Positions 1 to 64,000 of a stretch of DNA of 64,000 bases are shown here, piece after piece. Below the pieces are notes generated by a model, which had not been told where the DNA came from, made no database searches, and saw nothing but the letters and a program-made list of their open reading frames with translations. The position numbers and the translations under genes are program-made. Numbering within the stretch: position 1 is the stretch's first letter; the number at the start of each line of letters is the position of its first letter. This DNA is from Patescibacteria group bacterium. GTDB taxonomy: Bacteria; Patescibacteriota; Microgenomatia; UBA12405. The DNA is taken from contig WARW01000022.1 of assembly GCA_013387215.1 (NCBI GenBank), positions 238,417-302,416 on the forward strand, written 5' to 3'.

Positions 1-1238
1 GCTAATTTAGATTTCATTTGGATAGTATTTTCAGTGGCTTTTTCTTTGGTATTGCCAACAGCAACACTCTTGAAACCTAATTGGGTGAATTTAGCTTTGA
101 TAGTAGCAGCCTGACCATTAATATCAGTTGCATTCAAAACTTGGATTTTAATGGTTTTGCTTGGTTCAACTACAGCAACAGTTGGAGCTGGAGCGACAGT
201 TGGGGTTGGAATATCGGTTGGAGCAGCGTTTTCAGCAGTTTGATTTTGGGAACTTGGGTTTTGAATTTCAGCGTTGTTTTTATTTAAAACGAACCAAATG
301 ATAACAGAGGCGAGGGCTGCGGTGAAAATAAATACCGCAACTATGGGGAGTATATTTTTTTTATGTTCCATAGGTTTTGGAGATAAAGGTAAACTAATAT
401 CAGTAGATTTCTCTACAGGTGCTTCTATTATAACAGCATTAGCTTGGTTGGAAGAAGATAATTCTCCAAGCACCGGCAACGGCAAATTAGCTGCTTTTCC
501 CCTGCTTTGTGAGATTTGAGATTCACTGTATGGAGTTTGTTCAAGTTTTGAGGTGGTTAAAATTTCGATTTCTTTAGATTCTGGCACATAAAGTTTTTTG
601 GCCGGAGTGGAAAAATAAAGATTACTATAGTTAATAATCTTTTGAATATCTAGAGATGGACCTTTAACATTGGCAGTTAAATAAACTAAATTGTTTTTAG
701 ATAAAATTAAAGTGTATTCGTGTTCATTGAGAGGATAAATCAAGAAAAATTCACCAGTATTAACACCTGAAAGGACCTGGGCAATTGAAGTGGAAACCGA
801 ACGAATAGAAGTTATACTAATGTTAAGTTTGGCTAAATTGGATTTAAGGGCATCAATTTTCTTTTTTTCAAAGATTTGAGCACGAATAATAGTTTTATCA
901 GTTTCCTGAGTCAAAGAATATTCAATAGTCCCCGGTTCAATTTTGAAGTGAACAAAACTTTCAGCAAGACCAATCACCTCTTTCTGATCGATTTCAGTGA
1001 TCTTAGTGTCGTAGATAAAAGACTTGGTCAAAACCACATCATCAGGAATCAATATAGAACAAGCATCAATCTTGTTTTGCTTTAAGAAAAACAATAATGG
1101 CTCAAGTTCTTTTTCAGTGTGGTCTTCCCAAAGGTTAATGTCTACCGAAAGATTATTAGAATCTTTTTTATCGATATAGATTTCAACTGCTTTGGCTTTA
1201 GGCCACAGCACAACTTTTGATTTAGAGAAGAGTGGCAT
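1..1238 (-). CDS. Membrane protein with a cytoplasmic N-terminal domain, one TM helix and a C-terminal LytR_C-like domain. Partial: the 3' end runs off the window start.
   Basis: My own reverse-strand translation: ATG is the revcomp of 'cat' at 1236-1238, and the frame stays open to position 1, which is why it is missing from the ORF track. It has a TM segment (ILPIVAVFIFTAALASVIIWFVL). Its C-terminus (KIQVLNATDINGQAATIKAKFTQLGFKSV) fits the LytR_C pattern. Confidence 0.6.
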   Translation of the reverse strand, partial: MPLFSKSKVVLWPKAKAVEIYIDKKDSNNLSVDINLWEDHTEKELEPLLFFLKQNKIDACSILIPDDVVLTKSFIYDTKITEIDQKEVIGLAESFVHFKIEPGTIEYSLTQETDKTIIRAQIFEKKKIDALKSNLAKLNISITSIRSVSTSIAQVLSGVNTGEFFLIYPLNEHEYTLILSKNNLVYLTANVKGPSLDIQKIINYSNLYFSTPAKKLYVPESKEIEILTTSKLEQTPYSESQISQSRGKAANLPLPVLGELSSSNQANAVIIEAPVEKSTDISLPLSPKPMEHKKNILPIVAVFIFTAALASVIIWFVLNKNNAEIQNPSSQNQTAENAAPTDIPTPTVAPAPTVAVVEPSKTIKIQVLNATDINGQAATIKAKFTQLGFKSVAVGNTKEKATENTIQMKSKL

Positions 1239-1263
1239 GCTGTATTAGTATGGACAAAAAAGC

Positions 1264-1746
1264 TTACCAACGCAAGTGGGCAAAGGCTTTATTAGCTTCA
1301 GCCATTCTTTCGACTTCCATTCTTTTAGTAATAGCTGTACCTTCATTGTTGATAGCAGCAATTAATTCTGAGGCAAGTTTTTGGGCAAAAGAATGAAATT
1401 GTTTATTGGCTTTGGCGCGAGAAGCGTTGATTAACCATCTGATAGCTAAAGAATTTTGTCGATGTCCACGGACAGGGGTTGGAACTTGATAAACAGCTCC
1501 ACCAATGCGGCGAGGTCTGACTTCAACTTTTGGTTTGATATTATCAAGAGCTTTTTCAAGAGTAACAACAACGTCATCTTGTGGATATTCTTTTTTAAGA
1601 ATCTCTAAAGCATCATAAACCTGCTTTTCAGCAGCACCACGTTTACCATCTTTCATGGTAGCAGTGATAATTTTAGTGATAATAACTTGATTGTAAAGTG
1701 TATCAGGATTTACTTCTCTGATTTTACTGGTTCCTTTTCTGGACAT
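1264..1746 (-). CDS. rpsG: 30S ribosomal protein S7
   Basis: 160 aa. C-terminal ...KRMEVERMAEANKAFAHLRW and overall S7 conservation. It sits downstream of rpsL. Confidence 0.95.
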   Translation of the reverse strand: MSRKGTSKIREVNPDTLYNQVIITKIITATMKDGKRGAAEKQVYDALEILKKEYPQDDVVVTLEKALDNIKPKVEVRPRRIGGAVYQVPTPVRGHRQNSLAIRWLINASRAKANKQFHSFAQKLASELIAAINNEGTAITKRMEVERMAEANKAFAHLRW

Positions 1747-1775
1747 AGTTTATAGTTTAGTTTAAAAGTTAATGA

Positions 1776-2198
1776 TTAGGCAGTTTTTGCGCTAGGTCTT
1801 TTAGCACCGTATTTACTGCGTGATTGTAATCTGCCTGCAACTGCACCAGCATCATATTTACCACGGATAACGTGATAACGGACACCTGGTAAATCTCGGA
1901 CACGACCTCCACGAATAGAGACGATACTGTGTTCAGCAAGATTGTGGCCAATACCCGGAATATAAGCAGTGACTAAATTGCGGTTACTAAGTTTAACTTT
2001 AGCAACTTTACGTAAAGCTGAATGTGGCTTTTTTGGAGTCATTGTTTTTACAGCAACAACGACACCTTTTTTAACAGGATTAATGGTTCCAATAAGTCTA
2101 TTTTTAATACTATTGAAGTTTTTGCGCAAAGCACCGGTCTTGAGTTTAATGACTCTGGTTTTGCGACCTTTTTTAATTAATTGATTGAATGTTGGCAT
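1776..2198 (-). CDS. rpsL: 30S ribosomal protein S12, with an internal insertion of about 12 aa
   Basis: [13 protein letters not shown]..., [33 protein letters not shown]. It is 140 aa against the usual ~124. Confidence 0.95.
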
Positions 2199-2202
2199 TT
2201 TT

Positions 2203-5200
2203 TTATTTTACAATTTGATTTTTACCCACAGGTATTAATCGTCCGATAATAACATTTTCTTTAAGACCAATCAAGCCGTCTACTTCCGCAAGCAAGGATG
2301 CTTCGGTTAAAACGCTAGTTGTCTGTTGGAATGAAGCAGCAGATAACCATGAGCCAGTGGTTAAAGCAGATTGGATAAGACCCAATAAGACTTTTTTACC
2401 TTTAGCTGGTTTACCACCTTCAGATTTTGCCTTTTCATTGGCTGCATTGTATACAGCAGCAGTGGTGATTTGGCCATATAAGAAGTTGGTGTCACCTGGA
2501 TCTTCAACTTTAATCTTGTCGCTCATTTCTTTAACGATAACTTCAAGATGTTTGTCGTGGATACCGATACCCTGAGATTCGTAAACAGCTTGGATGCTGT
2601 TGATAAGGTATTTTTGAGCAGCTTCGATACTCTTAACATCCATGATTTCTCGAACATCGAGAGAACCTGAACAAAGTTGAGTACCTTGAGCAACTAAATC
2701 ACCATCGGAAACTAAGAGGGTAACGTTGGATGGTAAAAGATAAGTAATAGTTTTGGTGGTATTAGACTCATCTTTACCAGTGAGTTTAATTTCGTAACCA
2801 TCAATAGATTCTTTTACTTTGATCTTTCCACTGATTTCTGCTAATGGAGAAGGTAATTTTGGAGTTCGAATTTCGAATAATTCCTGAACACGTGGTAAAC
2901 CTTGAGTAACGTCGACGCCGACGACACCTCCGGTGTGCTTGGTACGAAGAGTTAACTGGGTACCTGGTTCACCAATAGATTGAGCAGCGATAACACCGAC
3001 TGGAACTCCGATTTCAACTAATTTTCGGGTGGAAAGATCCCAACCGTAACATTGTTGACAAAGACCGGTTTCAGCAGCACAGGTTAAAGCAGATCGGATG
3101 TCTACAGAAGTAATATTGTGAGATTCGATATCAGCAACAACATTGTTGTCTAATAAAGTACCTTTGGCAAATAAAACTTTCTTGGTTTTGGCATCAATAA
3201 TATCGTTAGCTAAAACTCGGCCTAAAATTCGGCGAGAGAAATAGCGTTCTCTTCCCTTTTCATTAGCTTCAACAGTAATGAATTTTTTGGTGCCACAGTC
3301 ATCTTGTCTAATAATAGAAATATGAGCAGCATCAACAAGTCTTCGGGTTAAGTAACCTGCATCAGCGGTTTTCAAAGCGGTATCGGCCAAACCTTTTCTG
3401 GTTCCTCTAGCACCGGTAACGTATTCGAAAACTGACAAACCTTCACGGAAGTTTGATTTGGTTGGAAGTTGAACGATTCGACCAGTTGGATCGACCATTA
3501 AACCTCTCATACCAGAAAGCTGTTTGATTTGATCTTTAGATGCACGCTTGATACCTGCAGCAGAAACGATACGGATTGGAGAATCGATATCGAGAGTTGC
3601 CCAAGTTTTTTCAGCGATTTCTTCGGTTTTTTCCATCCAAACAGATTGACTTAATCTCTTCTTTTCTTCATTGGAAATTAATCCCATTTTGTAGTTATCT
3701 TCAATTTCAGCAACTTGCTTGTTTGCACCAGCAATAATACTGTCTTTTTCTTGTAAGTGACCACAATCTGCCATAGATAAGGAAAGACCAGAAATAGTGA
3801 AACCTTTGAAACCAATGTCTTTTAAGGAATCAATAAGTTTTACAGTCTTAACTCTTCCAGCAATTTCAAGTGATTTAACGACTAAATCGTTAACAGCCTT
3901 GGAACCAGCCATAGATTCGTTAACAAAACTGAATTCTTTTGGAAGGATTTTATTGAACCAAATTCGGCCGTAAGTGGTTTTGATTAATTTACCGTCCATT
4001 CTGACGACAATTAATTCACGTAAACCGATTTTCTTAGCTTCGTAAGCAAGTTCAACTTCTTTAACGTCTGAGAAAATAGATAAACCTTCAAAGCTTTCGG
4101 ATTTTTCTTTTTCAAGATCTTCAGATTGAACAGAAGTGATGTAATAACATCCGACTGCCATTTCTTGGGTAGGAACTGAAACTGGAGAACCGTCAGCAGG
4201 TTTAAGTAAGTTTCGAGAAGGCAACATTAATTTCTTGGCTTCTTTTTGTGAAGCTTCAGATAATGGTAAATGGACACCCATTTGATCTCCGTCGAAATCG
4301 GCGTTGAAACCTTTACAGACACATGGATGTAGTCTGATGGCTAAACCGTCAACCAAAATTGGTTTAAATGCTTGAATTGAGAGTTTGTGAAGGGTTGGAG
4401 CGCGGTTTAATAAGACGTGACTGTCTTTGGTAACCTTTTCCAAAATATCGTAAACCTCGTTAGCTCGGTGATCAATTAAGTTTTTAGCAGATTTGATGTT
4501 TGGAGCAATGCCAGTAGACATTAATTCACGCAAAACAAATGGTCTGTAGATTTCGAGAGCAATTTCTTTTGGTAAACCGACTTGGTTAAGTTTAAGTTCT
4601 GGACCGACAACGATAACAGAACGACCTGAGTAATCGACACGTTTACCTAAAAGATTTCGTCGGAAACGACCTTTCTTACCTCTTAAGAGATCAGAAAGGG
4701 ATCTTGGAGTTCTTTTAGTACTTTTTCTTTTATTCTTAGCACTCTTTTGAGCATCAATTAAAATGTCGACAGATTCCTGCAACATTCTTTTTTCGTTGCG
4801 CAAAATAATTTCTGGAGCACCAAGTTTAAGAAGTTTCTTTAAACGGTTATTACGATTAATTAATCTTCGATATAAATCATTTAAATCAGAAGTGGCAAAT
4901 CGGCCGCCAGTAAGTTGGACCATAGGTCGTAAATCTGGTGGAATAACTGGAACATTGGTCATGATCATCCATTCTGGATGGATTTCATTTTCAATCATTC
5001 CATTCAAAATTCTGATCTTGTACATGATTTTCTTTTTCTTGAGTTTGGAAGTGGTTTTAGCTAATTCTTTCTTAAGATTTTTGACAGTTTCTTTAAGATC
5101 GATTTTCTTTAAAACTTCAACTAAAGCTTCAGCACCCATTTTAGCTTCGAAGAAAAGATCTGCCTTAAATTGGGAAAGATAGAAAGATTCTTCATCAGAA

Positions 5201-5937
5201 ATAGTTGATAAAACTTGGAGAGAAGAAATCTTGTCTTCCAAATATTTAATCAAACTTTCAATTCTATTCTTTTCAGTAGAAGCTTTATTTTCAATCTTTT
5301 GGATATCTTGCTTTAATTTAACATCGCGTTCTTCTTTGGCAATGTTAAGTTGGTCTTTATTTTTGATTTTTTCTTTAAGATCAGCTTTTTCTTTTTCGAT
5401 TTGAGCAGTTTTGCTTTCGATGTTCTTTTTAGAATCGATATCAATTTGTTCTTGTCGTTTTTTAGAATTTTCTCTGAGGTTTTCTAATGCTTCTTTTCTT
5501 TTTTCGTCGTTAACTGAAGTAACTAAATACTTAGTGAAATAAACGACAGATTCCAAATCTTTTTGCGGAACGTCAAGAATGACGCCAACTGGAGATGGAG
5601 TATTTCGCAAATACCAAAGATGAGTTACAGGAGCAGCAAGGGTAATGTGACCCATTCTTTCGCGTCGGACTTTAGAAGTGGTGACTTCAACTCCACAGCG
5701 ATCACAAACTACACCCTTAAATCTGATTTTCTTATATTTTCCACAGTAACATTCATAATCACGAGATGGTCCGAAGATCTTTTCACAGAAAAGACCGTCT
5801 TTTTCTGGTCTCCAGCTTCGATAATTGATAGTTTCTGGTTTAAGAACTTCACCGTGAGACCAAGCTAAGATCTCTTCTGGAGAAGCTAATTTAATTTGCA
5901 AACCGGTAAAATCGATCATGTTTTTGAATTTAAGCAT
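2203..5937 (-). CDS. rpoC: DNA-directed RNA polymerase beta' subunit
   Basis: 1244 aa with the NADFDGDQM catalytic motif and beta' conservation throughout. The good SD AAGGAGG is upstream. Confidence 0.97.
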
Positions 5938-8900
5938 TAATTTTCCTCCTTAACATCTTCTAACGATTCCTCGTCCTGTGAGGATACAGTCATATCTTTA
6001 AGATCAGTTTCTTCAACAACAGACTCCTGATCTGTTATGACGTCTGCAGGAACGATACCTTCACCAGCAGTTACGCCTTCAGTGTCAAAAATTCCTTCTT
6101 TAACACCAACAGGTGAGATATCGAGAGCTAAACCTGCCAATTCTTTGGTTAAAACCTTGAATGATTCTGGAATAGCTGGTTCTGGAATTGCCAACCCTTT
6201 GATGATGGATTGGAAGGCGTGGGTGCGACCTTCAATATCATCGGATTTAATGGTTAACATTTCTTGTAATGTGTGTGCAGCACGATGTGCTTCAAGCGCC
6301 CAAACTTCCATTTCTCCAAGTCTCTGACCTCCCATTCTGGCTTTACCGCCGAGTGGCTGTTGAGTAACTAAAGAGTATGGACCGGTAGAACGAGCATGAA
6401 CTTTATCATCGACCATGTGGACAAGTTTCAAAATGTATCCAATACCGACAACTGATTCTTGATCATAAGCTTCACCGGTTCGACCATCGTAAAGTTGAAC
6501 TTTACCATTAGCTTTGAAACCAGCTTTTTCTAGTTCATCGCCAATCTCTTTTTCAGAATATTTTTCGAAAACTGGAACAGCATATTTTTTATCGAGAACA
6601 TAACCTGCGTGAGCAAGAGTAGTTTCCAAAATCTGGCCCAAATTCATACGGGAAATAACAGAAATTGGAGACATGATTAAGTCCATTGGAGTGCCATCAG
6701 CAAGTCGTGGCATGTCATATTGAGGCATGATTCGGCAGATAACACCCTTGTTTCCGTGGCGTCCGGCGATTTTATCACCTTCTTGAATACGTCGGATTTG
6801 AGCAACATAGACTTTAACAACTTTGTTGACACCTGGATCAAGTTCATCACCTTTATCTTTATCAAGAGTATCGACTTTGATAACGACACCGCCTTCGCCG
6901 TTTGGAATACGAAGTGAAGTATCTTTAACTTCACGAGCTTTTTCACCGAAAATAGCGCGTAAAAGTCTTTCTTCTGCAGATAATTCTTTTTCACCACGAG
7001 GTTCAACTTTACCGACAAGAATATCGTTTGGACCGACAGTGGCGCCGATCATGACAATACCGTCATCAGTAAGTTTAGCTAATTCAGTTTCAGAAACATT
7101 TGGAATATCTTTAGTTAATTCTTCAGAACCAAGTTTGGTTTCGACGACTTGAGCTTGATATTCGTAAATTTGGATATTAGTTAAGATATCTTCTTTTACT
7201 AAACGATCAGAAATTAAGAATGAATCTTCGTAAGTTAAACCGTCAATTGAAGCGTAAGCAACTAAAAGATTTCGACCAATTGAAAGTTCACCACCATCAG
7301 TGGATGGACCATCAATTAATAAATCACCAACTTTTACAACATCACCGACTTTTACAACTGCTTTTTGGTTGTAACAAGTACCGTATGGTGAAGTTCGGAT
7401 GAATTTAGTAATGAAATAGGTTTCAGTTTTATCTTTATTGCTGATTTCACTATTTTCACTAACTTCAGATTCTAATTTTTTATCTAAAGTAACAACGATT
7501 TTAGAACCATCAACATAAGAAACTTTACCAGCATGGTTAGCCAATACAGTTCTGCCCATAGATGAGGCAATAGCTGATTCCATTCCAGTTCCAACATATG
7601 GAGATTCTGGAGCAATTAAAGGAACAGCTTGAGTCTGCATGTGGGAGCCCATCAATGCGCGGGTAGCGTCGTCGTGGTCAACAAAAGGAATCATGGATGC
7701 AGAAGCACCAACGATTTCATTTGGAACTAAATCGATATATTCAACTTGTTCAATTGGACCTTCAATAAATTCACCTTGATAACGAATTGGAACCCATTCT
7801 TGATTAGTGATACCTTTTTCATCAAATTTGATACCTAAATGAGTGATTGGATGGACATATTCATCCTCAGCATCCATATAGAAGAAATCATCAGAAATTT
7901 TGTAGCCACCTTTAACTTTTTCGAGTTTTCGGAAAGGAGCTTCAATGAAGCCGTATTTGTTTACTTTTGCATATAAAGCAAGGTAAGTAACTAAACCGAT
8001 GTTTGGACCTTCTGGAGATCTAACAACGTCGATACGACCGTATTGTGAACCGTGTACGTCGCGGATAGAGAAAGCTGCACGCTCTCTGGTTAAACCGCCG
8101 ACACCGACAACAGTGACTCTTCGTAATAAATCAAGTTCAGCTAATGGATTAGTTTGATCCAAAATAGCGGAAAGTTGGTTAGATCGGAAGAAAGTGTTTA
8201 AAGCAGAAATCAATGGTTGAGGATTGATCATTTGAGACGGAGTTGGTTTTTCTTTGGTAGAAATTAAACTCATTCTTTCTTTGACCATTCTTTCGAATCT
8301 GGCTAAAGCAGGGCGAATAGCGATTTGAGAAACGATTTCGCCGCAGCGTCGTAAACGTCGGTTAGCAAGTGAATCGATATCATCAAGTCTGGTTGCTTCA
8401 CCTTTTTGGAGTTGGATTAAGTATTTAACAGTAGCGATTAAGTCTTCTTTCTTTAAAACCCAATTTTCTTTATTAGCATCATCAAATTTAAAACCGAATT
8501 TTTTATCAATTTTGTAGCGACCAACGTTACCTAATTCGTATGTTCTTAAATCAAAAAATCTTTCATTGAAGAATTTTTCTGCATTTTCAAGAACAACAGG
8601 TTCGCCTGGTCGAAGCTTTCGATAGAATTCGAGCATTGCTTCTTCTGGAGTTTTAGAAATGTCAGCAGCAATGGTGTGATTAAAATAGTCACCGAATTCA
8701 GCAACTAATTGTTTATCACCCATTTGGCAGGCAGCTCTTAAAATAATGGAAGCAGGAAATTTCTTTTTGCGATCAATACGAGCAAAAACAACGTCTTTTT
8801 TACCAACAAAGAATTCGAGCCATGAACCACGGACAGGTCTGATTTCAGCATTATAAAGGGTTTTACCAGTAGAAGGATCATTTTCACCAGTGAAATAAAC

Positions 8901-9311
8901 GCCAGGAGATCGGACTAATTGATTAATAATACCTCTTTCAATACCGTTAACAAGGAAAGTTCCCTGATCGGTCATAGTAGGCAAATTCAAGAAGAAAACA
9001 TCTTCTTCACGGATATCACCAGTTCTTTTGTTGGTTAACTTAGCTTTAATTCTGACCGGAATGGTGTAATTCAACCCTTTTCTTTTGGCAATATCTGGAG
9101 TGACGCTGATCGGATCGAAGGTTAATTCTCCAAGTTTTAATTCCCAGTTATTACCGGTGTAATCACTGATTGGAGAAATTGATTGTATCGTGTCTTTTAG
9201 TTCGCGTTCGAGGAAGTCTTTCCAAGATTCTTTTTGAATTTGTATAAGATCTAATTTAGGAAGGTTAGGGTAAACTTTACCCCATTGTATTCTTTTTGCG
9301 GAACCCATCAA
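5937..9311 (-). CDS. rpoB: DNA-directed RNA polymerase beta subunit
   Basis: 1124 aa with canonical beta-subunit blocks. It overlaps the rpoC start by 1 nt (ATGA). Confidence 0.97.
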   Translation of the reverse strand: MMGSAKRIQWGKVYPNLPKLDLIQIQKESWKDFLERELKDTIQSISPISDYTGNNWELKLGELTFDPISVTPDIAKRKGLNYTIPVRIKAKLTNKRTGDIREEDVFFLNLPTMTDQGTFLVNGIERGIINQLVRSPGVYFTGENDPSTGKTLYNAEIRPVRGSWLEFFVGKKDVVFARIDRKKKFPASIILRAACQMGDKQLVAEFGDYFNHTIAADISKTPEEAMLEFYRKLRPGEPVVLENAEKFFNERFFDLRTYELGNVGRYKIDKKFGFKFDDANKENWVLKKEDLIATVKYLIQLQKGEATRLDDIDSLANRRLRRCGEIVSQIAIRPALARFERMVKERMSLISTKEKPTPSQMINPQPLISALNTFFRSNQLSAILDQTNPLAELDLLRRVTVVGVGGLTRERAAFSIRDVHGSQYGRIDVVRSPEGPNIGLVTYLALYAKVNKYGFIEAPFRKLEKVKGGYKISDDFFYMDAEDEYVHPITHLGIKFDEKGITNQEWVPIRYQGEFIEGPIEQVEYIDLVPNEIVGASASMIPFVDHDDATRALMGSHMQTQAVPLIAPESPYVGTGMESAIASSMGRTVLANHAGKVSYVDGSKIVVTLDKKLESEVSENSEISNKDKTETYFITKFIRTSPYGTCYNQKAVVKVGDVVKVGDLLIDGPSTDGGELSIGRNLLVAYASIDGLTYEDSFLISDRLVKEDILTNIQIYEYQAQVVETKLGSEELTKDIPNVSETELAKLTDDGIVMIGATVGPNDILVGKVEPRGEKELSAEERLLRAIFGEKAREVKDTSLRIPNGEGGVVIKVDTLDKDKGDELDPGVNKVVKVYVAQIRRIQEGDKIAGRHGNKGVICRIMPQYDMPRLADGTPMDLIMSPISVISRMNLGQILETTLAHAGYVLDKKYAVPVFEKYSEKEIGDELEKAGFKANGKVQLYDGRTGEAYDQESVVGIGYILKLVHMVDDKVHARSTGPYSLVTQQPLGGKARMGGQRLGEMEVWALEAHRAAHTLQEMLTIKSDDIEGRTHAFQSIIKGLAIPEPAIPESFKVLTKELAGLALDISPVGVKEGIFDTEGVTAGEGIVPADVITDQESVVEETDLKDMTVSSQDEESLEDVKEEN

Positions 9312-9371
9312 AGTTTTTTAAATTTTTAAAAACACGGACGCAACGAGACCAAAGCGCGCCGAATGTGTTGT

Positions 9372-9400
9372 ATTATAGTATGTTCGTCAAAGCGGGTCAA
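9372..9400 (-). promoter_or_regulatory. Sigma70-type promoter for rpoBC: -35 TTGACC, 17-nt spacer, -10 TATAAT
   Basis: On the minus strand, TTGACC is the revcomp of 9395-9400 and TATAAT is the revcomp of 9372-9377. The spacer is exactly 17 nt, and the start codon lies about 60 nt downstream. The element overlaps the stop of the upstream gene. Confidence 0.4.
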
Positions 9401-10314
9401 TAAGTAGTTTGTGATGAATTTGTTGCCGTATTAGTTGGGGTTAAAGTTTTTGCCGAAGAACTGGCTGTTGGAGTTACAGTTTTAGTAGATTTTGCCGAAA
9501 CTGTGGCTAAACAAGTTCTACTAGTGCAAGTAATACTGCCATTGGTGCAGCTGCAAGCGTTGCAGCCGTCGCTAGCGACAAAATTTTGACCTTCATTATA
9601 GTGTTTATCGTTTAAGTCACAACCGGCCCCAGTTTGAACTGCAGTGGATGGAGTGGAAGTTATCTCTGGAGTACTGGTTTTTGTTAAATTTGTGACTGGC
9701 TTACTGCTAAAATTAGTATAGGCAAGAGCTGAGGCTACGCAGAGAAAAAGAATTAGTGAAAAAATGAAAAATATTTTTGGTATAGGACTTGCTTTTGGTG
9801 TTGGTGGCTCCACAGGAGGAACAAAGTCGGAAATTGGAGGAAGATCTGATTTAAAAGCAGGTTCAGGTTGAGGAGCTGGTGTTGGTTCAATAACTGGCTC
9901 TGGTTCAGGTATGGTTTCAACTGCTGGAGTGGAAATGGGTGCAGATTCAACAACAGGGGCTGGTGCGGCCTCAACTACTGGCGGATTGGTAACTGGAGTC
10001 AACACCTCTGCTTCATTTTCATTTTCATCAACTTCAATATTTTCATTCAAAACTAATTGTGGAGGAGGAGTTTCGAGAGACAAGACAGGCTCTTGAACTT
10101 TTGGCTGTTCAATTGGAGTTATAGGCGTTTCAGATACTGCTGGAGTTCCTTGGGTCACTGGAGAAACTGGATTTTCTGCTGGTTCTGGCGGGGCATTTTT
10201 AATCTCTTGAGCGTATTTATCTAAAATAGCTTGATATTGCTTATTGGCATCAATATTTTGATCTTCTTGATCACCTGGGACAGGATTAATATTATTCATA
10301 AATAAATATCTCAT
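9397..10314 (-). CDS. Proline-rich membrane protein with a C-terminal extracellular Cys-rich domain
   Basis: 305 aa. It has long P/E/V-rich low-complexity stretches, one TM helix (IFFIFSLILFLCVASALAY) and a C-terminal 8-Cys module (GAGCDLN...CNACSCTNGSITCTSRTC). Confidence 0.6.
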   Translation of the reverse strand: MRYLFMNNINPVPGDQEDQNIDANKQYQAILDKYAQEIKNAPPEPAENPVSPVTQGTPAVSETPITPIEQPKVQEPVLSLETPPPQLVLNENIEVDENENEAEVLTPVTNPPVVEAAPAPVVESAPISTPAVETIPEPEPVIEPTPAPQPEPAFKSDLPPISDFVPPVEPPTPKASPIPKIFFIFSLILFLCVASALAYTNFSSKPVTNLTKTSTPEITSTPSTAVQTGAGCDLNDKHYNEGQNFVASDGCNACSCTNGSITCTSRTCLATVSAKSTKTVTPTASSSAKTLTPTNTATNSSQTTY

Positions 10315-10360
10315 TTAATATTTATGCCGTCAATAAATACAAGGGAAATTAGTATAGTTT

Positions 10361-11527
10361 ATGAATGATCTGATAAAATTGGCAATGCAAAAAACCGGTA
10401 GCGTGTTTATTAAAACCTTTGGCTGTATTCAAAATACGGCAGATTCAGAAAGAATCAAAGCTTTCTATTGGGACATCGGATACAAAGAAGTTGATGATTG
10501 GAAAAAGGCCGATTTAGTGGTCATAAATACTTGTATTGTTAGGGAATCGGCTGAAAACAGAGCTTATGGGCTTATTAATGAAATTGATAAGATCAACCGA
10601 AAATCTTCAAAAAAAATCGAAATTATTGTGACCGGGTGTTTGGTCGGCAAGGCTAATTTAGATAAAACCGGTAAAAAGATAAATAAATTGAATCGTGATT
10701 TTCCAGAAGTATCGGAATTTTTACCTATAGAAAAAATTTCTTTCCAAATTAAACCAATTCGAGATTTTAAAAATATTGCCCTGATTCCAATTAGCAGCGG
10801 CTGCAGCAATTTTTGCTCATACTGTATTGTCCCCTATGCCCGCGGACCAGAAATATCAAGAAAATTTGAAGATATTTTGACTGAAGTAGACGAAGCAATT
10901 AAAAATGGTTTTAAGAGTGTTGTATTAATTGGCCAAAACGTTAATTCGTATGGTTCTGATTTAGTCAAAGAAAATGAATATATTCTTTTAGACGGCAAAA
11001 AGATTTTACCAGTGATGGTGAAAAGCATGGGAAAGGCAAGAATACCAACACTTTTCCCATATCTTTTGGAAGAAATTGCAAAGAAAAATTTAGAAAAAAT
11101 AAGTTTTGTCAGCAGTAATCCTTGGGATTTTTCCGATGAACTTATTGAAGTAATCGCTAAGTATCCAAATATTGATAAATTACTGCATTTGCCGATTCAA
11201 TCGGGAGATGATGAAATCCTAAAAAGGATGAACCGAGGTTATACAACTGATGAATATTTAAAATTAGTCGAAAAAATCCGAGGTAAAGTAAAAGATGTTC
11301 AATTCAGCACCGATATTATTATCGGTTTTCCAGGCGAAGATGAAGCGTCATTTAACAGAACTGTGGAAGTATGCAAAAAGGCAAAATTCCAAATCGGATA
11401 TTTAAATAAATATTCCCCAAGAAAAGGAACTCTTTCCGCACAAATATACGAAAATGATGTGCCTCAAAGTGAAAAGAAAAGAAGATGGACTGTGTTAAAC
11501 GATTTAATAAATAAGAAAATTAATTAG
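10361..11527 (+). CDS. MiaB/RimO-family radical-SAM methylthiotransferase. At 388 aa it is short and probably lacks the TRAM domain.
   Basis: The N-terminal MTTase domain shows FGCIQNTADSE. The radical-SAM motif is SSGCSNFCSYCIVPYARG, a CxxxCxxC. Confidence 0.85.
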   Translation: MNDLIKLAMQKTGSVFIKTFGCIQNTADSERIKAFYWDIGYKEVDDWKKADLVVINTCIVRESAENRAYGLINEIDKINRKSSKKIEIIVTGCLVGKANLDKTGKKINKLNRDFPEVSEFLPIEKISFQIKPIRDFKNIALIPISSGCSNFCSYCIVPYARGPEISRKFEDILTEVDEAIKNGFKSVVLIGQNVNSYGSDLVKENEYILLDGKKILPVMVKSMGKARIPTLFPYLLEEIAKKNLEKISFVSSNPWDFSDELIEVIAKYPNIDKLLHLPIQSGDDEILKRMNRGYTTDEYLKLVEKIRGKVKDVQFSTDIIIGFPGEDEASFNRTVEVCKKAKFQIGYLNKYSPRKGTLSAQIYENDVPQSEKKRRWTVLNDLINKKIN

Positions 11528-11531
11528 AGTC

Positions 11532-11596
11532 TTATAGCGGAAAAGTGGCGGGTCCCCCAGAGGGGGGTAATTAATTTATTAAAACAGCACGCAGGT
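11532..11596. repeat. Repeat copy A, left boundary of cassette unit 1. It consists of an outer IR TAGCGGAAAAG, a GC hairpin GGGTCCCCCAGAGGGGGG and an inner IR AAAACAGCACGCAGGT.
   Basis: Seen directly. The outer IR (11535-11545) and inner IR (11581-11596) are exact reverse complements of 11968-11977 and 11945-11960. The GC hairpin followed by TAATT could also terminate the upstream MiaB-like gene. Confidence 0.7.
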
Positions 11597-11603
11597 CTAG
11601 AAG

Positions 11604-11945
11604 TTACAATAGAATGTTACTCCTAAGGTTTATGATCCTTAGTTTCGCGTCAGATGGGTACTCAAGGTTGACACTGTGGTCGCAAAGACTATTCACCGAT
11701 AAGGATACACACTGGTTGACTCTATATTTGTCTTGCATATCGACAATAGGGTCAAGACAGAGACTTTCCGTTCCCACAGACCCGTTGTACACACTCAGTC
11801 CTATTTTCCAACCTCTACTGGACCAATAATTGAATACCCTGCATTCTATTGTTTCCCCCTCGTCATTCTTGTACACCACGGTTGCATCTTTGCCCCCTTC
11901 GATATTAGTGTTCATCAAGTCCATGAGGCTCTCCTTTGCTTGCAA
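11604..11945 (-). CDS. Hypothetical protein, the cargo of IR-bounded unit 1. The region is GC-richer than the flanks.
   Basis: 113-aa ORF with a TTG start overlapping the inner IR; an alternative ATG lies at residue 8. There is no TM helix. Local GC is clearly higher than the genome. Confidence 0.4.
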   Translation of the reverse strand: MQAKESLMDLMNTNIEGGKDATVVYKNDEGETIECRVFNYWSSRGWKIGLSVYNGSVGTESLCLDPIVDMQDKYRVNQCVSLSVNSLCDHSVNLEYPSDAKLRIINLRSNILL

Positions 11946-11977
11946 CCTGCGTGCTGTTTTTTCCGTATTTTCCGCTA
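11945..11977. repeat. Repeat copy A', right boundary of unit 1: the inverted partner of copy A, without the GC hairpin
   Basis: ACCTGCGTGCTGTTTT at 11945-11960 and TTTTCCGCTA at 11968-11977 are the reverse complements of the copy A segments. Confidence 0.7.
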
Positions 11978-12120
11978 TTTAAAAGAACTGTTTGCATATT
12001 CTAGGAATTAAAGGGCAGCTAAAGCCATTATAGAATAATGCAACTATCATTTTATGAATAATTTTTATGATGTATATTACAAACATGTAAGAATACGGTA
12101 AGATAGGGATTTAGTATCAA

Positions 12121-12180
12121 CATAGCGAAAAGAGGGTCCCCAGAAGGGGTGTAATTTAACCTTAAGCACGGCACGCAGAC
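12121..12180. repeat. Repeat copy B, left boundary of unit 2. It consists of an outer IR CATAGCGAAAAG, a GC hairpin GGGTCCCCAGAAGGGG and an inner IR GCACGGCACGCAGAC.
   Basis: It has the same tripartite architecture as copy A and a related sequence. The shared cores are ATAGCG(G)AAAAG, GGGTCCCC-AGA-GGGG-TAATT and GCACGCAG. Confidence 0.7.
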
Positions 12181-12186
12181 AAAAAA

Positions 12187-12669
12187 TCAGTTAAGTCTTT
12201 CAACCAGACAACTTCCTTCCTGAGGATAAGTAAACAAAACAGTCTTATCCTCCATGGATAAGGTGATAACATAGAAATCCACCTTGAAGTCGGATGACGG
12301 GTTGACAACTTTTTTTTGGGTCACAGTTGATTCATCAACAGCATCATAAGAGATAAGCCAGTCGTTTCCAACTGAAGTCTCAGGGAAATTGGCCAGGCCA
12401 ATCATATACTTTCCATTTTTGTCTGATTCGACTTTAGCTTTATAGCCGGGAGGCACTTTGCAAGTACCATTGGTTACAGGGGCTGGCTTAGTGACGATTC
12501 TAGTTGCTTGGATGTAATGCTGCTGAGTTGGAACCGAGGTTGGATTGGATTCATAAACCATGGCTGAAGCGGTGCGGGCTGTTTTAGGGCTTGGGTTCAT
12601 GAGCAGTAAAAATGCTGCAACAACTGCCGTGATAAATACGAAGATGGGAACCAGAAACTTAGCTTTCAT
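12187..12669 (-). CDS. Secreted or membrane-anchored hypothetical protein, the cargo of IR-bounded unit 2
   Basis: 160 aa with an N-terminal signal/TM segment (MKAKFLVPIFVFITAVVAAFLLL). GC is higher than in the flanking genome. Confidence 0.55.
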   Translation of the reverse strand: MKAKFLVPIFVFITAVVAAFLLLMNPSPKTARTASAMVYESNPTSVPTQQHYIQATRIVTKPAPVTNGTCKVPPGYKAKVESDKNGKYMIGLANFPETSVGNDWLISYDAVDESTVTQKKVVNPSSDFKVDFYVITLSMEDKTVLFTYPQEGSCLVERLN

Positions 12670-12712
12670 TAGTCCAGAATCCTTTCTATTTATGGGTTAG
12701 ATTACTTGAATA

Positions 12713-12804
12713 GTCTGCGTGCCGTGCCGGAAGAGAAAACAAAAGATAAGGATTTATCCTCTATTTTCTCTTTCGGAAGGCCGCAAACTGGTCTTTTCGC
12801 TATG
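12713..12804. repeat. Repeat copy B', right boundary of unit 2. It consists of an inner IR GTCTGCGTGCCGTGC, an imperfect hairpin of about 22 bp and an outer IR CTTTTCGCTATG.
   Basis: The inner and outer segments are exact reverse complements of copy B at 12166-12180 and 12121-12132. The internal hairpin is CCGGAAGAGAAAA...TTTTCTCTTTCGG. Confidence 0.7.
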
Positions 12805-12924
12805 TTAAAGAACGGATAATAAGCATGATTTAGGGCATAAAATCCTAAATTGGCTTATATGATATATTGTAACATATATTACAGGATAGTCAATATATAA
12901 ACAGTTGGTTTAAATTCAAAATAA

Positions 12925-12985
12925 TAGCGGAAAGAATGGACTATTTTAGTATATTTGCTGGCGAACGGAAGTCACATTTTTCCGC
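12925..12985. repeat. Solo compact copy of the same repeat family, TAGCGGAAAG...TTTTCCGCC. It may be an empty site or a degenerate element.
   Basis: The outer-IR motif (revcomp match GCGGAAA/TTTCCGC) recurs with only about 40 nt between the arms and no cargo ORF. Confidence 0.5.
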
Positions 12986-13124
12986 CATTTATATTGTTTT
13001 TAGCCTTAAATCCATTTGGTGGCCGCTTGTGACCAGAATGAAGAGGTATCAAACAATTCAGTCTAGAAAGAAAAATATAGGGTTAGATTAAGATTGAGCA
13101 ATAATTCAGTAAGATTAAGTTATC

Positions 13125-14006
13125 TTAGATACTTAAAGAAGATGCAAATGAAAGGCTTGTGTGATCGTTAGGTTTTAGTTGCCTAATAAATATTTTCTCT
13201 GATTTTAAGTTTTTCTTTACTGTTGAATTAGTTACTGTTCCGAATTTTATATGATAATTAATTTTATTGATTTCACAAAATTTGGAAACTATTTCAGCAC
13301 ATTCATTATAAAAATTCTTGTAATCCCTATACTCCGCGACAGCTGAGTTATAATTTAACCTTCCAAAAACAATTTTATCTACAAAGGAAACTTTTTCTAA
13401 TATTTCTAATAAATTTTGTTTAACTAAATTTGGTGTTGGATATGGTTCCATACTTACCCAAGTCTTTAATCCTGACTCATGAAGTCTTTTTAAAGTTTTT
13501 ATTCTTTTTAGAAATGGTGATGCTTTCGGTTCAAATATGGATCTAAATTTTTCATTCAAAGAAACTATTGTGATTCCGTATTCATTTTTATTACTATATT
13601 TTTTTGTATCTATTAAATCTTTTGGATAAACACCTTTTGTTAAAACAGTACATCGGATTTTATCTTTGTTCAGTCTTGCAATTACTTTTAACGTCATTTC
13701 TTCAACCTCTGGCTGTTCATACATAAACGGATCAGTACTAAAACAAAGGTGTACAAATTTAATCTTATCTTTAAGTTTTGGTATTTCTTTATCTAATAAC
13801 TCAATTGCATTTGCAACAATTTTTGGTTTAATCCAATCTTGATAATTTTTAATTACACCACATCTCTTCTTCATCATCATTGCATAGCAAGGATACATAC
13901 ACCCATGAGAACATCCTTCAACATGATTCAAGCAATAATCTGCATATTCGACTCCACTTTTATAAAGTAAAGATTTTCTGTAAATCTTCTGCAATTTCTG
14001 TTTCAC
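13125..14006 (-). CDS. Radical-SAM-fold protein of the SplB/COG1533 type with an atypical three-Cys motif, Cx3Cx3C in place of Cx3Cx2C
   Basis: N-terminal KSLLYKSGVEYADYCLNHVEGCSHGCMYPCYA parallels the COG1533 block ...NPYxGCxHxCxYCYA with one extra residue before the third Cys. The downstream blocks ITIVSLNEKF...EPKASPFLKRIKTLKRLHESGLKTWVSMEPYPTP fit the SPL-family core. The gene is very AT-rich. Confidence 0.65.
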   Translation of the reverse strand: MKQKLQKIYRKSLLYKSGVEYADYCLNHVEGCSHGCMYPCYAMMMKKRCGVIKNYQDWIKPKIVANAIELLDKEIPKLKDKIKFVHLCFSTDPFMYEQPEVEEMTLKVIARLNKDKIRCTVLTKGVYPKDLIDTKKYSNKNEYGITIVSLNEKFRSIFEPKASPFLKRIKTLKRLHESGLKTWVSMEPYPTPNLVKQNLLEILEKVSFVDKIVFGRLNYNSAVAEYRDYKNFYNECAEIVSKFCEINKINYHIKFGTVTNSTVKKNLKSEKIFIRQLKPNDHTSLSFASSLSI

Positions 14007-14085
14007 TAGATTAGTTTAGACAATTTTAATTAAAAGGTCAAAGGTGTAATATATAACTCATTAAATAAGTTATTATTATTACGAC

Positions 14086-15222
14086 ATGACTATAAAGAAA
14101 CCTAAAGATTGGCCTAATGTTTCATATAAAACTTGGAGATATGAAAAACAGACAAAAATGAAACACCAAGTTCTAGATAATTATTTTCCGCAATGGTTAC
14201 AAATTCTTAATAAATATAACAAAAAATTAAATTATATTGATGGTTTTGGAGGATTAGGAGCCTATCACACAAAAAATGATATTGAAAATAATGCCTACAA
14301 CTCAAAATCATTTGGTTCTCCGATTTTAGCAATAAAGACTATTAATAGGCTTATAAGTGAAAATAAAGTTACAAAAGTGAATGTTTTAATTATAGATAAG
14401 GATAAAAATAATATTGCCAACATTCAAAAGATTTTATTCGAGGAAAATATTTCTCCTTTAAATTATGTAAATTTTATTAATGGAGATTTTGATGTAAAAA
14501 TTAATGAGTTTTTAGATAAACTGGACAATATTGCTCCCACCTTCTTTCTTATTGATCCATTTGGTTATTCTCAAATTAAGATTAGTACGATTAAAAGAAT
14601 CATGGAGTTGGAAAAATCGGAGATCTTTTTAAATTTTATGTACAATGCAATACAAAGATGGATTAAAAAACCTGCATTAGAGGCAAGATTTAATGAACTA
14701 TTTGGTTGTGAAGATTGGAAACAATATGCAGATGAACCAACAAAAGCTAAAGAAGAAAAACTTGTAGCTTTGTTTAAAAAGGAATGTGAAACATTCGCTG
14801 AATATGTTACTCCATTTAGGTTGAGAAACCCAAAAAGCGATAGGCCTTATTATTATCTTTTTCATTTATGCAATGATGATACTGGTTGTGTAAAAATGCG
14901 AGCTAGTTTTGCTCGTTTTAACAAAGGGTTTACAGATTATTGCGGATCCGACCAACAAATGTGTTTATTTGATAAAAACTCAACAAAAAAACAAGTCTGT
15001 GTAGAAAAAATTATTAAATATTTTTCCGGACAAAATATAAGTTATAAAGAATTTCGAAAACAAATGTTAAAGCTGTCTGATTATCATACAGAAAGGGATA
15101 TTATTAGGACTTTACAACATTTAGAAAAAAGAAAATCTATTACAATAGCTCCTTCAGATGGAAGAAAAAGAAAAACTGGAATATTAAAAACTGATATTAT
15201 TAAAATTCCACATTTATCTTAA
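14086..15222 (+). CDS. Methyltransferase-fold-like partner protein, resembling the three-Cys-motif partner family TcmP
   Basis: 378 aa. IDGFGGLGAY resembles SAM-binding motif I (FxGxG). FLIDPFGY resembles the D/NPPY/F motif IV of amino-MTases. The C-terminal region is Cys-containing. The gene is divergently paired with the three-Cys rSAM-like gene. Family assignment is from memory of the TcmP description and needs an HMM check. Confidence 0.55.
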   Translation: MTIKKPKDWPNVSYKTWRYEKQTKMKHQVLDNYFPQWLQILNKYNKKLNYIDGFGGLGAYHTKNDIENNAYNSKSFGSPILAIKTINRLISENKVTKVNVLIIDKDKNNIANIQKILFEENISPLNYVNFINGDFDVKINEFLDKLDNIAPTFFLIDPFGYSQIKISTIKRIMELEKSEIFLNFMYNAIQRWIKKPALEARFNELFGCEDWKQYADEPTKAKEEKLVALFKKECETFAEYVTPFRLRNPKSDRPYYYLFHLCNDDTGCVKMRASFARFNKGFTDYCGSDQQMCLFDKNSTKKQVCVEKIIKYFSGQNISYKEFRKQMLKLSDYHTERDIIRTLQHLEKRKSITIAPSDGRKRKTGILKTDIIKIPHLS

Positions 15223-16176
15223 ATATTTTTGGATGTTTTGATTGTGCTCGGCGAGGGTTTTGGCATAATGCATGGTACCGTCGGTGCCAGTGAGATAGAA
15301 AATGTAGTCAGATTTGATTGGATGATAGGCAGCATAGAAGGAGTTATAGCCAGGGTTGCAAATTGGTTTAGGCGGGATACCAGTATTTTTATAGGTGTTG
15401 TAGGGAGAAACTATATCAAGATCGTTTGAAGTTACCTGCTGCCAATAAGTGTTTGGTTTGGTTTTGGAATCACGAGCATATTGAACGGTGGCATCTAGCT
15501 GAAGCGGCATGTTTTTGGAAAGTCGATTTAAAAGAATTCCAGCAATCATTTGTTTAGACTGTAAAGTCTTCCCTTCTCTTTCCAAAAGAGAGGCAAAAAT
15601 AACAATCTGGCGATCATTCAGCTGAGTGTTGGTGGCTTCGCTTTTAGCTTGAGAAATTTTATTGGCAAAATTTTTATTGATGACATCTAAAATTTGACTA
15701 ACATCAAAATATTGAGGCACTAAATAACTGTCAGGATAAAGATAACCTTCAAGAGATTGCGCTTGTTTTGCAAAATCTTTGTAGGTGAAATTGATATCGT
15801 CCGGGAAAAGGTCAGCGAACTCTTCAAGACGGGTGCCGTCTTTGATTTTAAGCCAATAATCGTGACTGCCTCCTTTTATGAGTTTGGCAATGATATCCGG
15901 GGTACTCATAGAAGGAGAGAGGCGATAATTTCCTGACTTTAATTTTTTATTGTCACCTGTATAAAAGGTATAAGCAATAAAAGAATATTTATCACGAATT
16001 AAATTATTTTTTACTAGATTGTCGGTAATGGTTTCAATTTTGTCACCATCTTTTACGACAAATATTTTTGCCTTAGATTCGGTTGATAATGGTTTTAGAT
16101 TTGAGTAAACATACACAAATCCACCAAAAGCTGCCAATACTACTATCAACAAAAATGCTAGTAAAACTTTTTTCAT
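15214..16176 (-). CDS. mltG: Endolytic murein transglycosylase MltG/YceG
   Basis: YceG-like domain. The track ORF (15214..16362) runs upstream through the neighbouring gene. The likely true start is the Met of MKKVLLAFLLIVVLAAFGG, the TM anchor, at 16176. Confidence 0.8.
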   Translation of the reverse strand: MKKVLLAFLLIVVLAAFGGFVYVYSNLKPLSTESKAKIFVVKDGDKIETITDNLVKNNLIRDKYSFIAYTFYTGDNKKLKSGNYRLSPSMSTPDIIAKLIKGGSHDYWLKIKDGTRLEEFADLFPDDINFTYKDFAKQAQSLEGYLYPDSYLVPQYFDVSQILDVINKNFANKISQAKSEATNTQLNDRQIVIFASLLEREGKTLQSKQMIAGILLNRLSKNMPLQLDATVQYARDSKTKPNTYWQQVTSNDLDIVSPYNTYKNTGIPPKPICNPGYNSFYAAYHPIKSDYIFYLTGTDGTMHYAKTLAEHNQNIQKYLR

Positions 16177-16180
16177 CGGT

Positions 16181-16378
16181 TTAAATTTCGTTAAATAAAG
16201 CGCGACGATAAGATTTTTTGGATGGATCGTAAATAAAGATTCGACCACAACGACAAGTGACAGTCGTTTGACCTTTGACTTCTTTGTGGGCACCTCTGGA
16301 TAAAGGAGCATTACAACCAACACAACGACCTTGGGAAAGCAGCCAAGCTTGGATAGGGGCAATTAAGTTTTTGAACAT
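16181..16378 (-). CDS. Small zinc-ribbon protein (4 Cys)
   Basis: 65 aa with CVGC...CRCG, a CxxC-N19-CxC zinc ribbon. It abuts the mltG start. Confidence 0.45.
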   Translation of the reverse strand: MFKNLIAPIQAWLLSQGRCVGCNAPLSRGAHKEVKGQTTVTCRCGRIFIYDPSKKSYRRALFNEI

Positions 16379-16400
16379 GTTTTTTTATTTAATTAATAAT

Positions 16401-16772
16401 TTAACCTATCGCTCTTCTTAAAATTACGGCTGCGGCAACTGAGTCGATCGAAGTTTTATAGTCTTTTTTCTTTTTCTTATTCTTTTTATAAATTTCGTCG
16501 GCCTCTATTGTCGATACAGCTTCCTCGATGGTTTCTACAGATAATTGTAGCATGGTAGAAAGTTTTTCAGCAAACAGTTTTGAGGCTGTTGCCACCTCTC
16601 CTTCCGAGACTCCGACATAGACACCTTTAACGTCATATTCGGCAATAATTCTTTTAAGAACCTCAAAAACCTGCTCATTATTTTTGATGGCGGGAATGGG
16701 TGTAATTATACCGATTATAGACACGGCAAGGCCAATTCTTTTTAAACCGTAATCAATTGCTAAAAAATTCAT
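16401..16772 (-). CDS. ruvX: Holliday-junction-resolvase-like RNase YqgF/RuvX
   Basis: MNFLAIDYGLKRIGLAVS... with RNase H-like fold motifs. Confidence 0.85.
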   Translation of the reverse strand: MNFLAIDYGLKRIGLAVSIIGIITPIPAIKNNEQVFEVLKRIIAEYDVKGVYVGVSEGEVATASKLFAEKLSTMLQLSVETIEEAVSTIEADEIYKKNKKKKKDYKTSIDSVAAAVILRRAIG

Positions 16773-16789
16773 AGTCTATTTTACCAAAA

Positions 16790-17521
16790 CTAATTATCCA
16801 CAATTCTGGCTTTTACCACTAAGCGTCTGAGAATCGTTCCCGGAGGACTGCAAGTAATTATGGTTAAATATTTAGCGTCAAAACGCTGCTCCAAAACCGA
16901 AAGGTCGTTGGCCGAGACTTCAAACATTTCATCAACTTTATATTTGTAATCAACATTGTCGAAATCAACATCAATTTCATCACCAGGTTTCAAGCGATAA
17001 AGGGTGGCAAAAATAGTTAAATATGATTTAGGATTGAAAAATTGAGGCAGGACTGAATGACCAAAAATAACTGGACTGCCAAATTGACCCGGAAGGGCAG
17101 TTTGAGGATATTGAATTAAACTTTTTTTCAAATCCATACTGCCAACTTTAACTACAGCATCCTTAATTTTTAAGGTTGGAATAGAAATTGTATAAGAAGT
17201 GTTTGAACCATCAGTTAAAAACTTAGATCCAGAAGTTTGGGTGCCTGAAGAATTATCCACAAACCAATTGGAAAGCTGAGTATAATCGGTGCTCATGGAA
17301 CCTAGAATACTGCCTGTTCTTTCGTAATATTTTGTAGATAAAGGGTTTATTATCTGTTTAAATTTTAATGAATATTCAATTTGATATTTAACAATAGGAA
17401 AGACAGCTGATAATAAGAAAAATAGACCAAAAGAAAAGAATACCGAAGCTAGGATACGTTTTTTAAACGGATCAAGACGAAATTGTTTAGCTGGAGGTTT
17501 TTTGAAATAAATATAGCTCAC
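16790..17521 (-). CDS. Sortase family transpeptidase
   Basis: N-terminal TM and the catalytic TLxTC motif (YLTIITCSPPGT). It overlaps the upstream gene by 4 nt. Confidence 0.85.
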   Translation of the reverse strand: MSYIYFKKPPAKQFRLDPFKKRILASVFFSFGLFFLLSAVFPIVKYQIEYSLKFKQIINPLSTKYYERTGSILGSMSTDYTQLSNWFVDNSSGTQTSGSKFLTDGSNTSYTISIPTLKIKDAVVKVGSMDLKKSLIQYPQTALPGQFGSPVIFGHSVLPQFFNPKSYLTIFATLYRLKPGDEIDVDFDNVDYKYKVDEMFEVSANDLSVLEQRFDAKYLTIITCSPPGTILRRLVVKARIVDN

Positions 17522-19755
17522 AGAGATTCGGTTTGAACTTTAATGGTAATATTTTGGGAACGGAAAGGCATGAACATGAAACTGAAGTTAGTTTTAATGT
17601 TGAAGTTGTAGGCTCTCAAAACCTCTTTTTTGATTAAAGTGCCAGCAGTAGATTTAGTTTTAGCGACTAAATCTTTTTTAAGTTTGGCAATATCAATTTT
17701 TGGCAAAGCTTTACCGGTGATTGTCATAATTCCTTTGGCAGAGTTGGTGTCGATTTTAGTGAATTTAAAACTAAGATTAAAAGTTGAAGGATCAATTTGA
17801 ATTTGGGCAAAGTCAGGCTCTTTTGACAAGAAACTATTTATAATCTGTTCTTTTATGGCTGGGTCAAGAGTAAAAACGACAACTGAAGCATCAGCAGTAG
17901 CACTGAGCTCATCAGCCTCTTCTCCCACCTCACGGCTGAAATCAACCTTATTTTTCTTGCTTTGAATTGTTTCTTTGATGATTCCTGGAATATTGGATAG
18001 TTCGGTGTTGATTTTGGCATTAATTGATTCTGTGATTGATTGGTCGACTTTTTGACTTAGATCTTTTTGGTCTTGATCACTGACAGCATTAATTTGTTTT
18101 TTGGAACCACCAGTAAAAGTGTCGCTAACTTTAGCAATAAGAGAATTTTCCGAAAAATCTTTGAATTGAAGTTTAGTGTCTTTAGTAGTGTTATATTCAG
18201 GGCCAATATCAGAAGCAACAGCCAAAGCAGTGGTTTGGCCAGGCTTTAAAATTCCAGCATTAATATCAAAAGAGCTGGTGGCCACAGAAACAGAATCGGC
18301 AAGTTCATATTTTTTTCCTGATGGATCGGTTAAAACACTGCCTCTGGGCAAACTTTGGGCTTTGCCAAGAATATTAAAAATCAAGATACTACCTTTGGCC
18401 TTATCACCAACAGTTTTTTGACCAGTAGTTCTTTGGGTGGTGCTGGTGTTAACTGAAAATTCTTTTTTGGCAACAGGAATGACCCCTGTAGAAGTGTTGA
18501 TTGCCTGAGAACCGGTGTCAAGGGTAATTGGAATTTGTTTATCAAAAGAATATGGAGTGACAAAAAGAGTAATGTTGGCGTTTGACAACAATAATGGAAT
18601 CAAAAGCAAAAGCGGAGCTAAAGCAAAAATAAAAAGAAAATAATAATTATTTTTAAATGAAATTTTAGGACGATGGAATTTTCTTGGAAAATCAAAAGGA
18701 ATTTTTAGTTTTGGCGCTTTAAAACTGAATTTAGGAACAGAGGAAACATCGTTAGCAATAGGCTCGCTGACTTCATTTCTCTGGCTAAATAAGGGAAAAT
18801 CTTTAGCATCAATTACAGGCAGTTTTTCAGAATAATCTTTGGGGACAGAAAAGCCAAGATCATCCGGCGGGACTTCGGCTAAATCTAAAGTTTTCTCATC
18901 TTCGAAATCTTCATCACGGGAAAGTGACTCGGGCTGAGAAATAAGTTCTTCTTCAACTTCTTCCGAAACCTCTGGCTCTTCTTCAAGCAAAATCTCTGGT
19001 TCATCGACTGGAATTGAAGCAGTGACTGCCTGAGGATTCATTTGAGAAATTATAATTTTGGAAAAAATATCAACCAGTTCTTCTGGAAGATAATATTTAA
19101 CATCAGGAAAATGCAGGAATGTTTCAATATCTTTTTTCCCTACCCAAGCATAATTTTTTAGACTAATTAAAATGTCATGGTGGACTTGACCAAATACAAT
19201 TATTTGCGGAGGCAATGCCGATTCTGATTTTAGCTCTAACAAAGATGATTCAACATATTGAGGTTTAAATTCACCTTCGAATCGCTTTTTAATCCGTTCT
19301 TTAATATGGCCTAAATATGCCAAAGACAAGGTAAAATCGCTAGGACTTATATGGAGCAAAATAAAACTAGCCGGGAAACCATCATTTTGATTAAATTCCT
19401 CAACAACCGCTTCATCATTGGCAATAAATCCAATCGGTTTAAGATTTAAATTTTTACAAAGATTTTCAATTAGTTTTAATTTATGGGGAACAATTTTTCC
19501 TTCTGAACTAATCCAAAATGGAGGCAGAACAAATGCGGTTTGTACCGGCTCTTGTTCTTCCGGCAAATTGGCGGTGTTACCAGCAATAGATAAGGATTCA
19601 TCAACAGCTATATCGAGAGATTCATTTTCCGTTTCTGACCAATTCTTTTGCGACCCAACTGCAGCTACCCGGAATTGACCACTGATAGACGACAAAAGAG
19701 AGACGCTAGCATACGATTCTTCAATTGATATTAACCAAAAGCTACTTAACTCCAT
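17518..19755 (-). CDS. Large hypothetical membrane protein: a cytoplasmic N-terminal domain, an acidic linker, one TM helix and a large extracytoplasmic C-terminal region
   Basis: 745 aa with TM YYFLFIFALAPLLLLIPLLL and no LPXTG. Its architecture parallels the partial gene at 1..1238. Confidence 0.55.
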   Translation of the reverse strand: MELSSFWLISIEESYASVSLLSSISGQFRVAAVGSQKNWSETENESLDIAVDESLSIAGNTANLPEEQEPVQTAFVLPPFWISSEGKIVPHKLKLIENLCKNLNLKPIGFIANDEAVVEEFNQNDGFPASFILLHISPSDFTLSLAYLGHIKERIKKRFEGEFKPQYVESSLLELKSESALPPQIIVFGQVHHDILISLKNYAWVGKKDIETFLHFPDVKYYLPEELVDIFSKIIISQMNPQAVTASIPVDEPEILLEEEPEVSEEVEEELISQPESLSRDEDFEDEKTLDLAEVPPDDLGFSVPKDYSEKLPVIDAKDFPLFSQRNEVSEPIANDVSSVPKFSFKAPKLKIPFDFPRKFHRPKISFKNNYYFLFIFALAPLLLLIPLLLSNANITLFVTPYSFDKQIPITLDTGSQAINTSTGVIPVAKKEFSVNTSTTQRTTGQKTVGDKAKGSILIFNILGKAQSLPRGSVLTDPSGKKYELADSVSVATSSFDINAGILKPGQTTALAVASDIGPEYNTTKDTKLQFKDFSENSLIAKVSDTFTGGSKKQINAVSDQDQKDLSQKVDQSITESINAKINTELSNIPGIIKETIQSKKNKVDFSREVGEEADELSATADASVVVFTLDPAIKEQIINSFLSKEPDFAQIQIDPSTFNLSFKFTKIDTNSAKGIMTITGKALPKIDIAKLKKDLVAKTKSTAGTLIKKEVLRAYNFNIKTNFSFMFMPFRSQNITIKVQTESL

Positions 19756-19809
19756 GTATTATAAGGATACTATATTTTGAAGCTAAAAAAATTATTTAAT
19801 TAGCATTTG

Positions 19810-20580
19810 CTAATAAAGTTTTTCGTTATATACATCTAAAACTAGATGACCTTCACGGCCTTCATTTGGTTTACCTCGATATATAGTGACTCCAGCATTT
19901 ATAGGTTTCTCTTCTTCATCTAAGCGCTGGAACTCATATTCGTCTAGTCTTTCTAAATTTGCTCGGACAGAAAGAATAGTGAGATGGTGTGTTACTGCTA
20001 AAACTTCTTTTTCATTATAATCGCGAGTAACAGTATTCATCCAAGAATGAGTTCTTTGCCTAACATCAGGAATATTCTCTCCTTGAGGATATCTATATCG
20101 ATAAGAACCTTGTAAATTATACAGTTCACGTTGTTCAGGATGTAAAACATGAAAGACCCGCCAATCATTATATAAAAGTGACAATCCATGGTCTTGTTCA
20201 GTTATTCTTTCTTCTTTGAGTGTTTTTACATTTTTAAGTTCTGGCCAAGCTCTGGTCATGATTTCTAATGTAGATTGAGTTCTCTGATAAGGAGAAACAA
20301 AAATAATATCTGGAAGATTAATTCTTTCTCTTAAATTTTTTGCCATTGTTTCAGCTTGAAAACCAGCACCGTTGGCAAGAGGCGTATTGTGATCTGCACA
20401 TTTAAGAGCAAATTGTTCTTTTACTTCTAAAGCAAGATGACGGGCTCGATCAGAATCGGGTTCGGTTTCATAAGCTTGAATAAATTCTTGATAGAGTGAA
20501 CTTCGAGCTTTTTGAGGCTTCAAAACATTATAAGCTGAACTGTCGTGTCGGATTAAAGTTAATGTTTCTGGCCATTTCAT
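19810..20580 (-). CDS. Histidine phosphatase (phosphoglycerate-mutase-like) family protein
   Basis: LIRHDSSAYN, an RHG-type catalytic motif, in a 256-aa protein. Confidence 0.7.
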   Translation of the reverse strand: MKWPETLTLIRHDSSAYNVLKPQKARSSLYQEFIQAYETEPDSDRARHLALEVKEQFALKCADHNTPLANGAGFQAETMAKNLRERINLPDIIFVSPYQRTQSTLEIMTRAWPELKNVKTLKEERITEQDHGLSLLYNDWRVFHVLHPEQRELYNLQGSYRYRYPQGENIPDVRQRTHSWMNTVTRDYNEKEVLAVTHHLTILSVRANLERLDEYEFQRLDEEEKPINAGVTIYRGKPNEGREGHLVLDVYNEKLY

Positions 20581-20629
20581 GGCGAAAGTATCTCATTCAA
20601 ATATATTGTCGTCAACAATAAGTTGGTGT

Positions 20630-22423
20630 TTATTTTAAAACTGCATAAATTCGGCGCTTGCCACTTCCGGCGGATTCTTCTTTAGTTATTTCAAATGTTC
20701 CCAAAACATTAGTATTTTTAACATGAGGTCCAGTGCAGACTTCTTTAGAAAAATAAGTATCTTTTGAACCTATAGTAAAGACACTGACGGTTTCTGGATA
20801 TTTGCTGCCGAAGAAAGCCAAAGCACCTTGTTTTTGAGCTTCAACGAAAGGCATAGTTTCTTTAAGAACTGGAAGCGATAGCTGAATTTGTTGGTTTACT
20901 ATTTCCTGAACCTGTTTAATTTGTTCTTCAGTTAATTTGTCTGGATGTGAAAAATCAAAACGCAAACGTTCGGAAGTAATATTGGAACCAGATTGTTGGA
21001 CATGATCACCTAATACTTGTCTTAAAGCAGCGTGTAATAAATGGGTGGCGGTGTGATATTTGGTAATGATTTCAGAATTATCAGCTAAACCAGATTTAAA
21101 TTTACCAGCAGATAAAGTTTGAGAGAGTTTGACATGTTCTTCTTGGGATTGATTAAATTCTTCCCTATTTAAGGTTAAATTATTTTTTTGCAGCTCTTCT
21201 TCAATCATCTCGACCGGGAAACCAAAACTTTCATATAAGGTAAAAGCTTCTTTTCCGGACACCTGATGATTACGGGCAATTAATTTATTGATTTCATTTA
21301 GTCCCCGATCAAGGGTTTTTCGAAATTTATTTTCTTCAGCTTCCAAAATAGATAAAATTTTATCCCGGTTATCATTTAATTCGGGATAAGTGCCAGCATA
21401 ATTATCTTGATTGTCTAAAACAGTGCCGGCAATAATGGAACAAAAATTCTTATCAATTCCAATAGCTTTTCCTCGGCGAATTGTGCGGCGAATAAGACGG
21501 CGTAAAACATAGCCGGCTTCTTTATTGGATGGCTCAACTCCATCAGCGATTATAAAAACTGCTGATCGAAGATGGTCGGCGATTATACGAATTGATTTAT
21601 TATCAGGAGAATTTTTGTCTGCACCTGGTTCATAAGTCTTACCAGATAATTCTTCGATTTTTTTTATAATTGGCTGCCAAATTGATGATTGATAGTTATC
21701 AGAAAATCCCGAGAATATGGCAGCATTTCGTTCAACTCCAAGACCGGTATCAACATTTTTTTGAGGCATTTCGACATATTTACCAGTTTCATCTTTGTAA
21801 TATTGCATGAAAACATCATTCCAAACTTCAATAATTCTCCCCTGCTTGCAGCCTGTTTCAAAATCAATTTGACCTTCTTCTGGTTTAGTGTCGACAAACA
21901 TTTCAGAATCTGGACCACATGGGCCAACAGCGCCTGCTGGACCCCACCAATTATCTTTTTTAGGTAAATAATGGATTCTGTCTTCAGGAATGCCAAGCGA
22001 TAACCAGAGGTCGTGTGACTCGGTGTCTTTTGGAGCATCTTCGTCCCCGGCAAAACAAGTGACATGAAGATTCTTTGGATCCAAATTTAAAACTTTGGTT
22101 AAAAACTCATAACTCCATGGGATCATTTCTTTTTTGAAGTAATCACCCAAAGACCAGTTGCCTAACATTTCAAAAAAGGTGTGATGAAAAGTATCACCGA
22201 CATCATCAATATCGCCAGTTCGGACACATTTTTGAACATCGACGAGTCTTTTACCAAGCGGATGTGGCTGACCTAAAAGGAAAGGGACGAGAGGGTGCAT
22301 GCCGGCAGAAATAAAAAGAGTGGTGGGGTCGTTTTCAGGAATTAGACTGGCTGATGGAATTTCTTTATGACCTTTTGACACGAAAAAACTTACATATTTA
22401 TCTTTTAATTCTTTGGCGTTCAT
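20630..22423 (-). CDS. alaS: Alanine--tRNA ligase, a short form lacking the C-terminal C-Ala/oligomerisation region
   Basis: Class II catalytic core (FFVSKGHKEIPSASLIP, FISAGM, GDYFKKE) plus the editing-domain HxxxH (HTATHLLHAAL). It is 597 aa against ~870 for the canonical enzyme. Confidence 0.9.
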   Translation of the reverse strand: MNAKELKDKYVSFFVSKGHKEIPSASLIPENDPTTLFISAGMHPLVPFLLGQPHPLGKRLVDVQKCVRTGDIDDVGDTFHHTFFEMLGNWSLGDYFKKEMIPWSYEFLTKVLNLDPKNLHVTCFAGDEDAPKDTESHDLWLSLGIPEDRIHYLPKKDNWWGPAGAVGPCGPDSEMFVDTKPEEGQIDFETGCKQGRIIEVWNDVFMQYYKDETGKYVEMPQKNVDTGLGVERNAAIFSGFSDNYQSSIWQPIIKKIEELSGKTYEPGADKNSPDNKSIRIIADHLRSAVFIIADGVEPSNKEAGYVLRRLIRRTIRRGKAIGIDKNFCSIIAGTVLDNQDNYAGTYPELNDNRDKILSILEAEENKFRKTLDRGLNEINKLIARNHQVSGKEAFTLYESFGFPVEMIEEELQKNNLTLNREEFNQSQEEHVKLSQTLSAGKFKSGLADNSEIITKYHTATHLLHAALRQVLGDHVQQSGSNITSERLRFDFSHPDKLTEEQIKQVQEIVNQQIQLSLPVLKETMPFVEAQKQGALAFFGSKYPETVSVFTIGSKDTYFSKEVCTGPHVKNTNVLGTFEITKEESAGSGKRRIYAVLK

Positions 22424-22452
22424 AGGGAGATTATAACAATTCAGGATGAAAA

Positions 22453-23067
22453 TTACACTTCAATTAATTTGATTTCTTTATCATTTACAGCAATGGCCTG
22501 ATTATCTTTAATTATTTTAAACGAGTATTTATTTTTATATTTATCAATTATTTTTTGAATAAGAGGAATATATGCTTCATTATTTGCATGCGGCATAATA
22601 ATAAAATCAACTAAATTTAAAGCCTCATAAGATTCTAATTCAACATCATAATCCTTATCATCTTCATCCTTTTCAATTTCAATATTTGGCCCTGCCAGAA
22701 GTGAACCGGCACTTGAACCAATATATATTGTGCCGTTTAAAACTTTTTCTCTAATTAAGCTAAGGCAATTACTTTTTTGCATTTGTTCCAAAAGATATAT
22801 GGTGTTTCCACCTGCGACAAAGATTATATCTATTCCATCAAATTCTGTTTTTAAGTTTTCCAGAGTTTGATTCTTTATATCAACAACTTTTACTTGGAAT
22901 CCAAGTTCTACCAATTTAGATTTATCTCCTTCAATCCAAGGAGTGTCTTTATAGATATCGCCAGCAGTTGGGATAAAAGCAACTTTCATTGAATTGGGAT
23001 TTTTAGGTAGAAATTTAATAAGATTATCAAGAGTTTTAGAGGCAGCAGAAGTTAAATATAAAAACAT
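22453..23067 (-). CDS. Peptidase S51 (dipeptidase E-like)
   Basis: FVAGGNT and GSSAGS motifs in a ~200-aa protein. Confidence 0.75.
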   Translation of the reverse strand: MFLYLTSAASKTLDNLIKFLPKNPNSMKVAFIPTAGDIYKDTPWIEGDKSKLVELGFQVKVVDIKNQTLENLKTEFDGIDIIFVAGGNTIYLLEQMQKSNCLSLIREKVLNGTIYIGSSAGSLLAGPNIEIEKDEDDKDYDVELESYEALNLVDFIIMPHANNEAYIPLIQKIIDKYKNKYSFKIIKDNQAIAVNDKEIKLIEV

Positions 23068-23088
23068 AAATTGATTTTATCAAACAAG

Positions 23089-23499
23089 CTATCGGCGCGG
23101 TTTTACAAACATTTTCGGGGCGGCTTTTTTCTTGATAGGAGTTGGAGCGGCAACTGGTTTATCAACAGGAACTGAAACAATTTTCTTTTCGACGACTTTT
23201 GTAGCTACAGGTGCGGGCTTGGAAGTTATAACAGGTTTTATAATTGAAACTTTTTTGGATTTAATTATCTTTTTAGGCTTAATTACAACAGGAACAGTTT
23301 GAGGTTCAGAACTAGAAAGGTTAATAAAGTTTTTGAAAAAATCTTCTAATTTTTTTTGGAGATTATCAAAGACTTTTCCTTTATTTTTTTTATAAATAAC
23401 AATGGCAATAATAGCTCCAATAATAGCCCCGAGAATTAAACCAAATACAAAACTGGAACTGCGGTTTTCATCATGTTCGCAGCAACAAGCCTTACTCAT
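23089..23499 (-). CDS. Small membrane protein with a lysine/proline-rich tail
   Basis: 136 aa with one TM (FVFGLILGAIIGAIIAIVIY). Confidence 0.45.
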   Translation of the reverse strand: MSKACCCEHDENRSSSFVFGLILGAIIGAIIAIVIYKKNKGKVFDNLQKKLEDFFKNFINLSSSEPQTVPVVIKPKKIIKSKKVSIIKPVITSKPAPVATKVVEKKIVSVPVDKPVAAPTPIKKKAAPKMFVKPRR

Positions 23500-23501
23500 G
23501 T

Positions 23502-23840
23502 TTAGTCTTTCTTTTTAAACAAAGTATTAAATAAGGAAACGCCATTTTTGAATCCAAGAACAAACTCAGATAGAGAGCTGACAGGTTCAGCTACCGATGA
23601 AGTGATGGTTTTGGTGTCGTCAAGAATTCCGTTGGTTTTAACAACAGTAATTTTGAGCTCTTTTAAGATTTTAATAACCCAGATTCCACAGCCAACAATA
23701 ATGGCAGTAATAGAGATAAGACTAACGATAATTACGATTTGTGTAATGTCCATAAAATTAGTATAGACTATTTTCCTATTGATTGCTTTTAATAATTTTT
23801 TCGTCGACAGTGATTTTTCCGGTGGGAGATTTTGATTCAA
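23502..23840 (-). CDS. Small membrane protein. The true start is probably the internal Met near 23753.
   Basis: One TM helix. The track ORF overlaps the upstream gene by 65 nt, and the internal start MDITQIV... removes that overlap. Confidence 0.4.
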   Translation of the reverse strand: MNQNLPPEKSLSTKKLLKAINRKIVYTNFMDITQIVIIVSLISITAIIVGCGIWVIKILKELKITVVKTNGILDDTKTITSSVAEPVSSLSEFVLGFKNGVSLFNTLFKKKD

Positions 23841-24429
23841 TTGTTATTTTATTATCGCCATTAGATAGGTTTATTTTCTTCTCAAAGTTGCCACTAGGAT
23901 CAACTAAAATTAAATCGTTATTTACTTTAATTGTTGCCTCAGGATCGGTAACCCCGGTTAAATCCAAAATACTTCCAAGAGTAATAGTATTGCTCGGCCA
24001 ATTCACTTTTAATTTGGGAGGACGATTGAATTTTATATATTCTGAAACTAAATAAAATGAGAATAATAAAATGGTGATAAAAATAGTGAGAATAAAGGTA
24101 AATTTGGGAGTGAAGGCAAAGAACTTTTCTTGACGGGATTTTGATTTTCTTTTGGTTTCAAAATCGCGGCGAAAAAGCCTCAGAGTTTCCTGGCCATTTA
24201 GACCTAAATAATCTGCATAATCTTTAATCATCAAAGAACAATATGGTTCCTGAGGAAAATTTAGTGTGTCTTCATTTTCCAAAGCTTCTAGATACTTAAT
24301 AGGTATTTTTAATTTCTTAGAAATATCTGCAAGCTCATATTCTTTGTCGAGACGAGTATTTTTAAGTAGTGATGAGGCTCGAAACATATTTTGATTATTC
24401 AGCAGTATCGTCTGAAGTGTTGTGAGCAA
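23776..24429 (-). CDS. RodZ-like HTH-domain membrane protein
   Basis: Architecture of an N-terminal helix-turn-helix (Xre-like), a basic linker, one TM and a C-terminal domain. Confidence 0.6.
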   Translation of the reverse strand: MLTTLQTILLNNQNMFRASSLLKNTRLDKEYELADISKKLKIPIKYLEALENEDTLNFPQEPYCSLMIKDYADYLGLNGQETLRLFRRDFETKRKSKSRQEKFFAFTPKFTFILTIFITILLFSFYLVSEYIKFNRPPKLKVNWPSNTITLGSILDLTGVTDPEATIKVNNDLILVDPSGNFEKKINLSNGDNKITIESKSPTGKITVDEKIIKSNQ

Positions 24430-26518
24430 TTAAAATTTCCCGTGGTTTAGCACCATTGGCTGGGCCAACAATACCCGCTTGTTCAAGCTGGTCTAATACA
24501 CGAGCAGCGCGGGCGTAACCTAATTTAAGACGACGCTGCATTAAGGAAGCAGAAGCTTTACCGGTTTCTTGAACCAGCTTAACCGCATCTTCAAACATCG
24601 CATCCCGATCTTCAACATTACCACTCATAGCAGCATTGCCTTTGCCATTGTGGGCAACTGGCTGACTGATAACTTGATCGTCATACTCGGTGACTTTTTG
24701 AGTTTTTAGATAGTCAATTAAGGCAGTTAATTCTTTATCAGAAACAAAACAGCCTTGAATTCTGACTGGCTTGGCTAAATCCGGTGGAATATAAAGCATG
24801 TCTCCCCTTCCGAGAAGCTTTTCAGCTCCTGGAGAATCCAAAATAACCCGAGAATCAGTAACAGAGGCTACAGCAAAAGAAAGACGAGTTGGGATGTTGG
24901 CTTTGATTAAACCAGTAATGACGTTTACAGAAGGTCTTTGAGTGGCCAAAATTAAATGGATACCGACAGCACGAGCCATTTGAGCTAAACGACAGATATT
25001 GTCTTCAACTTCAGTTGGCGAAAATAACATGATTTCGGCAAGCTCGTCGATAAAAATTAAAATGTAGGGCAAAGATTGAAAACCTGCCAAATTGTTGTAG
25101 GCTTCAATATTTTTGGCACCAACTTCAGTAAAGGTTTTATAGCGTCGTTCCATCTCCCCTACTGCCCATTTTAAGGCAGAAATAACTTTTTCAGGTTCAA
25201 CGATAACTGGAGTTAAAAGATGAGGAATACCGTTATATGGAGTTAATTCGACCCGTTTTGGATCGACCATAATCATTCTGACCTCATCTGGAGAAGCCCG
25301 GAATAAAATGTTGGCAATCCAAGAGTTCACACAAACAGATTTACCTGAACCTGTTTGACCGGCAATAAGCACGTGAGGCATTTTAGCAATATCGCCGACT
25401 TTAGGATTACCAGCCACATCCAAACCAAGCGGAACACAAATCTTATTCTTAGCACTCTTCATGGCTTCAGATTCAAGGATTCGGCGAATAGGCACAACTT
25501 CCAATGAACGATTAGGAACTTCAATACCTACAAGAGAACGGCCTGGAATTGGAGCTTCCACACGGATCATACCGCCTGGAGCAGCTAAAGCCATAGCCAT
25601 ATCGTTGCTTAAGCTTAAAATTTTAGCTAATTTAGTGCCTAGAGCTACTTCAAGAGCATATTGAGTGACTGATGGACTATTATTGACTTCAGTGACACGA
25701 GCAGTAATACCGAAGGAATCAAGAGTTTGTTCAATAATTGAGGCATTTTTGCGGACATCACCTCGGTCAGCCTTGGCTCCGGGAGTGCCGTCAAAAATTG
25801 AAATGGATGGATATTCCCACATTTGATTTCCAGAAGAACTGAGAGCCTTGACTGGTGCAGCTGGATTATTGGAAAGCGGATTATCTTTAAAAATAGGGGC
25901 AATATTGACCACGGCCGGATCTTCTTTGAACTTTTCTTTAGCAGATTCCTTTGAAGAACTAATTTCTGAGTGGTAAATAGCTTCTTTAGAACCTTTCTTG
26001 GTTTTTGCCTTGTTAACACTACCGATAGTGTATTTTTTAAGCATTACAAAGATAGTAGTCAAGAATTTGACCACTTGAGCAACCGAGGTGTCGAAAAGAA
26101 TAACAAAGCCGACAATCATGGCAAAAAAGAAGATAAAAAAGCTTGGAAGTTTTCCAAAAAGAACCAATAGTTGATTCCAAAAGAAAACACCAGCAACACC
26201 CTGCTCAAACAAACTGATCAAAGATACAAACATGATGGTAAAACCCAAAAATACGTTTAATTCTTTTAAAGGGGATTTAATTTTAGCGAACAAAAAAGAA
26301 ATTAAGAGCAATAAAAAAGGGATAAAAACAGAACCGAAACCAAAATATTCGGTTAGGAATTTATTGTATCCCGATGGAATCGGACCAGTCTGTAAAAATG
26401 AAAATACAGAAAGGATCGATAAAATTAAAAAGAAAATGAAGAAGACTGTTTGGACAGTTTCAGGTTTTAGAGTTAAGCGAGGGAATGCCCCCTTTTTTTT
26501 TCGACCACGTTTAGCCAT
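24395..26518 (-). CDS. ftsK: DNA translocase FtsK/SpoIIIE
   Basis: N-terminal multi-TM region, Walker A GQTGSGKSV, the FtsK motor domain and a C-terminal winged helix. Confidence 0.92.
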   Translation of the reverse strand: MAKRGRKKKGAFPRLTLKPETVQTVFFIFFLILSILSVFSFLQTGPIPSGYNKFLTEYFGFGSVFIPFLLLLISFLFAKIKSPLKELNVFLGFTIMFVSLISLFEQGVAGVFFWNQLLVLFGKLPSFFIFFFAMIVGFVILFDTSVAQVVKFLTTIFVMLKKYTIGSVNKAKTKKGSKEAIYHSEISSSKESAKEKFKEDPAVVNIAPIFKDNPLSNNPAAPVKALSSSGNQMWEYPSISIFDGTPGAKADRGDVRKNASIIEQTLDSFGITARVTEVNNSPSVTQYALEVALGTKLAKILSLSNDMAMALAAPGGMIRVEAPIPGRSLVGIEVPNRSLEVVPIRRILESEAMKSAKNKICVPLGLDVAGNPKVGDIAKMPHVLIAGQTGSGKSVCVNSWIANILFRASPDEVRMIMVDPKRVELTPYNGIPHLLTPVIVEPEKVISALKWAVGEMERRYKTFTEVGAKNIEAYNNLAGFQSLPYILIFIDELAEIMLFSPTEVEDNICRLAQMARAVGIHLILATQRPSVNVITGLIKANIPTRLSFAVASVTDSRVILDSPGAEKLLGRGDMLYIPPDLAKPVRIQGCFVSDKELTALIDYLKTQKVTEYDDQVISQPVAHNGKGNAAMSGNVEDRDAMFEDAVKLVQETGKASASLMQRRLKLGYARAARVLDQLEQAGIVGPANGAKPREILIAHNTSDDTAE

Positions 26519-26562
26519 AAAATCAGTATAACAATAAATTTATTGTTTTTATTAGATTGAGA

Positions 26563-28260
26563 TTATTTTAATTCGCCGATAATTTCTTTATCAGAAATTA
26601 TTTTTGATTCTGACTGATCGCGTTTTTTATACTCAATACCGCCTTTTTCAAGACTGCGCTTACTAATAACCAATCTAACAGGAATTCCAATCAAATCGGC
26701 ATCTGCAAATTTAGCGCCAGCAGTGACATCGTCCCGATCGTCATATAAAACATCAATATTATTTTTCTTGAGATTTTCGTACAAAGACTCGGCTTTAGCC
26801 TTGATTGATTCGTCGAATAAATCTAAACCCAACAAATGGACTTGGTATGGTGCAATTGATTCAGGCCAAATAATCCCCTTGTCATCATGATGAGTTTCGA
26901 TGATGGTAGAAATTGCCCGACCAATTCCAATGCCATATGAACCCATATAAAGTTTTTTCAAAGAGCCGTCTTTATCAACAAAGTTGCCATCCATCGGATT
27001 ACTATAAGTGTAGCCAATATTGAAAATATTACCGAATTCTACAGCTTTTATGAATCTTAATTTGCCTTTATGACATTTGGCACAGGTGTCTCCGACTTGG
27101 GCTTCAGCAATATCGCCGAAGAATTGGCACTCAAAATCGCGGCCATAATTTACATTAATTGAGTCAGTATCTTTTTGTTTTTGTCCGCCAATAAAATTAT
27201 GGACAGTTTTTAGCGATAAATCGCCAACGTAAACTGCATCGTGCCCCCAACAATGGACCCAACCAGATTTGGTACCTAATTTTTTTAGATCTTCATCGGT
27301 GGCTGGCTCGAGTTCGCCTTTAGCACCATAAACTTTTGCAAGTTTGGCGGGATTGACAGACAAATCTCCACGAATAACACCAATAACGATAGTGCCATCA
27401 GTATCTTTATAGACAACATTTTTTAAATAATGTTCTTTGGATTTGCCGTAATGTTTAATATTATCTTCCATGGTTTCCACCCATTCAGGTTGAGTAACTA
27501 TTTCCATGTCTTTAATTTCTTCATCAAGATTAATGTCTTTTCGATCAAATTGAGCGGTTTCTAAATTAGCAGCGTATCTGCATTCATCACACAAAGCGAT
27601 AGTATCTTCACCAACATCAGTTTCGACCATAAATTCGTGAGAAACTGCACCGCCAATGGCGCCATTATCGGATTCAACGACAATTACTTTTAGACCCAAT
27701 CTTTTGGCAATATTTTCATAGGCCACCCAATATTTTTGATAAGTTTCTTTTAAACTTTCTTCATTTTCATGAAAAGAATAAGCATCTTTCATGACAAATT
27801 CGCGGGTGCGCAAAAGACCGCCGGTTGGGCGAGCTTCATCGCGGAATTTTTGAGAGAACTGATAAATATTAATTGGCAAATCTTTGTAGGTAGGATTCAT
27901 TTGATTAACCAAATCCATCATGACCACTTCCGCAGTTGCACCCAAAGTAAATTCAGCTTCGTTTCTATCTTTAACCAACATCATTGAAGAACCAAACTTT
28001 TTATCGCGATTAGCTTTTTGCCAAAGTTCTAGAGGTTGAAGAGTTGGAACAATCAGTTCTTGAGCACCAGTTTTTTCGACTTCTTCACGAATTATATCTT
28101 CAACTTTTTTGGATACTTTAAAACCTAGAGGCAAAAAGGTGTAACGGCCAGCAGAAAGCATGCGGATAAAACCGCCTTGCAATAAAAGTTTATGACTAAC
28201 GGCTGTTGCTTGATTGCTAACAGTTTTACTAGTTTTTCCAAATAGTTTTGAATATCGCAT
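26563..28260 (-). CDS. proS: Proline--tRNA ligase, bacterial type with an editing insertion
   Basis: 565 aa with class II motifs and ProRS conservation. Confidence 0.93.
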   Translation of the reverse strand: MRYSKLFGKTSKTVSNQATAVSHKLLLQGGFIRMLSAGRYTFLPLGFKVSKKVEDIIREEVEKTGAQELIVPTLQPLELWQKANRDKKFGSSMMLVKDRNEAEFTLGATAEVVMMDLVNQMNPTYKDLPINIYQFSQKFRDEARPTGGLLRTREFVMKDAYSFHENEESLKETYQKYWVAYENIAKRLGLKVIVVESDNGAIGGAVSHEFMVETDVGEDTIALCDECRYAANLETAQFDRKDINLDEEIKDMEIVTQPEWVETMEDNIKHYGKSKEHYLKNVVYKDTDGTIVIGVIRGDLSVNPAKLAKVYGAKGELEPATDEDLKKLGTKSGWVHCWGHDAVYVGDLSLKTVHNFIGGQKQKDTDSINVNYGRDFECQFFGDIAEAQVGDTCAKCHKGKLRFIKAVEFGNIFNIGYTYSNPMDGNFVDKDGSLKKLYMGSYGIGIGRAISTIIETHHDDKGIIWPESIAPYQVHLLGLDLFDESIKAKAESLYENLKKNNIDVLYDDRDDVTAGAKFADADLIGIPVRLVISKRSLEKGGIEYKKRDQSESKIISDKEIIGELK

Positions 28261-28470
28261 AAGTTATTCTATATTAATTTTTATAACAAAAAAGCTCGTC
28301 ACTGCTCAGAAAATTATTTCTGAACAAGGACGAGCGTTGTCGTGGTACCACCTTGTTTCGATTAAATAAATTTAATCCTTAAAAATTTTACGGTTGTTTC
28401 CGGAACTACTTTCGTAGTCAGCTCCACGGCGGGATACCGTTTCTCAGCTTTGGAAATATTATAGCATGGA
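28261..28470 (-). promoter_or_regulatory. Putative T-box riboswitch leader, with terminator and antiterminator, upstream of proS
   Basis: On the minus strand, AACAAGGUGGUACCACGA (revcomp of 28340-28357) is close to the T-box consensus AAUUAGGGUGGUACCGCG. A terminator hairpin at 28294-28335 is followed by a U-run (A-run 28288-28293 on plus). AACAAGG can pair with CCUUGUU of the terminator 5' arm, which leaves a UGGUACC bulge of the kind that pairs with the tRNA NCCA end. A candidate -10 TATAAT lies at 28458-28463. Confidence 0.5.
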
Positions 28471-28485
28471 GAATTTAGAAAGAAA

Positions 28486-28521
28486 AAAGGTGGTAAAAAC
28501 CATTAAAGATTTGTACCACCT
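28486..28521 (-). terminator. Rho-independent terminator for the gene at 28543..29037
   Basis: Hairpin with arms AAGGTGGTA/TACCACCTT and a 17-nt loop, followed on the minus strand by TTTTTTTC. Confidence 0.5.
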
Positions 28522-28542
28522 TGGCAGAAAATTACAGAAAAG

Positions 28543-29037
28543 TTAAATTTGGCTTAAACAGTCAAAAATGAACTGGACAATGAGTTCTAGAGTTTTTTCC
28601 AGATCAGCGCCAGCAAGGTTTATAAGCCTAAAAGTTTTTGTGATTTCAGCGAATTTAAAAACGACAGTTTCTGAATCGGAATAAATCTTAAGAACTCCTT
28701 TTCCGTAAAGTGATATAGCACCCAAATCGAGACAATAATACCTGCCAAATACATATTCAATAATCTCAAAATTAAAGGTTTTATCTTCGCAAACATATGC
28801 GTCGGTTTTATCGAGTATCTCAGTTCTTTGATCTTTCATTTTGTCAATAAAATACTTCTTACCTGGATCAACATCTTTGGATTCAAGAGGATAACCGCAG
28901 TTGAGGAAGTCAACCATGGTTTCAAGAGCCTCCCGGGCATAGATACATCCAAGTATTTCTTTACCTTTCTGAGCACTTGCCACATTATTCTGATAGCTTT
29001 TTTCTATAAGCATAACTAATTTGCTTATGTCTGACAT
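28543..29037 (-). CDS. Hypothetical protein
   Basis: 164-aa ORF with its own terminator downstream and no recognisable motif. Confidence 0.5.
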   Translation of the reverse strand: MSDISKLVMLIEKSYQNNVASAQKGKEILGCIYAREALETMVDFLNCGYPLESKDVDPGKKYFIDKMKDQRTEILDKTDAYVCEDKTFNFEIIEYVFGRYYCLDLGAISLYGKGVLKIYSDSETVVFKFAEITKTFRLINLAGADLEKTLELIVQFIFDCLSQI

Positions 29038-29140
29038 TTATTTCACAACCTTTCCTGTAATTTAAAGTACGCGAGTATTATATAGGTTATTTTTTTTAAG
29101 TCAATTTAGTGAAATGATTATATGTTTTATATAATATGTA

Positions 29141-29356
29141 GTGACAAATTTCTGCCCAGAATGCAGCCAGACAGGCAAATGCTGGTTTAAAGAAAAAGCT
29201 GATGAAGTTGCAACACAAGAATCAAAACGATCTGATTTAGATCAGGCGATTGATAAACATCAACAAATTACAGAATTAAGAGTCAGAGCTAGAGAAAAAA
29301 TGTGTCCCAACTTAAATGATATTGATCCTGATTATCCTGGAAAAAATTTGTTATAA
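29141..29356 (+). CDS. Small hypothetical protein on the plus strand
   Basis: 71-aa ORF with a CPEC...C motif at the N-terminus. It is followed by a hairpin and is one of the few plus-strand ORFs. Confidence 0.3.
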   Translation: MTNFCPECSQTGKCWFKEKADEVATQESKRSDLDQAIDKHQQITELRVRAREKMCPNLNDIDPDYPGKNLL

Positions 29357-29357
29357 A

Positions 29358-29388
29358 AAAGCCGCCCATTACTGAGCGGCAATTTATG
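29358..29388. terminator. Hairpin terminator downstream of rnj
   Basis: GCCGCCCATTACTGAGCGGC. On the minus strand GCCGCTCAGTAATGGGCGGC is followed by TTTTTT, which sits just 3' of the rnj stop. Confidence 0.45.
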
Positions 29389-29399
29389 AGTTTATATTT

Positions 29400-31184
29400 T
29401 TAGACTTCGATAACTAATGGCAATACCATTGGCTGGCGGCCGGTTTTTTGATAGATTATATCTTCAATATGGGCCTGGACTTCTTCACGAATAAAGTCCA
29501 TGTTGGCTGGAGTGCTAGTAGATTCGTTGAACTTATTAGCAACTTCCTGTTTAAGGAAATTCATCAGTTCAGTGTTTTCTTTCATGAAAACGAAACCTCG
29601 GCTTAAGATAACTGGATCTTTAACTAGAGCACCTGACTCACGATTTATGAGCATGACCACAGAGAACATTCCATCTTCAGCTAATAATTTTCGATCGCGA
29701 AGAACGGTAGCACCAACATCACCGACTCCAAGACCATCAATTAAGACTTTACGAAGAGAAATGTGATAATTTGTGTCGTAGGTGCCGTTATTATAGAAAG
29801 TAGCCGTGCCATCATAATCAGGGAAAATCACCTGATCTTCGGCAAAACCAAGAGTTTTTGCCATGGTTTGGTAGCTTTTCAAATGGCGGAAGTTACCACC
29901 AATCGGCAAAAGGAATTTTGGCTGTAAAAGTTCAATCAAAAGAGCGTGCTCTTTTTGGTAGCCGTGACCAGAAACATGGAGCTCCTCTTTTTCGCCATAA
30001 ACAACTTCAGCGCCCATTTTGGATAAAATATCAATCATATTATTGATATTGGAAGTGGTGCCTGGAATGTAGTCTGGTGAAGAGAAGATCACTTTATCAC
30101 CCGATTTAACTTTGACCCGGTGCTTACCCATAACCATTTTGCTTAAAGCAGAATCTGGTTGTCCAGCAAAACCGGCAACTAAGAATAATAATTTATTATC
30201 TGGGAAGTTTTTGACACGTTCGATCGGAATAATGTCAGAATCATTGAGAGTTAAATATCCCAAATCTTTGGCAATACCGATAGCTCTGTCAACAGAAAAA
30301 CCAACAATAACAATTTTTCGGCCCACACTTTTACCGTAATCGATAGCTTGAGTCCAGCGAACAATGTTGCTGGAAATTGAAGTGACAAAAACCCGGCCTT
30401 TAGCAGAAACTATTTCTTTCTTGAAATTTTCAGCAATAGATCTTTCTGATGGCGAAAAACCTTCGTGATCAGAACCAAGACTGTCAGACATTAAAGCAAT
30501 AACATTTTTCTCGCCAACTCTGGCAATGTGTTGATAATCAACAGGTTTACCATCAAGCGGAAAAACGTCAAATTTAAAATCAGAACCATGGTAGAAAACA
30601 CCAAGCGGAGTGGTAATAGCAAAATGGAAAGTGTCAGGAATTGAGTGTGTGACTCGGACTGGATCAACAGTAAAGACGCCTTTGATTATCGGTTCAGCAC
30701 TATCATAAACATTTATTGAGGCTCTAATATTGGTTTCAGCAAGTTTTGCTTCAATAAAAGCAGCCGCAAGTTTTGGAGCGTAAACAGGGATATTAGTGCC
30801 CAGAATCGGCAAAATAAATCTGATGGCGCCAATGTGATCTTCGTGACCGTGAGTAATAAAAATACCCATAATTCGGTCTTTTTTATCTTGAAGATAATGA
30901 GTGTCTGGAATTTGAAGATCGACACCAAAAGCATCTTCTTCAGGAAAACCAACACCACAATCAACGATAATTATTTGACTTTTTGATTGATCGCCATTGG
31001 GGATGAACTCATAAACAAACATGTTTTGAGTAACATCGCCAAAACCTCCAAGAGAACTGATCCTGACTGCGTCACGACCGTTTTTAAACTCTCTGGGTTT
31101 ATTTTTCATATTAAAATTTTGTGGCATTACAGCGCCATCTACTGGTTTTTTCGTAGTATCTCTACGTTGATTTTTAATCATCAT
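29400..31184 (-). CDS. rnj: Ribonuclease J (metallo-beta-lactamase/beta-CASP)
   Basis: HGHEDHIG motif and beta-CASP and C-terminal domains in a 594-aa protein. Confidence 0.93.
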   Translation of the reverse strand: MMIKNQRRDTTKKPVDGAVMPQNFNMKNKPREFKNGRDAVRISSLGGFGDVTQNMFVYEFIPNGDQSKSQIIIVDCGVGFPEEDAFGVDLQIPDTHYLQDKKDRIMGIFITHGHEDHIGAIRFILPILGTNIPVYAPKLAAAFIEAKLAETNIRASINVYDSAEPIIKGVFTVDPVRVTHSIPDTFHFAITTPLGVFYHGSDFKFDVFPLDGKPVDYQHIARVGEKNVIALMSDSLGSDHEGFSPSERSIAENFKKEIVSAKGRVFVTSISSNIVRWTQAIDYGKSVGRKIVIVGFSVDRAIGIAKDLGYLTLNDSDIIPIERVKNFPDNKLLFLVAGFAGQPDSALSKMVMGKHRVKVKSGDKVIFSSPDYIPGTTSNINNMIDILSKMGAEVVYGEKEELHVSGHGYQKEHALLIELLQPKFLLPIGGNFRHLKSYQTMAKTLGFAEDQVIFPDYDGTATFYNNGTYDTNYHISLRKVLIDGLGVGDVGATVLRDRKLLAEDGMFSVVMLINRESGALVKDPVILSRGFVFMKENTELMNFLKQEVANKFNESTSTPANMDFIREEVQAHIEDIIYQKTGRQPMVLPLVIEV

Positions 31185-31443
31185 ATATATAAATTTTTAT
31201 AATTCCGAACAAGCTCACAACTCCCACAAAGTAATTATGTTGTATCGGAGAACTTTAAAGGTTATTTAATTTTACCCAAGAAATTAATAATTTGGGTAAG
31301 TATTTTGCATATAAGCAAATATCTTTTTTTGGTGAACGATTTTTCAATGCTACGTTGCGGTTAACTAGGTTAAATCGGACCGACTCAAATAAGGTCTAAA
31401 GTTTTGTTTTTGTAGTTTAACAAAAAGTCATTTAAATGGCAAA

Positions 31444-32079
31444 TTACTTGCGAATCAACTGACATTTGCCACTAGCATCTGGATATTTTCCTTGAATTAT
31501 ACATTCATACCCAGCAGGACAGGCTGCATTAGCTATACCACCGCACATTTTTGCGGCAACAGGAGTTGGAGTTGTAGTTAGTTTTGACTTAACTATAACT
31601 ATATAACTTTTAGCGTTTTCTTTTAGACCACTTGGGTTATCGGCTTCAAAAACCAAATACATTGGATTACTCTTGGCAGAATAATTAAGTACCGCTTTAA
31701 AATCAACTTTTCCACCTTGAGTCCATGAACCTGGAGTTACTTCTTTGGCAATGCTTTGGATAATTACCTTTCTATTGGAATCGAGAAGCTTAATATTGAA
31801 AGAGCCTTCAAACATCCAAGAACTGTCGATTTTACCAGTGACCGTTAACGGGCTGCTAATGACTGTGCCATCTTTTATATTCGAAACAATTGGAGCTGGA
31901 GACGGAGTTGGTGCACGAGTGACTTTTGGAGTGACAACAATATTATTTTGAGTTTCAACAACGATACCTTTTGAAATTTCATTGATGTAAACTTCAAACA
32001 GAATAAAAGTGAAAAATGCCGCCATAACTACGGCAAAAAACGTTGTGGAGAATTTTAAATTTTGTTCTTTTTGTGACAT
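31444..32079 (-). CDS. Secreted hypothetical protein with a Cys-rich C-terminus
   Basis: Signal/TM at the N-terminus; C-terminus CGGIANAACPAGYECIIQGKYPDASGKC. Confidence 0.5.
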   Translation of the reverse strand: MSQKEQNLKFSTTFFAVVMAAFFTFILFEVYINEISKGIVVETQNNIVVTPKVTRAPTPSPAPIVSNIKDGTVISSPLTVTGKIDSSWMFEGSFNIKLLDSNRKVIIQSIAKEVTPGSWTQGGKVDFKAVLNYSAKSNPMYLVFEADNPSGLKENAKSYIVIVKSKLTTTPTPVAAKMCGGIANAACPAGYECIIQGKYPDASGKCQLIRK

Positions 32080-32095
32080 ATATAATTAAATAATA

Positions 32096-33157
32096 TCACC
32101 ATTGAGGGATAAATTGTTTAACATTTGTTTCATCAATAATGACCTGTTTTGCTTTTCCATCTAGAATCATTTTGGCTGACTTTCGGCAAAGGCCTTCAAT
32201 GTTGCGCTGAAGAGTACGAACACCAGCATCGAAACCTAATGGACGAACGATTTGAGACCAAACATCGGGAGATATTTTTATTTCTTCATTGCTTAATCCA
32301 CAGTTAGAAATTGCTTTTGGCAAAATATAATCTCTGCCGATAACAATTTTTTCATCATCATTGTAGGAAGGCATTTGGATTACTTCCAAACGGTCCATCA
32401 CAGCGGTAGCAATCCGGGCAGTGTTGTTGCAGGTGGCACAGAAAAAGGCTTGAGACAAATCGATTGGATAATCAATATAATGATCAACAAAATGATTATT
32501 TTGTTCAGGGTCGAGAAGTTCAACAAGAACACCCATGATCGTGTTTAAAGCATCATCGGCAACACGGTCGATTTCATCCAAAAGAATAATCGGATTATTA
32601 CTTTTACAATTAACAAGGCCTTTGATGATTTGTCCTGGTTCGGCTTCAGGATAAATGCGGGAACGGCCTCTTAAATATAAAGGATCACCTAGACCTCCAA
32701 AAGGAATTCTTATTAATTGCCGACCCATAACTTCAGCAATCGATTTGGCCATAGTAGTTTTTCCAGTACCAACCAAGCCAACAAACAATAAAACTGGGGC
32801 ACGCATTGGCTTGTCGGGATTTCGGTTGTTTTGGAGAGCCAAAACGGAAATATATTCCAATAATCTTTCTTTGACACTATCCAAACCAAAATGATTGTCA
32901 TTTAATTTTTCTTGAGCATATTGCAGGTCTAAAATATCTTTGGTTTTGGTGAACCAGGGAATTTTAATTAGCCAGTCAATATAGTTGTTAGCGATTTGAT
33001 AATTTTGCCAAAAAGTTTGATCGTTATGGGAATTAATTGAGAGCTGAGAAAACATTTCTTTAACTTTTTCTTCCAGACCTTCGGGTATTTTTACAGCATC
33101 AATTTTAGCCTTAAGCTTTTCAATTGCCTCGTCTTTTGATAATAAAACTTTATCCAT
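32096..33157 (-). CDS. Lon-like AAA+ ATPase module with no LON N-terminal domain and no protease domain
   Basis: GLVGTGKTTMAKSIAEVMGRQLIRIPFGGLGDPLYLRGRSRIYPEAEPGQIIKG...NPIILLDEIDR...ELLDPEQNNHFVDHY...DAGVRTLQR tracks the Lon ATPase consensus block-for-block. The protein is only 353 aa and there is no Ser-Lys protease domain. Confidence 0.75.
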   Translation of the reverse strand: MDKVLLSKDEAIEKLKAKIDAVKIPEGLEEKVKEMFSQLSINSHNDQTFWQNYQIANNYIDWLIKIPWFTKTKDILDLQYAQEKLNDNHFGLDSVKERLLEYISVLALQNNRNPDKPMRAPVLLFVGLVGTGKTTMAKSIAEVMGRQLIRIPFGGLGDPLYLRGRSRIYPEAEPGQIIKGLVNCKSNNPIILLDEIDRVADDALNTIMGVLVELLDPEQNNHFVDHYIDYPIDLSQAFFCATCNNTARIATAVMDRLEVIQMPSYNDDEKIVIGRDYILPKAISNCGLSNEEIKISPDVWSQIVRPLGFDAGVRTLQRNIEGLCRKSAKMILDGKAKQVIIDETNVKQFIPQW

Positions 33158-33193
33158 GTAAAAAGTATAGATTATTTTGAGAGTAAAGTCAGT

Positions 33194-33514
33194 TCAAAGA
33201 TTAGGATTCTTTTTTTTCTGAAAGTCATGTTCAATTTTTTGAGCCACTGTAAAATCACGAGCGGTGACTTTTCCGCCAACGCTGAAACGAGTTAATTCAA
33301 AGCGAACTTTTTTGAAACTTATGAAAATATCAGGATGATGGTCAAGAGAATTACAAAAATCAACAAGACCGTCAATAAAATGGACAGCATCGGTAAAAGA
33401 AGCAAATTCAAACGTTTTGATAATTTTATTGGATTCGTATTTCCAGTCTGGAAAAGATTTTAATCGAGAAATGATTTCTGTTTCGGATAAGGGAATTAAA
33501 TCTTTATCTGCCAT
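33194..33514 (-). CDS. Pterin-4a-carbinolamine dehydratase (PCD/DCoH)
   Basis: 106 aa with PCD-family conservation (PDW, HHPD). Confidence 0.8.
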   Translation of the reverse strand: MADKDLIPLSETEIISRLKSFPDWKYESNKIIKTFEFASFTDAVHFIDGLVDFCNSLDHHPDIFISFKKVRFELTRFSVGGKVTARDFTVAQKIEHDFQKKKNPNL

Positions 33515-33516
33515 AA

Positions 33517-33828
33517 TTATTCTTTATATATATCGTCAATATAGCAATATTGCCAATCTTCACCAGGTTCGAATGATTTGATAACCGGATGATTGGTGGA
33601 ATGAAAATGCTTGGTGGCATGTTTATTTTTGGATTGGTCGCAGCAACCAACATGACCACAAGTTAAGCAGAGACGTAAATGGACCCAAGTATCACCCATC
33701 TTAAGGCATTCTTCACAGCCTTGAGTGTTGGCTTTAATATTATTATTGGCATTTTTAAGATGCTGGCAAAGTGTTATCATTTTTCTTTTTATAAAATTTA
33801 GGGAAGTATTTTGATGGCACTCATCCAA
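33517..33828 (-). CDS. UBP-type zinc-finger protein
   Basis: 103 aa with the zf-UBP signature WVHLRLCLTCGHVGCCD...HATKHF. Confidence 0.65.
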   Translation of the reverse strand: MDECHQNTSLNFIKRKMITLCQHLKNANNNIKANTQGCEECLKMGDTWVHLRLCLTCGHVGCCDQSKNKHATKHFHSTNHPVIKSFEPGEDWQYCYIDDIYKE

Positions 33829-34424
33829 TTTGTTTCAAGTTTTTCCTGAAGAGACATTTGGATTAGCTGCATTCCTTCCAGATATCTCGCTCTTTTTAGC
33901 GGTCCAACATAAAGACCACGCAATCCTCCATCCCTAGTTAACTTCACAATAGCATCGGCTGCAAGAGTATCATCTGATGCAATATAGATATCCAGCTTCT
34001 TTCCATCAACTTCCCCTGCAAGAAGCGGGCCAGCAAAGACAGTGTTAAATGCTTTTACAAGGTTTGCTCCAGGCGGCAAAAGTTTTTCTATTTCTTCTGC
34101 ACCAGAACTATCTGCTGGCGGAATAAAGTCAAATGTTTGGTAATTAAGAGGATTTGAAATGTCGACAATAATTTTTCCGGCAAGCTGATCTGAATATTTT
34201 TCTACCATTTCCAGAATTACTTGATATGGAAGTGCAAATATAACTACATCGCCAGTAATCGCATCTGTTAACTCCTGGGCTTGAACATCAGCACCAAGGC
34301 TCGAAGCTAATGCTTGAGCATTGCCTAAGTTTCGGTCATATATTGTTAAGGAATGGTTTCCTTTCGCAATTCTTGCGCCAATAGCATTAGCCATGTTTCC
34401 AGAACCAATTATAGATACATTCAT
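33798..34424 (-). CDS. NADP-dependent oxidoreductase of the F420-dependent NADP reductase (NpdG-like) Rossmann family
   Basis: MNVSIIGSGNMANAIG... GxGxxA dinucleotide fold, ~208 aa. Confidence 0.7.
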   Translation of the reverse strand: MNVSIIGSGNMANAIGARIAKGNHSLTIYDRNLGNAQALASSLGADVQAQELTDAITGDVVIFALPYQVILEMVEKYSDQLAGKIIVDISNPLNYQTFDFIPPADSSGAEEIEKLLPPGANLVKAFNTVFAGPLLAGEVDGKKLDIYIASDDTLAADAIVKLTRDGGLRGLYVGPLKRARYLEGMQLIQMSLQEKLETNWMSAIKILP

Positions 34425-34542
34425 AGCGTGAGATTACTCTTACATTATTAAAAAAATGTAAATAACAATACTAAATAATGTAAGTTTGAACGGTCAATTT
34501 TATAGTTCAATTAAAAAAGATTAGTTTTTTGGAAAACGAAAT

Positions 34543-34821
34543 CTATTTCACTAGTCCTCGAATAATTAAGTAAGGTACTAGAGTGATAATAAGTAATACA
34601 ACAAATAAAAATAACCCACCAAATACTGCAGTTAAACCCATTATTAGTGACTGAAAAATAAATACTAAAACAAAACCAATTAAATTACCGTTATGAGCGT
34701 TGATAAATAATTCCACAATCCACCTATAGAAAGCCCATATTCCTGCAAAAAACAATGATATATTCCATAAAATTCCATAATAAGAACCATGTTTTGAAAA
34801 GAAATTTTTAAGTTTATCCAT
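34543..34821 (-). CDS. Small integral membrane protein
   Basis: 92 aa with 2-3 TM helices. Confidence 0.4.
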   Translation of the reverse strand: MDKLKNFFSKHGSYYGILWNISLFFAGIWAFYRWIVELFINAHNGNLIGFVLVFIFQSLIMGLTAVFGGLFLFVVLLIITLVPYLIIRGLVK

Positions 34822-34828
34822 TTATAAA

Positions 34829-35062
34829 TTATTTATATAAGGATTTATAACCTTTCTTTCCTGTATAAGGATTGTAATTACCTTTAGTTGAGTAATTATC
34901 AATTCTAGTTTTATTTGGGCTGCTTCGATAATGTGGCATAACAACTCTGCCCGTACTCGGTTTATAGTAACTTCTTACACGAGTAATAGCTTCAGTTTTA
35001 TTATGAAAAGAAGTAAAGATAGTGATACTTAAAAAGGTTAAAAGAAAAATAAAATATTTCAT
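34829..35062 (-). CDS. Small secreted protein
   Basis: 77 aa with an N-terminal signal peptide. Confidence 0.35.
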   Translation of the reverse strand: MKYFIFLLTFLSITIFTSFHNKTEAITRVRSYYKPSTGRVVMPHYRSSPNKTRIDNYSTKGNYNPYTGKKGYKSLYK

Positions 35063-35151
35063 TGGCTGTATGTTACTCTACAAAAATGAACAGAAAATGA
35101 ATTCAAAAAATACCGGCACTTCTGCCGGTATTAAAATTCAAATAATTTTAT

Positions 35152-37368
35152 TTATCTTCGATTGTCGCGTCGGTCACGATCACCATATCTTGGAGGTCCG
35201 AATTTTCGGAATCCACCACTTTGTCGATTGTCACTGCCGAATTGGGCTCGGTTGCCATCGTCTTGACGAGGTTGACCAGGATGAGCAGCTTTAAATTCTG
35301 GAGAAGACAATTTAATTTGGTGATTGTCGTTAAATCCAGAAATCTGGACATTTAATTTATCGCCAACTTTAATGATGGATGATGGATCAGATAAGAAACC
35401 ACCAGACATTTCAGAAACATGGAGCAATGCTTCACGGCCTGGTAAGAATTCAACAAAAGCACCATAATTTTCAACACGGGTAACAACACCGTTGTATTGT
35501 TCGCCAATTTGAACTTCTTTAATCATGGATTCGATTTCGTAAGCAGCATCAGCAATCTTGATTTGATCTTGAGAGGAAATTGAAGCTTTACCTTCATCAT
35601 CAATATCGATTTGGACACCGTATTTTTCCATTAGGGCTTTGATGGTTTTACCACCGCTACCAATAACTTCACCAATTTTATCTTCAGGAAGTCTGACCAT
35701 TTTAATTTTTGGAGCAGTTGCAGAAAGCTCGGCTCTTGGTTCTGCCAAAGTTTCGGTCATTTTATCAAGGATTTGCAAACGAGCTTTGGTAGAAGCAGTA
35801 AAAGTATCGTGAATCATTGGAAGAGTTAAACCTTGTCTTTTGATATCTAATTGAATGGCAGTAATTCCATTTCTGGTCCCAGTGATTTTGAAATCCATGT
35901 CACCATTGTGGTCTTCGATGCCAGCAATATCGGTTAAAAGAAGATATTTGTCGTCACCTTCAGAGACCATACCAATGGAAATTCCAGCGACTTTGTCTTT
36001 GATTGGAACACCAGCATCCATAAGAGACATGGTGGAACCACAAGTAGAAGCCATTGAAGAAGAACCGTTTTGGGATAAAACTTCAGAGGTTAAAACGATG
36101 GTATATGGGAATTCATCTTCAGTTGGAATGACGGGAATTAAGGCTTTTTCAGCTAATGCACCGTGGCCAATTTCGCGTCGACCAGGTCTTCCGACTCTGC
36201 CTGTTTGACCAGTAGAGTATGGACCAGCAGAATAATAATGAAGATATCTTTTGGTGGTTTCACCACTGGAATCTTCAAGATATTGTTTTTCAGATAATGG
36301 AGCCAAAGTGGTAACAGTGATGGCTTGGGTTAAACCTCTTTGGAAAAGGGCTGAACCGTGAGTCATTGGCAAAACACCAGCTTCAATATTGAGTGGACGG
36401 ATTTCGTCAACAGCTCTTTTATCGTAACGGGTTCCAGCTAAAGTTTGAGCTCTAAAATATTTTTTTATAATCAAATCAACAGCTTGAACGACATGATTTT
36501 CAGAAACTTCTTCAGCTTTGATTTTATCTTCATAAAGTTTTTTAGCTTTATCAACGATAGCTTCTTGACCAGCCATGTGGGCACCATCTACACCCTCTTC
36601 TAAGAATTTATCAACATCAGATTTGATTTCTTTTTCAATTTCAGTAATTAATTCAGCTGAGGCACCAGCAGGTTCAAATGATTTCTTTGGTTTGCCGCAT
36701 TCTTTAGCAAATTCCATAAGTTGTTTGTTGACCTCATCGCCAGTTTCTTTAGCTAAATCAATACCTTTAATAGCAGTTTCGTTATCAACAATGTTAGCGT
36801 CACATTCGATCATGTTGACACCAGCAGCACCAGTACAAACCAAAAGATCCATTTGGGATTTGGTTAGTTCAATGGCAGTTGGATTAATAACTAATTGATT
36901 GTCAATATAACCAACTCGGACAGCTGAAACTGGAGAGTTGAAAGGAATATCGGAAATAGCGAGAGCTGCAGAAGCGCCTAAGAAAGCAGGAATAATAACG
37001 TCGTTTTCTTTATCATTACTGAGAACAGTAACTATAATTTGGACTTCGTTTAAGAAACCTTCTGGAAATAAAGGACGTAATGATCGGTCAATAATACGAC
37101 CGAAGAGAATAGAATTATCGGAAGGGTTGCCATCACGCTTAATCCATTTTCCACCTTTAACAATGCCGCCAGCATAAAGTTTATCGGCAAATTCAACAGA
37201 CAAAGGAAAATAATCCTTACTGTTATCAAGTTTGCCCATCATGACTGTAGCTAAAATAACGGTATTGCCGTATTGAGCCACGACAGAGGCATTGGTTTGA
37301 GGAGCAAGTTTTCCCGTAGAGAGTGTAACTTTTTTATCTCCAATTAAAATGTCTTTTTTATATTCCAT
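35152..37368 (-). CDS. pnp: Polyribonucleotide nucleotidyltransferase (PNPase) with an RG-rich C-terminal tail
   Basis: 738 aa with two RNase PH domains, a KH domain and an S1 domain. Confidence 0.95.
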   Translation of the reverse strand: MEYKKDILIGDKKVTLSTGKLAPQTNASVVAQYGNTVILATVMMGKLDNSKDYFPLSVEFADKLYAGGIVKGGKWIKRDGNPSDNSILFGRIIDRSLRPLFPEGFLNEVQIIVTVLSNDKENDVIIPAFLGASAALAISDIPFNSPVSAVRVGYIDNQLVINPTAIELTKSQMDLLVCTGAAGVNMIECDANIVDNETAIKGIDLAKETGDEVNKQLMEFAKECGKPKKSFEPAGASAELITEIEKEIKSDVDKFLEEGVDGAHMAGQEAIVDKAKKLYEDKIKAEEVSENHVVQAVDLIIKKYFRAQTLAGTRYDKRAVDEIRPLNIEAGVLPMTHGSALFQRGLTQAITVTTLAPLSEKQYLEDSSGETTKRYLHYYSAGPYSTGQTGRVGRPGRREIGHGALAEKALIPVIPTEDEFPYTIVLTSEVLSQNGSSSMASTCGSTMSLMDAGVPIKDKVAGISIGMVSEGDDKYLLLTDIAGIEDHNGDMDFKITGTRNGITAIQLDIKRQGLTLPMIHDTFTASTKARLQILDKMTETLAEPRAELSATAPKIKMVRLPEDKIGEVIGSGGKTIKALMEKYGVQIDIDDEGKASISSQDQIKIADAAYEIESMIKEVQIGEQYNGVVTRVENYGAFVEFLPGREALLHVSEMSGGFLSDPSSIIKVGDKLNVQISGFNDNHQIKLSSPEFKAAHPGQPRQDDGNRAQFGSDNRQSGGFRKFGPPRYGDRDRRDNRR

Positions 37369-37417
37369 ATGTTAATTATAGGTAATCCAAACTAAAGTAG
37401 AAAGAAGCTTTTAGGCT

Positions 37418-37687
37418 TTACTTTTTGAGACCGAGATCTTTGGTGACTTTGACGTATCTTTCTGGATTATGAAGTGAAAGGTATCGAAGTAATCTTCGTC
37501 TTTTAGCAATCTTGCTTAAAATTCCGCGCTTAGCAGGAGAATCGTGTTTATTTTCAGTTAAATGACCTTGGAGTTTTTCAACTTCTTTGGTTAAAATAGC
37601 AATTTGGATTTCTGGAGAACCAGTATCACCTTTTGCTTGAGCGTACTTAACAATAATATCTTGTTTTTCTTCTTTGGTTAATGCCAT
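37418..37687 (-). CDS. rpsO: 30S ribosomal protein S15
   Basis: 89 aa with S15 conservation, sitting upstream of pnp as in the classical arrangement. Confidence 0.93.
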   Translation of the reverse strand: MALTKEEKQDIIVKYAQAKGDTGSPEIQIAILTKEVEKLQGHLTENKHDSPAKRGILSKIAKRRRLLRYLSLHNPERYVKVTKDLGLKK

Positions 37688-37782
37688 AGAGATTTTGGCT
37701 ATTTATCGGTAAATTATAATGTGACAGAATGGCTCCCGTCAGACCGACATAATAGTTATGGGCCTATTATACCACAAAAAAG

Positions 37783-37810
37783 CCGGCAGGAAGCCGGCTT
37801 TTTTTTAGTT
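37783..37810. terminator. Bidirectional rho-independent terminator
   Basis: AAAAAAGCCGGCAGGAAGCCGGCTTTTTTTT: a perfect GC hairpin flanked by an A-run and a T-run. Confidence 0.7.
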
Positions 37811-37820
37811 TATTTTTAAA

Positions 37821-38558
37821 TTAAGCTGTTGGTAAAGTGGCAGCTTGTGGAGCTTGGTTAGCTTCTGGTTGAGTAGCTCTCAAACAAATAGCACCAGCTT
37901 CAAAAGTTTCAGGAGAAACATTGACTGAGAAAGATTGGGTGGCAACACGAAGACCAATTAAAAGATCTTTAGCTGAATCCATATCTAATTTCAAACCTAA
38001 CATAGGAAGCAAGAAGGTAAAAATTTCACTGAATGGTGCATCTTGGTCAATAATAGTAGCTTTAGCCCAAGATTTATTGATATCGGCTGGAGAAATGAAT
38101 ACCCAATTACCTTTATTGACCATGACAGCGTTTGGACCTAAAGAGGTTTCGTCACCTAACATGAAGCCAATGTCGGCAGAAGAAGGTTCGTTATTAATGA
38201 TAATTTGATTATTTTCAATTTTTGGAGCTTGGTCTTTGGTTTTAACAACCAAGTTCAAGTGACCACCGTCATCATTATAGGAAACTTGTTCGATTTGGTC
38301 TAAAGGATAGTTTAAAGAAACGACAAGATCATTTTGACTAAAAACGTCGGTAATTAAATCTAAACCACTAAGTTTGGAATAATTAGCATCAGGTTTTTGA
38401 GGACAATATACTTTAACGTTTAAATTGGATTTCTTTAAAAGTAAAGCTAAGCTTAAAGCTGCGCCAGCACTATCAACAGTAAGTTGAGGGACGGCAATAA
38501 TGGCAGATTTAGCATTTGCTAACAAATTTTTGATTTGATCTACTTTATAGTTTTTCAT
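37821..38558 (-). CDS. Hypothetical protein occupying the rbfA/truB slot of the nusA-infB-rpsO cluster. It may have a degenerate DHH-like fold.
   Basis: 245 aa. The N-terminus AIIAVPQLTVDSAGAALSLALLL loosely resembles the NrnA/DHH N-terminal block but lacks the DHH residues. Confidence 0.45.
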   Translation of the reverse strand: MKNYKVDQIKNLLANAKSAIIAVPQLTVDSAGAALSLALLLKKSNLNVKVYCPQKPDANYSKLSGLDLITDVFSQNDLVVSLNYPLDQIEQVSYNDDGGHLNLVVKTKDQAPKIENNQIIINNEPSSADIGFMLGDETSLGPNAVMVNKGNWVFISPADINKSWAKATIIDQDAPFSEIFTFLLPMLGLKLDMDSAKDLLIGLRVATQSFSVNVSPETFEAGAICLRATQPEANQAPQAATLPTA

Positions 38559-38599
38559 AGCCTGCTTTTACTATTATTTAGACTTTAATATGTATAAAA

Positions 38600-40039
38600 T
38601 TAAGTCTTATAGGATATTATAACATCATTTAGCTTAAAATCAATATAAGGCTTAAAAGTCATGCCACATTCTCCGCCAGATTTGACTTTATCGACAACTT
38701 GCTTGCCAAGTCTGATTCCTTCGACTTTAGTATCTTTTATTATCTTTCCATCACGTTTTATATGGATAAGGTCACCTTTGGAAATTTCACCTTTAGTGCA
38801 TTGGACACCTGCAATTCTGACTTTATCAATTTTGAATTCAGCTTTAATTAGACCTTCACCAAGAACGGTTTCATCGATGGTAGGTTCAAGTAAATGTAAG
38901 ACTTGAGATTGAATATCTTCAATTATTTCGTAGATAATTCGAGATTTAAAGACACGAACCTTGGAGCTTTCGGCTAATTTTTCAATATGAGTGGGAACGT
39001 TAACATTGAAGGCAAATATTTGAGATCTGGTGGTTTCGCCTAAAAATACATCATTGTCAGAAACAGCGCCAATACCTGAGGAGACAACTACCACATCGTC
39101 AGAAAAACTGTGTTCTAGAGCTTCTAAAGTACCCTTAACATCGGCTTTTAAGATAACATTTAGCTTTGGAGTTTCCTCGATACTGGAATTTGTTGGAACA
39201 ACGTCTTTTTTCCGAGTTTCTTCGCAAGCACGCTTGTCTGGAGTAACGACACTGCCTACAGCAGGCACAGTTTCAAAACCAAGAACTTCGACTGGAGTGC
39301 TTGGGACAGCTTCTTTAATAAGCTTGCCAGTATAATCAATCATAGCTTTAACTTTACAAGCAATATCGTCGGCATAAACAATGTCACCCACACGAAGAGT
39401 GCCTTGTTTAACAATCAATGAAGCTACTGGACCACGATTCTTATCCAGCTTGGATTCAATGACAACTGCTTCAACGCAATCGCTTGGGTCGCCGCTTAAA
39501 TCCATAACTTCAGCATTCAATAAGATTTCTTCGAGAAGTTTATCGATTCCTAGGCCAGTTCGAGCGGAAACAGGAATAAGCGGAGTTTGACCACCATATT
39601 CTTCAGGAGTAAAACCAAGTTCAACCAGTTGACCTTTAACTTTGTCAGGCATAGCACCTTCCAAATCCATTTTATTCATGGCGACAATAAAAGGAAGGTC
39701 AGATTTTTTGATAAGTTCCAAACTTTCTTTGGTTTGAGGCATGATGCCTTCAGTGGCAGCAACAACCAAAACCACAATATCGGTTACTTGAGCACCACGA
39801 GCCCGCATGTTGCCAAAAGCAGCGTGTCCAGGAGTATCAATAAAGGTGATTAATTTTTCTTGACCATCAGAAGTTTTGACAGTAGCCTGATATGCACCGA
39901 TATGTTGAGTAATTCCACCAGCTTCTTTTTTGGTAATACTAGTTGATCTGATTCGATCGAGAAGCGAAGTTTTACCATGGTCGATGTGACCCATAACTGC
40001 AACAATAGGTGGTCTGATAGGGGTTTTATTATCGGTCAT
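38600..40039 (-). CDS. infB: Translation initiation factor IF-2, a short form lacking the N-terminal region
   Basis: GTPase G1 AVMGHIDHGKTSLLD, DTPGH, and NKMD. Confidence 0.93.
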   Translation of the reverse strand: MTDNKTPIRPPIVAVMGHIDHGKTSLLDRIRSTSITKKEAGGITQHIGAYQATVKTSDGQEKLITFIDTPGHAAFGNMRARGAQVTDIVVLVVAATEGIMPQTKESLELIKKSDLPFIVAMNKMDLEGAMPDKVKGQLVELGFTPEEYGGQTPLIPVSARTGLGIDKLLEEILLNAEVMDLSGDPSDCVEAVVIESKLDKNRGPVASLIVKQGTLRVGDIVYADDIACKVKAMIDYTGKLIKEAVPSTPVEVLGFETVPAVGSVVTPDKRACEETRKKDVVPTNSSIEETPKLNVILKADVKGTLEALEHSFSDDVVVVSSGIGAVSDNDVFLGETTRSQIFAFNVNVPTHIEKLAESSKVRVFKSRIIYEIIEDIQSQVLHLLEPTIDETVLGEGLIKAEFKIDKVRIAGVQCTKGEISKGDLIHIKRDGKIIKDTKVEGIRLGKQVVDKVKSGGECGMTFKPYIDFKLNDVIISYKT

Positions 40040-40101
40040 ATTTTTTAGGTTGATAGGGGCGCAAGAACGCCTTTCAATAATTAATTATTGGAGATTAAGA
40101 G

Positions 40102-41154
40102 TTACTCTTCCTTAGCAGAAGCTTCTGAACTTTGAGTAATTTTGATCTCTAGACCAACCAATTGGCCAGCAAGACGAACGTTTTCGCCACCGCCACCAAT
40201 AGCCAAAGCTAATTGATTTTCAGGTACAGATACAGTAGCGATTTTGTTGGTAACCGAAATTACCTTAACATTTTGTGCTGGAGATAGTGCTTGAATAATA
40301 AATTGGTTGATATTTTTGGAGAAAAGAACCACATCAACTTTTTCTTCGTTAGGAAGTTCGCTTAAAACAGATTGGATGCGGGAACCTTTTTGACCGATAC
40401 AAGATCCCACTGGATCAACTCCAGCTTGAGTGGAAGATACGGCAATTTTAGTTCTTTCACCAGGTGATCTGGCGATTCTTTCGATTTTTACAGTGTTATT
40501 ACCTACTTCAGGCACTTCGCGAGCGAATAGCTCTTCAACAAAGGCAGAATCTCTTCTGGAAAGAATGATTTCGCTTTTTCCAGTTTCATCACGAAGGATT
40601 CTTTGAAGTAAAAATAATTTTTTAGCGCCAAGAGGAAGGATTTCACCTCGGATTTGTTCTTCTTTAGGACAAATACCTTCAGTTTTACCAACACCGACAA
40701 CAGCTTTGAAAGGATCAGTTTTTAAAACTATGCCGTTAATGAGAGTGCCAACTTTTTTGGCATATTCAGAAACAACAGCTTCTTTTTCTGCTTCGTGGAT
40801 TTTTTGATCGATAACTTGTTTAGCAGTTTGAGCAGCAATACGACCGAAACCTGGAGGGGTGACGTCGGATTTTTTCTTGTCTTCAATTTTGTAAACTCGG
40901 AATGAACCAGTTTCTGGAGACAATTCAACTGTAAATTGGTCTTCTTCATCAATAATGATTCCGTGTTCTTTTTGATCTCTTTTGTAGGCAGAAATTAAAC
41001 CGAATTCAATTGAATCTAAGATTAATTGCACATCAATATTGCGCTCGCCAGCGATCTGGGCTACGGCTACAGCAAATTCTGTTTTTGGTAGTTTTTTTAA
41101 ATCCATATTTTTCTCCTGCAAATTAAAAATGGGGCGATACTTCACCCCATTCAA
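40102..41154 (-). CDS. nusA: Transcription termination/antitermination factor NusA
   Basis: NusA N-terminal domain, S1 domain and two KH domains in a 350-aa protein. Confidence 0.92.
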   Translation of the reverse strand: MNGVKYRPIFNLQEKNMDLKKLPKTEFAVAVAQIAGERNIDVQLILDSIEFGLISAYKRDQKEHGIIIDEEDQFTVELSPETGSFRVYKIEDKKKSDVTPPGFGRIAAQTAKQVIDQKIHEAEKEAVVSEYAKKVGTLINGIVLKTDPFKAVVGVGKTEGICPKEEQIRGEILPLGAKKLFLLQRILRDETGKSEIILSRRDSAFVEELFAREVPEVGNNTVKIERIARSPGERTKIAVSSTQAGVDPVGSCIGQKGSRIQSVLSELPNEEKVDVVLFSKNINQFIIQALSPAQNVKVISVTNKIATVSVPENQLALAIGGGGENVRLAGQLVGLEIKITQSSEASAKEE

Positions 41155-41159
41155 AACTT

Positions 41160-41192
41160 ACTTATATTAAACTGAGTTATTATACCAGAAGA
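41160..41192 (-). terminator. Probable terminator of the hrcA-grpE-dnaK-dnaJ operon
   Basis: Minus strand: AATGGGGTGAAGTATCGCCCCATTTTTAAT, about 35 nt past the dnaJ stop. Confidence 0.4.
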
Positions 41193-41222
41193 GTCGGTCC
41201 TATTACAATTCTTTAGGAAGCA

Positions 41223-42081
41223 TTATAAACCTAGTTCTTTGAGTAATTGTTTTTGATGACTGGTTAAATGAGACGGAACTTCAACTAAAAGTCTGATGTA
41301 AAAATCTCCCTGTCCATAGCCATTAACATCACGAATCCCCTTGCCTCTCAATCGAATTAAAGTGTTTGGCTGTGTGCCAGCTTTGACCCGGACTTTTAAG
41401 GAACCATCAAGTGTAGGCACTTCCAAGTCGGTGCCAAGAGCGGCTTGTGTGAAACTAATATTAATATTTATGAAAACATCATTACCATCGCGCTTGAAAA
41501 CTTTATCAGGTTTGACGTCAATATAAAGAATAAAATCATTAAAACGAATTCGCTGACCATCATCGACACCAGCAGGAATTTTGATTTTTTTGCGTTTGCC
41601 ATCAATTTCAACTTCCTTTTCCACGCCTTTGACGGCTTCTAAAAATGAAATTTCAACCCGATAGGTTTGAAGTCTTTGACTGGTTCGACGAGAGCCGCCG
41701 CCAGTGCCGAAAAATTGTTCAAAAATATCGAAAGGATTGGAAAATCCTCCGAAATCAAAATCAGCGTTACCAAAAGGATTTGAACCAGAGCTGGTATAAG
41801 TGTAATTAAAAGGACCATTTTGCTGAGTATAAGTGTGACCACCAAAACCGCCTGAAGACGGGTCAAAAGCAGCATGTCCAAATTGATCATATGCGGATTT
41901 TTTTTTGATCATTGCTTAAAACCTCATAAGCTTCATTGATCTCTTTGAACTTTTCTTCAGCATCAGGTTCTTTGTTTCTGTCCGGATGAAATTTTAAAGC
42001 CATCTTACGATAGGCCGTTTTAATTTCGTCTTTGGTGGCGTTTTTGGAAACACCCAGTAATTCGTAAAAATCTTTTTTCAT
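41223..42081 (-). pseudogene. dnaJ: dnaJ split into two ORFs, 41887..42081 and 41223..41912, by a single-nucleotide indel in an A9 tract. It is a type II DnaJ with no Zn finger.
   Basis: The J domain (HPD motif) ends SNDQKKIRI*. The next ORF starts [17 protein letters not shown], the canonical post-J-domain block. The two frames meet in a run of nine A (plus-strand T9 at 41898-41906). Removing one A gives a continuous [20 protein letters not shown]. Confidence 0.7.
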
Positions 42082-42092
42082 TTTTGTTCATT

Positions 42093-42116
42093 ATCGGGGC
42101 GCGGAAACCGCGCCCC
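42093..42116 (-). promoter_or_regulatory. Intercistronic GC-rich stem-loop between dnaK and dnaJ
   Basis: GGGGCGCGGAAACCGCGCCCC: a 9-bp G/C stem with no adjacent U-run, in an otherwise AT-rich spacer. Confidence 0.4.
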
Positions 42117-42131
42117 TAGATAACTATCTTT

Positions 42132-44033
42132 TTATTTTACTATTTCGCCTTCTTCTGGTTCAGTATCAGATTTTTTCTGATCGCCTTGACCTTCGGCTGG
42201 ACCACCATTGGCACCTGGCTGAGGTGGTTGTTGCTGCTGATAAATAGCAGCACCAACGGTTTGAAGAATTTGATTTAATTCTTCAGAAGCCTTATCAAAA
42301 TCATCTTTCTTAGCATCAGTTTTAGCTAAAAGATCTTTGGCAGCTTTAACTTTTTCTTCAATTTTAGCCTTATCTTCGGCTTTAACTTTATCGCCGAAAT
42401 CTTTTAAGGTTTTTTCTGCAGAAAAGATTGTACCATCAAGTTTATTTTTAGCTTCGACTAGAAGATGTTTCTCTTCATCTTCGCGAGCGTGGGCTTCCGC
42501 ATCCTTTTTCATTTGTTCAATTTCTTCTTCTTTAAGATTGGTGGCATTTTGAATAGTAATGCGCTGCTCTTTGTTGGTACCTTTATCTTTAGCACTGACA
42601 CTTAAAATGCCGTTGCTATCGATATCGAAAGTAACTTCGATTTGAGGAGTGCCTCGAGGTGCAGGTGGAATACCATCTAAAATGAATCGGCCTAGAGTTT
42701 TATTGTCGGCAGCCATTGGACGTTCACCTTGCAAGACATTGATTTCTACTTGAGGCTGACTGTCAGCATATGTAGTGAATACTTGAGATTTTTTGGTAGG
42801 AACGGTAGTATTTCGTTCAATAAGTGGAGTTCGAACACCACCGGCAGTTTCAATACCAAGGGTTAATGGAGTGACATCCAAAAGAACGACATCTTTGACT
42901 TCTCCAGTTAAAACAGCTCCCTGAACAGCAGCACCAACAGCAACAACTTCATCAGGATTAACGGTATTATTTAAATCTTTACCGAAATAGTTTTTGACTA
43001 CTTCCTGAACTTTTGGCATGCGGGTCATGCCTCCGACCATGATAATTTCTTTGATGTCTGATTTAGAAACACCAGCATCTTTGAGAGCTTTTTCGACAGG
43101 TCCAATAGTTCTTTGAATTAAATCATCAACTAATCTTTCCAATTCAGAGCGGGTTAGCTTAGTAGTTAAGTGCAAAGGCTGTCCGTCTTTTTGAGTGATG
43201 AATGGAAGATTAATTTCAGTTTCTTGAGCTGAAGATAATTCAATTTTAGCTTTTTCAGCAGCTTCACGAACACGCTGTAAAGCTTGCGGATCTTTAGCCA
43301 AATCAACTCCATTTTCTTTTTGGAAGGTTTCCAAAATCCAAGCAATGATTTTTTGATCAAAATCATCACCGCCAAGGAAAGTATCACCGTTAGTGGCTTT
43401 GACTTCAAAAATACCACCACCGATTTCGAGAATGGAAATATCAAAAGTTCCACCTCCTAAATCATAAACAGCAACGAGCTCATTGCCTTTTTTGTCTAAA
43501 CCATAGGCTAAAGCAGCAGCAGTTGGTTCATTGACTATTCTTTGAACATTAAGTCCTGCGATTTCACCAGCTTGTTTAGTAGCTTGTCGTTGAGAATCAT
43601 CGAAATAAGCAGGAACGGTAATAACAGCATCAGTAACTTTTTCACCTAAATATTTTTCAGCATCAGCTTTGGCTTTTTGCAAAATCATAGCTGAAATTTC
43701 TTGAGGAGTATAAGATTTGCCACTGATTTCGACAGATGCAGTATTGTCTTTACCGGCAACAATTTTGTATGGAACAACCGATTGAGTTCTTTTAACTTCA
43801 GGATCATCAATACGGCGACCCATCAAACGTTTAACACTATAAACGGTGTTTTGAGGATTTAACACCATTTGTCTTTTGGCTAAATCGCCAACTAATTTTT
43901 TGACTGGTTCAACAACAGAAGGAATAATATTTCTGCCTTCTGAGGTTAATATAACTTTTGGATTACCACCTTCCATCACTGCAACGCAGGAGTTGGTAGT
44001 TCCTAAATCGATTCCGATTATTTTGTTTGCCAT
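42132..44033 (-). CDS. dnaK: Chaperone DnaK (Hsp70)
   Basis: 633 aa with Hsp70 signatures ([16 protein letters not shown]). Confidence 0.97.
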
Positions 44034-44061
44034 ATTTTTTAATAATTATTAATTGATAAAG

Positions 44062-44544
44062 TTAGTTTTTGCCCACAACTACTTGGGCAGGACGAATAAC
44101 ATGTCCATTTAATTTATAACCATTTTTTTTGACTTCAAGAACTTTATTTTCATCGCCTTGTCTGACTTCAATACATTCCATTAATTCCGGGTCAAAATCC
44201 TCGCCTTCTGCTTTAATTTCTTCCAATCCTTCGGACTTTAATACTTGTAGAAGTTTGTCGATACCCATTTTTAAGCCCATGTCTTTTAAATGATTTTGGG
44301 CTAAATAAAGATCATCTAAAACTTCAACCATTCTCGAAATGATGGCAGTGGTGGCTAAAGTGACAAAAAGCTGTCGTTGAGATTCAATTCTTTTCTCAAG
44401 ATTTGAATAATCAGCAAGAGACCTTTTTAGTTTGTCTTCAAGCTCAGCTGCTTTCTGTTCCATTTTAATTAATTTTTCATCTGCCTCCGTTTGATTTGGA
44501 GTTAAGTTTTGTGCCATATCGGCTTTACGTTTGGTATGTGGCAT
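44062..44544 (-). CDS. grpE: Nucleotide exchange factor GrpE
   Basis: 160 aa with a coiled-coil N-terminus and a GrpE C-terminal domain, between hrcA and dnaK. Confidence 0.9.
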   Translation of the reverse strand: MPHTKRKADMAQNLTPNQTEADEKLIKMEQKAAELEDKLKRSLADYSNLEKRIESQRQLFVTLATTAIISRMVEVLDDLYLAQNHLKDMGLKMGIDKLLQVLKSEGLEEIKAEGEDFDPELMECIEVRQGDENKVLEVKKNGYKLNGHVIRPAQVVVGKN

Positions 44545-44553
44545 ATATAAGGA

Positions 44554-45288
44554 TTAACGACTAATAGTAGAGAGTAATTCAGCGAAATAATCAACAACGG
44601 GAACAACAACCTGGTATCGGAATCGGGCTGGACCAACAATTCCTAGGATACCGCGATGTGGGCCAGCTTCATAAGTTTGGAAAACGAAACCGCACGGCTC
44701 CAGATGTTCCATTCCTAAATCTTCACCGATTAAAAGGTGAATAATTTCTTCGGATCCTTGATGAATTCCAGCCTTATTGACGATATCAAACCAAAAATTG
44801 GTATTATCCATTAAAGATAAAACTGTTTTAGTGACATCAATGTTATAGAACTCCGGTTCTTCCAATAAATTTGAAGCACCACAACAATAAATTGAACCTT
44901 GGTCGGTGGTAGCAATAGCCATGGAACGAGTCTTAACAGCTAGTTCTTTAGTGGTTTCTTTAATTAATTTTTCAAATTCATTTCGATAATTCCAGATTTT
45001 TTCTTTGGCGCCAACTTCTTCGCTGATTGACATGTTTTTAGGTGTCATTAAGTTGCGAACATAATATTTCAGACCCATAGAAGTTGGACAACGGCCAGCT
45101 GACAAATGGCCTTTTTTTAGAAAACCAAGTTGAGTTAAAGAGGACATCTCATTTCTGATCGTTGCAGAGGAGATTCCTAAACTGAATTTTTTTTCTAGAG
45201 TTTCAGAACCAACTGGAGAGGCTGTCTCAATAAATTCTTCTGTAATACATTTTAGAATCTTGATTTGCCGTTGAGTTAAATCTGACAT
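44554..45288 (-). CDS. hrcA: Heat-inducible transcription repressor HrcA
   Basis: N-terminal winged HTH (ILKCITEEFIETASPVGSETL) and the first gene of the dnaK operon. Confidence 0.9.
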   Translation of the reverse strand: MSDLTQRQIKILKCITEEFIETASPVGSETLEKKFSLGISSATIRNEMSSLTQLGFLKKGHLSAGRCPTSMGLKYYVRNLMTPKNMSISEEVGAKEKIWNYRNEFEKLIKETTKELAVKTRSMAIATTDQGSIYCCGASNLLEEPEFYNIDVTKTVLSLMDNTNFWFDIVNKAGIHQGSEEIIHLLIGEDLGMEHLEPCGFVFQTYEAGPHRGILGIVGPARFRYQVVVPVVDYFAELLSTISR

Positions 45289-45289
45289 A

Positions 45290-45326
45290 TTAGCAATATA
45301 ATATGTCGAGTGCTAATGAGTGTCAA
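45290..45326 (-). promoter_or_regulatory. CIRCE operator overlapping a sigma70-type promoter (TTGACA, 17-nt spacer, TATTAT) immediately upstream of the hrcA start
   Basis: On the minus strand, TTAGCACTC-GACATATTA-TATTGCTAA (revcomp of 45290-45316) matches the CIRCE consensus TTAGCACTC-N9-GAGTGCTAA, 9/9 in one arm and 7/9 in the other. -35 TTGACA is the revcomp of 45321-45326 and -10 TATTAT the revcomp of 45298-45303. The operator ends 2 nt before the ATG, so the mRNA would be near-leaderless. Confidence 0.6.
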
Positions 45327-45418
45327 GGGGTAAATTCTTATAATAAAAATGAAAAAGCCGATAGTGTTTTAGTGTGATACTAAAGCATATCGGCTCGGAT
45401 AATCAGGGCTTTTGAAAA

Positions 45419-45682
45419 TTAAAAAATATTTTGAGGGGTAACAATTTTGCCAGTTTCGATTGCTTGACGATATCTTGCCTCATCTGAGGATAAAATCCAC
45501 AGACCGTGAGAAAAGTTTGAACCGTAATACTGTTTGATTCCTTGATCTTCAATCTGTTTCAAAAAATTGGCAATGTCGAGGCGATCTTGGTCGATTCCAC
45601 CAGGATAAAAAGAAAAAATGCAGGTAGTATTTTTGCGTCTGATTTCTTTGAGACTAATACCATTAAGGCAAAACTGATTCAT
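45419..45682 (-). CDS. Hypothetical small protein
   Basis: 87-aa ORF. Confidence 0.4.
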   Translation of the reverse strand: MNQFCLNGISLKEIRRKNTTCIFSFYPGGIDQDRLDIANFLKQIEDQGIKQYYGSNFSHGLWILSSDEARYRQAIETGKIVTPQNIF

Positions 45683-45712
45683 AAGAAAACAACTCCCTTT
45701 CGTTTTTTATTT

Positions 45713-46003
45713 TTATAGATTATTGAGATCGATTTTTTTCAATTTTAGTTGACTATCTTTGGAAACTACCTGAAAAAGTGTATCCGTTAAAGTGACGGTG
45801 TCTTCTTCAAAAATAGAGAAAATCAAGTTGTTGTCTAAATAAAAATCTACAGATGATTCGCCAAAAGCAACATCAATTCGGGTTTTTCCTGCAATATTAG
45901 TACAGATATTTTGACTGCCAGTTAAGGTTAGATTAAAAGGTGTTTCGACAAATCTTTTCAACAATAGGTAGTTTGTGGCCATTAAAGTTGCCCATCGAGA
46001 CAT
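45713..46003 (-). CDS. Hypothetical small protein
   Basis: 96-aa ORF. A strong SD, TAAGGAGGTGA, lies 6-8 nt upstream of clustered ATGs at 46003-46011. Confidence 0.45.
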   Translation of the reverse strand: MSRWATLMATNYLLLKRFVETPFNLTLTGSQNICTNIAGKTRIDVAFGESSVDFYLDNNLIFSIFEEDTVTLTDTLFQVVSKDSQLKLKKIDLNNL

Positions 46004-46203
46004 ACATACTCACCTCCTTAAAACACAAAAGCCTGATTATTAAAGAACAAAAATTGTCTATCTTGCGTATAAAATAGCAATTTGTAAGTAGCAGATCTTA
46101 TCATATTTCCAAAAAAAATGCCGACTGGAGTTTGAATATTAATATTCAAAACCTATCGGCATTGTGATAATTTATCAACTTAAATGGAAAGAAAAATATC
46201 GTA

Positions 46204-46632
46204 TTACGAAAAAAACTGTCGGCCAGCATAAAGAATAGAGTTTTGAATCGCATAATCAATTCCAGCAATCTGTAGCAAAAAACTGCTTTCTAATGCAGGA
46301 AGCTCGACATTGTTGAACTTAAGGACGATTATGGCTGGATAATTAAGTTTCTTTAGATCTACGGGTTTGACGTTTTTCCTGAGGGCTTTTTTGATGCAAT
46401 CAAAATAATCATACGAAACCGAAATTTTGTTTCTTTCGTCCAGATTGTAGTCCTGACCTGCTGAATACAAAAGAGATTTTATTTTTTCCGGATTCAGTTT
46501 GACAGCATCTTTGTTTGGCATTCCTAATACCACTATCTCTAAGAGATTAGGGTTGTTTAGACTGTCTTTGGGAACATTATGACCTGTCATATTAACACCT
46601 CCTTTCATCGATACTGACCGGCTATTAAGCAA
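46204..46632 (-). CDS. Hypothetical protein. The likely true start is MTGHNV... at about 46590.
   Basis: A strong SD, GAAAGGAGGTG, precedes the internal ATG. A long palindromic terminator follows the gene at about 46120-46165. Confidence 0.45.
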   Translation of the reverse strand: MLNSRSVSMKGGVNMTGHNVPKDSLNNPNLLEIVVLGMPNKDAVKLNPEKIKSLLYSAGQDYNLDERNKISVSYDYFDCIKKALRKNVKPVDLKKLNYPAIIVLKFNNVELPALESSFLLQIAGIDYAIQNSILYAGRQFFS

Positions 46633-46718
46633 GCACCATAAATCAAGATTGAGCCTATCAGTAAAAATATCCCAGCGATTAGAAATATTCTCCGTTTCAC
46701 AAGATCAACTCCCTTCAT
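46615..46718 (-). CDS. Tiny hydrophobic peptide of about 34 aa. It is not in the ORF track.
   Basis: My own translation: MKGVDLVKRRIFLIAGIFLLIGSILIYGACLIAGQYR*, a single TM helix. Confidence 0.25.
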
Positions 46719-46839
46719 TTCTCTTTTCCAATGTGACTTTTTCCGGAATATAGGCAAAAAATAATCCGACAGAGTACACTTGAAAACTGGAACACAACAA
46801 AACTAAAACCAACAAACAAGACAAAATCTTTCGATTCAT
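46705..46839 (-). CDS. Tiny hydrophobic peptide of about 44 aa. It is not in the ORF track.
   Basis: My own translation: MNRKILSCLLVLVLLCSSFQVYSVGLFFAYIPEKVTLEKRNEGS*, preceded by the SD AAAGGAGGGG. Confidence 0.3.
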   Translation of the reverse strand: MNRKILSCLLVLVLLCSSFQVYSVGLFFAYIPEKVTLEKRNEGS

Positions 46840-47064
46840 TTTCAAATCCCCTCCTTTTATATTTAGTTGATAGATTTTAAAAGAACGACTAATAAATTAT
46901 TATTCTTTGCAAAATTAAAGAATTGATTTATTTTTGGTTAATTGCCAAAGAAAAAAAGTCAAAAAAACTGCTTTTCTTTTGTAATTAAAATATAAAATCC
47001 GTAAAACTAATGTGTGCCCTAAAAAGGGAGAGAATTGAGCAGAAGCCCAATCCTCTTTTTGTTT

Positions 47065-47565
47065 TCAGTTCAAAAACTGATCAAGGTGGTTTAACAAGTG
47101 GTCAAGCTTCAACAACACTGTAGGAATTTGATCGGAATATTTAAGTTCAAGGCAAAACTCGACAACATAAGCATCAGTAATAATGCGATCGATGTCTTGA
47201 GTCAAAGTCTCATTCATCTTTTGAAGATATTTTTGATCTTCTTTTCCGGTTCGACGACGAAGCCAAGATTCAAAATTTTTGACTTCATCATCCCTTTCAT
47301 ATTGAGGAAATAATTCCCAAGCCGCAGCCGTTCTTCTAGAGAATAATCCCGGATTTCCAGTCATATCCAAAAGAGCATCAATTGTTGATAAACGATAATT
47401 GTTTATTTCTTCCTCTGCCAATGGATTACTCTCGATTTTAACGTAATAATCGGCAAGTATAGCAACTGCTTTATTGAGCATCTCGTCGGTTATTTTAGTA
47501 AAACCTATTCTTTTGGAAAAGAAATCAACCAGATATAAATAAGATTCTGAAATATTTGTCAACAT
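47065..47565 (-). CDS. Hypothetical protein
   Basis: 166-aa ORF with the SD AAGGAG and predicted helical composition. Confidence 0.5.
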   Translation of the reverse strand: MLTNISESYLYLVDFFSKRIGFTKITDEMLNKAVAILADYYVKIESNPLAEEEINNYRLSTIDALLDMTGNPGLFSRRTAAAWELFPQYERDDEVKNFESWLRRRTGKEDQKYLQKMNETLTQDIDRIITDAYVVEFCLELKYSDQIPTVLLKLDHLLNHLDQFLN

Positions 47566-47643
47566 AAAAAAACACTCCTTATAATTTTTATTTTGAAACT
47601 TTCTACTTATATTTTTCTAATGAGTGTTTATGAAGCGTTACCA

Positions 47644-47754
47644 CAATTTATCTAAACCCCAAATCATGAATGTCAAAAACAATGACAAGCCAAATAGGAT
47701 TATTAGCGCAATTTTTTCATTTCGGTTGTATTTTTTAAAATGTTTCATGTTCTC
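47644..47754 (-). CDS. Tiny membrane peptide of 36 aa. It is not in the ORF track.
   Basis: My own translation: MKHFKKYNRNEKIALIILFGLSLFLTFMIWGLDKLW*, preceded by the SD AAGAGGTGA. Confidence 0.3.
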
Positions 47755-47759
47755 ACCTC

Positions 47760-48152
47760 TTAAAATAATGATTTCTGACTCCACTGATTAAAAACAGCAA
47801 GGTCTTCATCACCAAATAAAGCTTGATAACATTCGTTTCTAACCAAAAGAGATTCATCGAGCTCTAAAAAATCCAAAACCCAATAAATCGTTTCGGTTTT
47901 TAGTTTAAAAATAGTGTCTTGAGACTCACGATCATCATAAGTTTTAATGTCGATTCGATGCAGTGTTTTGATTAATGCATCAATTGCTTCGTCCGCTTCT
48001 TGATATTTTTTTAGTCCTAAGTGTTTAGCAAGATATTCCAGCGCGTTTTGATGAGCTTTTGGGAAATAAATTACCTTAAAGTTCTCAGCTCCGCCCATTT
48101 TTTCGATGAGTGTAGAGTAAAACTCCTTTTCGTGATTAGACATATGCAACAC
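47760..48152 (-). CDS. Hypothetical protein
   Basis: 130-aa ORF with the SD GAGAGGTG. Confidence 0.5.
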   Translation of the reverse strand: MLHMSNHEKEFYSTLIEKMGGAENFKVIYFPKAHQNALEYLAKHLGLKKYQEADEAIDALIKTLHRIDIKTYDDRESQDTIFKLKTETIYWVLDFLELDESLLVRNECYQALFGDEDLAVFNQWSQKSLF

Positions 48153-48342
48153 CTCTCTTTTTATTCCAAAAATATTTCTATTTTTGGTATGTACACAAAG
48201 AGTTTTACGGATTTTTAAAGAACAAACCTTTTTTTAAAGCGCTTTGCTTTTAAAAGTTTTTAATTTAATGATAATTAAATTATGTGCCGTATATATACTC
48301 TTAATTACCAATGAAATCAAGATATAGGTTATATTTTTTATA

Positions 48343-48645
48343 TCAGCGGACAAAAACCAGAAGGACTACAAACAACCCAGTTAATAAAATGAAGCTAAGC
48401 AAAGCCAACTGATGAAAGAAGAGAAGCAAAATAAGTCCAAGAATATATATAGATATTATAAAATTTATTTTGAAGCGTTTTAAAAAAATGTATATTGTGG
48501 ATAAAACAGCGGTAAACAAAAGTATAAAAAATATTATTTTTGCAGCCAGAGTGCTAGGAGCAACAGTGCAAAAAAATATAATCCAAGAAAGCCAAATTAC
48601 AGAACAGATGATTGGCCAATAATATAGTTTTTCGGTTTTATTCAT
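48343..48645 (-). CDS. Integral membrane protein
   Basis: 100 aa with 3 TM helices. Confidence 0.45.
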   Translation of the reverse strand: MNKTEKLYYWPIICSVIWLSWIIFFCTVAPSTLAAKIIFFILLFTAVLSTIYIFLKRFKINFIISIYILGLILLLFFHQLALLSFILLTGLFVVLLVFVR

Positions 48646-48648
48646 GCT

Positions 48649-49896
48649 TTAGTCAAATAATTGTTTTGGCTCATCTGAAATTTTTTCGCTAGGTTTTTCT
48701 GAATCGGGCAAAGCTTGTTGAACTTTATTAAGTTTAGTAACAATAGTTCGCGACTTGGAACTGGCATCTTCAATAACATTACTGGCTTCCTGAAGTTTCT
48801 TTTGAGTCTTAGTTAAAAGCTCACCAAAGATTCCAAATTCTTTGCGGACGGTTCCCAAAACCGACCAGACTTCTGAAGATCTCTTTTCGACAATTAAAGT
48901 TCTGAAGCCCATTTGCAAACTATTTAGCAAGGCAGTAATGGTGTTTGGACCAGCAATGGTGACTCGGTATTGACGCTGTAAAGTATCAATTAAGTTCTGT
49001 TTTTGGGCAATTTCGGCATATAAACCTTCGACTGGCAAATATAAAATGGCAAAATCGGTGGTGTGAGGCGGATCAATATATTTATCAAAAATGCATTTGG
49101 CTTCTGATTTAACTCGGTTTTCCAGGGCTTTGGATAATAATTCTATTTGAACTAAATCGACCGATTCTTGGGCTTTAATGAGAGCCTGATAATCTTCAAG
49201 AGGGAATTTGGAATCGATAGGCAACCAGCATTGTTTTTTATCATCATCTTTTCCAGGAAGTTTGATGGCAAATTCAACTCGGTCGGCACTCCCCTGTTTG
49301 ACGGCCACATTTTTATCATACTGATCATTGGTTAAAATTTGTTCCAAAAGACTGTTTAGTTGAACTTCTCCCCAAGTTCCGCGAACTTTGACATTGGAAA
49401 GAACTTTTTTCAAATCACCTACTCCAACTGCTAGTGTCTGCATTTCACCAAGACCTTTGTAGACTGATTCGAGCTGAGTGCTGACTTGTTTGAAGGATTC
49501 ACCAAGACGTTTTTCCAAAGTCGATTGAAGTTTTTCATCAACAGTGGCCCGCATTTTTTCCAATTGGTCGGAATTATCTTTTTGAATTAATTGCAGCCGT
49601 TTTTCAACTGATTCTCTGACTTGATTAAGATTTAAATTGATATGGTTAACTAATTGATCTAGTTTCATGGAGAAATTATTGAAAGAAGACCCTAGTTCTT
49701 GGCGGTTTAAAGAAAATTCTTCTTTAGTTACCTTTTCATTTCTGTCCTGTATTTCGGTTAATTTTTTAATTATTTCATCGGTGCGGTCGGAAGATTTTCG
49801 ATTTATTAATAAAAATAAAACGAGAGCGTTTAAAACTAATGAAATTATCAGTAAAATTGTGACCATAGTTGATTTTACACTAAGGCTTGAACGCAA
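48649..49896 (-). CDS. rmuC: DNA recombination protein RmuC family
   Basis: 415 aa with an N-terminal TM, a long coiled coil and a C-terminal RmuC-like domain. Confidence 0.7.
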   Translation of the reverse strand: MRSSLSVKSTMVTILLIISLVLNALVLFLLINRKSSDRTDEIIKKLTEIQDRNEKVTKEEFSLNRQELGSSFNNFSMKLDQLVNHINLNLNQVRESVEKRLQLIQKDNSDQLEKMRATVDEKLQSTLEKRLGESFKQVSTQLESVYKGLGEMQTLAVGVGDLKKVLSNVKVRGTWGEVQLNSLLEQILTNDQYDKNVAVKQGSADRVEFAIKLPGKDDDKKQCWLPIDSKFPLEDYQALIKAQESVDLVQIELLSKALENRVKSEAKCIFDKYIDPPHTTDFAILYLPVEGLYAEIAQKQNLIDTLQRQYRVTIAGPNTITALLNSLQMGFRTLIVEKRSSEVWSVLGTVRKEFGIFGELLTKTQKKLQEASNVIEDASSKSRTIVTKLNKVQQALPDSEKPSEKISDEPKQLFD

Positions 49897-49957
49897 AGAA
49901 ACGGATTAATTTTTTGTAATTATTGACACATACATATAAATTGGTTTAGTATTAATT

Positions 49958-50611
49958 ATGACAATAAATACTGCTGAATTAAATCAAATACAAAGTGCTG
50001 AAATTACTGGAAATTCCGAAATAGTGGAAAAATCTAAGAAGGGATTGAAGGTATTAAAAGAAAAACTAGAAAAACTGGGCACAATAGAAAATCTAACCCC
50101 ACTAGATTCACGTCCTTTGGATCCATCTGAAGTACCTGCTTTTAATACAATTTGGAAAGATTTTACTTTTAGTGAAATGGAAAAATGGAGAGCATACTCT
50201 CGCATTCCCGATTGGGAAGGACTTTGGTCAGGACAGACTGATGAAAATGGATTAAGCACTGTCTATGAAATTCACGTAAAAAACGGTGGACATTTAGATA
50301 ATGATAAAGATGGAAAAAATAGAATAGATGAGGTTTTCATAATAAAGACTGTGGGCAGAATGGAAGAACTTGAGTTTTCTACAAAAGAGCCAATTACGAT
50401 TGAATCCGAATTTAAAAAACTAAATCATACACCACCGTTAGATATAAATACTGATGGAGGTTATCAGGTCGCAATTAGGTATGACAGTGCAAAAGGGCTT
50501 TCGAGCAGTACGGCTGAAAATATTAGGCTTGATGTGGGAGCTTCAAGGGACCGCTATGGTCTTCCGAGCGAACCAGAAAAACATATTCACAGTTTATATT
50601 ACAAACTGTAG
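49958..50611 (+). CDS. Hypothetical protein on the plus strand
   Basis: 217-aa ORF with no recognisable motifs. Confidence 0.45.
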   Translation: MTINTAELNQIQSAEITGNSEIVEKSKKGLKVLKEKLEKLGTIENLTPLDSRPLDPSEVPAFNTIWKDFTFSEMEKWRAYSRIPDWEGLWSGQTDENGLSTVYEIHVKNGGHLDNDKDGKNRIDEVFIIKTVGRMEELEFSTKEPITIESEFKKLNHTPPLDINTDGGYQVAIRYDSAKGLSSSTAENIRLDVGASRDRYGLPSEPEKHIHSLYYKL

Positions 50612-51159
50612 TTTTTTTTCTGGATTATATTTTTAATCTCTTGCCTAATTGATTCGATTTGGGCGATTCTGTCATTATCTTCAACAATTTGTTCGGCAGT
50701 TCTTGGCTGATTTTCATTTAAATTATACTGATAAATGATACTATCAACACATCCAAATAGAGGTTGATCTAGGCTGGAAATTTGATCAGTAATGGCATGT
50801 TTAACAGTGCCATCATAAAGTGTAACCTCAACTGGAACAAATTTACGCCATCCTCCTACTTCTTCCCAATCTTTTAATTTGGAAAATTCTTCTGGTGTAA
50901 GCTGCCAAAAGATACCAGTAACCAACCCATTGCCAGGAATAATTGTATAAGCTAAAAATTTTTTTCCCCAGACTGTTTTAAGAATACTTTTAGCAGGTTC
51001 CGGTATTTGATTAAGGGTTTGGATAGCTAATTTGGAGTTATAAATCAGACCACCAATTTTTTTCTCCGGCAAGTGACCAATAATTTCCTTAATTCTATTT
51101 GGATTAGCATTAGCTCCATAACCAAAATAGGATATATAGTCCATAAAAAAGTATAACAA
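50599..51159 (-). CDS. Gamma-glutamyl cyclotransferase-like (AIG2/GGCT fold) protein
   Basis: N-terminal YFGYGANANPNRI matches the GGCT YFxYGSNxN motif. Confidence 0.65.
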   Translation of the reverse strand: MLYFFMDYISYFGYGANANPNRIKEIIGHLPEKKIGGLIYNSKLAIQTLNQIPEPAKSILKTVWGKKFLAYTIIPGNGLVTGIFWQLTPEEFSKLKDWEEVGGWRKFVPVEVTLYDGTVKHAITDQISSLDQPLFGCVDSIIYQYNLNENQPRTAEQIVEDNDRIAQIESIRQEIKNIIQKKNYSL

Positions 51160-51201
51160 AGTAATATTAGTTACATGGGAAGATGATATTTAAAATAGAA
51201 A

Positions 51202-51636
51202 TTACTTCTTTCCTGTGGTACCAAAGCCGCCGCGATCGGTTAAGCCAGGCATGGTCTCGACTTCTTCAACCTCAAACGTTTCGCATTTGATTAACAATAA
51301 TTGGGTTAATCTGGTGCCTTTGGTGACTTCGACTGGTTTGTCGGTGAAATTGTAGGCGGCAAATTGGTATTCATCGTTTTCGCCACAATAATCGCGATCA
51401 AAAATTCCAATACTATTCACTGCCATTAAACCAAGTTTATGAGTGGAACTTCTGGGAGCCTGCAAAATAAAATAGTCGTCAGGGATTTTTATAGCTACAT
51501 TCATGGGAATATATTCGATTTGTTTTGGTTGAATAGTAATATCGATTCGGGAGCAGAGATCAACTGCAACGGCGCCTGGAGTTTTATGCAAAGGCAACGG
51601 TAACGATTTATCAAAACGTTTGATTTGAATTTTCAT
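51202..51636 (-). CDS. dut: dUTP diphosphatase
   Basis: 144 aa. The C-terminus RGGFGTTG is dUTPase motif 5, in a ~145-aa beta-barrel-sized protein. Confidence 0.8.
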   Translation of the reverse strand: MKIQIKRFDKSLPLPLHKTPGAVAVDLCSRIDITIQPKQIEYIPMNVAIKIPDDYFILQAPRSSTHKLGLMAVNSIGIFDRDYCGENDEYQFAAYNFTDKPVEVTKGTRLTQLLLIKCETFEVEEVETMPGLTDRGGFGTTGKK

Positions 51637-51640
51637 TGGA

Positions 51641-54600
51641 TTATTTTAACAAGGCATGAAGGTCTTGGTCATCACGACAATCTTCGCCAAGAGAATTAAA
51701 TTCGAGGTTTATAATTTTTTTATAGATATCCTTGATTAGAGTTTCCAATTCTTTTATCTGCTCTTCAGTAATTTTGAAATCTTTTTTGACAAAATTATTT
51801 TTAAGCTTGCTTTTTTGAACAAAATCAATCGACCCTGAGACAACATTATATTTAAAGTTAGGATTATTATCGGCTAAGATTTTATAGAAAACTAATTGGC
51901 GGAAATATTCTCCATTTTCTTTTAGTTCTTTTGATTTAGTATCGGGATTACCAGTTTTGAAATCCACCACATTGGCATCGGGCTTACCATTACTATTCAT
52001 CCCTAGTACTTCAATTTTGTCGATTTTACCAGTTAAAGGAATATCTCCCAGATGAACATGGTCGTGGCTGAAATCGTATTCAGTTACGCAATCGCAATCA
52101 AAAGTGTCTTTGTAATTTTGATAATAAGAGGCCAAAATTTCCTGACCACGGCTTAAACTTTCAGAAAATTCCAAATGGCTTAAATTTTCTCTTAATAAAT
52201 ATTTATTAAATGAATTTAATAAATCAGCTTCGGAAATTAGTTTTTTGGTTTCTTTTAGTTTGTCGAAAAGATAAGATAATGAGTTGTGAACAGCCGTACC
52301 TAGGGCGGAATGTTTATTTTTTAGAGCAGGGATTCTTAAAATAGTTTTATGATAAAAACACCATGGACAACGTAGATAAGAATTGAGATGAGTGACATTA
52401 AATTTGTATTCATTGGTTAAATACCAACGTAAATATTTTTCCAGTTGATTATCGGTGATAAACGGTTTTGGATCCAAAGGCATTGAGGCAAGCAGTGCCA
52501 ACTTTTCAATATTGGGATCGGCCACTACATTTTCAATTGATTCAGGATTAATTTCGGAGGCAAAAAGTGAGGGAATCTGATCGCGGCCAGAATCGCTTTT
52601 GCAGGAGAAAGAGATATAAACTTGGTTTTTAGCCCGAGTCAGAGCCACATAAAATAATCTTCTTTCATCTTCATTTTCGTCGATTGCCTGGCGCAAGAGT
52701 TCAGTTTTTAAGATTCCATATGGCAAACGGATGTTGCTAAATTGAGTATTATTTCCCCACTTTTTATCAACACATTTGATTAAAAATACATGTTCAAATT
52801 CCAAACCTTTAGACCGATGTGTGGTCATAATGTTTATGGCATCTTCATATTCAGAGTTAAGTTCAGGTGCTGACAAGGGAATTTTATTTTCAACTAATAG
52901 GTTTATTCGAGCAATGAATTGAGGCAAATCGTAGTTTTTAGTGAGAGAAAGTCGTTTTAGTTCAGAGTAAAAAACATTTAAATGGTTAATAACAAAAAAG
53001 TCATTTAAGCTTAATATATAACTTAGATAACCGAATTTACGGATAAATTTATTATAAAAAGTATCCAGACTATAGTTATCTAGCCATTTGATGGCTTTGG
53101 CCATTCTGACAGAAAAATTGCTGATTTTAGTAATAGTGCTAGGACGAAGTTTAGGACTAATTAGCAACAATTTTTCTTTGTCGGCAATTAATTCCGAAAG
53201 ACTTATATGTTCATGATAAGCAAAACGTAAAATCTTTAAAAGATCATAAGAATTAATATTGAGGAAATCAAAAGATAGAATATGAAAAAGAACGTTGTCA
53301 TCGGAAGGATTGTTGACATAAGCCAGAAGCTTAATTAATTGCTGAATCCGAACATCTTCCAAAATATTTTCTCCGAAACCAAGATGATATTTAATCCCAA
53401 GATTGGTTAATGTTTCAACAAGATCAATAATATCGCTGTTATTTCTGACCAGAACCGCAATTTCACTGGGCTTAGTTCCTGATTCAATTAATTTTTTAAT
53501 TTTATTAGCAACGTAATAGTTTTCTTCCAAAACACTTTTGGCTTGAAATAAATTTATGGGAGTCGGGTCAAAAGTTTTGCTAGAGACTAGGGATTTGTCG
53601 AGGTTTTCAATAAAATTGGCAATACGATTTTTATTATTATCGATGACGGATTTTGAAGAATCCAAAATTAATTGGTGGCTGCGATAATTATTTTTAAGAA
53701 CAATCAGTTTAATTTGAGCTTTGTATAAAAGATAGAATTCATAAATATTTTCGATAGCGGCACCTTGGAATCGAAAAATTGATTGATCATCATCACCGAC
53801 CACAAAAAGATTAGGATTTTCAAAATAAGAACCAAGAAGATGAATTATTTGGTTTTGAGCCGAATTGGTGTCCTGATATTCGTCGACCAAAATATATTGA
53901 AATCTTTCTTGATAAGAAGCCAAGAGATCTTTGTTTTCTTTGAATTGATTTAAGACAAATAAGATCATGTCATCAAAATCGTAACGGCCACGTTTTTTGA
54001 GCTCAGCTTGATATTCAGTGTATATATTTAATAATTCAAATTGTTTAGGAATATCTTTGGCTAGATTTTCGAAATATTTTATTAAAGCGTTTTTGTAGTT
54101 AACGGCCGGACTTTTAGCAGCACCAATATCGTAAAATCCATTTTTATAGAGTTCTTGATAATAGTTAATTAGGGCAAAAATAGAGGGGAACTTGGAGGCA
54201 ATTTTTTTGGCATTTTCAACAATCGGCAAAAGTTCCGATTCTAGACTTTTACTGGCTTTTAGAGCTTTGATTTGGCAATAAACATCGTTGGTTAAATCTA
54301 AATATTTTTTTTGATCATTAATTAAAGTTTCGAGTTTTGCTGGAATAATATTTTCTCTTTTTAAAGTTTGAATACAAGAAATGATGTCGCGCTGATAATA
54401 AAAATGATCGCCCCAAGGTTTTAAAATTGAACCGTCTTTGAGATTTTCAATTATATTTTGGATTATTTCAATTTTTTCCAGTTCTTCCAGAGAATCAATA
54501 TCTTTTGCAAAGATAAATGATTCCGGATTAGTTTTAATGACTTCGTTGCAAAAAGAATGGAAGGTGTGGATTTTAATACTATAGGCAACTGGACCAATAA

Positions 54601-54847
54601 TATTTAATAGGCGCTGGCGCATAGCAACGGTGCCAGTTTCAGTGAAGGTGAGACACAAAATGCTTTGGGGTGGAGTTTGAGTTTTGAGAAGAATATTGGC
54701 AATTCTTAAGGCAATAGTTTGGGTTTTACCAGTTCCCGCTCCAGCAATAACCATAACTGGACCTTCGATAGTGTCGACAGCCAGTTTTTGTTCGGCGTTA
54801 AGCTTCTGATATTCGGAATTAAATTTTTCTTGGCTAATTTTTTCCAC
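51641..54847 (-). CDS. UvrD/PcrA-family SF1 helicase fused to a C-terminal RecB-like (PD-(D/E)xK, Cas4/AddB-type) nuclease domain
   Basis: Walker A AGAGTGKT, VDEYQDTN, and TTHRSKGLEFEHVFL (motifs V/VI). The C-terminal ~300 aa contain IDKIE...VVDFKTG (D...(D/E)xK) and Cys residues (CPWC...DCDC...C) compatible with an Fe-S nuclease module. Confidence 0.8.
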   Translation of the reverse strand: MEKISQEKFNSEYQKLNAEQKLAVDTIEGPVMVIAGAGTGKTQTIALRIANILLKTQTPPQSILCLTFTETGTVAMRQRLLNIIGPVAYSIKIHTFHSFCNEVIKTNPESFIFAKDIDSLEELEKIEIIQNIIENLKDGSILKPWGDHFYYQRDIISCIQTLKRENIIPAKLETLINDQKKYLDLTNDVYCQIKALKASKSLESELLPIVENAKKIASKFPSIFALINYYQELYKNGFYDIGAAKSPAVNYKNALIKYFENLAKDIPKQFELLNIYTEYQAELKKRGRYDFDDMILFVLNQFKENKDLLASYQERFQYILVDEYQDTNSAQNQIIHLLGSYFENPNLFVVGDDDQSIFRFQGAAIENIYEFYLLYKAQIKLIVLKNNYRSHQLILDSSKSVIDNNKNRIANFIENLDKSLVSSKTFDPTPINLFQAKSVLEENYYVANKIKKLIESGTKPSEIAVLVRNNSDIIDLVETLTNLGIKYHLGFGENILEDVRIQQLIKLLAYVNNPSDDNVLFHILSFDFLNINSYDLLKILRFAYHEHISLSELIADKEKLLLISPKLRPSTITKISNFSVRMAKAIKWLDNYSLDTFYNKFIRKFGYLSYILSLNDFFVINHLNVFYSELKRLSLTKNYDLPQFIARINLLVENKIPLSAPELNSEYEDAINIMTTHRSKGLEFEHVFLIKCVDKKWGNNTQFSNIRLPYGILKTELLRQAIDENEDERRLFYVALTRAKNQVYISFSCKSDSGRDQIPSLFASEINPESIENVVADPNIEKLALLASMPLDPKPFITDNQLEKYLRWYLTNEYKFNVTHLNSYLRCPWCFYHKTILRIPALKNKHSALGTAVHNSLSYLFDKLKETKKLISEADLLNSFNKYLLRENLSHLEFSESLSRGQEILASYYQNYKDTFDCDCVTEYDFSHDHVHLGDIPLTGKIDKIEVLGMNSNGKPDANVVDFKTGNPDTKSKELKENGEYFRQLVFYKILADNNPNFKYNVVSGSIDFVQKSKLKNNFVKKDFKITEEQIKELETLIKDIYKKIINLEFNSLGEDCRDDQDLHALLK

Positions 54848-55084
54848 TACCCTATTTTACCAAGCGGAGCTGTATTAGCGCGAATACAATTTGATGACAG
54901 TAACGGCAATGATGACAAAGGAACAAAGCACAATAAGAAAAAATTGATTATTCTCGTCTACTTTCTTTTTATTTTTTTTGGGCATAAATAATTGTAAACA
55001 AACGATTGGTAAAAAACAATGTAAGCAAAAAAAATACCCGCCAAGTTGTTTTTATAAAAAAACAATTGGCAGGTTTGCCTCAAT

Positions 55085-55453
55085 TTATTGGATGATGCGT
55101 TCTATGGTGAATTTGGAAAAATTTGGTTCATTACCCAATAAGGGTTTATAACCTAGAGACATCAAAAGCGGCGCAGAGAGATTGATAATATACCAACGGG
55201 TTTCGGATTGAATAAGGTTGATACCATTGAAAATTTGATCAGCATCGACTTCTATAGTTTCGATTTCGCCCTTTTTTTCAAATACACGATTTTGTATTTG
55301 ACTTATTAAGGCTTTAATTATCTTTTGTGCTTTCTGACAAGTCCCCTGTTCAGTGATCAGCTTGTTGATCTGCTGTTCCCGACTTGTAATTTGGTTTTCA
55401 AAGTAAGAAACGATTTTATTGTCGGAGCTTTCATTTTGGTCCATAAAAACCAC
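55085..55453 (-). CDS. Hypothetical small protein
   Basis: 122-aa ORF with the SD GAAAGGTGG and its own TTGACA-16-TAAAAT promoter. Confidence 0.5.
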   Translation of the reverse strand: MVFMDQNESSDNKIVSYFENQITSREQQINKLITEQGTCQKAQKIIKALISQIQNRVFEKKGEIETIEVDADQIFNGINLIQSETRWYIINLSAPLLMSLGYKPLLGNEPNFSKFTIERIIQ

Positions 55454-55493
55454 CTTTCACATTTTATTAAATTGAGATTTAAGGTACAGCGGG

Positions 55494-55521
55494 ATTTTAC
55501 CTTATTTTAGGAAAATGTCAA
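55494..55521 (-). promoter_or_regulatory. Promoter TTGACA-N16-TAAAAT for the gene at 55085..55453
   Basis: On the minus strand, TTGACA is the revcomp of 55516-55521 and TAAAAT the revcomp of 55494-55499. Confidence 0.45.
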
Positions 55522-55525
55522 AAAT

Positions 55526-56257
55526 TTAATAAATTAATTTGATGTGCGTAGGTAATATTTTGGAAAGGCGATCGATTTCTGTTTGGCTTATTGAAGAACT
55601 TCTAACGTCGAGTTCCTCTAGTGCAGCCATGTTTTTAATTCCATCGGGCAGAACCGCAATTTGAGTTCCTAAAATTGATAATTTTTTAAGTTTTTTTAGT
55701 TTTAGAATGCTTTGAGGAAAATCGGTTAAAGGATTAAAAGACAAATCTAGTTCTTCAAGATTTTGCAAATCTCCAAGTGAATCAGCAACAGTGCTAATTC
55801 GATTTGAACTTAAGGACAAATACTTGAGATTATCTAAACTGCCAAGCGGAGCTGGGATGGAAGTTAAGGAACCGTCAATATTGTGAAGATACTCAAGTTT
55901 TTTCAAACTAGAAATCTGGGGAGGGATTGTATGAATTGAAATGCGGCAAAGCTCTAAATATTTCAAATTAGTATACTGAGAAATTTCTTTTAATAAAAGA
56001 AAATCATCGCCTTGAAAAGCATAATGACCGGTACATAAATCTATTTTTATTACTTTAGCCGGATCTTTTAGAGCTTCTTCGCGATTCGAATCAGGGGTCG
56101 CGTCAACAATTTCCTGAATCGTTTTGACTGAATTAGAAACTGGTTTTTTAGGACTGACAATAATCGGTGTTGAGGAGTTAATAAAATAAATTGCAAAAAA
56201 CATAAAAACACAAAAGCCAGATAAAAGTAAAATAAATCCGTTTTTATGGTTTCGCAT
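55526..56257 (-). CDS. Leucine-rich-repeat (LRR) protein with an N-terminal membrane anchor
   Basis: N-terminal TM, then tandem LxxLxLxxN repeats (LEELDLSFNPLTDFP, LKKLSILGTQIAVLP...). Confidence 0.75.
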   Translation of the reverse strand: MRNHKNGFILLLSGFCVFMFFAIYFINSSTPIIVSPKKPVSNSVKTIQEIVDATPDSNREEALKDPAKVIKIDLCTGHYAFQGDDFLLLKEISQYTNLKYLELCRISIHTIPPQISSLKKLEYLHNIDGSLTSIPAPLGSLDNLKYLSLSSNRISTVADSLGDLQNLEELDLSFNPLTDFPQSILKLKKLKKLSILGTQIAVLPDGIKNMAALEELDVRSSSISQTEIDRLSKILPTHIKLIY

Positions 56258-56357
56258 AAATTAATTATGCAATAAATTTAAAATAAAAACACTTTTTGAT
56301 AAAAAAACCCGCTAAAAGCAAAATGTTTAGCGGGTTTGGCCCAGATCCATATAGTTT

Positions 56358-56675
56358 TTAGTAATTACTTATAGTAATAACTTTTTCTTCAAACATTTTA
56401 TGGGGTGTCTGGTAGGGTAAAGAAAGTTGATAATACTTTTTTAAATAATCCTTAATAATAGGAACCACCAGATCATGAAAATTGTCTATTGTCATGTCAC
56501 TTTTAATAAACTGAGAAATTTTAATTTCAACTTTTTTCTTTTCTTCTGTTTTAAAGTTTTCCAGAATAGTTGGAATTATTTCTTTGGCTATGCCAATGAC
56601 ATAGACTTCTCTTTGATGGTCGTTTAAATGAAGGTTAAGGTTATCAAAATAAGTATCCGAATTAGATTTTTCCAA
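56358..56675 (-). CDS. Hypothetical small protein with a TTG start
   Basis: 105-aa ORF with the SD AAAGGAGG 8 nt before TTG, and its own promoter and terminator. Confidence 0.45.
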   Translation of the reverse strand: MEKSNSDTYFDNLNLHLNDHQREVYVIGIAKEIIPTILENFKTEEKKKVEIKISQFIKSDMTIDNFHDLVVPIIKDYLKKYYQLSLPYQTPHKMFEEKVITISNY

Positions 56676-56744
56676 GATACTCGCCTCCTTTCTTTTGTTT
56701 AGTTTAATGTGCCTTATTTAAGCGCTTTTGCTTAAAGTATGGGG

Positions 56745-56772
56745 ATTTTACAGGAATATTTTAGAAAGTCAA
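56745..56772 (-). promoter_or_regulatory. Promoter TTGACT-N16-TAAAAT for the gene at 56358..56675
   Basis: On the minus strand, TTGACT is the revcomp of 56767-56772 and TAAAAT the revcomp of 56745-56750. Confidence 0.45.
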
Positions 56773-56819
56773 AAAAAACCCGCTAAATTTTTTATTTTTA
56801 GCGAGTAAGGACTCAAAAA

Positions 56820-57188
56820 CTAAGATTGGGGTAGATTAAAATTTATGTAACCATTATAGAATTCGGTTTTTACTTCGATACCAAATTTTGGTTTTAAGAT
56901 TTCTTCGAATTTCAATTTCAAACTTTTTACCGATTCTTGGTCGTAATGGACGTGGGCTATTTTAAAAGCCTCCATCAAATCGACTCGAACTCTTTTGGAA
57001 CCTTTTTTGATTTGTTTCTTGTGAACCAAATCTTCAATGAATGTCGTTAAAAGCCAAATTTGAGAAAGAGACTTATCGGTTTTGCCGTTTTTTTCGCATT
57101 CATCAAGGATTTGTTTTTTTACTTGAGTAATTACGAGTTTGAATTCATTGGGATGAGACAACTTTATTATATTGTCCATATATATCAC
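56820..57188 (-). CDS. Hypothetical small protein, a paralog of 57343..57717
   Basis: 122 aa. Shared block: RVRVDLMEAFKIAHVHYD against FVQVDLAKAFELSGIIYS. The 5' UTR and promoter are also duplicated. Confidence 0.5.
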   Translation of the reverse strand: MIYMDNIIKLSHPNEFKLVITQVKKQILDECEKNGKTDKSLSQIWLLTTFIEDLVHKKQIKKGSKRVRVDLMEAFKIAHVHYDQESVKSLKLKFEEILKPKFGIEVKTEFYNGYINFNLPQS

Positions 57189-57262
57189 CTTTCTTTCTTC
57201 TACCTTTATATATTAGTTGTTGAGTTAAAGAGCAATTTTTTGGCGCATTTGCCAGGTGCGTT

Positions 57263-57290
57263 ATTTTAGCCTATTTTTTGGTAATGTCAA
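57263..57290 (-). promoter_or_regulatory. Promoter TTGACA-N16-TAAAAT for the gene at 56820..57188
   Basis: On the minus strand, TTGACA is the revcomp of 57285-57290 and TAAAAT the revcomp of 57263-57268. Confidence 0.45.
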
Positions 57291-57342
57291 AAAAATACCC
57301 CCAAAAGATTTTTATACTTTTAGAGGTCAAGATCTCAACGCG

Positions 57343-57717
57343 TTAAATAAAAGTAAATTCAAGAATTTTTTTGGGATAATTGATGGTGATTAACATGTCA
57401 TATTTTTGGCAAAGCATGGCTTCAATTTTGTCTTTACATTTTATAGCTAGGGTTGTACTGTAAATTATTCCGGATAGTTCAAAAGCTTTTGCAAGATCGA
57501 CTTGGACAAAATATTGATGTCTAAATAATTTTTTGTGTCTTAACTGAAATTCAATACCATTTATTATCATCCAAATCTTTTCCAATTCTTGAATCGATTC
57601 AACTGATTCTTTTGAGTCGTTTTTCTTTTGTTGATATTCCTTTTGTATATCTGTACAAATATTTAAAAATATTTGTTTCAACTCGACGGCTGAAAATATT
57701 TTTTCAAGTTGTTCCAT
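57343..57717 (-). CDS. Hypothetical small protein, a paralog of 56820..57188
   Basis: 124 aa. See the paralog entry above. Confidence 0.5.
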   Translation of the reverse strand: MEQLEKIFSAVELKQIFLNICTDIQKEYQQKKNDSKESVESIQELEKIWMIINGIEFQLRHKKLFRHQYFVQVDLAKAFELSGIIYSTTLAIKCKDKIEAMLCQKYDMLITINYPKKILEFTFI

Positions 57718-57784
57718 AAAACACCTACTTTCTTTTTGGGCGTTGAGTTAAAGAGCGATTTGGCGCGTTTACCAAAGTTGAATG

Positions 57785-57812
57785 ATTTTACATTAGTTCT
57801 GGCCAAAGTCAA
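57785..57812 (-). promoter_or_regulatory. Promoter TTGACT-N16-TAAAAT for the gene at 57343..57717
   Basis: On the minus strand, TTGACT is the revcomp of 57807-57812 and TAAAAT the revcomp of 57785-57790. Confidence 0.45.
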
Positions 57813-57818
57813 AAAAAT

Positions 57819-57843
57819 ACCCGTCAAAGATTTTATGACGGGT
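57819..57843 (-). terminator. Hairpin terminator after the gene at 57870..58274
   Basis: ACCCGTCAAAGATTTTATGACGGGT. On the minus strand the hairpin is followed by ATTTTTTTGACTTT. The same hairpin-plus-tail module recurs at about 56776-56805 and about 56296-56338. Confidence 0.5.
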
Positions 57844-57869
57844 TAGACCCAAAAAAATTAGAGAAAAAA

Positions 57870-58274
57870 TTAGGTTAACCTAATTCGTATAGTATCTTTT
57901 TCTTTATCAATCGTAATCCAATTACATTTTTCAGTTAAAGTTTCGTCTATCGATGGATAACTTGGACCAGATGCCCGCCTGATCCGACGACAGATATTTT
58001 CCCAGTGAGGTATTTCTACTTCATTCTCACTAATTCTTCTTTTATTAATACGGTTGTCTGACAAGACAGGGATTATAAATCCTAAAAAGAACGCGGCCCA
58101 ACCAGCACTGCAGCATTCTAACTTTAATCTTTCTAAAATAACGGCTTTTTCTTGTCTCTCTTTTTCTAGGGCATCTTTTGAATTTTCAACTTTAGCAGAA
58201 AACAAATCATTAGTCATATTCACACCTCCCAATTCTCTAATTTTAAAAATGTGCAATTTTGGAGCTATTTCCAA
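57870..58274 (-). CDS. Hypothetical small protein. The likely true start is MTNDLF at about 58215.
   Basis: The SD GGGAGGTG is 5 nt before the internal ATG, and the upstream extension overlaps the promoter. Confidence 0.45.
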   Translation of the reverse strand: MEIAPKLHIFKIRELGGVNMTNDLFSAKVENSKDALEKERQEKAVILERLKLECCSAGWAAFFLGFIIPVLSDNRINKRRISENEVEIPHWENICRRIRRASGPSYPSIDETLTEKCNWITIDKEKDTIRIRLT

Positions 58275-58281
58275 TTTAGTG

Positions 58282-58309
58282 ATTTTAGCCTAAAATCGGG
58301 AAAAGTCAA
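58282..58309 (-). promoter_or_regulatory. Promoter TTGACT-N16-TAAAAT for the gene at 57870..58274
   Basis: On the minus strand, TTGACT is the revcomp of 58304-58309 and TAAAAT the revcomp of 58282-58287. Confidence 0.45.
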
Positions 58310-58314
58310 AAGAA

Positions 58315-58770
58315 CTAAAGACTCAGTTCAAAAAATATACTACTGTCTCCATCAATTCGATCGTTTTTAATTTCTTTAGTTTGGATAAAATTTAGTGAAT
58401 TAAAAATTTTTCGTGATCCTAAATTATTGCCCCAAGTTCTAGTTTCTATTGTTTTATAATTATTTAGTTTTGCCCAAGTAATTACAAACTCAACCTGCTT
58501 TTGGCCGTAACCTTTACCTCTGTAATTTTTTAATATAAACATAGGACCGATATCCAGGAAATTGTTTTCAGGATCTAATATTAATGAAATATACCCGATG
58601 ATTTGATTATTAATTTGTGTAGAAAAAAGTTTTAAGATTTTTTTTGCTTCAAATTTTTGACAAAACTTATATGCATCAAAAAAACCATCTTTACGTGTAG
58701 GAAGAAAAAACGAACTAGATGCAACAATCAAATCCTTTATTGAATCTATTTTAATTTCTTCAATTTCCAT
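58315..58770 (-). CDS. GNAT-family N-acetyltransferase
   Basis: RGKGYG acetyl-CoA binding motif in a 151-aa protein. It overlaps the gatB end by 11 nt. Confidence 0.75.
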   Translation of the reverse strand: MEIEEIKIDSIKDLIVASSSFFLPTRKDGFFDAYKFCQKFEAKKILKLFSTQINNQIIGYISLILDPENNFLDIGPMFILKNYRGKGYGQKQVEFVITWAKLNNYKTIETRTWGNNLGSRKIFNSLNFIQTKEIKNDRIDGDSSIFFELSL

Positions 58771-60226
58771 TTAATATTTTTTCCAATATTTCTTTTGCCA
58801 TTTGGGGATTGGCGGAGCCTTTGGATAGGCGCATCAACTGGCCAATTAAAAAGCCAATGGACATCGGATTTTTCTTGTAATCTTCAACGGCTTTTGGATT
58901 GGCAGTAATCACCTCTTGAGCCATTTTTTCGAGCGCGCCAGTGTCAGATACCTGAATTAATCCCTTATCTTTGGCTATTTCGACTGGGTTAGTTCCAGTT
59001 TGATAAGACTCAACAATTACTTGTTTGGCAGCAGAACTTGATATTTCCGATTTCTGAACTGAGTCAAAAAGATTTAAGAAATACTCAGGATTAATTTTGG
59101 ATTGATTTAGTTCCTCTCCTGTTTCATTGAGGTGAGTTTTAATGGCACCTAAGAATAAATTAGCGACAAACTTGGCAAACTCTTTGATTTTATCGTTCCT
59201 ATTTTGAGGAGTAACGACAGTTTCATAAATATCAGCAAAATTTTGATCAGTGGCAATTACAGAAGAATCGTAATCATTTAGACTATAAACCGATTTATAT
59301 TTTTCAATTTTTTGATCTGGAAGTTCGGGAATAGAAATTCTTATTTCTTCAATTTGAGCTGGAGTAAATTCCATATGAGGAATGTCTGGTTCTGGGAAAT
59401 AACGGTAATCAGCTGAACCTTCTTTCTCTCTTTGCAAAAAAGTTTGTGCTTTTTCAGCATTCCAACCACGGGTAGTTTTATTTTTGGAATTTTTTACTTC
59501 ACGGGTTTTTTCAAACTCTTCAGTTTGTCTTTTGATTTCAAATTCAATCGCATTTTGAACGCCAGTTAAAGAGGCCACGTTTTTGATTTCGGCAAGTGGA
59601 GTATAAAAGACTTCTCCATTATCTTCTATTTTTAAGTTAACTGTTGGCTCACAACGCATGCTTCCTTTTTCAATATCTGCATCAGAAATCCCTAAATACC
59701 GGATAATTTGCTGCATCTTCAAAAGGTAGTCTTTAGCCATGGTGGCGGAAGTAATATCCGGTTCAGACACGATTTCAACTAATGGCACACCACAACGGTT
59801 GTAATCAATTAAAGTCAAATCTTGGCCATACTCAGAGATATGAACTGATTTACCAGTGTCTTCTTCCATATGAGCGCGATTAATTCTGACTTCTTGATCC
59901 CCGACTTTAACCTTGCCATTTATTACAAATGGTTTTTCGTATTGAGTTAATTGATAGCCTTTGGCTAAATCTGGATAAAAATAATTTTTGCGTTCAAAGA
60001 AACTAGTCTCATTTGGGGTGCAGCCTAGAGCTAAACCCAATTTAACACACCATTCGCAAGCAGTTATGTTTGGCACTGGAAGGGCACCAGGAAGACCTAG
60101 GCAAACAGGACAAGTGTGAGTATTAGGTTCAACATGAAAATGTTCGGCAGAACAATTACAAAACATTTTTGATTTAGTTTTAAGTTCAACATGAACTTCG
60201 AGACCGATAATTGGTGTTATTTTCAT
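58760..60226 (-). CDS. gatB: Asp-tRNA(Asn)/Glu-tRNA(Gln) amidotransferase subunit B
   Basis: MKITPIIGLEVHVELKT... with GatB conservation. Confidence 0.93.
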   Translation of the reverse strand: MKITPIIGLEVHVELKTKSKMFCNCSAEHFHVEPNTHTCPVCLGLPGALPVPNITACEWCVKLGLALGCTPNETSFFERKNYFYPDLAKGYQLTQYEKPFVINGKVKVGDQEVRINRAHMEEDTGKSVHISEYGQDLTLIDYNRCGVPLVEIVSEPDITSATMAKDYLLKMQQIIRYLGISDADIEKGSMRCEPTVNLKIEDNGEVFYTPLAEIKNVASLTGVQNAIEFEIKRQTEEFEKTREVKNSKNKTTRGWNAEKAQTFLQREKEGSADYRYFPEPDIPHMEFTPAQIEEIRISIPELPDQKIEKYKSVYSLNDYDSSVIATDQNFADIYETVVTPQNRNDKIKEFAKFVANLFLGAIKTHLNETGEELNQSKINPEYFLNLFDSVQKSEISSSAAKQVIVESYQTGTNPVEIAKDKGLIQVSDTGALEKMAQEVITANPKAVEDYKKNPMSIGFLIGQLMRLSKGSANPQMAKEILEKILNGN

Positions 60227-61686
60227 AGCTGTGGCCTTTTTTGATGATAATCAGTAAATTGCTGGAATTGGTGTCCGAGAGAAAATAATTTTTCTTCTTC
60301 AAAGAAATTACCAATAAGCTGGAAACCAATTGGAAGGTTTTGATTGTTGAAACCGCATGGTAGAGCTAAACCTGGTACTCCAGCAACGTTAATACAAACC
60401 GTATAAACATCAGCCAAATACATTTGCAATGGATCGTTGACTTTAGCCCCAATTTTCCAGGCTGGAGTCGGAGAACAGGGAGCCAAAATGACATCGACAT
60501 TTTTGAAAGCTTCAACAAATTCATTTTTAATTAGAGTTCTGACTTTGGCTGCTTTAGTGTAGTAAGCATCATAATAGCCTGAAGATAGGGCATATGTTCC
60601 GATTAAAATGCGGCGTTTAACTTCAGGTTCCATATATTTGCCGCGAGTCTGCATGTAGTATGAAACAATATCAGGTGCACCATCAACACTTTGACCAAAA
60701 CGAATACCGTCATAACGAGCCATGTTGGCAGAAATTTCAGAAGGAATCAAAATATAGTAAACAGCAATTCCAAGATCAGTACTTGGCAAAGAAATATCGA
60801 CCAAAATGGCACCTTGTTTTTCAAATTCCTTGGCAGCATTAAGAACTTTTTCTTTAACTTCAGGATCAATAGAACCAGTAAAATATTCTTTAGGTAAACC
60901 AATTTTCAGACCTTTAATATTTATTTTTTTAAGATTTTCAGTATATTTAGGAACTTCAATATCACAAGTTGTGGCGTCATGAGGATCAAGCCCCGCTGTT
61001 ATTTCAGTGACCAAAGCAATATCCTCAACATCGCGGGCAAAAACACCAGGACAATCAAAAGATGAAGCCATGGCAGTAATACCGTAACGAGAATTGCGAC
61101 CATATGTTGTTTTTATTCCAGAAACTCCGCATAAAGATGAGGGCTGACGGATTGATCCGCCGGTGTCAGTGCCAAGCGCAAAGTGACATAAATCAGCAGC
61201 AACTGCGGCAGCGGAACCACCTGATGAACCACCAGGAACCATTTCTATGTTCCAAGGATTTTTAGTGGTAAAGTAGCCAGAGTTTTCAGTTGAAGCACCA
61301 AAAGCAAATGGATCAGTGTTGGTTTTACCGATAATCATGACATCTTCATCAATTAATTTTTGATAAATACTTGATGAATATTGAGGAATATAACCATTTA
61401 AGACTTGGGAGCTAGAAGTTGTTTGAATGCCTTTAGTTAAGAAAATATCTTTTACAGCCATAACTGCACCAGCTAATTTGCCTAGTTTCTCCCCTTTTTT
61501 GATTTTTTCATCAATTCTTTGAGCTTGGTCTATGATTTCTTTTTCAGTAATTGTAATAAAAGCTTTAATTTTTGGATCAATTTCTTTTGTGCGAGCCAAA
61601 AAATAATTAGCAATTTCAACAGCAGTAATCTGTTTATCCAAAAGCAGATGACGGGTTTGTTTGAATGAAAGGTTTTGAAGATCCAT
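60223..61686 (-). CDS. gatA: Asp-tRNA(Asn)/Glu-tRNA(Gln) amidotransferase subunit A
   Basis: Amidase signature (GGSSGGSAAAVAA) in a 487-aa protein. Confidence 0.93.
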   Translation of the reverse strand: MDLQNLSFKQTRHLLLDKQITAVEIANYFLARTKEIDPKIKAFITITEKEIIDQAQRIDEKIKKGEKLGKLAGAVMAVKDIFLTKGIQTTSSSQVLNGYIPQYSSSIYQKLIDEDVMIIGKTNTDPFAFGASTENSGYFTTKNPWNIEMVPGGSSGGSAAAVAADLCHFALGTDTGGSIRQPSSLCGVSGIKTTYGRNSRYGITAMASSFDCPGVFARDVEDIALVTEITAGLDPHDATTCDIEVPKYTENLKKINIKGLKIGLPKEYFTGSIDPEVKEKVLNAAKEFEKQGAILVDISLPSTDLGIAVYYILIPSEISANMARYDGIRFGQSVDGAPDIVSYYMQTRGKYMEPEVKRRILIGTYALSSGYYDAYYTKAAKVRTLIKNEFVEAFKNVDVILAPCSPTPAWKIGAKVNDPLQMYLADVYTVCINVAGVPGLALPCGFNNQNLPIGFQLIGNFFEEEKLFSLGHQFQQFTDYHQKRPQL

Positions 61687-61688
61687 AG

Positions 61689-61991
61689 TTATTTTTTAAT
61701 TGTTGCCACGACTTCAAAATAACCATCTTTAGTTTTAGTGGCAGTTGATAAAGCGTCTTTTTGAGAAAATGATTCCTTTACCTCGTCTTGATGAAAAACG
61801 TTTTTTTGCTCATTAACTCTAAAGGTAGGCTTGATATTTGTAGTATCAGCTTTATTCAGAATATCTAAGTATTCTAGAACTGATTCTAGTTGAGGCAAAT
61901 AAGTTTTCTTTTCGTCATCTGTCAAATCGATTCTAGCCAATTTGGCAATATGATCCAGTTCTTCTGGGGTAATTTTATTGCTTGCAGACAT
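61689..61991 (-). CDS. gatC: Asp-tRNA(Asn)/Glu-tRNA(Gln) amidotransferase subunit C
   Basis: 100 aa, first gene in the gatCAB order. Confidence 0.85.
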   Translation of the reverse strand: MSASNKITPEELDHIAKLARIDLTDDEKKTYLPQLESVLEYLDILNKADTTNIKPTFRVNEQKNVFHQDEVKESFSQKDALSTATKTKDGYFEVVATIKK

Positions 61992-62181
61992 AGGTGTATT
62001 TTAGAACATAAGCTCAAAAGACTCCACTTTTAGTTTCAAATTGATCCTTTGTAATTGAAATAAAGGTATGGTTATAATGAATACTAGTCTTATTAAAATG
62101 AGTGCTTAAAAAGCTTGAGCATTAGGTTTAATAGTACCTTAAAAAATTTAATTTTATCTGATAAGAAAGGAATATCAGGTT

Positions 62182-62772
62182 ATGGGGAGAGGCACTAAAT
62201 ATCTTATTTTGATGGTGGTGATAGCTTTACTATTCTCACCAATCAAAGTTCTAGCAGAAAATAAAAAAGGAGGTGAAAGCAAAACATTAGTTGAATACTT
62301 GGAATTGAAAACCCCCAATGATTGTGGAAAATTAAATGCCAAAAGATCGGCCGAATTAGTTAATGGTATTGAAATTAATCCTGGCGACACTTTTTCATTT
62401 AATCAAATTGTTGGACAAATCAGCAAAAAACGTGGATTTAGGTGTGGTTTTATAACAATTATTCAAGGAGGAAAGAAAAAAACCTATTATGATGATGGGT
62501 CCAGTATTTGGAGAACGAGCACGGCGATATATCAAGCTGCTTTAGATTTGGGATTGGAAATTACCGAAAGGCATAAAACCTATAAACCTTGTGCATATGC
62601 CAAAATATGCGACAGTGCAGTTGCTGTTTGGGGAGAAGGGCCAGATTCGGATACCTACTTAGACATGAAAATCAAAAATAACAAAGACAAACAAATAAAG
62701 TTTGAAACCTCAGTGGATGATAATGCTCAAATAATAGTAAAGATATTCGAAACTGAATCAGAAAAAAATTGA
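62182..62772 (+). CDS. Secreted VanW-domain protein, paralog 1
   Basis: Signal peptide, NGIEINPGDTFSFNQIVG, TSTAIYQAALDLGLEITERH and AVAVWGEGPDSD. These match VanW blocks PGETFSFN, STTLYNAAL..ERHNHS and GxDATV. Confidence 0.75.
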   Translation: MGRGTKYLILMVVIALLFSPIKVLAENKKGGESKTLVEYLELKTPNDCGKLNAKRSAELVNGIEINPGDTFSFNQIVGQISKKRGFRCGFITIIQGGKKKTYYDDGSSIWRTSTAIYQAALDLGLEITERHKTYKPCAYAKICDSAVAVWGEGPDSDTYLDMKIKNNKDKQIKFETSVDDNAQIIVKIFETESEKN

Positions 62773-62895
62773 ATTTTATCAAAAGGGTATTTTGTCGACT
62801 TAATTATCAAGTCTACTTAATGCCCTTTATTTTTTCCCTAAATTTACATCTTGTGTATTGTGGCGTATAATCTCGCCTGTATTAAACATGAAAGG

Positions 62896-62912
62896 AGCGT
62901 TTGCAGCAAACG
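62896..62912 (+). promoter_or_regulatory. Perfect 7-1-7 palindrome CGTTTGCAGCAAACG in the 5' UTR of VanW paralog 2
   Basis: Seen directly. It lies between a candidate promoter (TTACAT-16-TATAAT, about 62845-62872) and the SD GGGGAG. Confidence 0.4.
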
Positions 62913-62939
62913 AAAACCTGTACATTAAAATCAAATTAG

Positions 62940-63551
62940 TTGAAGTCGAAAGGGGAGTTTTGTATGAAAAAACCTTTGGTTCTGCTGATTATTTTTACAT
63001 TCAGTCTGATTTTTAGTTTTTCAGTGGTTTTGGCTGAAGACAAGAAATATACGAACGAACTTGTTTTTACCCATACCCTGCAATTATCAAAAAGCATTAA
63101 TAATGTTAATGCCGCAAAAGCTGCAGAATATGTAAATGGTTATATATTGGAACCAGGTGCAATCTTTTCCTATAATTTGGTTGTTGGAAAAAGAACTTGG
63201 GCAAGAGGCTTTAGATATGGATATATGCCGATTACCGATAAAAAGGGCCACATAATAAAAGAGATTAAAGTTGTTGGTTCAGGAGTATGTCGATTTTCTA
63301 CTGCCATGTTTCAAGCTGCGAGAGCATTTGATTTAGAAATCATTGAAAATCATTCTCATAGTTTTGGAGTTGATTATGCCAAGAAGGGCGATGATGCCAC
63401 AGTTAATTGGGGAAATGGCCCAGGGTCAAAAGGATGGCTGGATAATGTTTTTAAAAACACCAAAGATTATTCAATTCTGATCAAATGTTCAGTTAACAAA
63501 AAAAATCTTGTAACAGTTCAGTTCTACAAGATAAATGAATCAGAAAAATAA
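62940..63551 (+). CDS. Secreted VanW-domain protein, paralog 2
   Basis: Signal peptide, NGYILEPGAIFSYNLVVG, GVCRFSTAMFQAARAFDLEIIENHSHS and GDDATVNWG. Confidence 0.75.
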   Translation: MKSKGEFCMKKPLVLLIIFTFSLIFSFSVVLAEDKKYTNELVFTHTLQLSKSINNVNAAKAAEYVNGYILEPGAIFSYNLVVGKRTWARGFRYGYMPITDKKGHIIKEIKVVGSGVCRFSTAMFQAARAFDLEIIENHSHSFGVDYAKKGDDATVNWGNGPGSKGWLDNVFKNTKDYSILIKCSVNKKNLVTVQFYKINESEK

Positions 63552-63553
63552 TT

Positions 63554-63736
63554 ATGAAAGGTGGTTTTATTATGGAAAACAAGATTCCTTATGATTACAT
63601 GAGAGGAAATATTTCAAGTTATGGTGAATTAAGCGAAGAAACCGCAGGATCAATTTCTCCAAGTTCTTCCGAGACTAATGATGATGACAGAAATAAAGAT
63701 TTTTACCATGACCGTTATACTGGCGGCTGCTGGTAA
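63554..63736 (+). CDS. Small acidic Ser-rich peptide (60 aa) directly downstream of the VanW pair
   Basis: Its ATG follows the VanW stop codon with a 2-nt gap. It ends ...YTGGCW. Confidence 0.3.
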   Translation: MKGGFIMENKIPYDYMRGNISSYGELSEETAGSISPSSSETNDDDRNKDFYHDRYTGGCW

Positions 63737-63781
63737 TATCTTTTTAGCACTTAGGGTGTTTTATTAACTTTTTTAAAGTTT

Positions 63782-63982
63782 TTAAGACGCCCTTTTTTTA
63801 TTTAATGATACTAATTCTCTAAATGCACCTATTGCCGAACCTTCAGGAATTGATAGCGTTTCTTTAATTTTTTTATGGCCGTCTGAGGTTGGTGGAAAAA
63901 AGCGTGAAGCTACTATTGGATCATGTTTATATTCTTTCCCCACTCTCCAATTTGTTTTTTGACAATATTCTTCAACTGTCAT
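63782..63982 (-). CDS. Hypothetical protein that may extend upstream beyond the window end
   Basis: 66-aa ORF. The frame stays open upstream of the ATG to the window end. Confidence 0.35.
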   Translation of the reverse strand: MTVEEYCQKTNWRVGKEYKHDPIVASRFFPPTSDGHKKIKETLSIPEGSAIGAFRELVSLNKKRAS

Positions 63983-64000
63983 GTTGTTGGTTGCTAGAGC

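Follow-up and report, generated by a model that had tools for sequence, protein, structure and literature searches.

We focused on positions 11.5 to 13.0 kb of the window, which is the whole 64 kb stretch of DNA that was analysed. The neighbouring genes encode RpoB, a VWC-like protein, MiaB, a radical SAM protein, TcmP, YceG and RuvX. Two units are found at this MiaB-YceG locus (11534-11978 and 12119-12806). In each, a minus-strand open reading frame (ORF) lies within an outer and an inner inverted repeat. The features are as follows, in order along the minus strand.

12924-12988, minus strand: remnant of a type-1 unit that retains its outer arms plus a degenerate type-1 leader and has lost the inner arms, ORF and GC hairpin
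12866-12893, minus strand: sigma-70-type promoter of unit 2, TTGACT-16-(TG)TACAAT, with 10/12 matches and the TG present; the 5′ arm follows about 60 nt downstream
12792-12806, minus strand: unit 2 outer 5′ arm, AACAUAGCGAAAAGA; pairs with 12119-12133 at 15/15 positions and is preceded by GTTCTTT
12727-12776, minus strand: unit 2 A/U-rich 5′-UTR hairpin, between the outer and inner arms; specific to type 2 and conserved in units A1 and B1
12713-12727, minus strand: unit 2 inner 5′ arm, GCACGGCACGCAGAC; 15/15 with 12166-12180
12187-12669, minus strand: unit 2 ORF, 160 aa; N-terminal hydrophobic helix, then a type-2 beta domain of the unit family
12166-12180, minus strand: unit 2 inner 3′ arm, pairing with the inner 5′ arm
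12134-12149, minus strand: unit 2 3′-UTR GC hairpin, CCCCUUCUGGGGACCC; conserved
12119-12133, minus strand: unit 2 outer 3′ arm, pairing with the outer 5′ arm
11979-11988: GTTCTTTTAA, directly preceding the unit 1 outer 5′ arm
11968-11978, minus strand: unit 1 outer 5′ arm, AUAGCGGAAAA; pairs with 11534-11544 (11/11)
11945-11960, minus strand: unit 1 inner 5′ arm, AAAACAGCACGCAGGU; 16/16 complementary to 11581-11596, in both the MFE and centroid structures
11931-11936, minus strand: unit 1 Shine-Dalgarno sequence AAGGAG, 8 nt past the inner 5′ arm
11604-11924, minus strand: unit 1 ORF, 106 aa; probable small all-beta protein, unit family type 1
11581-11596, minus strand: unit 1 inner 3′ arm, ACCUGCGUGCUGUUUU; in both the MFE and centroid structures
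11550-11567, minus strand: unit 1 3′-UTR GC hairpin, CCCCCCUCUGGGGGACCC, between the inner and outer 3′ arms; conserved
11534-11544, minus strand: unit 1 outer 3′ arm, UUUUCCGCUAU; partner of 11968-11978

A preliminary description of this DNA had noted the inverted repeats flanking unit 1. Both were recovered where it had placed them, with 16/16 inner and 11/11 outer positions complementary. The outer repeat reads ATAGCGGAAAA. The enclosed ORF, given earlier as 113 aa, is present but encodes 106 aa from an ATG at 11924 preceded by AAGGAG; the longer count starts at an upstream TTG. Its stop codon is 7 nt ahead of the inner 3′ arm. Unit 2 had been described as a version of the same design, and this held (outer and inner repeats both 15/15 complementary). 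Here, the stop codon is 6 nt ahead of the inner 3′ arm. A GC hairpin of the form GGGTCCCC(C)AGA(A)GGGG was reported for both units and occurs in both. The different hairpin noted on the right side of unit 2 was found at 12727-12776. It reaches about 19 bp in RNA only with G.U pairs; complementarity of its arms as DNA is 83%.

A third, compact copy had been likened to an empty site. The copy exists (12924-12988) but is a decayed unit instead. Its leader is 68% identical to that of unit A2, versus 47-55% to those of other units. The relic lies upstream of a type-2 unit, which is the position of type 1 in the related loci L004 and L007. Its predicted fold has an energy of -19.7 kcal/mol (z = -4.05).

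Conservation of the unit 2 promoter extends to its orthologues A1 and B1 (loci L004 and L007). The form common to the type-2 units W2, A1 and B1 is TTGAnn-16-TGTTACAAT, which stands about 60 nt before the 5′ arm in each. Such a position would place the arms within the transcription unit. No convincing -35/-10 pair was found in type-1 units, and no canonical U-tract terminator was found after the GC hairpin or the outer arm. We rejected the GC hairpin as an intrinsic terminator since no U-tract follows it on the mRNA strand. A terminator-type match on the plus strand sits behind MiaB in unit 1 only. The sequence GTTCTTTWAA is not enriched across the window (48 matches versus 38 expected); only its exact or near-exact intergenic minus-strand copies are notable. 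We infer that both arms are carried on one transcript, along with its start sites, 3′ ends and processing.

Orthologous units also occur at the MiaB-YceG locus of two related genomes, bringing the total to 8 full units. Together, the three genomes with units are monophyletic at 100% bootstrap support (uncultured Shapirobacteria, CPR). At the same locus in six other relatives, we found no units, empty sites or remnants. Copy number at the locus is 0, 2, 2 plus a relic, or 4, and type 1 and type 2 stand in a different order in the window than in L004/L007. Independent samples gave identical contigs: L001 equals the window, and L004 and L005 share the same motif positions. Within the 64 kb window, unit motifs were absent outside 11.5-13.0 kb. 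Using nhmmer, profiles of the 5′ and 3′ modules matched only at the locus in the window, L004 and L007, with none in 9 other loci from relatives. It had been asked whether the modules always come as inverted pairs around variable ORFs. Nested inverted pairs were the rule (8/8 units), but the cargo is one homologous family and not a set of varied genes. Confinement to one locus and one clade fits vertical descent.

Searches further afield were largely empty. Scans of viral contigs, and blastn against phages and plasmids, returned nothing similar. A scan of genome contigs with ATAGCGRAAAN{1,10}GGGTCCCCN{3,5}GGGG, a pattern that was too narrow, gave only two chance matches (Bacillus and Glycocaulis). 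Three matches to the 3′ module pattern in metagenome contigs lacked partner arms. Hence, these were set aside as chance. An exact look-up of the MiaB and radical SAM proteins of the window found no record. Rfam gave no matches at gathering score in the window; at E<=5, the segment 11450-13100 produced a single chance snoRNA match.

The same architecture recurs in all 8 full units from the 3 genomes. Briefly, the order on the minus strand is promoter, short leader, outer 5′ arm, inner 5′ arm, Shine-Dalgarno sequence, ORF (105-160 aa), inner 3′ arm, GC hairpin and outer 3′ arm. The C4/G4 stem core of the GC hairpin is invariant (8/8 units) and its loop is variable. Pairing of the 5′-UTR arms with the 3′-UTR arms in the mRNA is predicted to enclose the ORF in a bipartite stalk of about 26-36 bp. 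The inner helix is separated from the Shine-Dalgarno sequence by 8-12 nt (by 27 nt in unit 2) and from the stop codon by 4-8 nt. Hence, the start and stop would be held side by side. A long-range RNA stem around each ORF had been suggested beforehand. Consistent with this, both long-range stems appear in the MFE and centroid structures of the full-length minus-strand RNA, with z = -3.5 for unit 1 and z = -7.1 for unit 2. The Shine-Dalgarno sequence is outside the long-range stems. As a separate observation, a 15-bp clamp surrounds an operon at 46994-48215; this genome may employ such pairing at other loci too.

Compensatory change was assessed in alignment A3, which has 33 stem pairs. Of all cells, 90.2% are paired and 15/33 pairs have changed on both sides; these counts come from 8 units in 3 related genomes, and include inherited changes and a mirrored outer-arm indel. 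When partners were slid, only 34-50% were paired, and 0/500 shuffles reached the observed values. Positions in the main stems that are not Watson-Crick pairs comprise about 12 G.U, read in the mRNA sense, and 3 A.C (13 and 3 as raw counts). This excess on the mRNA strand is suggestive of structure at the RNA level. The sense strand also has a far more stable fold than the antisense strand in units B3 (-66.9 versus -48.8 kcal/mol) and B4 (-62.2 versus -48.1 kcal/mol). In W1 and A2, folding is equally good on either strand.

All 8 ORFs are intact, have a Shine-Dalgarno sequence and are joined in one homology chain by ORF-to-ORF comparison across the related loci. They make up a single, very divergent family of small proteins that are probably all-beta. 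An N-terminal signal or membrane helix is present in 4/8. The two proteins of the window are not unrelated but distant paralogues, by comparison of unit ORFs. The family is recognised only via ORFs inside units of related loci. A word-indexed homologue search with the two window proteins gave self matches only; a full HMMER scan with the 160-aa protein, covering 1.84 billion representatives, returned only itself. Neither Pfam, NCBIfam nor PADLOC matched the cargo proteins. HMM searches of these proteins had been proposed at the outset. The databases gave nothing beyond self, but the unit ORFs of relatives are homologous. AlphaFold single-sequence models of the window proteins were of low confidence (pLDDT 47 and 61). 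Hence, all that we keep from them is an all-beta character and, for the 160-aa protein, an N-terminal helix.

When orthologous units are compared, nucleotide identity is 58-75% in the flanks and UTR modules, similar to MiaB (70-72%). In the ORFs it is 51-55%, on a par with the shuffled baseline (50%) and therefore saturated; amino acid identity is 17-32%. The two window ORFs have 43% GC, compared with 35.6% for the window. Across the three genomes, GC3 is 41-59% in the unit ORFs and 26-36% in housekeeping genes. GC content had earlier been read as a sign of foreign origin. This is doubtful because the raised GC and GC3 are kept throughout the clade.

Several known systems resemble the units in part, the nearest being hbs, icaR and the rRNA processing stalks. 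The hbs mRNA of Bacillus subtilis has a 14 bp helix between its 5′ and 3′ UTRs, around an ORF of about 100 codons, that modulates RNase access and ties stability to translation (Braun, Durand & Condon 2017; PMC5737220). Like hbs, each unit has a small ORF and a long-range 5′/3′-UTR helix in the same mRNA. Unlike hbs, the pairing is bipartite (outer and inner, 26-36 bp), sits tightly around the ORF and is accompanied by a conserved GC hairpin, plus a 5′ hairpin in type 2. Furthermore, the putative clamp of the units is common to a whole family of paralogues and has been retained, with covariation, between species. In the icaR mRNA of Staphylococcus aureus, the 3′ UTR pairs with the Shine-Dalgarno sequence through the motif UCCCCUG, leading to RNase III cleavage (PMC3868564). 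The conserved hairpin of the units has a comparable motif, UUCCCCUU. However, their long-range stems spare the Shine-Dalgarno sequence, and are longer and perfect. Two features of the hbs and icaR type of element, complementarity flanking the ORF with compensatory change and strand-specific G.U pairs, are found in the units.

Processing stalks of rRNA are long-range helices beside 16S and 23S rRNA that are cut by RNase III (PMC6582327). As in the units, flanks that are hundreds of nt apart pair to join the ends, and tandem units stand in one array. The units differ in that a small-protein mRNA is enclosed and the stalk is a predicted one. The hok/sok and aapA1/IsoA1 mRNAs have conserved long-distance 5′-3′ pairing, with covariation across a gene family (PMC5416894).

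Could the inverted repeats instead belong to mobile or recombining DNA? Mobile insertion cassettes and MITEs have terminal inverted repeats at their exact ends, target-site duplications, dispersed copies and empty sites. The preliminary description had listed mobile cargo cassettes among its candidates; these would be moved by a transposase encoded elsewhere. Terminal repeats around a passenger ORF, tandem arrays, variable copy number, the exchanged order of type 1 and type 2, and ORF GC above the genome average would all suit this. However, no direct repeat, and so no target-site duplication, was found around the outer arms. Similarity between type-2 orthologues continues for about 60-90 nt past the 5′ arm, into the common promoter and leader. 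All cargo ORFs are homologous. The rest of the window and 9 loci from relatives hold no copies, units are restricted to a monophyletic group, and relatives lack empty sites bearing remnants of the repeats. Nothing similar is seen in phage, plasmid or viral collections, the neighbours include no transposase or recombinase (as had been observed before) and the G.U asymmetry points to RNA. We thus regard an inverted-repeat-bounded mobile cassette as very unlikely. An integron had already been discounted. Integrons have an adjacent intI tyrosine recombinase, attI and Pc; attC, present at every cassette junction, is an imperfect palindrome of 55-140 bp (R''-L''...L'-R') with a GTTRRRY core, and the cassettes are mostly promoterless. 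In the units, the arms are 350-660 bp apart around the ORF, there is no GTTRRRY and no integrase among the neighbours, and unit 2 has its own promoter. An invertible or excisable segment had also been put forward, meaning that a recombinase flips the ORF to switch expression on and off. In invertons, both orientations of the segment occur and the invertase is encoded nearby. Perfect repeats of 15-16 bp, 350-660 bp apart, a promoter outside them and probable surface or secreted products, the usual target of phase variation, are what such a switch would use. Yet, with the 3′ GC hairpin and upstream promoter as reference, the ORF points the same way in 8/8 units from 3 genomes, the independent-sample contigs are identical and no invertase is nearby. 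Mismatches in the repeats are mostly G.U on the mRNA strand, for which a DNA recombination site gives no reason; nor does such a site account for the two nested repeat pairs, or for pairing by G.U only, as in B3, B4 and the type-2 hairpin. An inverton is therefore highly improbable.

REP/BIME elements occur as tens to hundreds of intergenic copies genome-wide, beside unrelated genes. The units do have short, GC-rich, palindromic intergenic repeats, and such palindromes flanking ORFs by chance had been listed as a candidate. But the module is at a single locus in 64 kb, with nhmmer finding no further copy in the window or the relatives' loci, and its arms are, without exception, paired and nested in order around one homologous ORF, at fixed spacing to the Shine-Dalgarno sequence and stop codon. 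This makes a chance arrangement of ordinary repeats barely credible. Type I toxin mRNAs of the hok and aapA1 style are inert by 5′-3′ fold-back until 3′ processing, and share with the units long-distance pairing with covariation and tandem small genes. Hok-type toxins are hydrophobic peptides of <60 aa; the fold-back sequesters the Shine-Dalgarno sequence and there is an antisense RNA. The unit products are instead 105-160 aa with predicted beta strands, the long-range stems leave the Shine-Dalgarno sequence free, and no antisense promoter or antisense RNA is evident. A toxin-antitoxin-like role is extremely doubtful. Finally, the flanks could have their main role in the DNA, serving as homology arms through which paralogues recombine or undergo gene conversion and the ORFs diversify. 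This is compatible with a clamp. Conserved flanks beside saturated ORFs are in keeping with it, GC-biased conversion would suit the raised GC3, the relic and reordering in the window also fit, and the W2 ORF scores slightly nearer B4 than its flank orthologues. However, these protein scores are too weak to show exchange, and 11-20 bp is very short for homologous recombination. Homology arms need no mutual complementarity, yet complementarity is conserved and compensated. Hence, we consider a mainly DNA-level role unlikely.

We conclude that the units are probably tandem paralogues of a small-protein gene with a bipartite 5′UTR/3′UTR clamp, and that this points to a new control element acting in the RNA rather than to mobile DNA. 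Against an RNA clamp, a DNA-level inverted repeat would likewise keep complementarity. The clamp role itself we infer. Each unit would be a complete small gene, not a DNA cassette. In the mRNA, both 5′-UTR arms would pair with both 3′-UTR arms, giving a stalk that holds the start by the stop. Selection would act on the RNA clamp, such that the arms and hairpin are kept and co-vary, with the protein sequence largely free to change. The tandem paralogues would have been inherited vertically at the MiaB-YceG locus in one Shapirobacteria clade.

Such a clamp would be a cis-acting post-transcriptional element, probably controlling RNase access, processing or translation. Two options seem most likely: the clamp may shield the mRNA ends or leader from ribonucleases, or it may be an RNase III processing stalk that yields defined monocistronic mRNAs out of the tandem array. 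It may also couple termination with re-initiation, and the UCCCC-containing hairpin may be an anti-SD-like modulator. More tentatively, the units might represent an undescribed class of cis-acting CPR mRNA scaffold, an 'ORF clamp'. This would combine a bipartite stalk with accessory hairpins, as a prokaryotic closed loop and/or an RNase III-processed unit; the clamp would be selected while the surface or secreted protein diversifies almost freely.

To our knowledge, functional 5′/3′-UTR pairing in bacterial mRNA is known from few single-gene cases (hbs, icaR and type I toxin mRNAs). The units offer a co-varying bipartite clamp that is common to a paralogous family, across species, and better conserved than the enclosed proteins. 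Hence, they are a natural comparative set for end-to-end mRNA pairing in decay, processing and translation. They also caution that an ORF bounded by inverted repeats need not be mobile DNA. For the poorly understood CPR/Patescibacteria, the clamp is a candidate new RNA motif. It is also a marker for fast-diversifying small proteins, partly secreted or membrane-anchored, that may matter for the episymbiotic lifestyle.

We focused on two units of the window, W1 (11534-11978) and W2 (12119-12806). Each consists of a small minus-strand ORF inside outer and inner inverted repeats (IRs), with a GC hairpin on the 3' side of the ORF. The repeats, hairpins and compact third copy noted at 11531-12990 in the preliminary description match the sequence. 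The features are as follows.

11534-11544 / 11968-11978: W1 outer IR, 11 bp
11581-11596 / 11945-11960: W1 inner IR, 16 bp, perfect
11604-11924, minus strand: W1 ORF, with Shine-Dalgarno
12119-12133 / 12792-12806: W2 outer IR, 15 bp, perfect
12166-12180 / 12713-12727: W2 inner IR, 15 bp, perfect
12187-12669, minus strand: W2 ORF, with Shine-Dalgarno
12727-12776: additional A/U-rich hairpin of W2
12893-12866: strong W2 promoter, TTGACT-16-TG-TACAAT, about 60 nt upstream of the 5' arm
11979-11988, 12804-12813, 46039-46048, 46877-46886 and 48214-48223, minus strand: motif GTTCTTT(W)AA
11528-15213: MiaB-YceG junction (in relatives, 11144-15850 at L004, 11141-16073 at L007 and 11085-13153 at L013)

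In both units, the GC hairpin GGGTCCCC..GGGG adjoins the left outer arm. Mismatch-tolerant searches of the 64 kb window found no further copies of the unit motifs; it also contains no Rfam matches or tRNAs.

A MiaB homologue search placed the window in Candidatus Shapirobacteria (CPR/Patescibacteria). Around the nearest MiaB homologues a common backbone is kept: S7, S12, RpoC, RpoB, a Cys-rich protein, MiaB(+), YceG(-), a 65-aa ORF, RuvX and sortase. Of these MiaB loci, L004/L005 carry two units (A1, A2) and L007 carries four (B1-B4), all between GlmS and YceG. These match the window units in outer arm (ATAGCGRAAA), inner arm (GCACRCRG) and GC hairpin. Elsewhere, MiaB directly adjoins YceG (L008, L012, L015/L016, L017/L018), is separated from it by GlmS alone (L013) or is followed by an unrelated 258-aa gene (L014); no trace of the module was found at any of these loci. 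The three unit-bearing genomes form one clade in an RpoB+MiaB tree (100% bootstrap), with 85-87% identity inside the clade compared with about 80% to other genomes. Since the units are confined to this clade among the loci compared, one origin and vertical descent suffice.

Gene content at the MiaB-YceG junction varies across Shapirobacteria, making it a hot spot: five relatives have nothing there, L013 has only GlmS, and L004 and L007 have GlmS plus units, with an additional 424-aa orphan at L004. In the window, the junction contains the units and, without GlmS, a divergent pair at 13125-15222: a radical SAM protein (13125-14006, minus strand) and a three-Cys-motif partner, TcmP (14086-15222, plus strand; TIGR04474, E = 8.5e-52; PADLOC candidate PDC-M30A). 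The pair has a GC content of 27-28%, well under the genome average, and is missing from every relative examined; most likely it is an island of mobile or defence-like character. Beside MiaB in all relatives examined is the gene found here at 9397-10314 (minus strand), encoding a 305-aa Pro/Thr-rich protein with a C-terminal Cys-rich module weakly like pacifastin/VWC domains.

All eight full units have an identical element order on the ORF strand. Briefly, the outer 5' arm is followed by a linker, the inner 5' arm, the ORF (105-160 aa), the inner 3' arm, an AT-rich linker, the GC hairpin (CUUCCCCUUCUGGGGA or a near variant), a second linker and the outer 3' arm. The inner 5' arm lies 8-12 nt from the Shine-Dalgarno, except in W2 (27 nt), and the stop codon lies 4-8 nt from the inner 3' arm. 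Flanks define orthologous types 1 (W1, A2, B2) and 2 (W2, A1, B1), with B3 and B4 extra; the 5' linker of type 2 carries a long A/U-rich hairpin.

The unit proteins are homologous in a phmmer chain (W1~B2~A2, B2~B3~B4, B4~W2~B1~A1) and align at common W, D/N-P and Y-P...C positions, ruling out unrelated cargo. An N-terminal hydrophobic helix is added in W2, A1, B1 and B4. Single-sequence AlphaFold modelled the proteins as all-beta with low confidence. They match no Pfam, NCBIfam or PADLOC family, and database searches with the window proteins returned only the query itself. Between orthologous units, the 5' and 3' modules share 58-75% nucleotide identity, compared with 70-72% for MiaB. The ORFs, intact in 8/8 units, share 51-55% (shuffled sequences, 50%) and 17-32% at the amino acid level. 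Despite this saturation, ORF GC3 is 41-59% in all three genomes, compared with 26-36% in neighbouring housekeeping genes; GC is 43-50%, also above housekeeping genes. High GC had been taken as a sign of foreign cargo. Its recurrence in all three genomes instead indicates a maintained property, and is therefore not evidence of recent foreign origin. GC-biased gene conversion and selection on mRNA structure are possibilities.

A long-range RNA stem around each ORF had been proposed. Consistent with this, outer and inner stems appear in the MFE and centroid minus-strand folds of both window units (z = -3.5 for W1 and -7.1 for W2). We aligned the four arms of the eight units without gaps, mirrored at anchors (alignment A3; 33 proposed pairs). 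Here, 90.2% of cells are paired, compared with 34-50% when partners are slid by 1-3 columns. Both sides changed in 15/33 pairs, and no shuffle of 500 did as well in pairing, double-change counts or covariation score. A DNA inverted repeat could account for complementarity by itself. However, non-Watson-Crick positions in the helices, read in mRNA sense, comprise about 12 G.U and 3 A.C. Folding of the sense strand is far more stable than that of the antisense strand for B3 (-66.9 versus -48.8 kcal/mol) and B4 (-62.2 versus -48.1 kcal/mol); A1, B1 and W2 show a moderate advantage, whereas W1 and A2 show none. At the DNA level, the two sides of the type-2 5' hairpin reach only 83% complementarity, yet with G.U allowed they pair without interruption over about 19 bp. 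The G.U excess, sense-strand folding and this hairpin favour the mRNA strand. The W2 promoter is kept in A1 and B1; hence, conservation of the unit continues outside the IRs, and the arms would be part of UTRs.

The third copy (12924-12988) retains outer arms brought together without an ORF, as first described, but is not an empty site. The leader upstream of it shares 68% identity with that of type-1 unit A2, compared with 47-55% for other units, and the copy sits upstream of a type-2 unit, the position of type 1 in L004 and L007. Most plausibly, it is what remains of a type-1 unit after decay and loss of inner arms, ORF and hairpin. W1 would then be a relocated or duplicated type-1 copy.

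Mobile cassettes, one earlier proposal, are disfavoured: the cargo is homologous, the conserved unit extends past the IRs, and the distribution agrees with vertical inheritance. There is no target-site duplication, no dispersal in the window or the loci of relatives, no phage, plasmid or viral match, and no transposase nearby. Judged from assembled contigs, an invertible segment is likewise disfavoured, with identical orientation in 8/8 units, identical contigs from independent samples and no invertase nearby. Copy number in the 64 kb window excludes the third suggestion, REP/BIME-like repeats. Protein size and the free Shine-Dalgarno make a hok-like toxin mRNA unlikely. Flanks acting as recombination arms are possible as an added layer. 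This would agree with the high GC3, relic and reordering, but leaves the preserved complementarity itself unexplained.

Other repeats occur in the window. Three orphan-protein ORFs (47760-48152, 47065-47565 and, lying between these, one for a small membrane peptide) form an operon inside an unrelated perfect 15 bp IR (AAAAUCCGUAAAACU / AGUUUUACGGAUUUU; 46994-47008 and 48201-48215, minus strand). This IR appears in the MFE and centroid of a 1261-nt minus-strand fold. It suggests wider use of 5'/3' pairing in this genome. As in W1 and W2, GTTCTTTAA directly precedes its 5' arm. The motif GTTCTTT(W)AA lies immediately 5' of every outer 5' arm (in relatives G(T/C)AC(N)TTAA(C/A), being GTAC.TTAAC in L004 and L007 units) and upstream of further small orphan minus-strand ORFs at 45.7-46.9 kb, with no window-wide enrichment. 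Its candidate roles are promoter -10/TSS element, RNase site and operator. A short intergenic or small-ORF stretch is surrounded by a palindromic terminator-like element, ACCCGCTAAA...TTTAGCGGGT, present twice (56307-56337 and 56776-56806, 438 nt apart). Most likely, this is a repeated bidirectional terminator with no relation to the units.

We conclude that the units are real and non-random, and that, in mRNA sense, the ORF would be enclosed by a bipartite helix that is conserved and co-varies. Fixed spacing places the Shine-Dalgarno/start and stop codon within a few nt of the same helix end. We infer that this 5'/3'-UTR clamp is a cis-acting post-transcriptional element. Our preferred mechanism, by analogy with the 14-bp 5'/3'-UTR helix that protects B. 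subtilis hbs from RNases (PMC5737220), is that it would shield the leader and mRNA ends. Next, it may be a stalk of the kind that flanks rRNAs (PMC6582327), at which RNase III processing would cut the tandem array into defined mRNAs, each monocistronic. Less favoured is that terminating ribosomes would melt the inner helix and leave beside the start site, favouring re-initiation. Last, the invariant UCCCC-containing hairpin might be an anti-SD-like modulator, as is the UCCCCUG motif of icaR (PMC3868564). The units are thus a form of 5'/3'-UTR pairing in bacterial mRNA, already known in kind, with a putative function. Compared with known examples, their clamp is unusual in being bipartite, common to a whole gene family, conserved above the coding sequence and from CPR bacteria.

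Follow-up and report, generated by a model that had tools for sequence, protein, structure and literature searches.

A divergent, AT-rich gene pair between miaB-like and mltG genes

[quoted passage not shown] Both ORFs of the initial annotation were found where it had placed them, translation confirmed the three motifs that it had quoted (the cluster loop of the first protein and methyltransferase motifs I and IV of the second), and its description of the flanks was accurate, including two small ORFs at 11.6 to 12.8 kb enclosed by perfect inverted repeats. Both ORFs are real genes and not chance reading frames: full-length homologs of each number in the hundreds to thousands. The NCBI start for the radical-SAM gene is a TTG at 13994, four codons further in, which yields a protein of 289 aa. 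A suspicion that the window's tcmP was missing from public annotation was rejected: the cluster representative is a 50-aa fragment.

Table 1. Features of the gene pair and its flanks (positions in the window)
Feature	Position	Strand	Basis or remark
MiaB-like gene (UPF0004 + Radical_SAM)	10361-11527		Flank of island
SPL-clan radical-SAM gene	13125..14006	(-)	ORF; 293 aa from GTG
Predicted [4Fe-4S]-binding loop GCSHGCMYPCY (C32-x3-C36-x3-C40; inserted Pro39)	13884..13916	(-)	Translation
Divergent intergenic spacer, AT-rich, 79 bp	14007..14085	.	Sequence
tcmP gene (three-Cys-motif partner protein)	14086..15222	(+)	ORF; 378 aa
Methyltransferase motif I, SAM-binding loop IDGFGGLGAY (D52-x-F54-x-G56-x-G58)	14236..14265	(+)	Translation
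Methyltransferase motif IV, catalytic, DPPY-like FLIDPFGY (D157-P158-F159-G160)	14545..14568	(+)	Translation
TcmP C-terminal winged-helix domain, ~residues 296-375	14971..15210	(+)	AF2 secondary structure
MltG/YceG gene	15214-16176		Flank of island

The pair is markedly AT-rich, as had been noted: its GC content is 27.3% versus 35.6% for the window. This is below all 620 sliding 2.1-kb windows (standard deviation, 2.4%; ~3.4 standard deviations under the mean) and makes the pair the most AT-rich 2 kb of the window. A search for direct or inverted repeats around the pair itself found none, so no integration boundaries were identified, and Rfam and tRNA scans across 9 to 18 kb gave no matches. 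The spacer presumably holds a bidirectional promoter; in a promoter scan, promoter-like matches within it did not exceed those in shuffled sequence. The pair of the closest relative (L081) is likewise head to head. The pair is missing at the syntenic loci of two relatives (L106 and L107), and members from Patescibacteria, DPANN archaea, Omnitrophota, and Nitrospirota are 59 to 73% identical. On these sequence grounds, the gene pair is horizontally acquired and mobile.

The radical-SAM protein and its predicted Cx3Cx3C cluster loop

The 293-aa protein matched Pfam Radical_SAM (PF04055) over residues 27 to 204 with 45.0 bits, above the GA of 29.5. It has more than 7,600 homologs (clusters at 90% identity) that are 63 to 73% identical, and homologs are labeled "DNA repair photolyase" by JGI. 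The family-invariant residues C32, H34, C36, C40, D92, R168, and P188 are all kept in the window protein. Ninety-six positions are at least 97% identical between phyla, which indicates strong purifying selection on the active site. A single-sequence search of PDB sequences with this protein gave no match; a family profile was required to reach SPL, which was then the sole PDB match (E = 1.4e-6). In an AF2 model of P0205, a natural fusion whose radical-SAM domain is 60% identical to the window protein, this domain best matched the structures of SPL, HydE, BlsE, and PFL-AE, and SPL was the best Foldseek match. By way of this fusion homolog, a partial (beta/alpha)6 TIM barrel is predicted for the window protein.

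The profile and Foldseek results agree with the SPL-like character given to the protein in the initial annotation. Likeness to SplB (PDB 4FHC) lies in the position of the cluster loop and in the TK, EPG, and Arg motifs; the two differ in overall sequence (~14 to 15% identity) and in the cluster motif, which is Cx3Cx2C in SPL. The SPL-related NCBIfam model PA0069 gave 56 bits (cutoff, 360), hence the protein is kin to SPL at clan level and no SPL ortholog, as far as sequence comparison goes. Three further models also fell short of their thresholds: Rv2578c (41.7 bits versus 430), radical SAM mobile pair protein B (TIGR04470; 40.2 bits versus 410), and DUF5131/phage Gp37-Gp68 (PF07505; 20.9 bits versus a GA of 28.9).

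That SPL is the only solved relative, with common TK, EPG, and Arg motifs, favors the reading that the radical-SAM protein is an SPL-like DNA-repair lyase that reverses a lesion of the thymine-dimer type, helped by TcmP in recognizing it. So does position 88, a Cys or Ser that aligns one column off the catalytic C140 of SPL. Close relatives with the canonical motif, as well as DUF5131 proteins, occur solo in phage genomes, where such proteins could repair densely packaged DNA. We nevertheless consider this reading very unlikely. Besides the PA0069 score, SPL is a repair enzyme of spore formers that works without a partner, whereas the window protein has an obligate methyltransferase-like one. 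That partner retains the complete signature of methyltransferase catalysis, superfluous in a lesion sensor, and its hypervariability and the restriction-modification (R-M), prophage, and plasmid context described below fit poorly with repair.

The cluster motif does not have the canonical CX3CX2C spacing. Alignment with sister proteins and SPL (SPL loop, GCMGHCHY-CY) confirmed a true one-residue lengthening by a Pro insertion: all 37 insertion-type sequences have Pro39, versus a gap in 18 of 18 canonical relatives. Cx3Cx3C is kept in 119 of 120 close homologs and in 84 of 107 divergent representatives. By these alignments, most members of a very large family have it, which makes it a family trait and not a peculiarity of the window gene. 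Canonical Cx3Cx2C is retained by sisters up to ~53% identical. The insertion clade conserves its core as well as the canonical sisters do, namely the Cys triad, the aromatic residue that precedes the third Cys, D92, T123-K124, E159-P160, R168, and E187-P188.

Radical-SAM chemistry or related chemistry is supported by other Cys spacings, for example in ThiC and HmdB. Our literature search found no paper on a real CX3CX3C radical-SAM cluster motif; apparent "CX3CX3C" matches were rejected as a likely NifB typo and a motif in substrate peptides. All radical-SAM motif variants cataloged in PMC9477430 retain a terminal CX2C, and binding of a cluster and SAM by the Cx3Cx3C loop is a prediction from the motif. 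The same catalog and the lack of a published precedent could mean that the Pro insertion disabled radical-SAM chemistry, leaving a scaffold for zinc or a non-radical Fe-S cluster, or else a regulator of TcmP that binds SAM, with TcmP alone being catalytic. We give this very little credence: the Cys triad and the other core residues show no loss of conservation relative to canonical sisters, the near-identity of 96 positions between phyla points the same way, and the spacings of ThiC and HmdB are compatible with activity.

TcmP and its pairing with the radical-SAM protein

The 378-aa protein matched the TcmP model TIGR04474 with 176.7 bits (E = 8.5e-52; cutoff, 53) over profile positions 2 to 259 of 263, and it is encoded beside a three-Cys protein, head to head with the gene for the Cx3Cx3C protein. 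Its assignment to TcmP in the initial annotation is thereby upheld. Of the HMM comparisons suggested there, those with TIGR04474 and Radical_SAM were positive, whereas the curated COG1533 models (PA0069 and Rv2578c) failed and the DNA amino-methyltransferase Pfams N6_N4_Mtase (PF01555) and N6_Mtase (PF02384) gave no match at E values up to 0.1. The two quoted amino-methyltransferase-type signatures proved to be conserved. At ~22% identity, TcmPs still share motif I, the acidic residue ending beta-2, motif IV (DP[FY]), and K26. D52, F54, G56, and G58 are 94 to 98% conserved in 64 TcmPs with just ~22% overall identity, D157 (100%) and P158 (98%) are conserved across divergent TcmPs, and among close homologs D157, P158, and G160 do not vary.

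PDB sequence searches with TcmP, as a single sequence or a profile, returned no methyltransferase, and its apparent kinship is visible by fold comparison only. The predicted fold is nearest to the amino-methyltransferases of the RlmJ family (PDB 6QE5 and 2OO3) and Trm1 (PDB 3AXT), which have no sequence-level relationship to TcmP; a BFVD fold comparison returned generic methyltransferases only. In the AF2 model, a winged-helix pattern follows the core (H298-313, E317-319, H320-330, H336-348, E353-355, and E371-373). Pfam GMT-wHTH matched weakly there (19.8 bits, under the GA of 27), and many shorter TcmPs (263 to 320 aa) have no winged helix. RlmJ, which makes m6A2030 in 23S rRNA, and Trm1, which makes m2,2G26, are stand-alone housekeeping RNA enzymes, whereas TcmP has the added winged helix and a radical-SAM partner and is mobile. 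That these nearest structural relatives methylate RNA is a point against a DNA substrate.

TcmP adjoins a radical-SAM gene in 66 of the 72 genome loci with room (92%, by HMMs), in agreement with the co-occurrence given in the initial annotation; in 64 of these loci, tcmP directly precedes the radical-SAM gene in the same orientation, and the two often overlap. The usual order elsewhere is thus tcmP and then the radical-SAM gene on one strand, from which the divergent layout in the window differs. A tblastn search with one TcmP had found a partner in 24 of 80 loci and was dropped as a measure of co-occurrence once the HMM counts were available. The pairing may go with the inserted residue: TcmP accompanies 9 of 10 viral and the same 66 of 72 genomic insertion-type genes versus none of the 7 canonical sisters whose context could be read. 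This count leaves out P0268, as its contig of 1.35 kb does not reach far enough. The Halopiger protein, canonical but more distant, is an exception with regard to TcmP pairing. No unrelated characterized family claimed TcmP, co-occurrence with three-Cys proteins is present, and the extra Cys-loop residue is not found in SPL itself, so none of the outcomes named in the initial annotation as adverse to it arose.

At least 15 natural fusions of TcmP and the radical-SAM protein exist, 13 among the TcmP matches plus P0243 and P0246, and all have the same motif. The AF2 model of P0205 has a pTM of 0.90 and a high-confidence inter-domain segment, with a geometry based on ~11 paired fusion sequences. 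This suggests that the separate proteins of the window would form a physical complex. The two subunits differ in evolutionary rate: median identity across bacteria and archaea is 64% for the radical-SAM subunit versus 22% for TcmP, which fits a conserved catalytic subunit combined with a variable specificity subunit.

Genomic context and candidate functions

R-M genes are recurrent neighbors of the pair (raw counts of loci). Type IIG Eco57I-like genes occur at 11 loci, at 7 of which they lie upstream of tcmP in the same direction, including 4 where they directly adjoin it; Type III Mod occurs at 7 loci, HsdR at 3, and D12 Dam at 1. The closest relative's pair is flanked by a Type ISP enzyme and an OLD nuclease, and the defense-island context of TcmP pairs also includes hna-type helicases. 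TcmP pairs are found on plasmids and in prophage-like cassettes with the order tcmP-tcmP-radical SAM-N6_N4 methylase. Many loci, the window included, have housekeeping neighbors only, a point against a DNA or conflict role.

The RlmJ/Trm1-like fold would agree with an RNA-modifying enzyme, in which a nucleotide of tRNA or rRNA is N-methylated, or put in place, by TcmP and its base is then hypermodified by the radical-SAM subunit. We regard this as unlikely. A patchy distribution, transfer across domains at 60 to 73% identity, anomalous GC content, and absence from relatives' syntenic loci are unlike a housekeeping RNA-modification gene, and the hypervariability of TcmP would be unexpected if the RNA site were fixed. 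Its genes form operon-like arrays with those of Type IIG, Type III, and N6_N4 DNA methylases, prophages and plasmids carry the pair, and SPL, the sole solved relative of the radical-SAM subunit, acts on double-stranded DNA.

Analogous pairs of TcmP and DUF5131 are included in PADLOC as PDC-M30 and PDC-M41 (TIGR04474 + PF07505), where they are unvalidated guilt-by-embedding defense candidates. The two kinds of pair have in common the TcmP subunit (TIGR04474 as above; PDC-M30A in the window, E = 7.7e-26), a three-Cys partner of ~260 to 290 aa from the SPL/DUF5131/MJ0683 clan (RadicalSAM.org Megacluster-5), and an organization as adjacent two-gene modules on mobile DNA. They differ in the partner. 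True DUF5131 proteins have a C-x6-C-x2-C motif and match PDC-M30B and PDC-M41B at ~330 to 346 bits, whereas the window protein has Cx3Cx3C and matches neither. PDC-M30, which takes detection of both A and B, was thus not found in the window, where A matched and B was absent; PADLOC has no model for this radical-SAM family and detected the TcmP half alone. Natural fusions are a further difference, being known for the window version, which is dominant in uncultivated Patescibacteria, DPANN, Omnitrophota, and Nitrospirota and not in Proteobacteria and Actinobacteria. The TcmP partner in cultured organisms is usually DUF5131, another branch of the same clan. The literature on TcmP/TIGR04474, DUF5131/PF07505, PDC-M30/M41, PF22560, GMT-wHTH, and TIGR04470/1 consists of annotation-table mentions and counts only, and, as the initial annotation had supposed, no searchable paper gives a biochemical function for TcmP.

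An analogy can be drawn with Type III and Type IIG R-M, often neighbors of the pair, in which a variable methyltransferase/specificity subunit is combined with a conserved effector, sometimes in one polypeptide. The pair differs from these systems in having no helicase or nuclease domain, and its effector would be a radical-SAM enzyme. Along these lines, the pair might be a restriction-like or abortive-infection effector and no self-marking system: TcmP would sense or mark DNA, and the radical-SAM subunit would damage unmarked or foreign DNA by H-abstraction from sugar or base or by crosslinking, much as Mod directs Res in Type III R-M. The asymmetric rates, Type IIG-style fusion, defense islands containing Type ISP, OLD, and hna-type helicases, and the PADLOC listing of analogous pairs are consistent with such an effector. 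PDC-M30 is also somewhat commoner in phage-resistant Pseudomonas aeruginosa (68.8% of 32 strains; PMC10855318), a weak and uncontrolled correlation. Solo canonical-motif relatives and DUF5131 proteins in phage genomes would be odd for a host-killing effector. No radical-SAM enzyme is known to act as a nuclease or in restriction, and overall we find this reading distinctly improbable.

The interpretation that we prefer, and to which we give an even chance, is that the two genes encode a single SAM-dependent enzyme of two subunits that moves horizontally, with DNA as its most likely substrate and a role in genetic conflict. TcmP would be an active class I amino-methyltransferase-type protein, with an RlmJ/Trm1-like core bearing motifs I to IV and a winged helix. 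This fast-evolving subunit would bind the target nucleic acid and select the site, probably flip out the base, and perhaps N-methylate it. The Cx3Cx3C partner would supply 5'-deoxyadenosyl-radical chemistry on the same target, most likely giving a covalent base modification or a lesion on unmarked DNA. The genomic context suggests an R-M-like or anti-phage function, as the initial annotation had proposed, in which the pair may serve self/non-self discrimination in conflicts among phage, plasmid, and host as a defense or anti-restriction module.

More tentatively, and with the balance tilting against it, TcmP and its three-Cys partner could represent a previously unrecognized class of DNA modification or restriction system built on radical-SAM chemistry. 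Such a system would be widespread among CPR bacteria and DPANN archaea. Its methyltransferase-fold subunit would pick the DNA site, and the SPL-like subunit would use a Cx3Cx3C-ligated cluster without precedent for new radical chemistry on the flipped-out base, leaving either an epigenetic mark of a new type or, on foreign DNA, a lesion.

The radical-SAM proteins form a very large, strongly conserved clade with a cluster-loop spacing absent from the PMC9477430 catalog, and their ~50% identical canonical sisters provide a natural experiment on how the geometry of the cluster loop tolerates an insertion. Together with TcmP, they make up a recurrent module of mobile elements and defense islands, of which current defense-finder models catch only the TcmP half. 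The fusions, the kept methyltransferase motifs, and the kinship with SPL make the hypothesis of a two-subunit DNA-modifying enzyme testable. If true, it would mean new chemistry for DNA epigenetics or phage defense, in a version dominant in Patescibacteria and DPANN, lineages whose defense repertoires are poorly known.

The gene pair and its insertion site

[quoted passage not shown] Translation confirmed the three motifs described for them, GCSHGCMYPCY in the rSAM protein and IDGFGGLGAY and FLIDPFGY in TcmP. Public annotation starts the rSAM gene at a TTG four codons downstream, giving 289 aa. The pair is as AT rich as had been claimed, with a GC content of 27.3% versus 35.6% for the window, below that of all 620 sliding 2.1-kb windows. 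The expected flanking genes were identified by Pfam as a MiaB-like gene (UPF0004 and Radical_SAM) on the left and genes for MltG/YceG, RuvX, and sortase on the right. As convergent genes, tcmP and mltG share 9 bp at their 3' ends. The mechanical call of mltG probably overextends the ORF, to 382 aa, since in the public call and in homologs translation begins at the Met that yields 320 aa.

Features of the gene pair, its flanks, and compared loci (window coordinates unless a contig is named)
Feature	Position	Strand	Remark
rSAM gene	13125-14006	-	293 aa from GTG
tcmP	14086-15222	+	378 aa
mltG, public call	15214-16176	-	320 aa
tcmP/mltG overlap	15214-15222		9 bp, convergent
Orphan ORF	11604-11945	-	113 aa
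Orphan ORF	12187-12669	-	160 aa
Inverted repeat 1	11581-11596 / 11945-11960		perfect
Inverted repeat 2	12119-12133 / 12792-12806		perfect
Inverted repeat 3	12166-12180 / 12713-12727		perfect
Hairpin	12727-12776		23 nt
Interval compared for synteny	11528-15213		window
Interval compared for synteny	7925-12612		contig L106
Interval compared for synteny	7967-12899		contig L107
Four-gene cassettes	~2950-8000 each		contigs L092-L099, prophage-like
TcmP and two rSAM paralogs	1329-3864		pHALXA02 (L089)
Helicase, Gp37/Gp68, and TcmP genes	1088-5251		pKLC102 (L091)

The two small ORFs between the MiaB-like gene and the pair had no match in a family search. They are bracketed by perfect 15-16-nt inverted repeats, one pair nested within another, and may be invertible or cassette-like elements. 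The left arms of repeats 1 and 3 have a common GCACGCAG core, and a hairpin lies nearby.

The MltG of the host is closest to that of Shapirobacteria-like Patescibacteria. Two relatives, L106 and L107 (MltG 69% and 61% identical), retain the sortase-RuvX-MltG block and the MiaB-like gene, and their MltG-to-MiaB interval contains no TcmP or rSAM homolog. There the relatives have other hypothetical ORFs and glmS; the window lacks glmS at this place and has the orphan ORFs with the TcmP pair. The interval is a variable hotspot in this lineage. The pair-less syntenic intervals and the GC anomaly together support horizontal acquisition of the pair into this hotspot. A search of the pair's boundaries for repeats or an integrase found none.

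Family assignment and catalytic signatures

The rSAM protein passes the Pfam Radical_SAM model (45 bits, GA 29.5) and fails every curated subfamily model, among them PA0069 (56 bits, cutoff 360), Rv2578c (42 bits, cutoff 430), rSAM mobile pair protein B (40 bits, cutoff 410), and DUF5131 (20.9 bits, cutoff 28.9). The SPL-like character ascribed to it held up: SPL was the sole match of the family profile in the whole PDB (E = 1.4e-6) and ranked top in a Foldseek search with the rSAM domain of a modelled homolog. The family motif gCsHgCkYPCy aligns to GCMGHCHY-CY of SPL, and the two have TK, EPG, and Arg motifs in common. The family is large and under strong constraint: of the 8,000 candidates scored, more than 7,600 (clusters at 90% identity) reached E ≤ 0.001, and 96 positions are at least 97% identical among 121 sequences.

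The cluster motif had been described as one residue longer than the canonical Cx3Cx2C, and a joint alignment located the difference at Pro39, present in 37/37 insertion-type sequences and replaced by a gap in 18/18 canonical ones. Cx3Cx3C is carried by 119 of 120 close homologs and by 84 of the 107 divergent 50%-identity representatives covering the region; the remaining 23, up to ~53% identical, have the canonical GCSHGCxYCYA. The motif is a trait of the family. In the joint alignment, C32, H34, C36, C40, D92, T123-K124, E159-P160, R168, and E187-P188 are conserved equally in both types. The window protein belongs to the SPL clan of radical-SAM enzymes, and its cluster loop is longer by the one inserted residue. 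Of the many variants in first spacing that the RadicalSAM.org paper lists, all keep CX2C; the paper assigns DUF5131 (CX6CX2C), SPL, and MJ0683-like proteins jointly to Megacluster-5 (PMC9477430). We found no description of a real CX3CX3C radical-SAM motif in the literature.

The 378-aa protein proved to be a TcmP, scoring 176.7 bits on NCBIfam TIGR04474 (cutoff 53), and it also matches the PADLOC models PDC-M30A and PDC-M41A. It matched no Pfam methyltransferase model, and the family profile found no methyltransferase among PDB sequences. Its predicted fold resembles RlmJ and Trm1, with conserved catalytic motifs; hundreds of further class I methyltransferases followed at lower scores. A winged-helix topology is seen in the C-terminal 80 residues, which match Pfam GMT-wHTH below threshold. 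Among 64 TcmPs from loci with the same partner family (~22% mutual identity), the surviving residues are a methyltransferase signature: motif I (D52-x-F54-x-G56-x-G58), an acidic residue (Asp or Glu) where beta-2 ends, and motif IV (D157-P158-[F/Y]), with K26 and G77-S78-P also retained. Survival of this signature at such divergence argues for a working SAM-dependent active site and not a scaffold; TcmP has the appearance of an active amino-methyltransferase.

Pairing, fusion, and genomic neighbourhoods

We fetched 80 genome loci via the rSAM protein (59-73% identity) from Patescibacteria, DPANN archaea, Omnitrophota, Nitrospirota, Desantisbacteria, and others. The anticipated co-occurrence of TcmP with three-Cys proteins was found in 66 of the 72 loci with room for a neighbouring gene: TcmP directly precedes the rSAM gene on the same strand in 64, often with an overlap, and lies downstream in 2. 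Divergent transcription, as in the window, is the minority arrangement; L081, the locus of the closest TcmP relative, also has it. Thirteen TcmP matches of 473-650 aa are natural fusions with TcmP N-terminal and rSAM C-terminal (11 complete, 631-650 aa), and all 12 spanning the motif carry Cx3Cx3C; two further fusions occur among the representatives. An AlphaFold model of one fusion (P0205, 648 residues; pLDDT 91.2, pTM 0.90) was built on a shallow paired alignment; its high-confidence inter-domain segment is compatible with the two domains being fixed relative to each other. TcmP and the rSAM protein are obligate partners and one functional unit. Across 63 loci and the window pair, median pairwise identity was 64% for the rSAM subunit versus 22% for TcmP, and the two were weakly correlated (Mantel r = 0.28). 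Residues 748-993 of P0244, a 1,002-aa protein of the representative library, form a Cx3Cx3C radical-SAM domain. Searches with Pfam, NCBIfam, PDB, and the TcmP HMM matched nothing in the ~750 residues before it, which include motifs resembling those of methyltransferases (...CLPGEEALE..., ...INLDYQG...) and may represent a second, unrecognised partner type.

The pair is mobile, and restriction-modification, prophage, and plasmid contexts are frequent. Apart from the pair, the neighbourhoods vary between loci. Genes that recur in them serve DNA methylation and restriction, an enrichment to be read as qualitative; by raw counts, these are Type IIG Eco57I/MmeI-like enzymes (11 loci), Type III Mod (7), Type I HsdR (3), and D12 Dam (1). 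Seven Type IIG genes lie upstream of tcmP and co-directional, four of them (L024, L034, L051, and L055) immediately adjacent or overlapping. L081 is adjoined by a Type ISP enzyme and an OLD-family nuclease, and many loci, the window included, have only housekeeping neighbours. On IMG/VR contigs, 9 of 10 insertion-type homologs lie within a cassette of tcmP, rSAM, and N6_N4 DNA methylase genes. In the prophage-like L092-L099, its order is long tcmP (~379 aa), short tcmP (~289 aa), rSAM, and methylase (709-735 aa); L101 has one TcmP. The annotated flanks are an Amidase_3 endolysin upstream (L093) and an adjacent Peptidase_M78 protein (L099). The two paralogs suggest a heteromeric specificity unit.

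Canonical-motif sisters (L082-L084, L086-L088, L102-L105) are 26-53% identical to the window protein. None of the seven with readable context (3 metagenomic and 4 viral contigs) has TcmP beside it; a fourth metagenomic relative (P0268), on a contig of only 1.35 kb, was left out. One metagenomic sister lies in an integrase-bearing element and one in a phage-like gene string, and that of L088 directly follows C5 and N6_N4 DNA methylases, with PAPS reductase and RusA nearby. In this small sample, pairing with TcmP seems to go along with the Pro insertion.

TcmP partners span several branches of one clan. Plasmids of Mycolicibacterium and Pseudomonas pair TcmP with a "phage Gp37/Gp68 family protein" (DUF5131, C-x6-C-x2-C), and Halopiger pairs it with a radical-SAM protein of canonical motif that has 29% identity to the window protein. 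On H. xanaduensis pHALXA02, two rSAM paralogs (349 and 448 aa), both canonical (GCRHGC[KE]FC), adjoin one TcmP, and a ThiF-family adenylyltransferase is encoded at a distance of a few genes. PADLOC PDC-M30 and PDC-M41 consist of exactly TcmP (A) and DUF5131 (B), and PADLOC has no model for the window rSAM family. PDC systems are "guilt-by-embedding" candidates, explicitly unvalidated, and the sets tested in later work included neither M30 nor M41 (PMC10855318, PMC12881386, PMC12988326). The tcmP of S. meliloti (SMa2243), itself not studied, is co-regulated with the defence gene hna (PMC12445080); Hna (SMa2245) is a validated defence helicase. On P. aeruginosa pKLC102, the gene directly preceding a Gp37/Gp68-TcmP pair encodes a DEAD/DEAH-box helicase, and the three genes may form a conserved arrangement.

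Proposed activity of the pair

We propose that TcmP and the rSAM protein would assemble into a complex in which TcmP selects and presents a nucleotide, possibly N-methylating it. The rSAM subunit would then act on the presented nucleotide by means of a 5'-deoxyadenosyl radical, formed at a [4Fe-4S] cluster that the Cx3Cx3C motif ligates. The substrate is more probably DNA, because SPL, the only solved relative of the rSAM protein, acts on double-stranded DNA, because TcmP has a winged helix, because DNA methylases and restriction enzymes are neighbours, and because the module is mobile and patchily distributed. RNA modification is the main rival, since RlmJ and Trm1 are RNA enzymes. A repair role, a restriction-like, damaging role, or a disabled rSAM cluster is also possible. 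In having a conserved effector and a variable partner, the pair resembles the Mod/Res logic of Type III systems.

TcmP was already known as a computationally defined family delimited by three-Cys pairing, as was the defence-candidate status of TcmP with DUF5131 in PADLOC. What is new is that in uncultivated lineages TcmP is mainly partnered by a distinct SPL-like family, whose Cx3Cx3C loop derives from a single Pro insertion and appears to be unreported. Also new are the natural TcmP-rSAM fusions, the predicted RlmJ/Trm1-like fold of TcmP with its conserved catalytic motifs, and the very different evolutionary rates of the two subunits.

Follow-up and report, generated by a model that had tools for sequence, protein, structure and literature searches.

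Transcriptional T-boxes are held to need a platform that binds the tRNA elbow for rapid capture of tRNA, according to a review of the family (PMC7583486), and the smallest well-studied transcriptional T-box is that of glyQS. The same review argues that a specifier made of G and C only lessens the need for auxiliary stabilisation, and describes structures of ileS T-boxes with a short Stem I in which the K-turn, Stem II and Stem IIA/B build the anticodon pocket. These US ileS T-boxes, a class that goes back to Sherwood et al. (2015), are described here after PMC7583486 and a 2023 preprint (bioRxiv 10.1101/2023.02.28.530422); according to the preprint every US T-box regulates ileS, and a 2026 review keeps the same description of the class. 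The TBDB collection draws on Rfam-type hits and on a class II search restricted to Actinobacteria, and we found no literature linking T-boxes with CPR or Patescibacteria.

Here we describe the leader of a prolyl-tRNA synthetase gene in a 64-kb stretch of DNA, referred to below in its entirety as the window. We consider it likely that this leader works as a miniature T-box, specific for proline, and acts by transcription attenuation.

The proS leader and its match to the T-box model

The proS gene encodes a bacterial-type prolyl-tRNA synthetase (ProRS) with the Pfam domains tRNA-synt_2b (class II core), tRNA_edit (editing insertion) and HGTP_anticodon (anticodon-binding). A small unannotated ORF upstream is closed by a hairpin and T-run, and is followed by the leader, whose U-tract is separated from the proS ATG (28260) by 27 A/T-rich bases (Table 1). 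The folding z-score of the 210-nt leader is -4.9. Judged by sequence, proS is the gene that the T-box leader is predicted to regulate.

Table 1. Coordinates of the proS locus in the window, and the downstream contexts of four related leaders on other contigs.
Feature	Coordinates	Strand	Description
proS	26563..28260	minus	565 aa, bacterial-type ProRS
Small unannotated upstream ORF	28543..29037		164 aa, no Pfam match
Hairpin and T-run closing the upstream ORF	28522..28483	minus	
Candidate promoter P1	28458..28466	minus	extended -10 TGCTATAAT, 6 nt 5' of the CCAAAGC leader start
Leader	28453..28288	minus	166 nt, CCAAAGC...GACGAGCUUUUUU
RF00230 match	28454..28323	minus	model positions 1-219
Ultrashort Stem I	28420..28451	minus	basal helix AGC/GCU, K-turn, 4-bp helix ACGG/CCGU, 7-nt loop
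Terminal specifier loop	28430..28436	minus	UAUCCCG; putative specifier CCC 28433..28431, then purine G 28430
Mini Stem II	28405..28418	minus	hairpin ACUAC-GAAA-GUAGU, aligned to RF00230 Stem II (cmscan)
Stem IIA and F-box-like CCGUAA	28388..28402	minus	CGG-AAACAA-CCG (RF00230 alignment)
AAG purines, Stem III and 3' AA motif	28360..28380	minus	GAUUAAA-UUUA-UUUAAUC, then GAAAC (cmscan)
Antiterminator	28324..28356	minus	A1 (CAAGG/CCUUG), 7-nt bulge UGGUACC (28350..28344), A2 (ACGA/UCGU); cmscan posterior ~1.0
Conserved T-box sequence	28354..28340	minus	AAGGUGGUACCACGA
Intrinsic terminator	28288..28335	minus	48 nt, hairpin of 7+11 bp and U6; the 5' arm doubles as the antiterminator's 3' strand
Candidate promoter P2	28266..28271	minus	-10-like TAGAAT at -11, 5 nt ahead of the proS ATG, leaderless-type
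L036	1198-2380	minus	T-box and terminator ahead of a 324-aa protein with no Pfam match
L066			contig ends downstream of the T-box
L083			bacterial-type proS downstream; neighbouring 6PGDH with CPR-named relatives only
L115			archaeal-type proS downstream; nearest named relatives Shapirobacteria, Brennerbacteria, Woesebacteria

The RF00230 covariance model matches the leader with 59.7 bits (cmscan), at an E-value of 1.2e-12 in a local scan and of 1.8e-10 over the entire 64 kb, far beyond chance. The T-box-like sequence AACAAGGTGGTACCACGA, which the first-pass annotation had quoted, lies at 28357..28340 (minus strand). At E-value thresholds this is the single T-box match in the window. The Rfam gathering cut-off for RF00230 is 93 bits, so that E-value thresholds are needed for the match to appear, and a scan of the window at the default gathering threshold reported nothing. 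The low score is due to Stem I, where 6-7 nt stand in place of about 75 model positions, with the remainder of the model aligning well: posteriors are high for the K-turn, Stem II, IIA and F-box, the AAG-Stem III-AA segment, A1, the UGGUACC bulge and A2. Held against the covariance model, the earlier reading is thus borne out as a real match and falls short in score, most of Stem I being missing. A search of the window for GGTGGTACCRCG-N(4-30)-CGYCC gave a single occurrence against 0.00 expected (100 shuffles). By sequence homology, we conclude, the element clearly belongs to the T-box superfamily.

The first-pass annotation had also raised the leaders of other aminoacyl-tRNA synthetase genes; in the window none beyond that of proS resembles a T-box, and alaS (20630..22423) has a leaderless-type promoter only. 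Its product AlaRS (20630-22423) has 597 aa and no C-terminal C-Ala region, and both this enzyme and IF-2 (38600-40039, 479 aa) are far shorter than is typical for bacteria. A weak, sub-threshold match to the Rfam entry n00280 at 52597-52696 (minus; 34 bits against a gathering threshold of 65, E 0.12) lies inside an AddA-like helicase gene and most likely reflects similarity of coding sequence, not an sRNA. The sequence AAGGTGGTAC (11 nt including the preceding C) occurs twice in the 64 kb against 0.03 expected, at 28345-28354 (minus) in the T-box and, 170 nt away, at 28513-28522 as the 5' arm of the hairpin that terminates the upstream ORF; the repeat may be a local duplication. The 3' arm of that upstream terminator, UACCACCUU, would complement the T-box sequence in a read-through transcript.

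Six related leaders, their specifier and their switch

Five copies of the leader were found beyond the window, L002 by way of its ProRS and L036, L066, L083 and L115 by a DNA pattern scan of metagenomes, which holds at least four family members among the 120 matches listed; among these listed matches one canonical T-box of a gut Firmicute predominates. The family evidence comes from six sequences. For the four found by pattern, the query itself demanded UCCCR, AGCUG and GGUGGUACCRCG, and conservation of these motifs is independent evidence in the window and L002 only. The query put no constraint on the helices, on the K-turn's 5' strand, on F-box and AAG, or on promoters and terminators. The gene downstream is proS in four of the five members for which it is known, and bacterial-type and archaeal-type enzymes are both represented; the protein gene behind L036 may be proline-related as well. 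At least three of the five further copies come from CPR contigs, and the source organisms of all six span 36-54% GC. With RF00230 the other five members score 43.8-69.2 bits, all under 93; all six copies being sub-threshold in Rfam, standard annotation systematically misses such T-boxes. With a model of the family itself (R1) the members reach 113-142 bits, whereas no canonical Pro T-box exceeds 46 bits.

All six sequences have the 4-bp helix of Stem I, the mini Stem II, IIA with the F-box and the T-box bulge, and their helices covary. The model-fitted alignment has 94% of its cells paired, and double changes occur in 10 of 25 pairs against 4.0±1.4 in column shuffles, none of 500 shuffles reaching 10. 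When the 3' partners are shifted by 1-3 columns in either direction, pairing falls to 33-48%. RNAalifold, given an unfitted MAFFT alignment, recovered the same helices, including the 4-bp helix of Stem I.

Stem I is reduced to its base. The strands of the K-turn, UGA-GA-A opposite G-GA (GC-UGA-GA-A / G-GA-GC), fit the RF00230 consensus (cmscan) and are separated by 15 nt only; in each of the six members 75-76 RF00230 Stem I positions have shrunk to 6-7 nt, and AG bulge, distal loop and tRNA-elbow platform are all missing. The K-turn is kept in five members, L002 having A·A at one position. Two pairs of the Stem I helix, 14-28 and 15-27 in our alignment, show compensatory changes among members (AU/CG/GC/GU and CG/GC). 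Of the Stem I that the first-pass annotation had called for, the K-turn can be built, and the specifier sits in a 7-nt terminal loop instead of an internal specifier loop; RNAalifold offers as an alternative a loop of 5 nt closed by U·G.

This loop reads U(U/A)UCCCG, with CCC-G identical, in all six members, a conservation independent of the search pattern in the window and L002 only. The earlier suggestion of a Pro specifier among CCC and CCG triplets is confirmed to the extent that CCC, followed by a purine, lies upstream of proS in the window, and the specifier matches the regulated gene in the four members that have proS. CCC is the rarest Pro codon here (3.3 per 1000), and CCU is common; T-box specifiers prefer C in the third position, which CCC fits (PMC7583486). 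CCC sits 4 bp above the K-turn, at a spacing equal to that of canonical long-Stem-I Pro T-boxes, of which L053 (proS) and L099 (proC) read UCCCA or UUUCCCA-N4-GGAGCUG. In its sequence the proS leader looks like a canonical Pro T-box stripped of all that lies beyond the specifier loop.

A functional T-box that senses some other tRNA, for example Ile through the AUC in UAUCCCG or Ser through UCC, would be an alternative reading of the same loop, and one can point to the use of AUC as specifier by every ultrashort T-box known and to UCC being conserved in six of six loops. However, AUC is missing from the other five loops (UUUCCCG), a purine follows CCC only, as the T-box rule demands, and the downstream genes are mostly proS; moreover, the canonical proS and proC T-boxes carry UCCCA or UUUCCCA at equal distance from the K-turn. 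We regard a tRNA other than tRNA-Pro as highly improbable and rejected the Ile and Ser specifiers, AUC being unconserved, CCC alone preceding a purine, and proS lying downstream.

The GNRA hairpin ACTACGAAAGTAGT that the first-pass annotation had noticed stands at 28418..28405 as it was quoted, and its identity is to be corrected to the Stem II of a T-box: four of its five pairs show changes on both sides, and RNAalifold adds two further covarying pairs, with no canonical S-turn recognisable. Stem IIA is conserved among members, with one CG swap (L002), and is accompanied by an F-box, CCGU(U/A)A. A IIB pseudoknot may form between the IIA loop and UUU (about 28390-28384); in five of six members a complement of 3-4 nt between the IIA loop and downstream sequence stands at an equal offset (5-6 nt), as AUCU/AGAU, GUCU/AGAC or CAGC/GCUG, none of them individually better than shuffles. 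All six members, as read by eye, continue with AAG, a helix of 5-7 bp unrelated in sequence from member to member, and NAA.

The antiterminator and terminator bear out what the first-pass annotation had proposed, namely a UGGNACC core forming the antiterminator bulge and a terminator that excludes it. The core is UGGUACC, placed between A1 and A2; the terminator GCTCGTCCTTGTTCAG...CTGAGCAGTGACGAGC with T6 was found at 28335..28288 (minus); and the two structures compete for one strand, CUCGUCCUUGU, the antiterminator alone having -7.1 kcal/mol and the terminator form -29.1 kcal/mol (RNAfold). Four other complete members have the same geometry, their corresponding hairpins folding at -23 to -29 kcal/mol and all ending in U6. 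Pairs in both A1 and A2 covary among members. At the bottom of A2 (pair 133-166) five members have A-U and L115 has G-C, with no G·U in any; in canonical T-boxes this pair is a G·U wobble, which has been assigned the role of sensing the aminoacyl group sterically. ACCACG is also found in some canonical T-boxes retrieved by the DNA pattern scan. With these features and the Pro specifier in place, the earlier reading of a T-box leader ahead of proS is supported.

No Shine-Dalgarno motif was found within or after the terminator hairpin of the proS leader, and this, together with a hairpin followed by U6, marks the expression platform as transcriptional. The rival reading is translational: a class II-like T-box, ultrashort, whose hairpin would sequester the ribosome-binding site, as in actinobacterial ileS. 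Precedent speaks for it, since the literature has so far placed an ultrashort Stem I in translational T-boxes only. Yet U6 follows the hairpin immediately in five of five complete members, the ATG in the window comes 27 nt past the U-tract with no Shine-Dalgarno to sequester, and the terminators are far more stable than the antiterminator, as in class I T-boxes. On the strength of the U6 tract and the missing Shine-Dalgarno motif we rejected translational control, for which we see very little chance.

Promoters, host and distribution of the leader

The leader has what looks like its own promoter. Transcription would start at P1, whose counterpart in each of the other five members is a -10 hexamer 5-8 nt ahead of AAAGC, joined in four of them by a -35 of TTGAC type. 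A promoter and terminator scan found neither P1 nor the terminator, a failure attributable to the weak -35 and to a terminator loop or stem beyond the limits of the scan.

The earlier reading of the leader has to be amended in a further respect, as it omitted the putative leaderless-type promoter P2 between terminator and ATG. Relatives that have no T-box carry TATAAT or TAAAAT 5-6 nt ahead of the proS ATG, and a leaderless-type element also lies downstream of the T-box terminator in L002 and L115. Such elements recur in the window: TAnnnT starts exactly at -12 in 10 of 41 ORFs against a background of about 1.6 per position (-10-like examples are alaS 22424-22435, ftsK 26519-26530 and pnp 37369-37380), and Shine-Dalgarno motifs are rare among window ORFs. 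These patterns suggest wide use of leaderless mRNAs by this CPR genome, and the T-box probably adds inducible, leadered proS transcripts on top of a basal leaderless one.

The earlier suspicion of a CPR-like genome is supported: Candidatus Shapirobacteria MAGs provide the closest genome loci, and the named ProRS homologues all belong to Shapirobacteria or a 'Patescibacteria group'. The G+C content of the window is 32-38%. Eight related loci (L001, L004-L007, L009-L011) are titled 'uncultured Gammaproteobacteria bacterium', with ProRS 62-79% identical to that of the window and shared synteny; these MAG records are probably mislabelled, given that the named relatives are all Shapirobacteria or Patescibacteria.

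Among 12 related Shapirobacteria proS loci (GTDB) the leader is present in one, L002 (UBA1435); in the other 11, proS follows rnj or another gene after 14-25 nt, with no leader. No leader was found at the four closest proS homologues (78-85% identity) or on any of the five contigs recovered for the closest and other near homologues, and no T-box at ten ProRS-homologue loci (L134-L143; six bacterial-type, four archaeal-type). Conservation of the T-box element in orthologous leaders, on which the first-pass annotation had made its claim depend, therefore divides: the leader is mostly absent, and where present it conserves motifs and helices, with covariation.

Two of these relatives, L008 (about 2930-2990) and L139 (1344-1437), have a terminator-only hairpin ahead of proS, followed by a leaderless-type promoter; the arms show 74% column identity with the T-box terminator of the window. 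In sequence these terminators look like relics after loss of the aptamer, and repeated loss would fit. The rnj-proS gap is itself a hot spot of insertion among close relatives (L134-L138, L142; rnj-proS-ftsK neighbourhood), holding small genes for an acetyltransferase, an AP endonuclease and a DUF3788 protein, and in the window the 164-aa ORF. In L142 an archaeal-type ProRS occupies the slot between rnj and ftsK, an in-place displacement of the bacterial-type enzyme.

Several observations count against a functional reading of the proS leader: a score of 59.7 under the cut-off of 93, an A2 base pair other than G·U, no S-turn, a promoter-like element downstream, a read-through leader without a Shine-Dalgarno motif, and closest orthologues that lack the leader altogether. 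A rival reading is a decaying T-box, descended from one with a normal long Stem I, whose distal Stem I has been deleted, that captures no tRNA and whose terminator serves the upstream gene, proS being expressed solely from the proximal leaderless promoter. The sporadic distribution, with absence from 11 of the 12 GTDB loci and all five homologue contigs, would agree with such decay, as would the terminators left alone in L008 and L139, the P2-like element and the replaced G·U sensor pair. Against it, six copies from hosts of 36-54% GC keep every functional motif, including K-turn, F-box and flanking purines; each has its own promoter at a fixed distance; compensatory changes maintain the helices, which is not expected of a dead element; and the truncated architecture recurs ahead of two non-homologous types of ProRS. 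On balance we consider a relic improbable, though better placed than the translational reading or a tRNA other than tRNA-Pro.

We give roughly even odds to a wider proposition, namely that the six leaders form an unrecognised class of T-box (about 130 nt, with ultrashort Stem I, Pro specificity and transcription termination) that is native to Patescibacteria/CPR, was probably ancestral to Shapirobacteria proS, and was then lost repeatedly, leaving terminator-only relics.

Proposed mechanism and comparison with known T-boxes

If the leader is a functional proline-specific T-box, transcription would begin at P1 (TGCTATAAT), and the nascent RNA would fold the K-turn and 4-bp helix so that the 7-nt terminal loop displays CCC and then a purine. 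The mini Stem II and IIA/B would dock beside this loop to make an anticodon pocket for tRNA-Pro, most likely with anticodon GGG; with no distal Stem I platform, the tRNA elbow would be left uncontacted. Were the tRNA uncharged, its 3' ACCA would pair with UGGU of the bulge and stabilise the weak antiterminator (about -7 kcal/mol), so that RNA polymerase would read through into proS. Were the tRNA charged or absent, the terminator of about -29 kcal/mol would form and transcription would stop at the U6 tract (28288). P2, directly 5' of the ATG, would give basal proS expression, to which the T-box would add starvation-inducible transcripts. The discriminator of bacterial tRNA-Pro is A73, which the UGGU of the bulge fits. 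ARAGORN found no tRNA genes in the window or in 16 loci, so that we infer the anticodon and discriminator base of the tRNA-Pro. Homology of sequence and structure, covariation and the association with proS are shown directly, whereas tRNA binding and identity, read-through and promoter activity at P1 and P2 are likewise inferred.

The significance for the field of RNA regulation hinges on responsiveness to tRNA. If our reading is true, tRNA is sensed co-transcriptionally without an elbow platform, against the current generalisation; a conserved, terminator-coupled ultrashort T-box would be a natural counter-example through which the kinetic argument for the platform becomes directly testable. 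Among the aminoacyl-tRNA synthetase genes of CPR, proS would also become the first with a defined regulatory RNA mechanism, here layered on a leaderless basal promoter, and the T-box would be a concrete sensor of amino-acid starvation in Patescibacteria, whose regulation is almost uncharted. With aptamer and discriminator in about 130 nt, it offers a very small natural scaffold for structures and for engineered tRNA-responsive switches.

What is new here is an ultrashort, Pro-specific, terminator-coupled T-box in CPR. With canonical class I T-boxes (RF00230; Bacillus tyrS, Firmicutes proS/proBA) the proS leader shares the K-turn with codon and purine 4 bp above it, a Stem II hairpin, IIA with F-box and a putative IIB, the AAG-Stem III-AA segment, the UGGNACC bulge, and a terminator/antiterminator switch with U-tract upstream of an aminoacyl-tRNA synthetase gene. 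It differs from them in lacking the AG bulge, distal loop and interdigitated T-loop elbow platform, in a specifier held in a terminal loop, in a Stem II that is a hairpin of 5-6 bp, in A-U for G·U at the base of A2, in its sub-threshold score, and in a host from CPR, not Firmicutes; with no elbow platform and a score under the threshold, it is outside canonical class I. Two canonical long-Stem-I Pro T-boxes came to light beside the family, at L053 4082-4224 (archaeal-type proS) and L099 about 9618-9760 (proC), the former also with a small GC-GAUGA-GC Stem II as in the mini T-boxes. From their sequences, a canonical Pro T-box of this type is the likely ancestor of the mini form.

The resemblance to the US ileS T-boxes of Actinobacteria lies in a very short Stem I, an apical-loop specifier, no contact with the elbow, and retention of K-turn, Stem II and a putative IIA/B pseudoknot, which presumably compensate at the anticodon pocket. 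The US T-boxes, however, combine ileS and AUC with Shine-Dalgarno sequestration in Actinobacteria, whereas the proS family combines CCC with a terminator and U6 in Patescibacteria; amino acid, expression platform and phylum all differ, and the leader is for these reasons outside that class too. Like the glyQS T-box, finally, it is compact, transcription-terminating, placed ahead of an aminoacyl-tRNA synthetase gene and equipped with a G/C-only specifier (GGC in glyQS, CCC here), but glyQS has a long Stem I with elbow platform and neither Stem II nor IIA/B, and the proS mini T-box appears to be the reverse.
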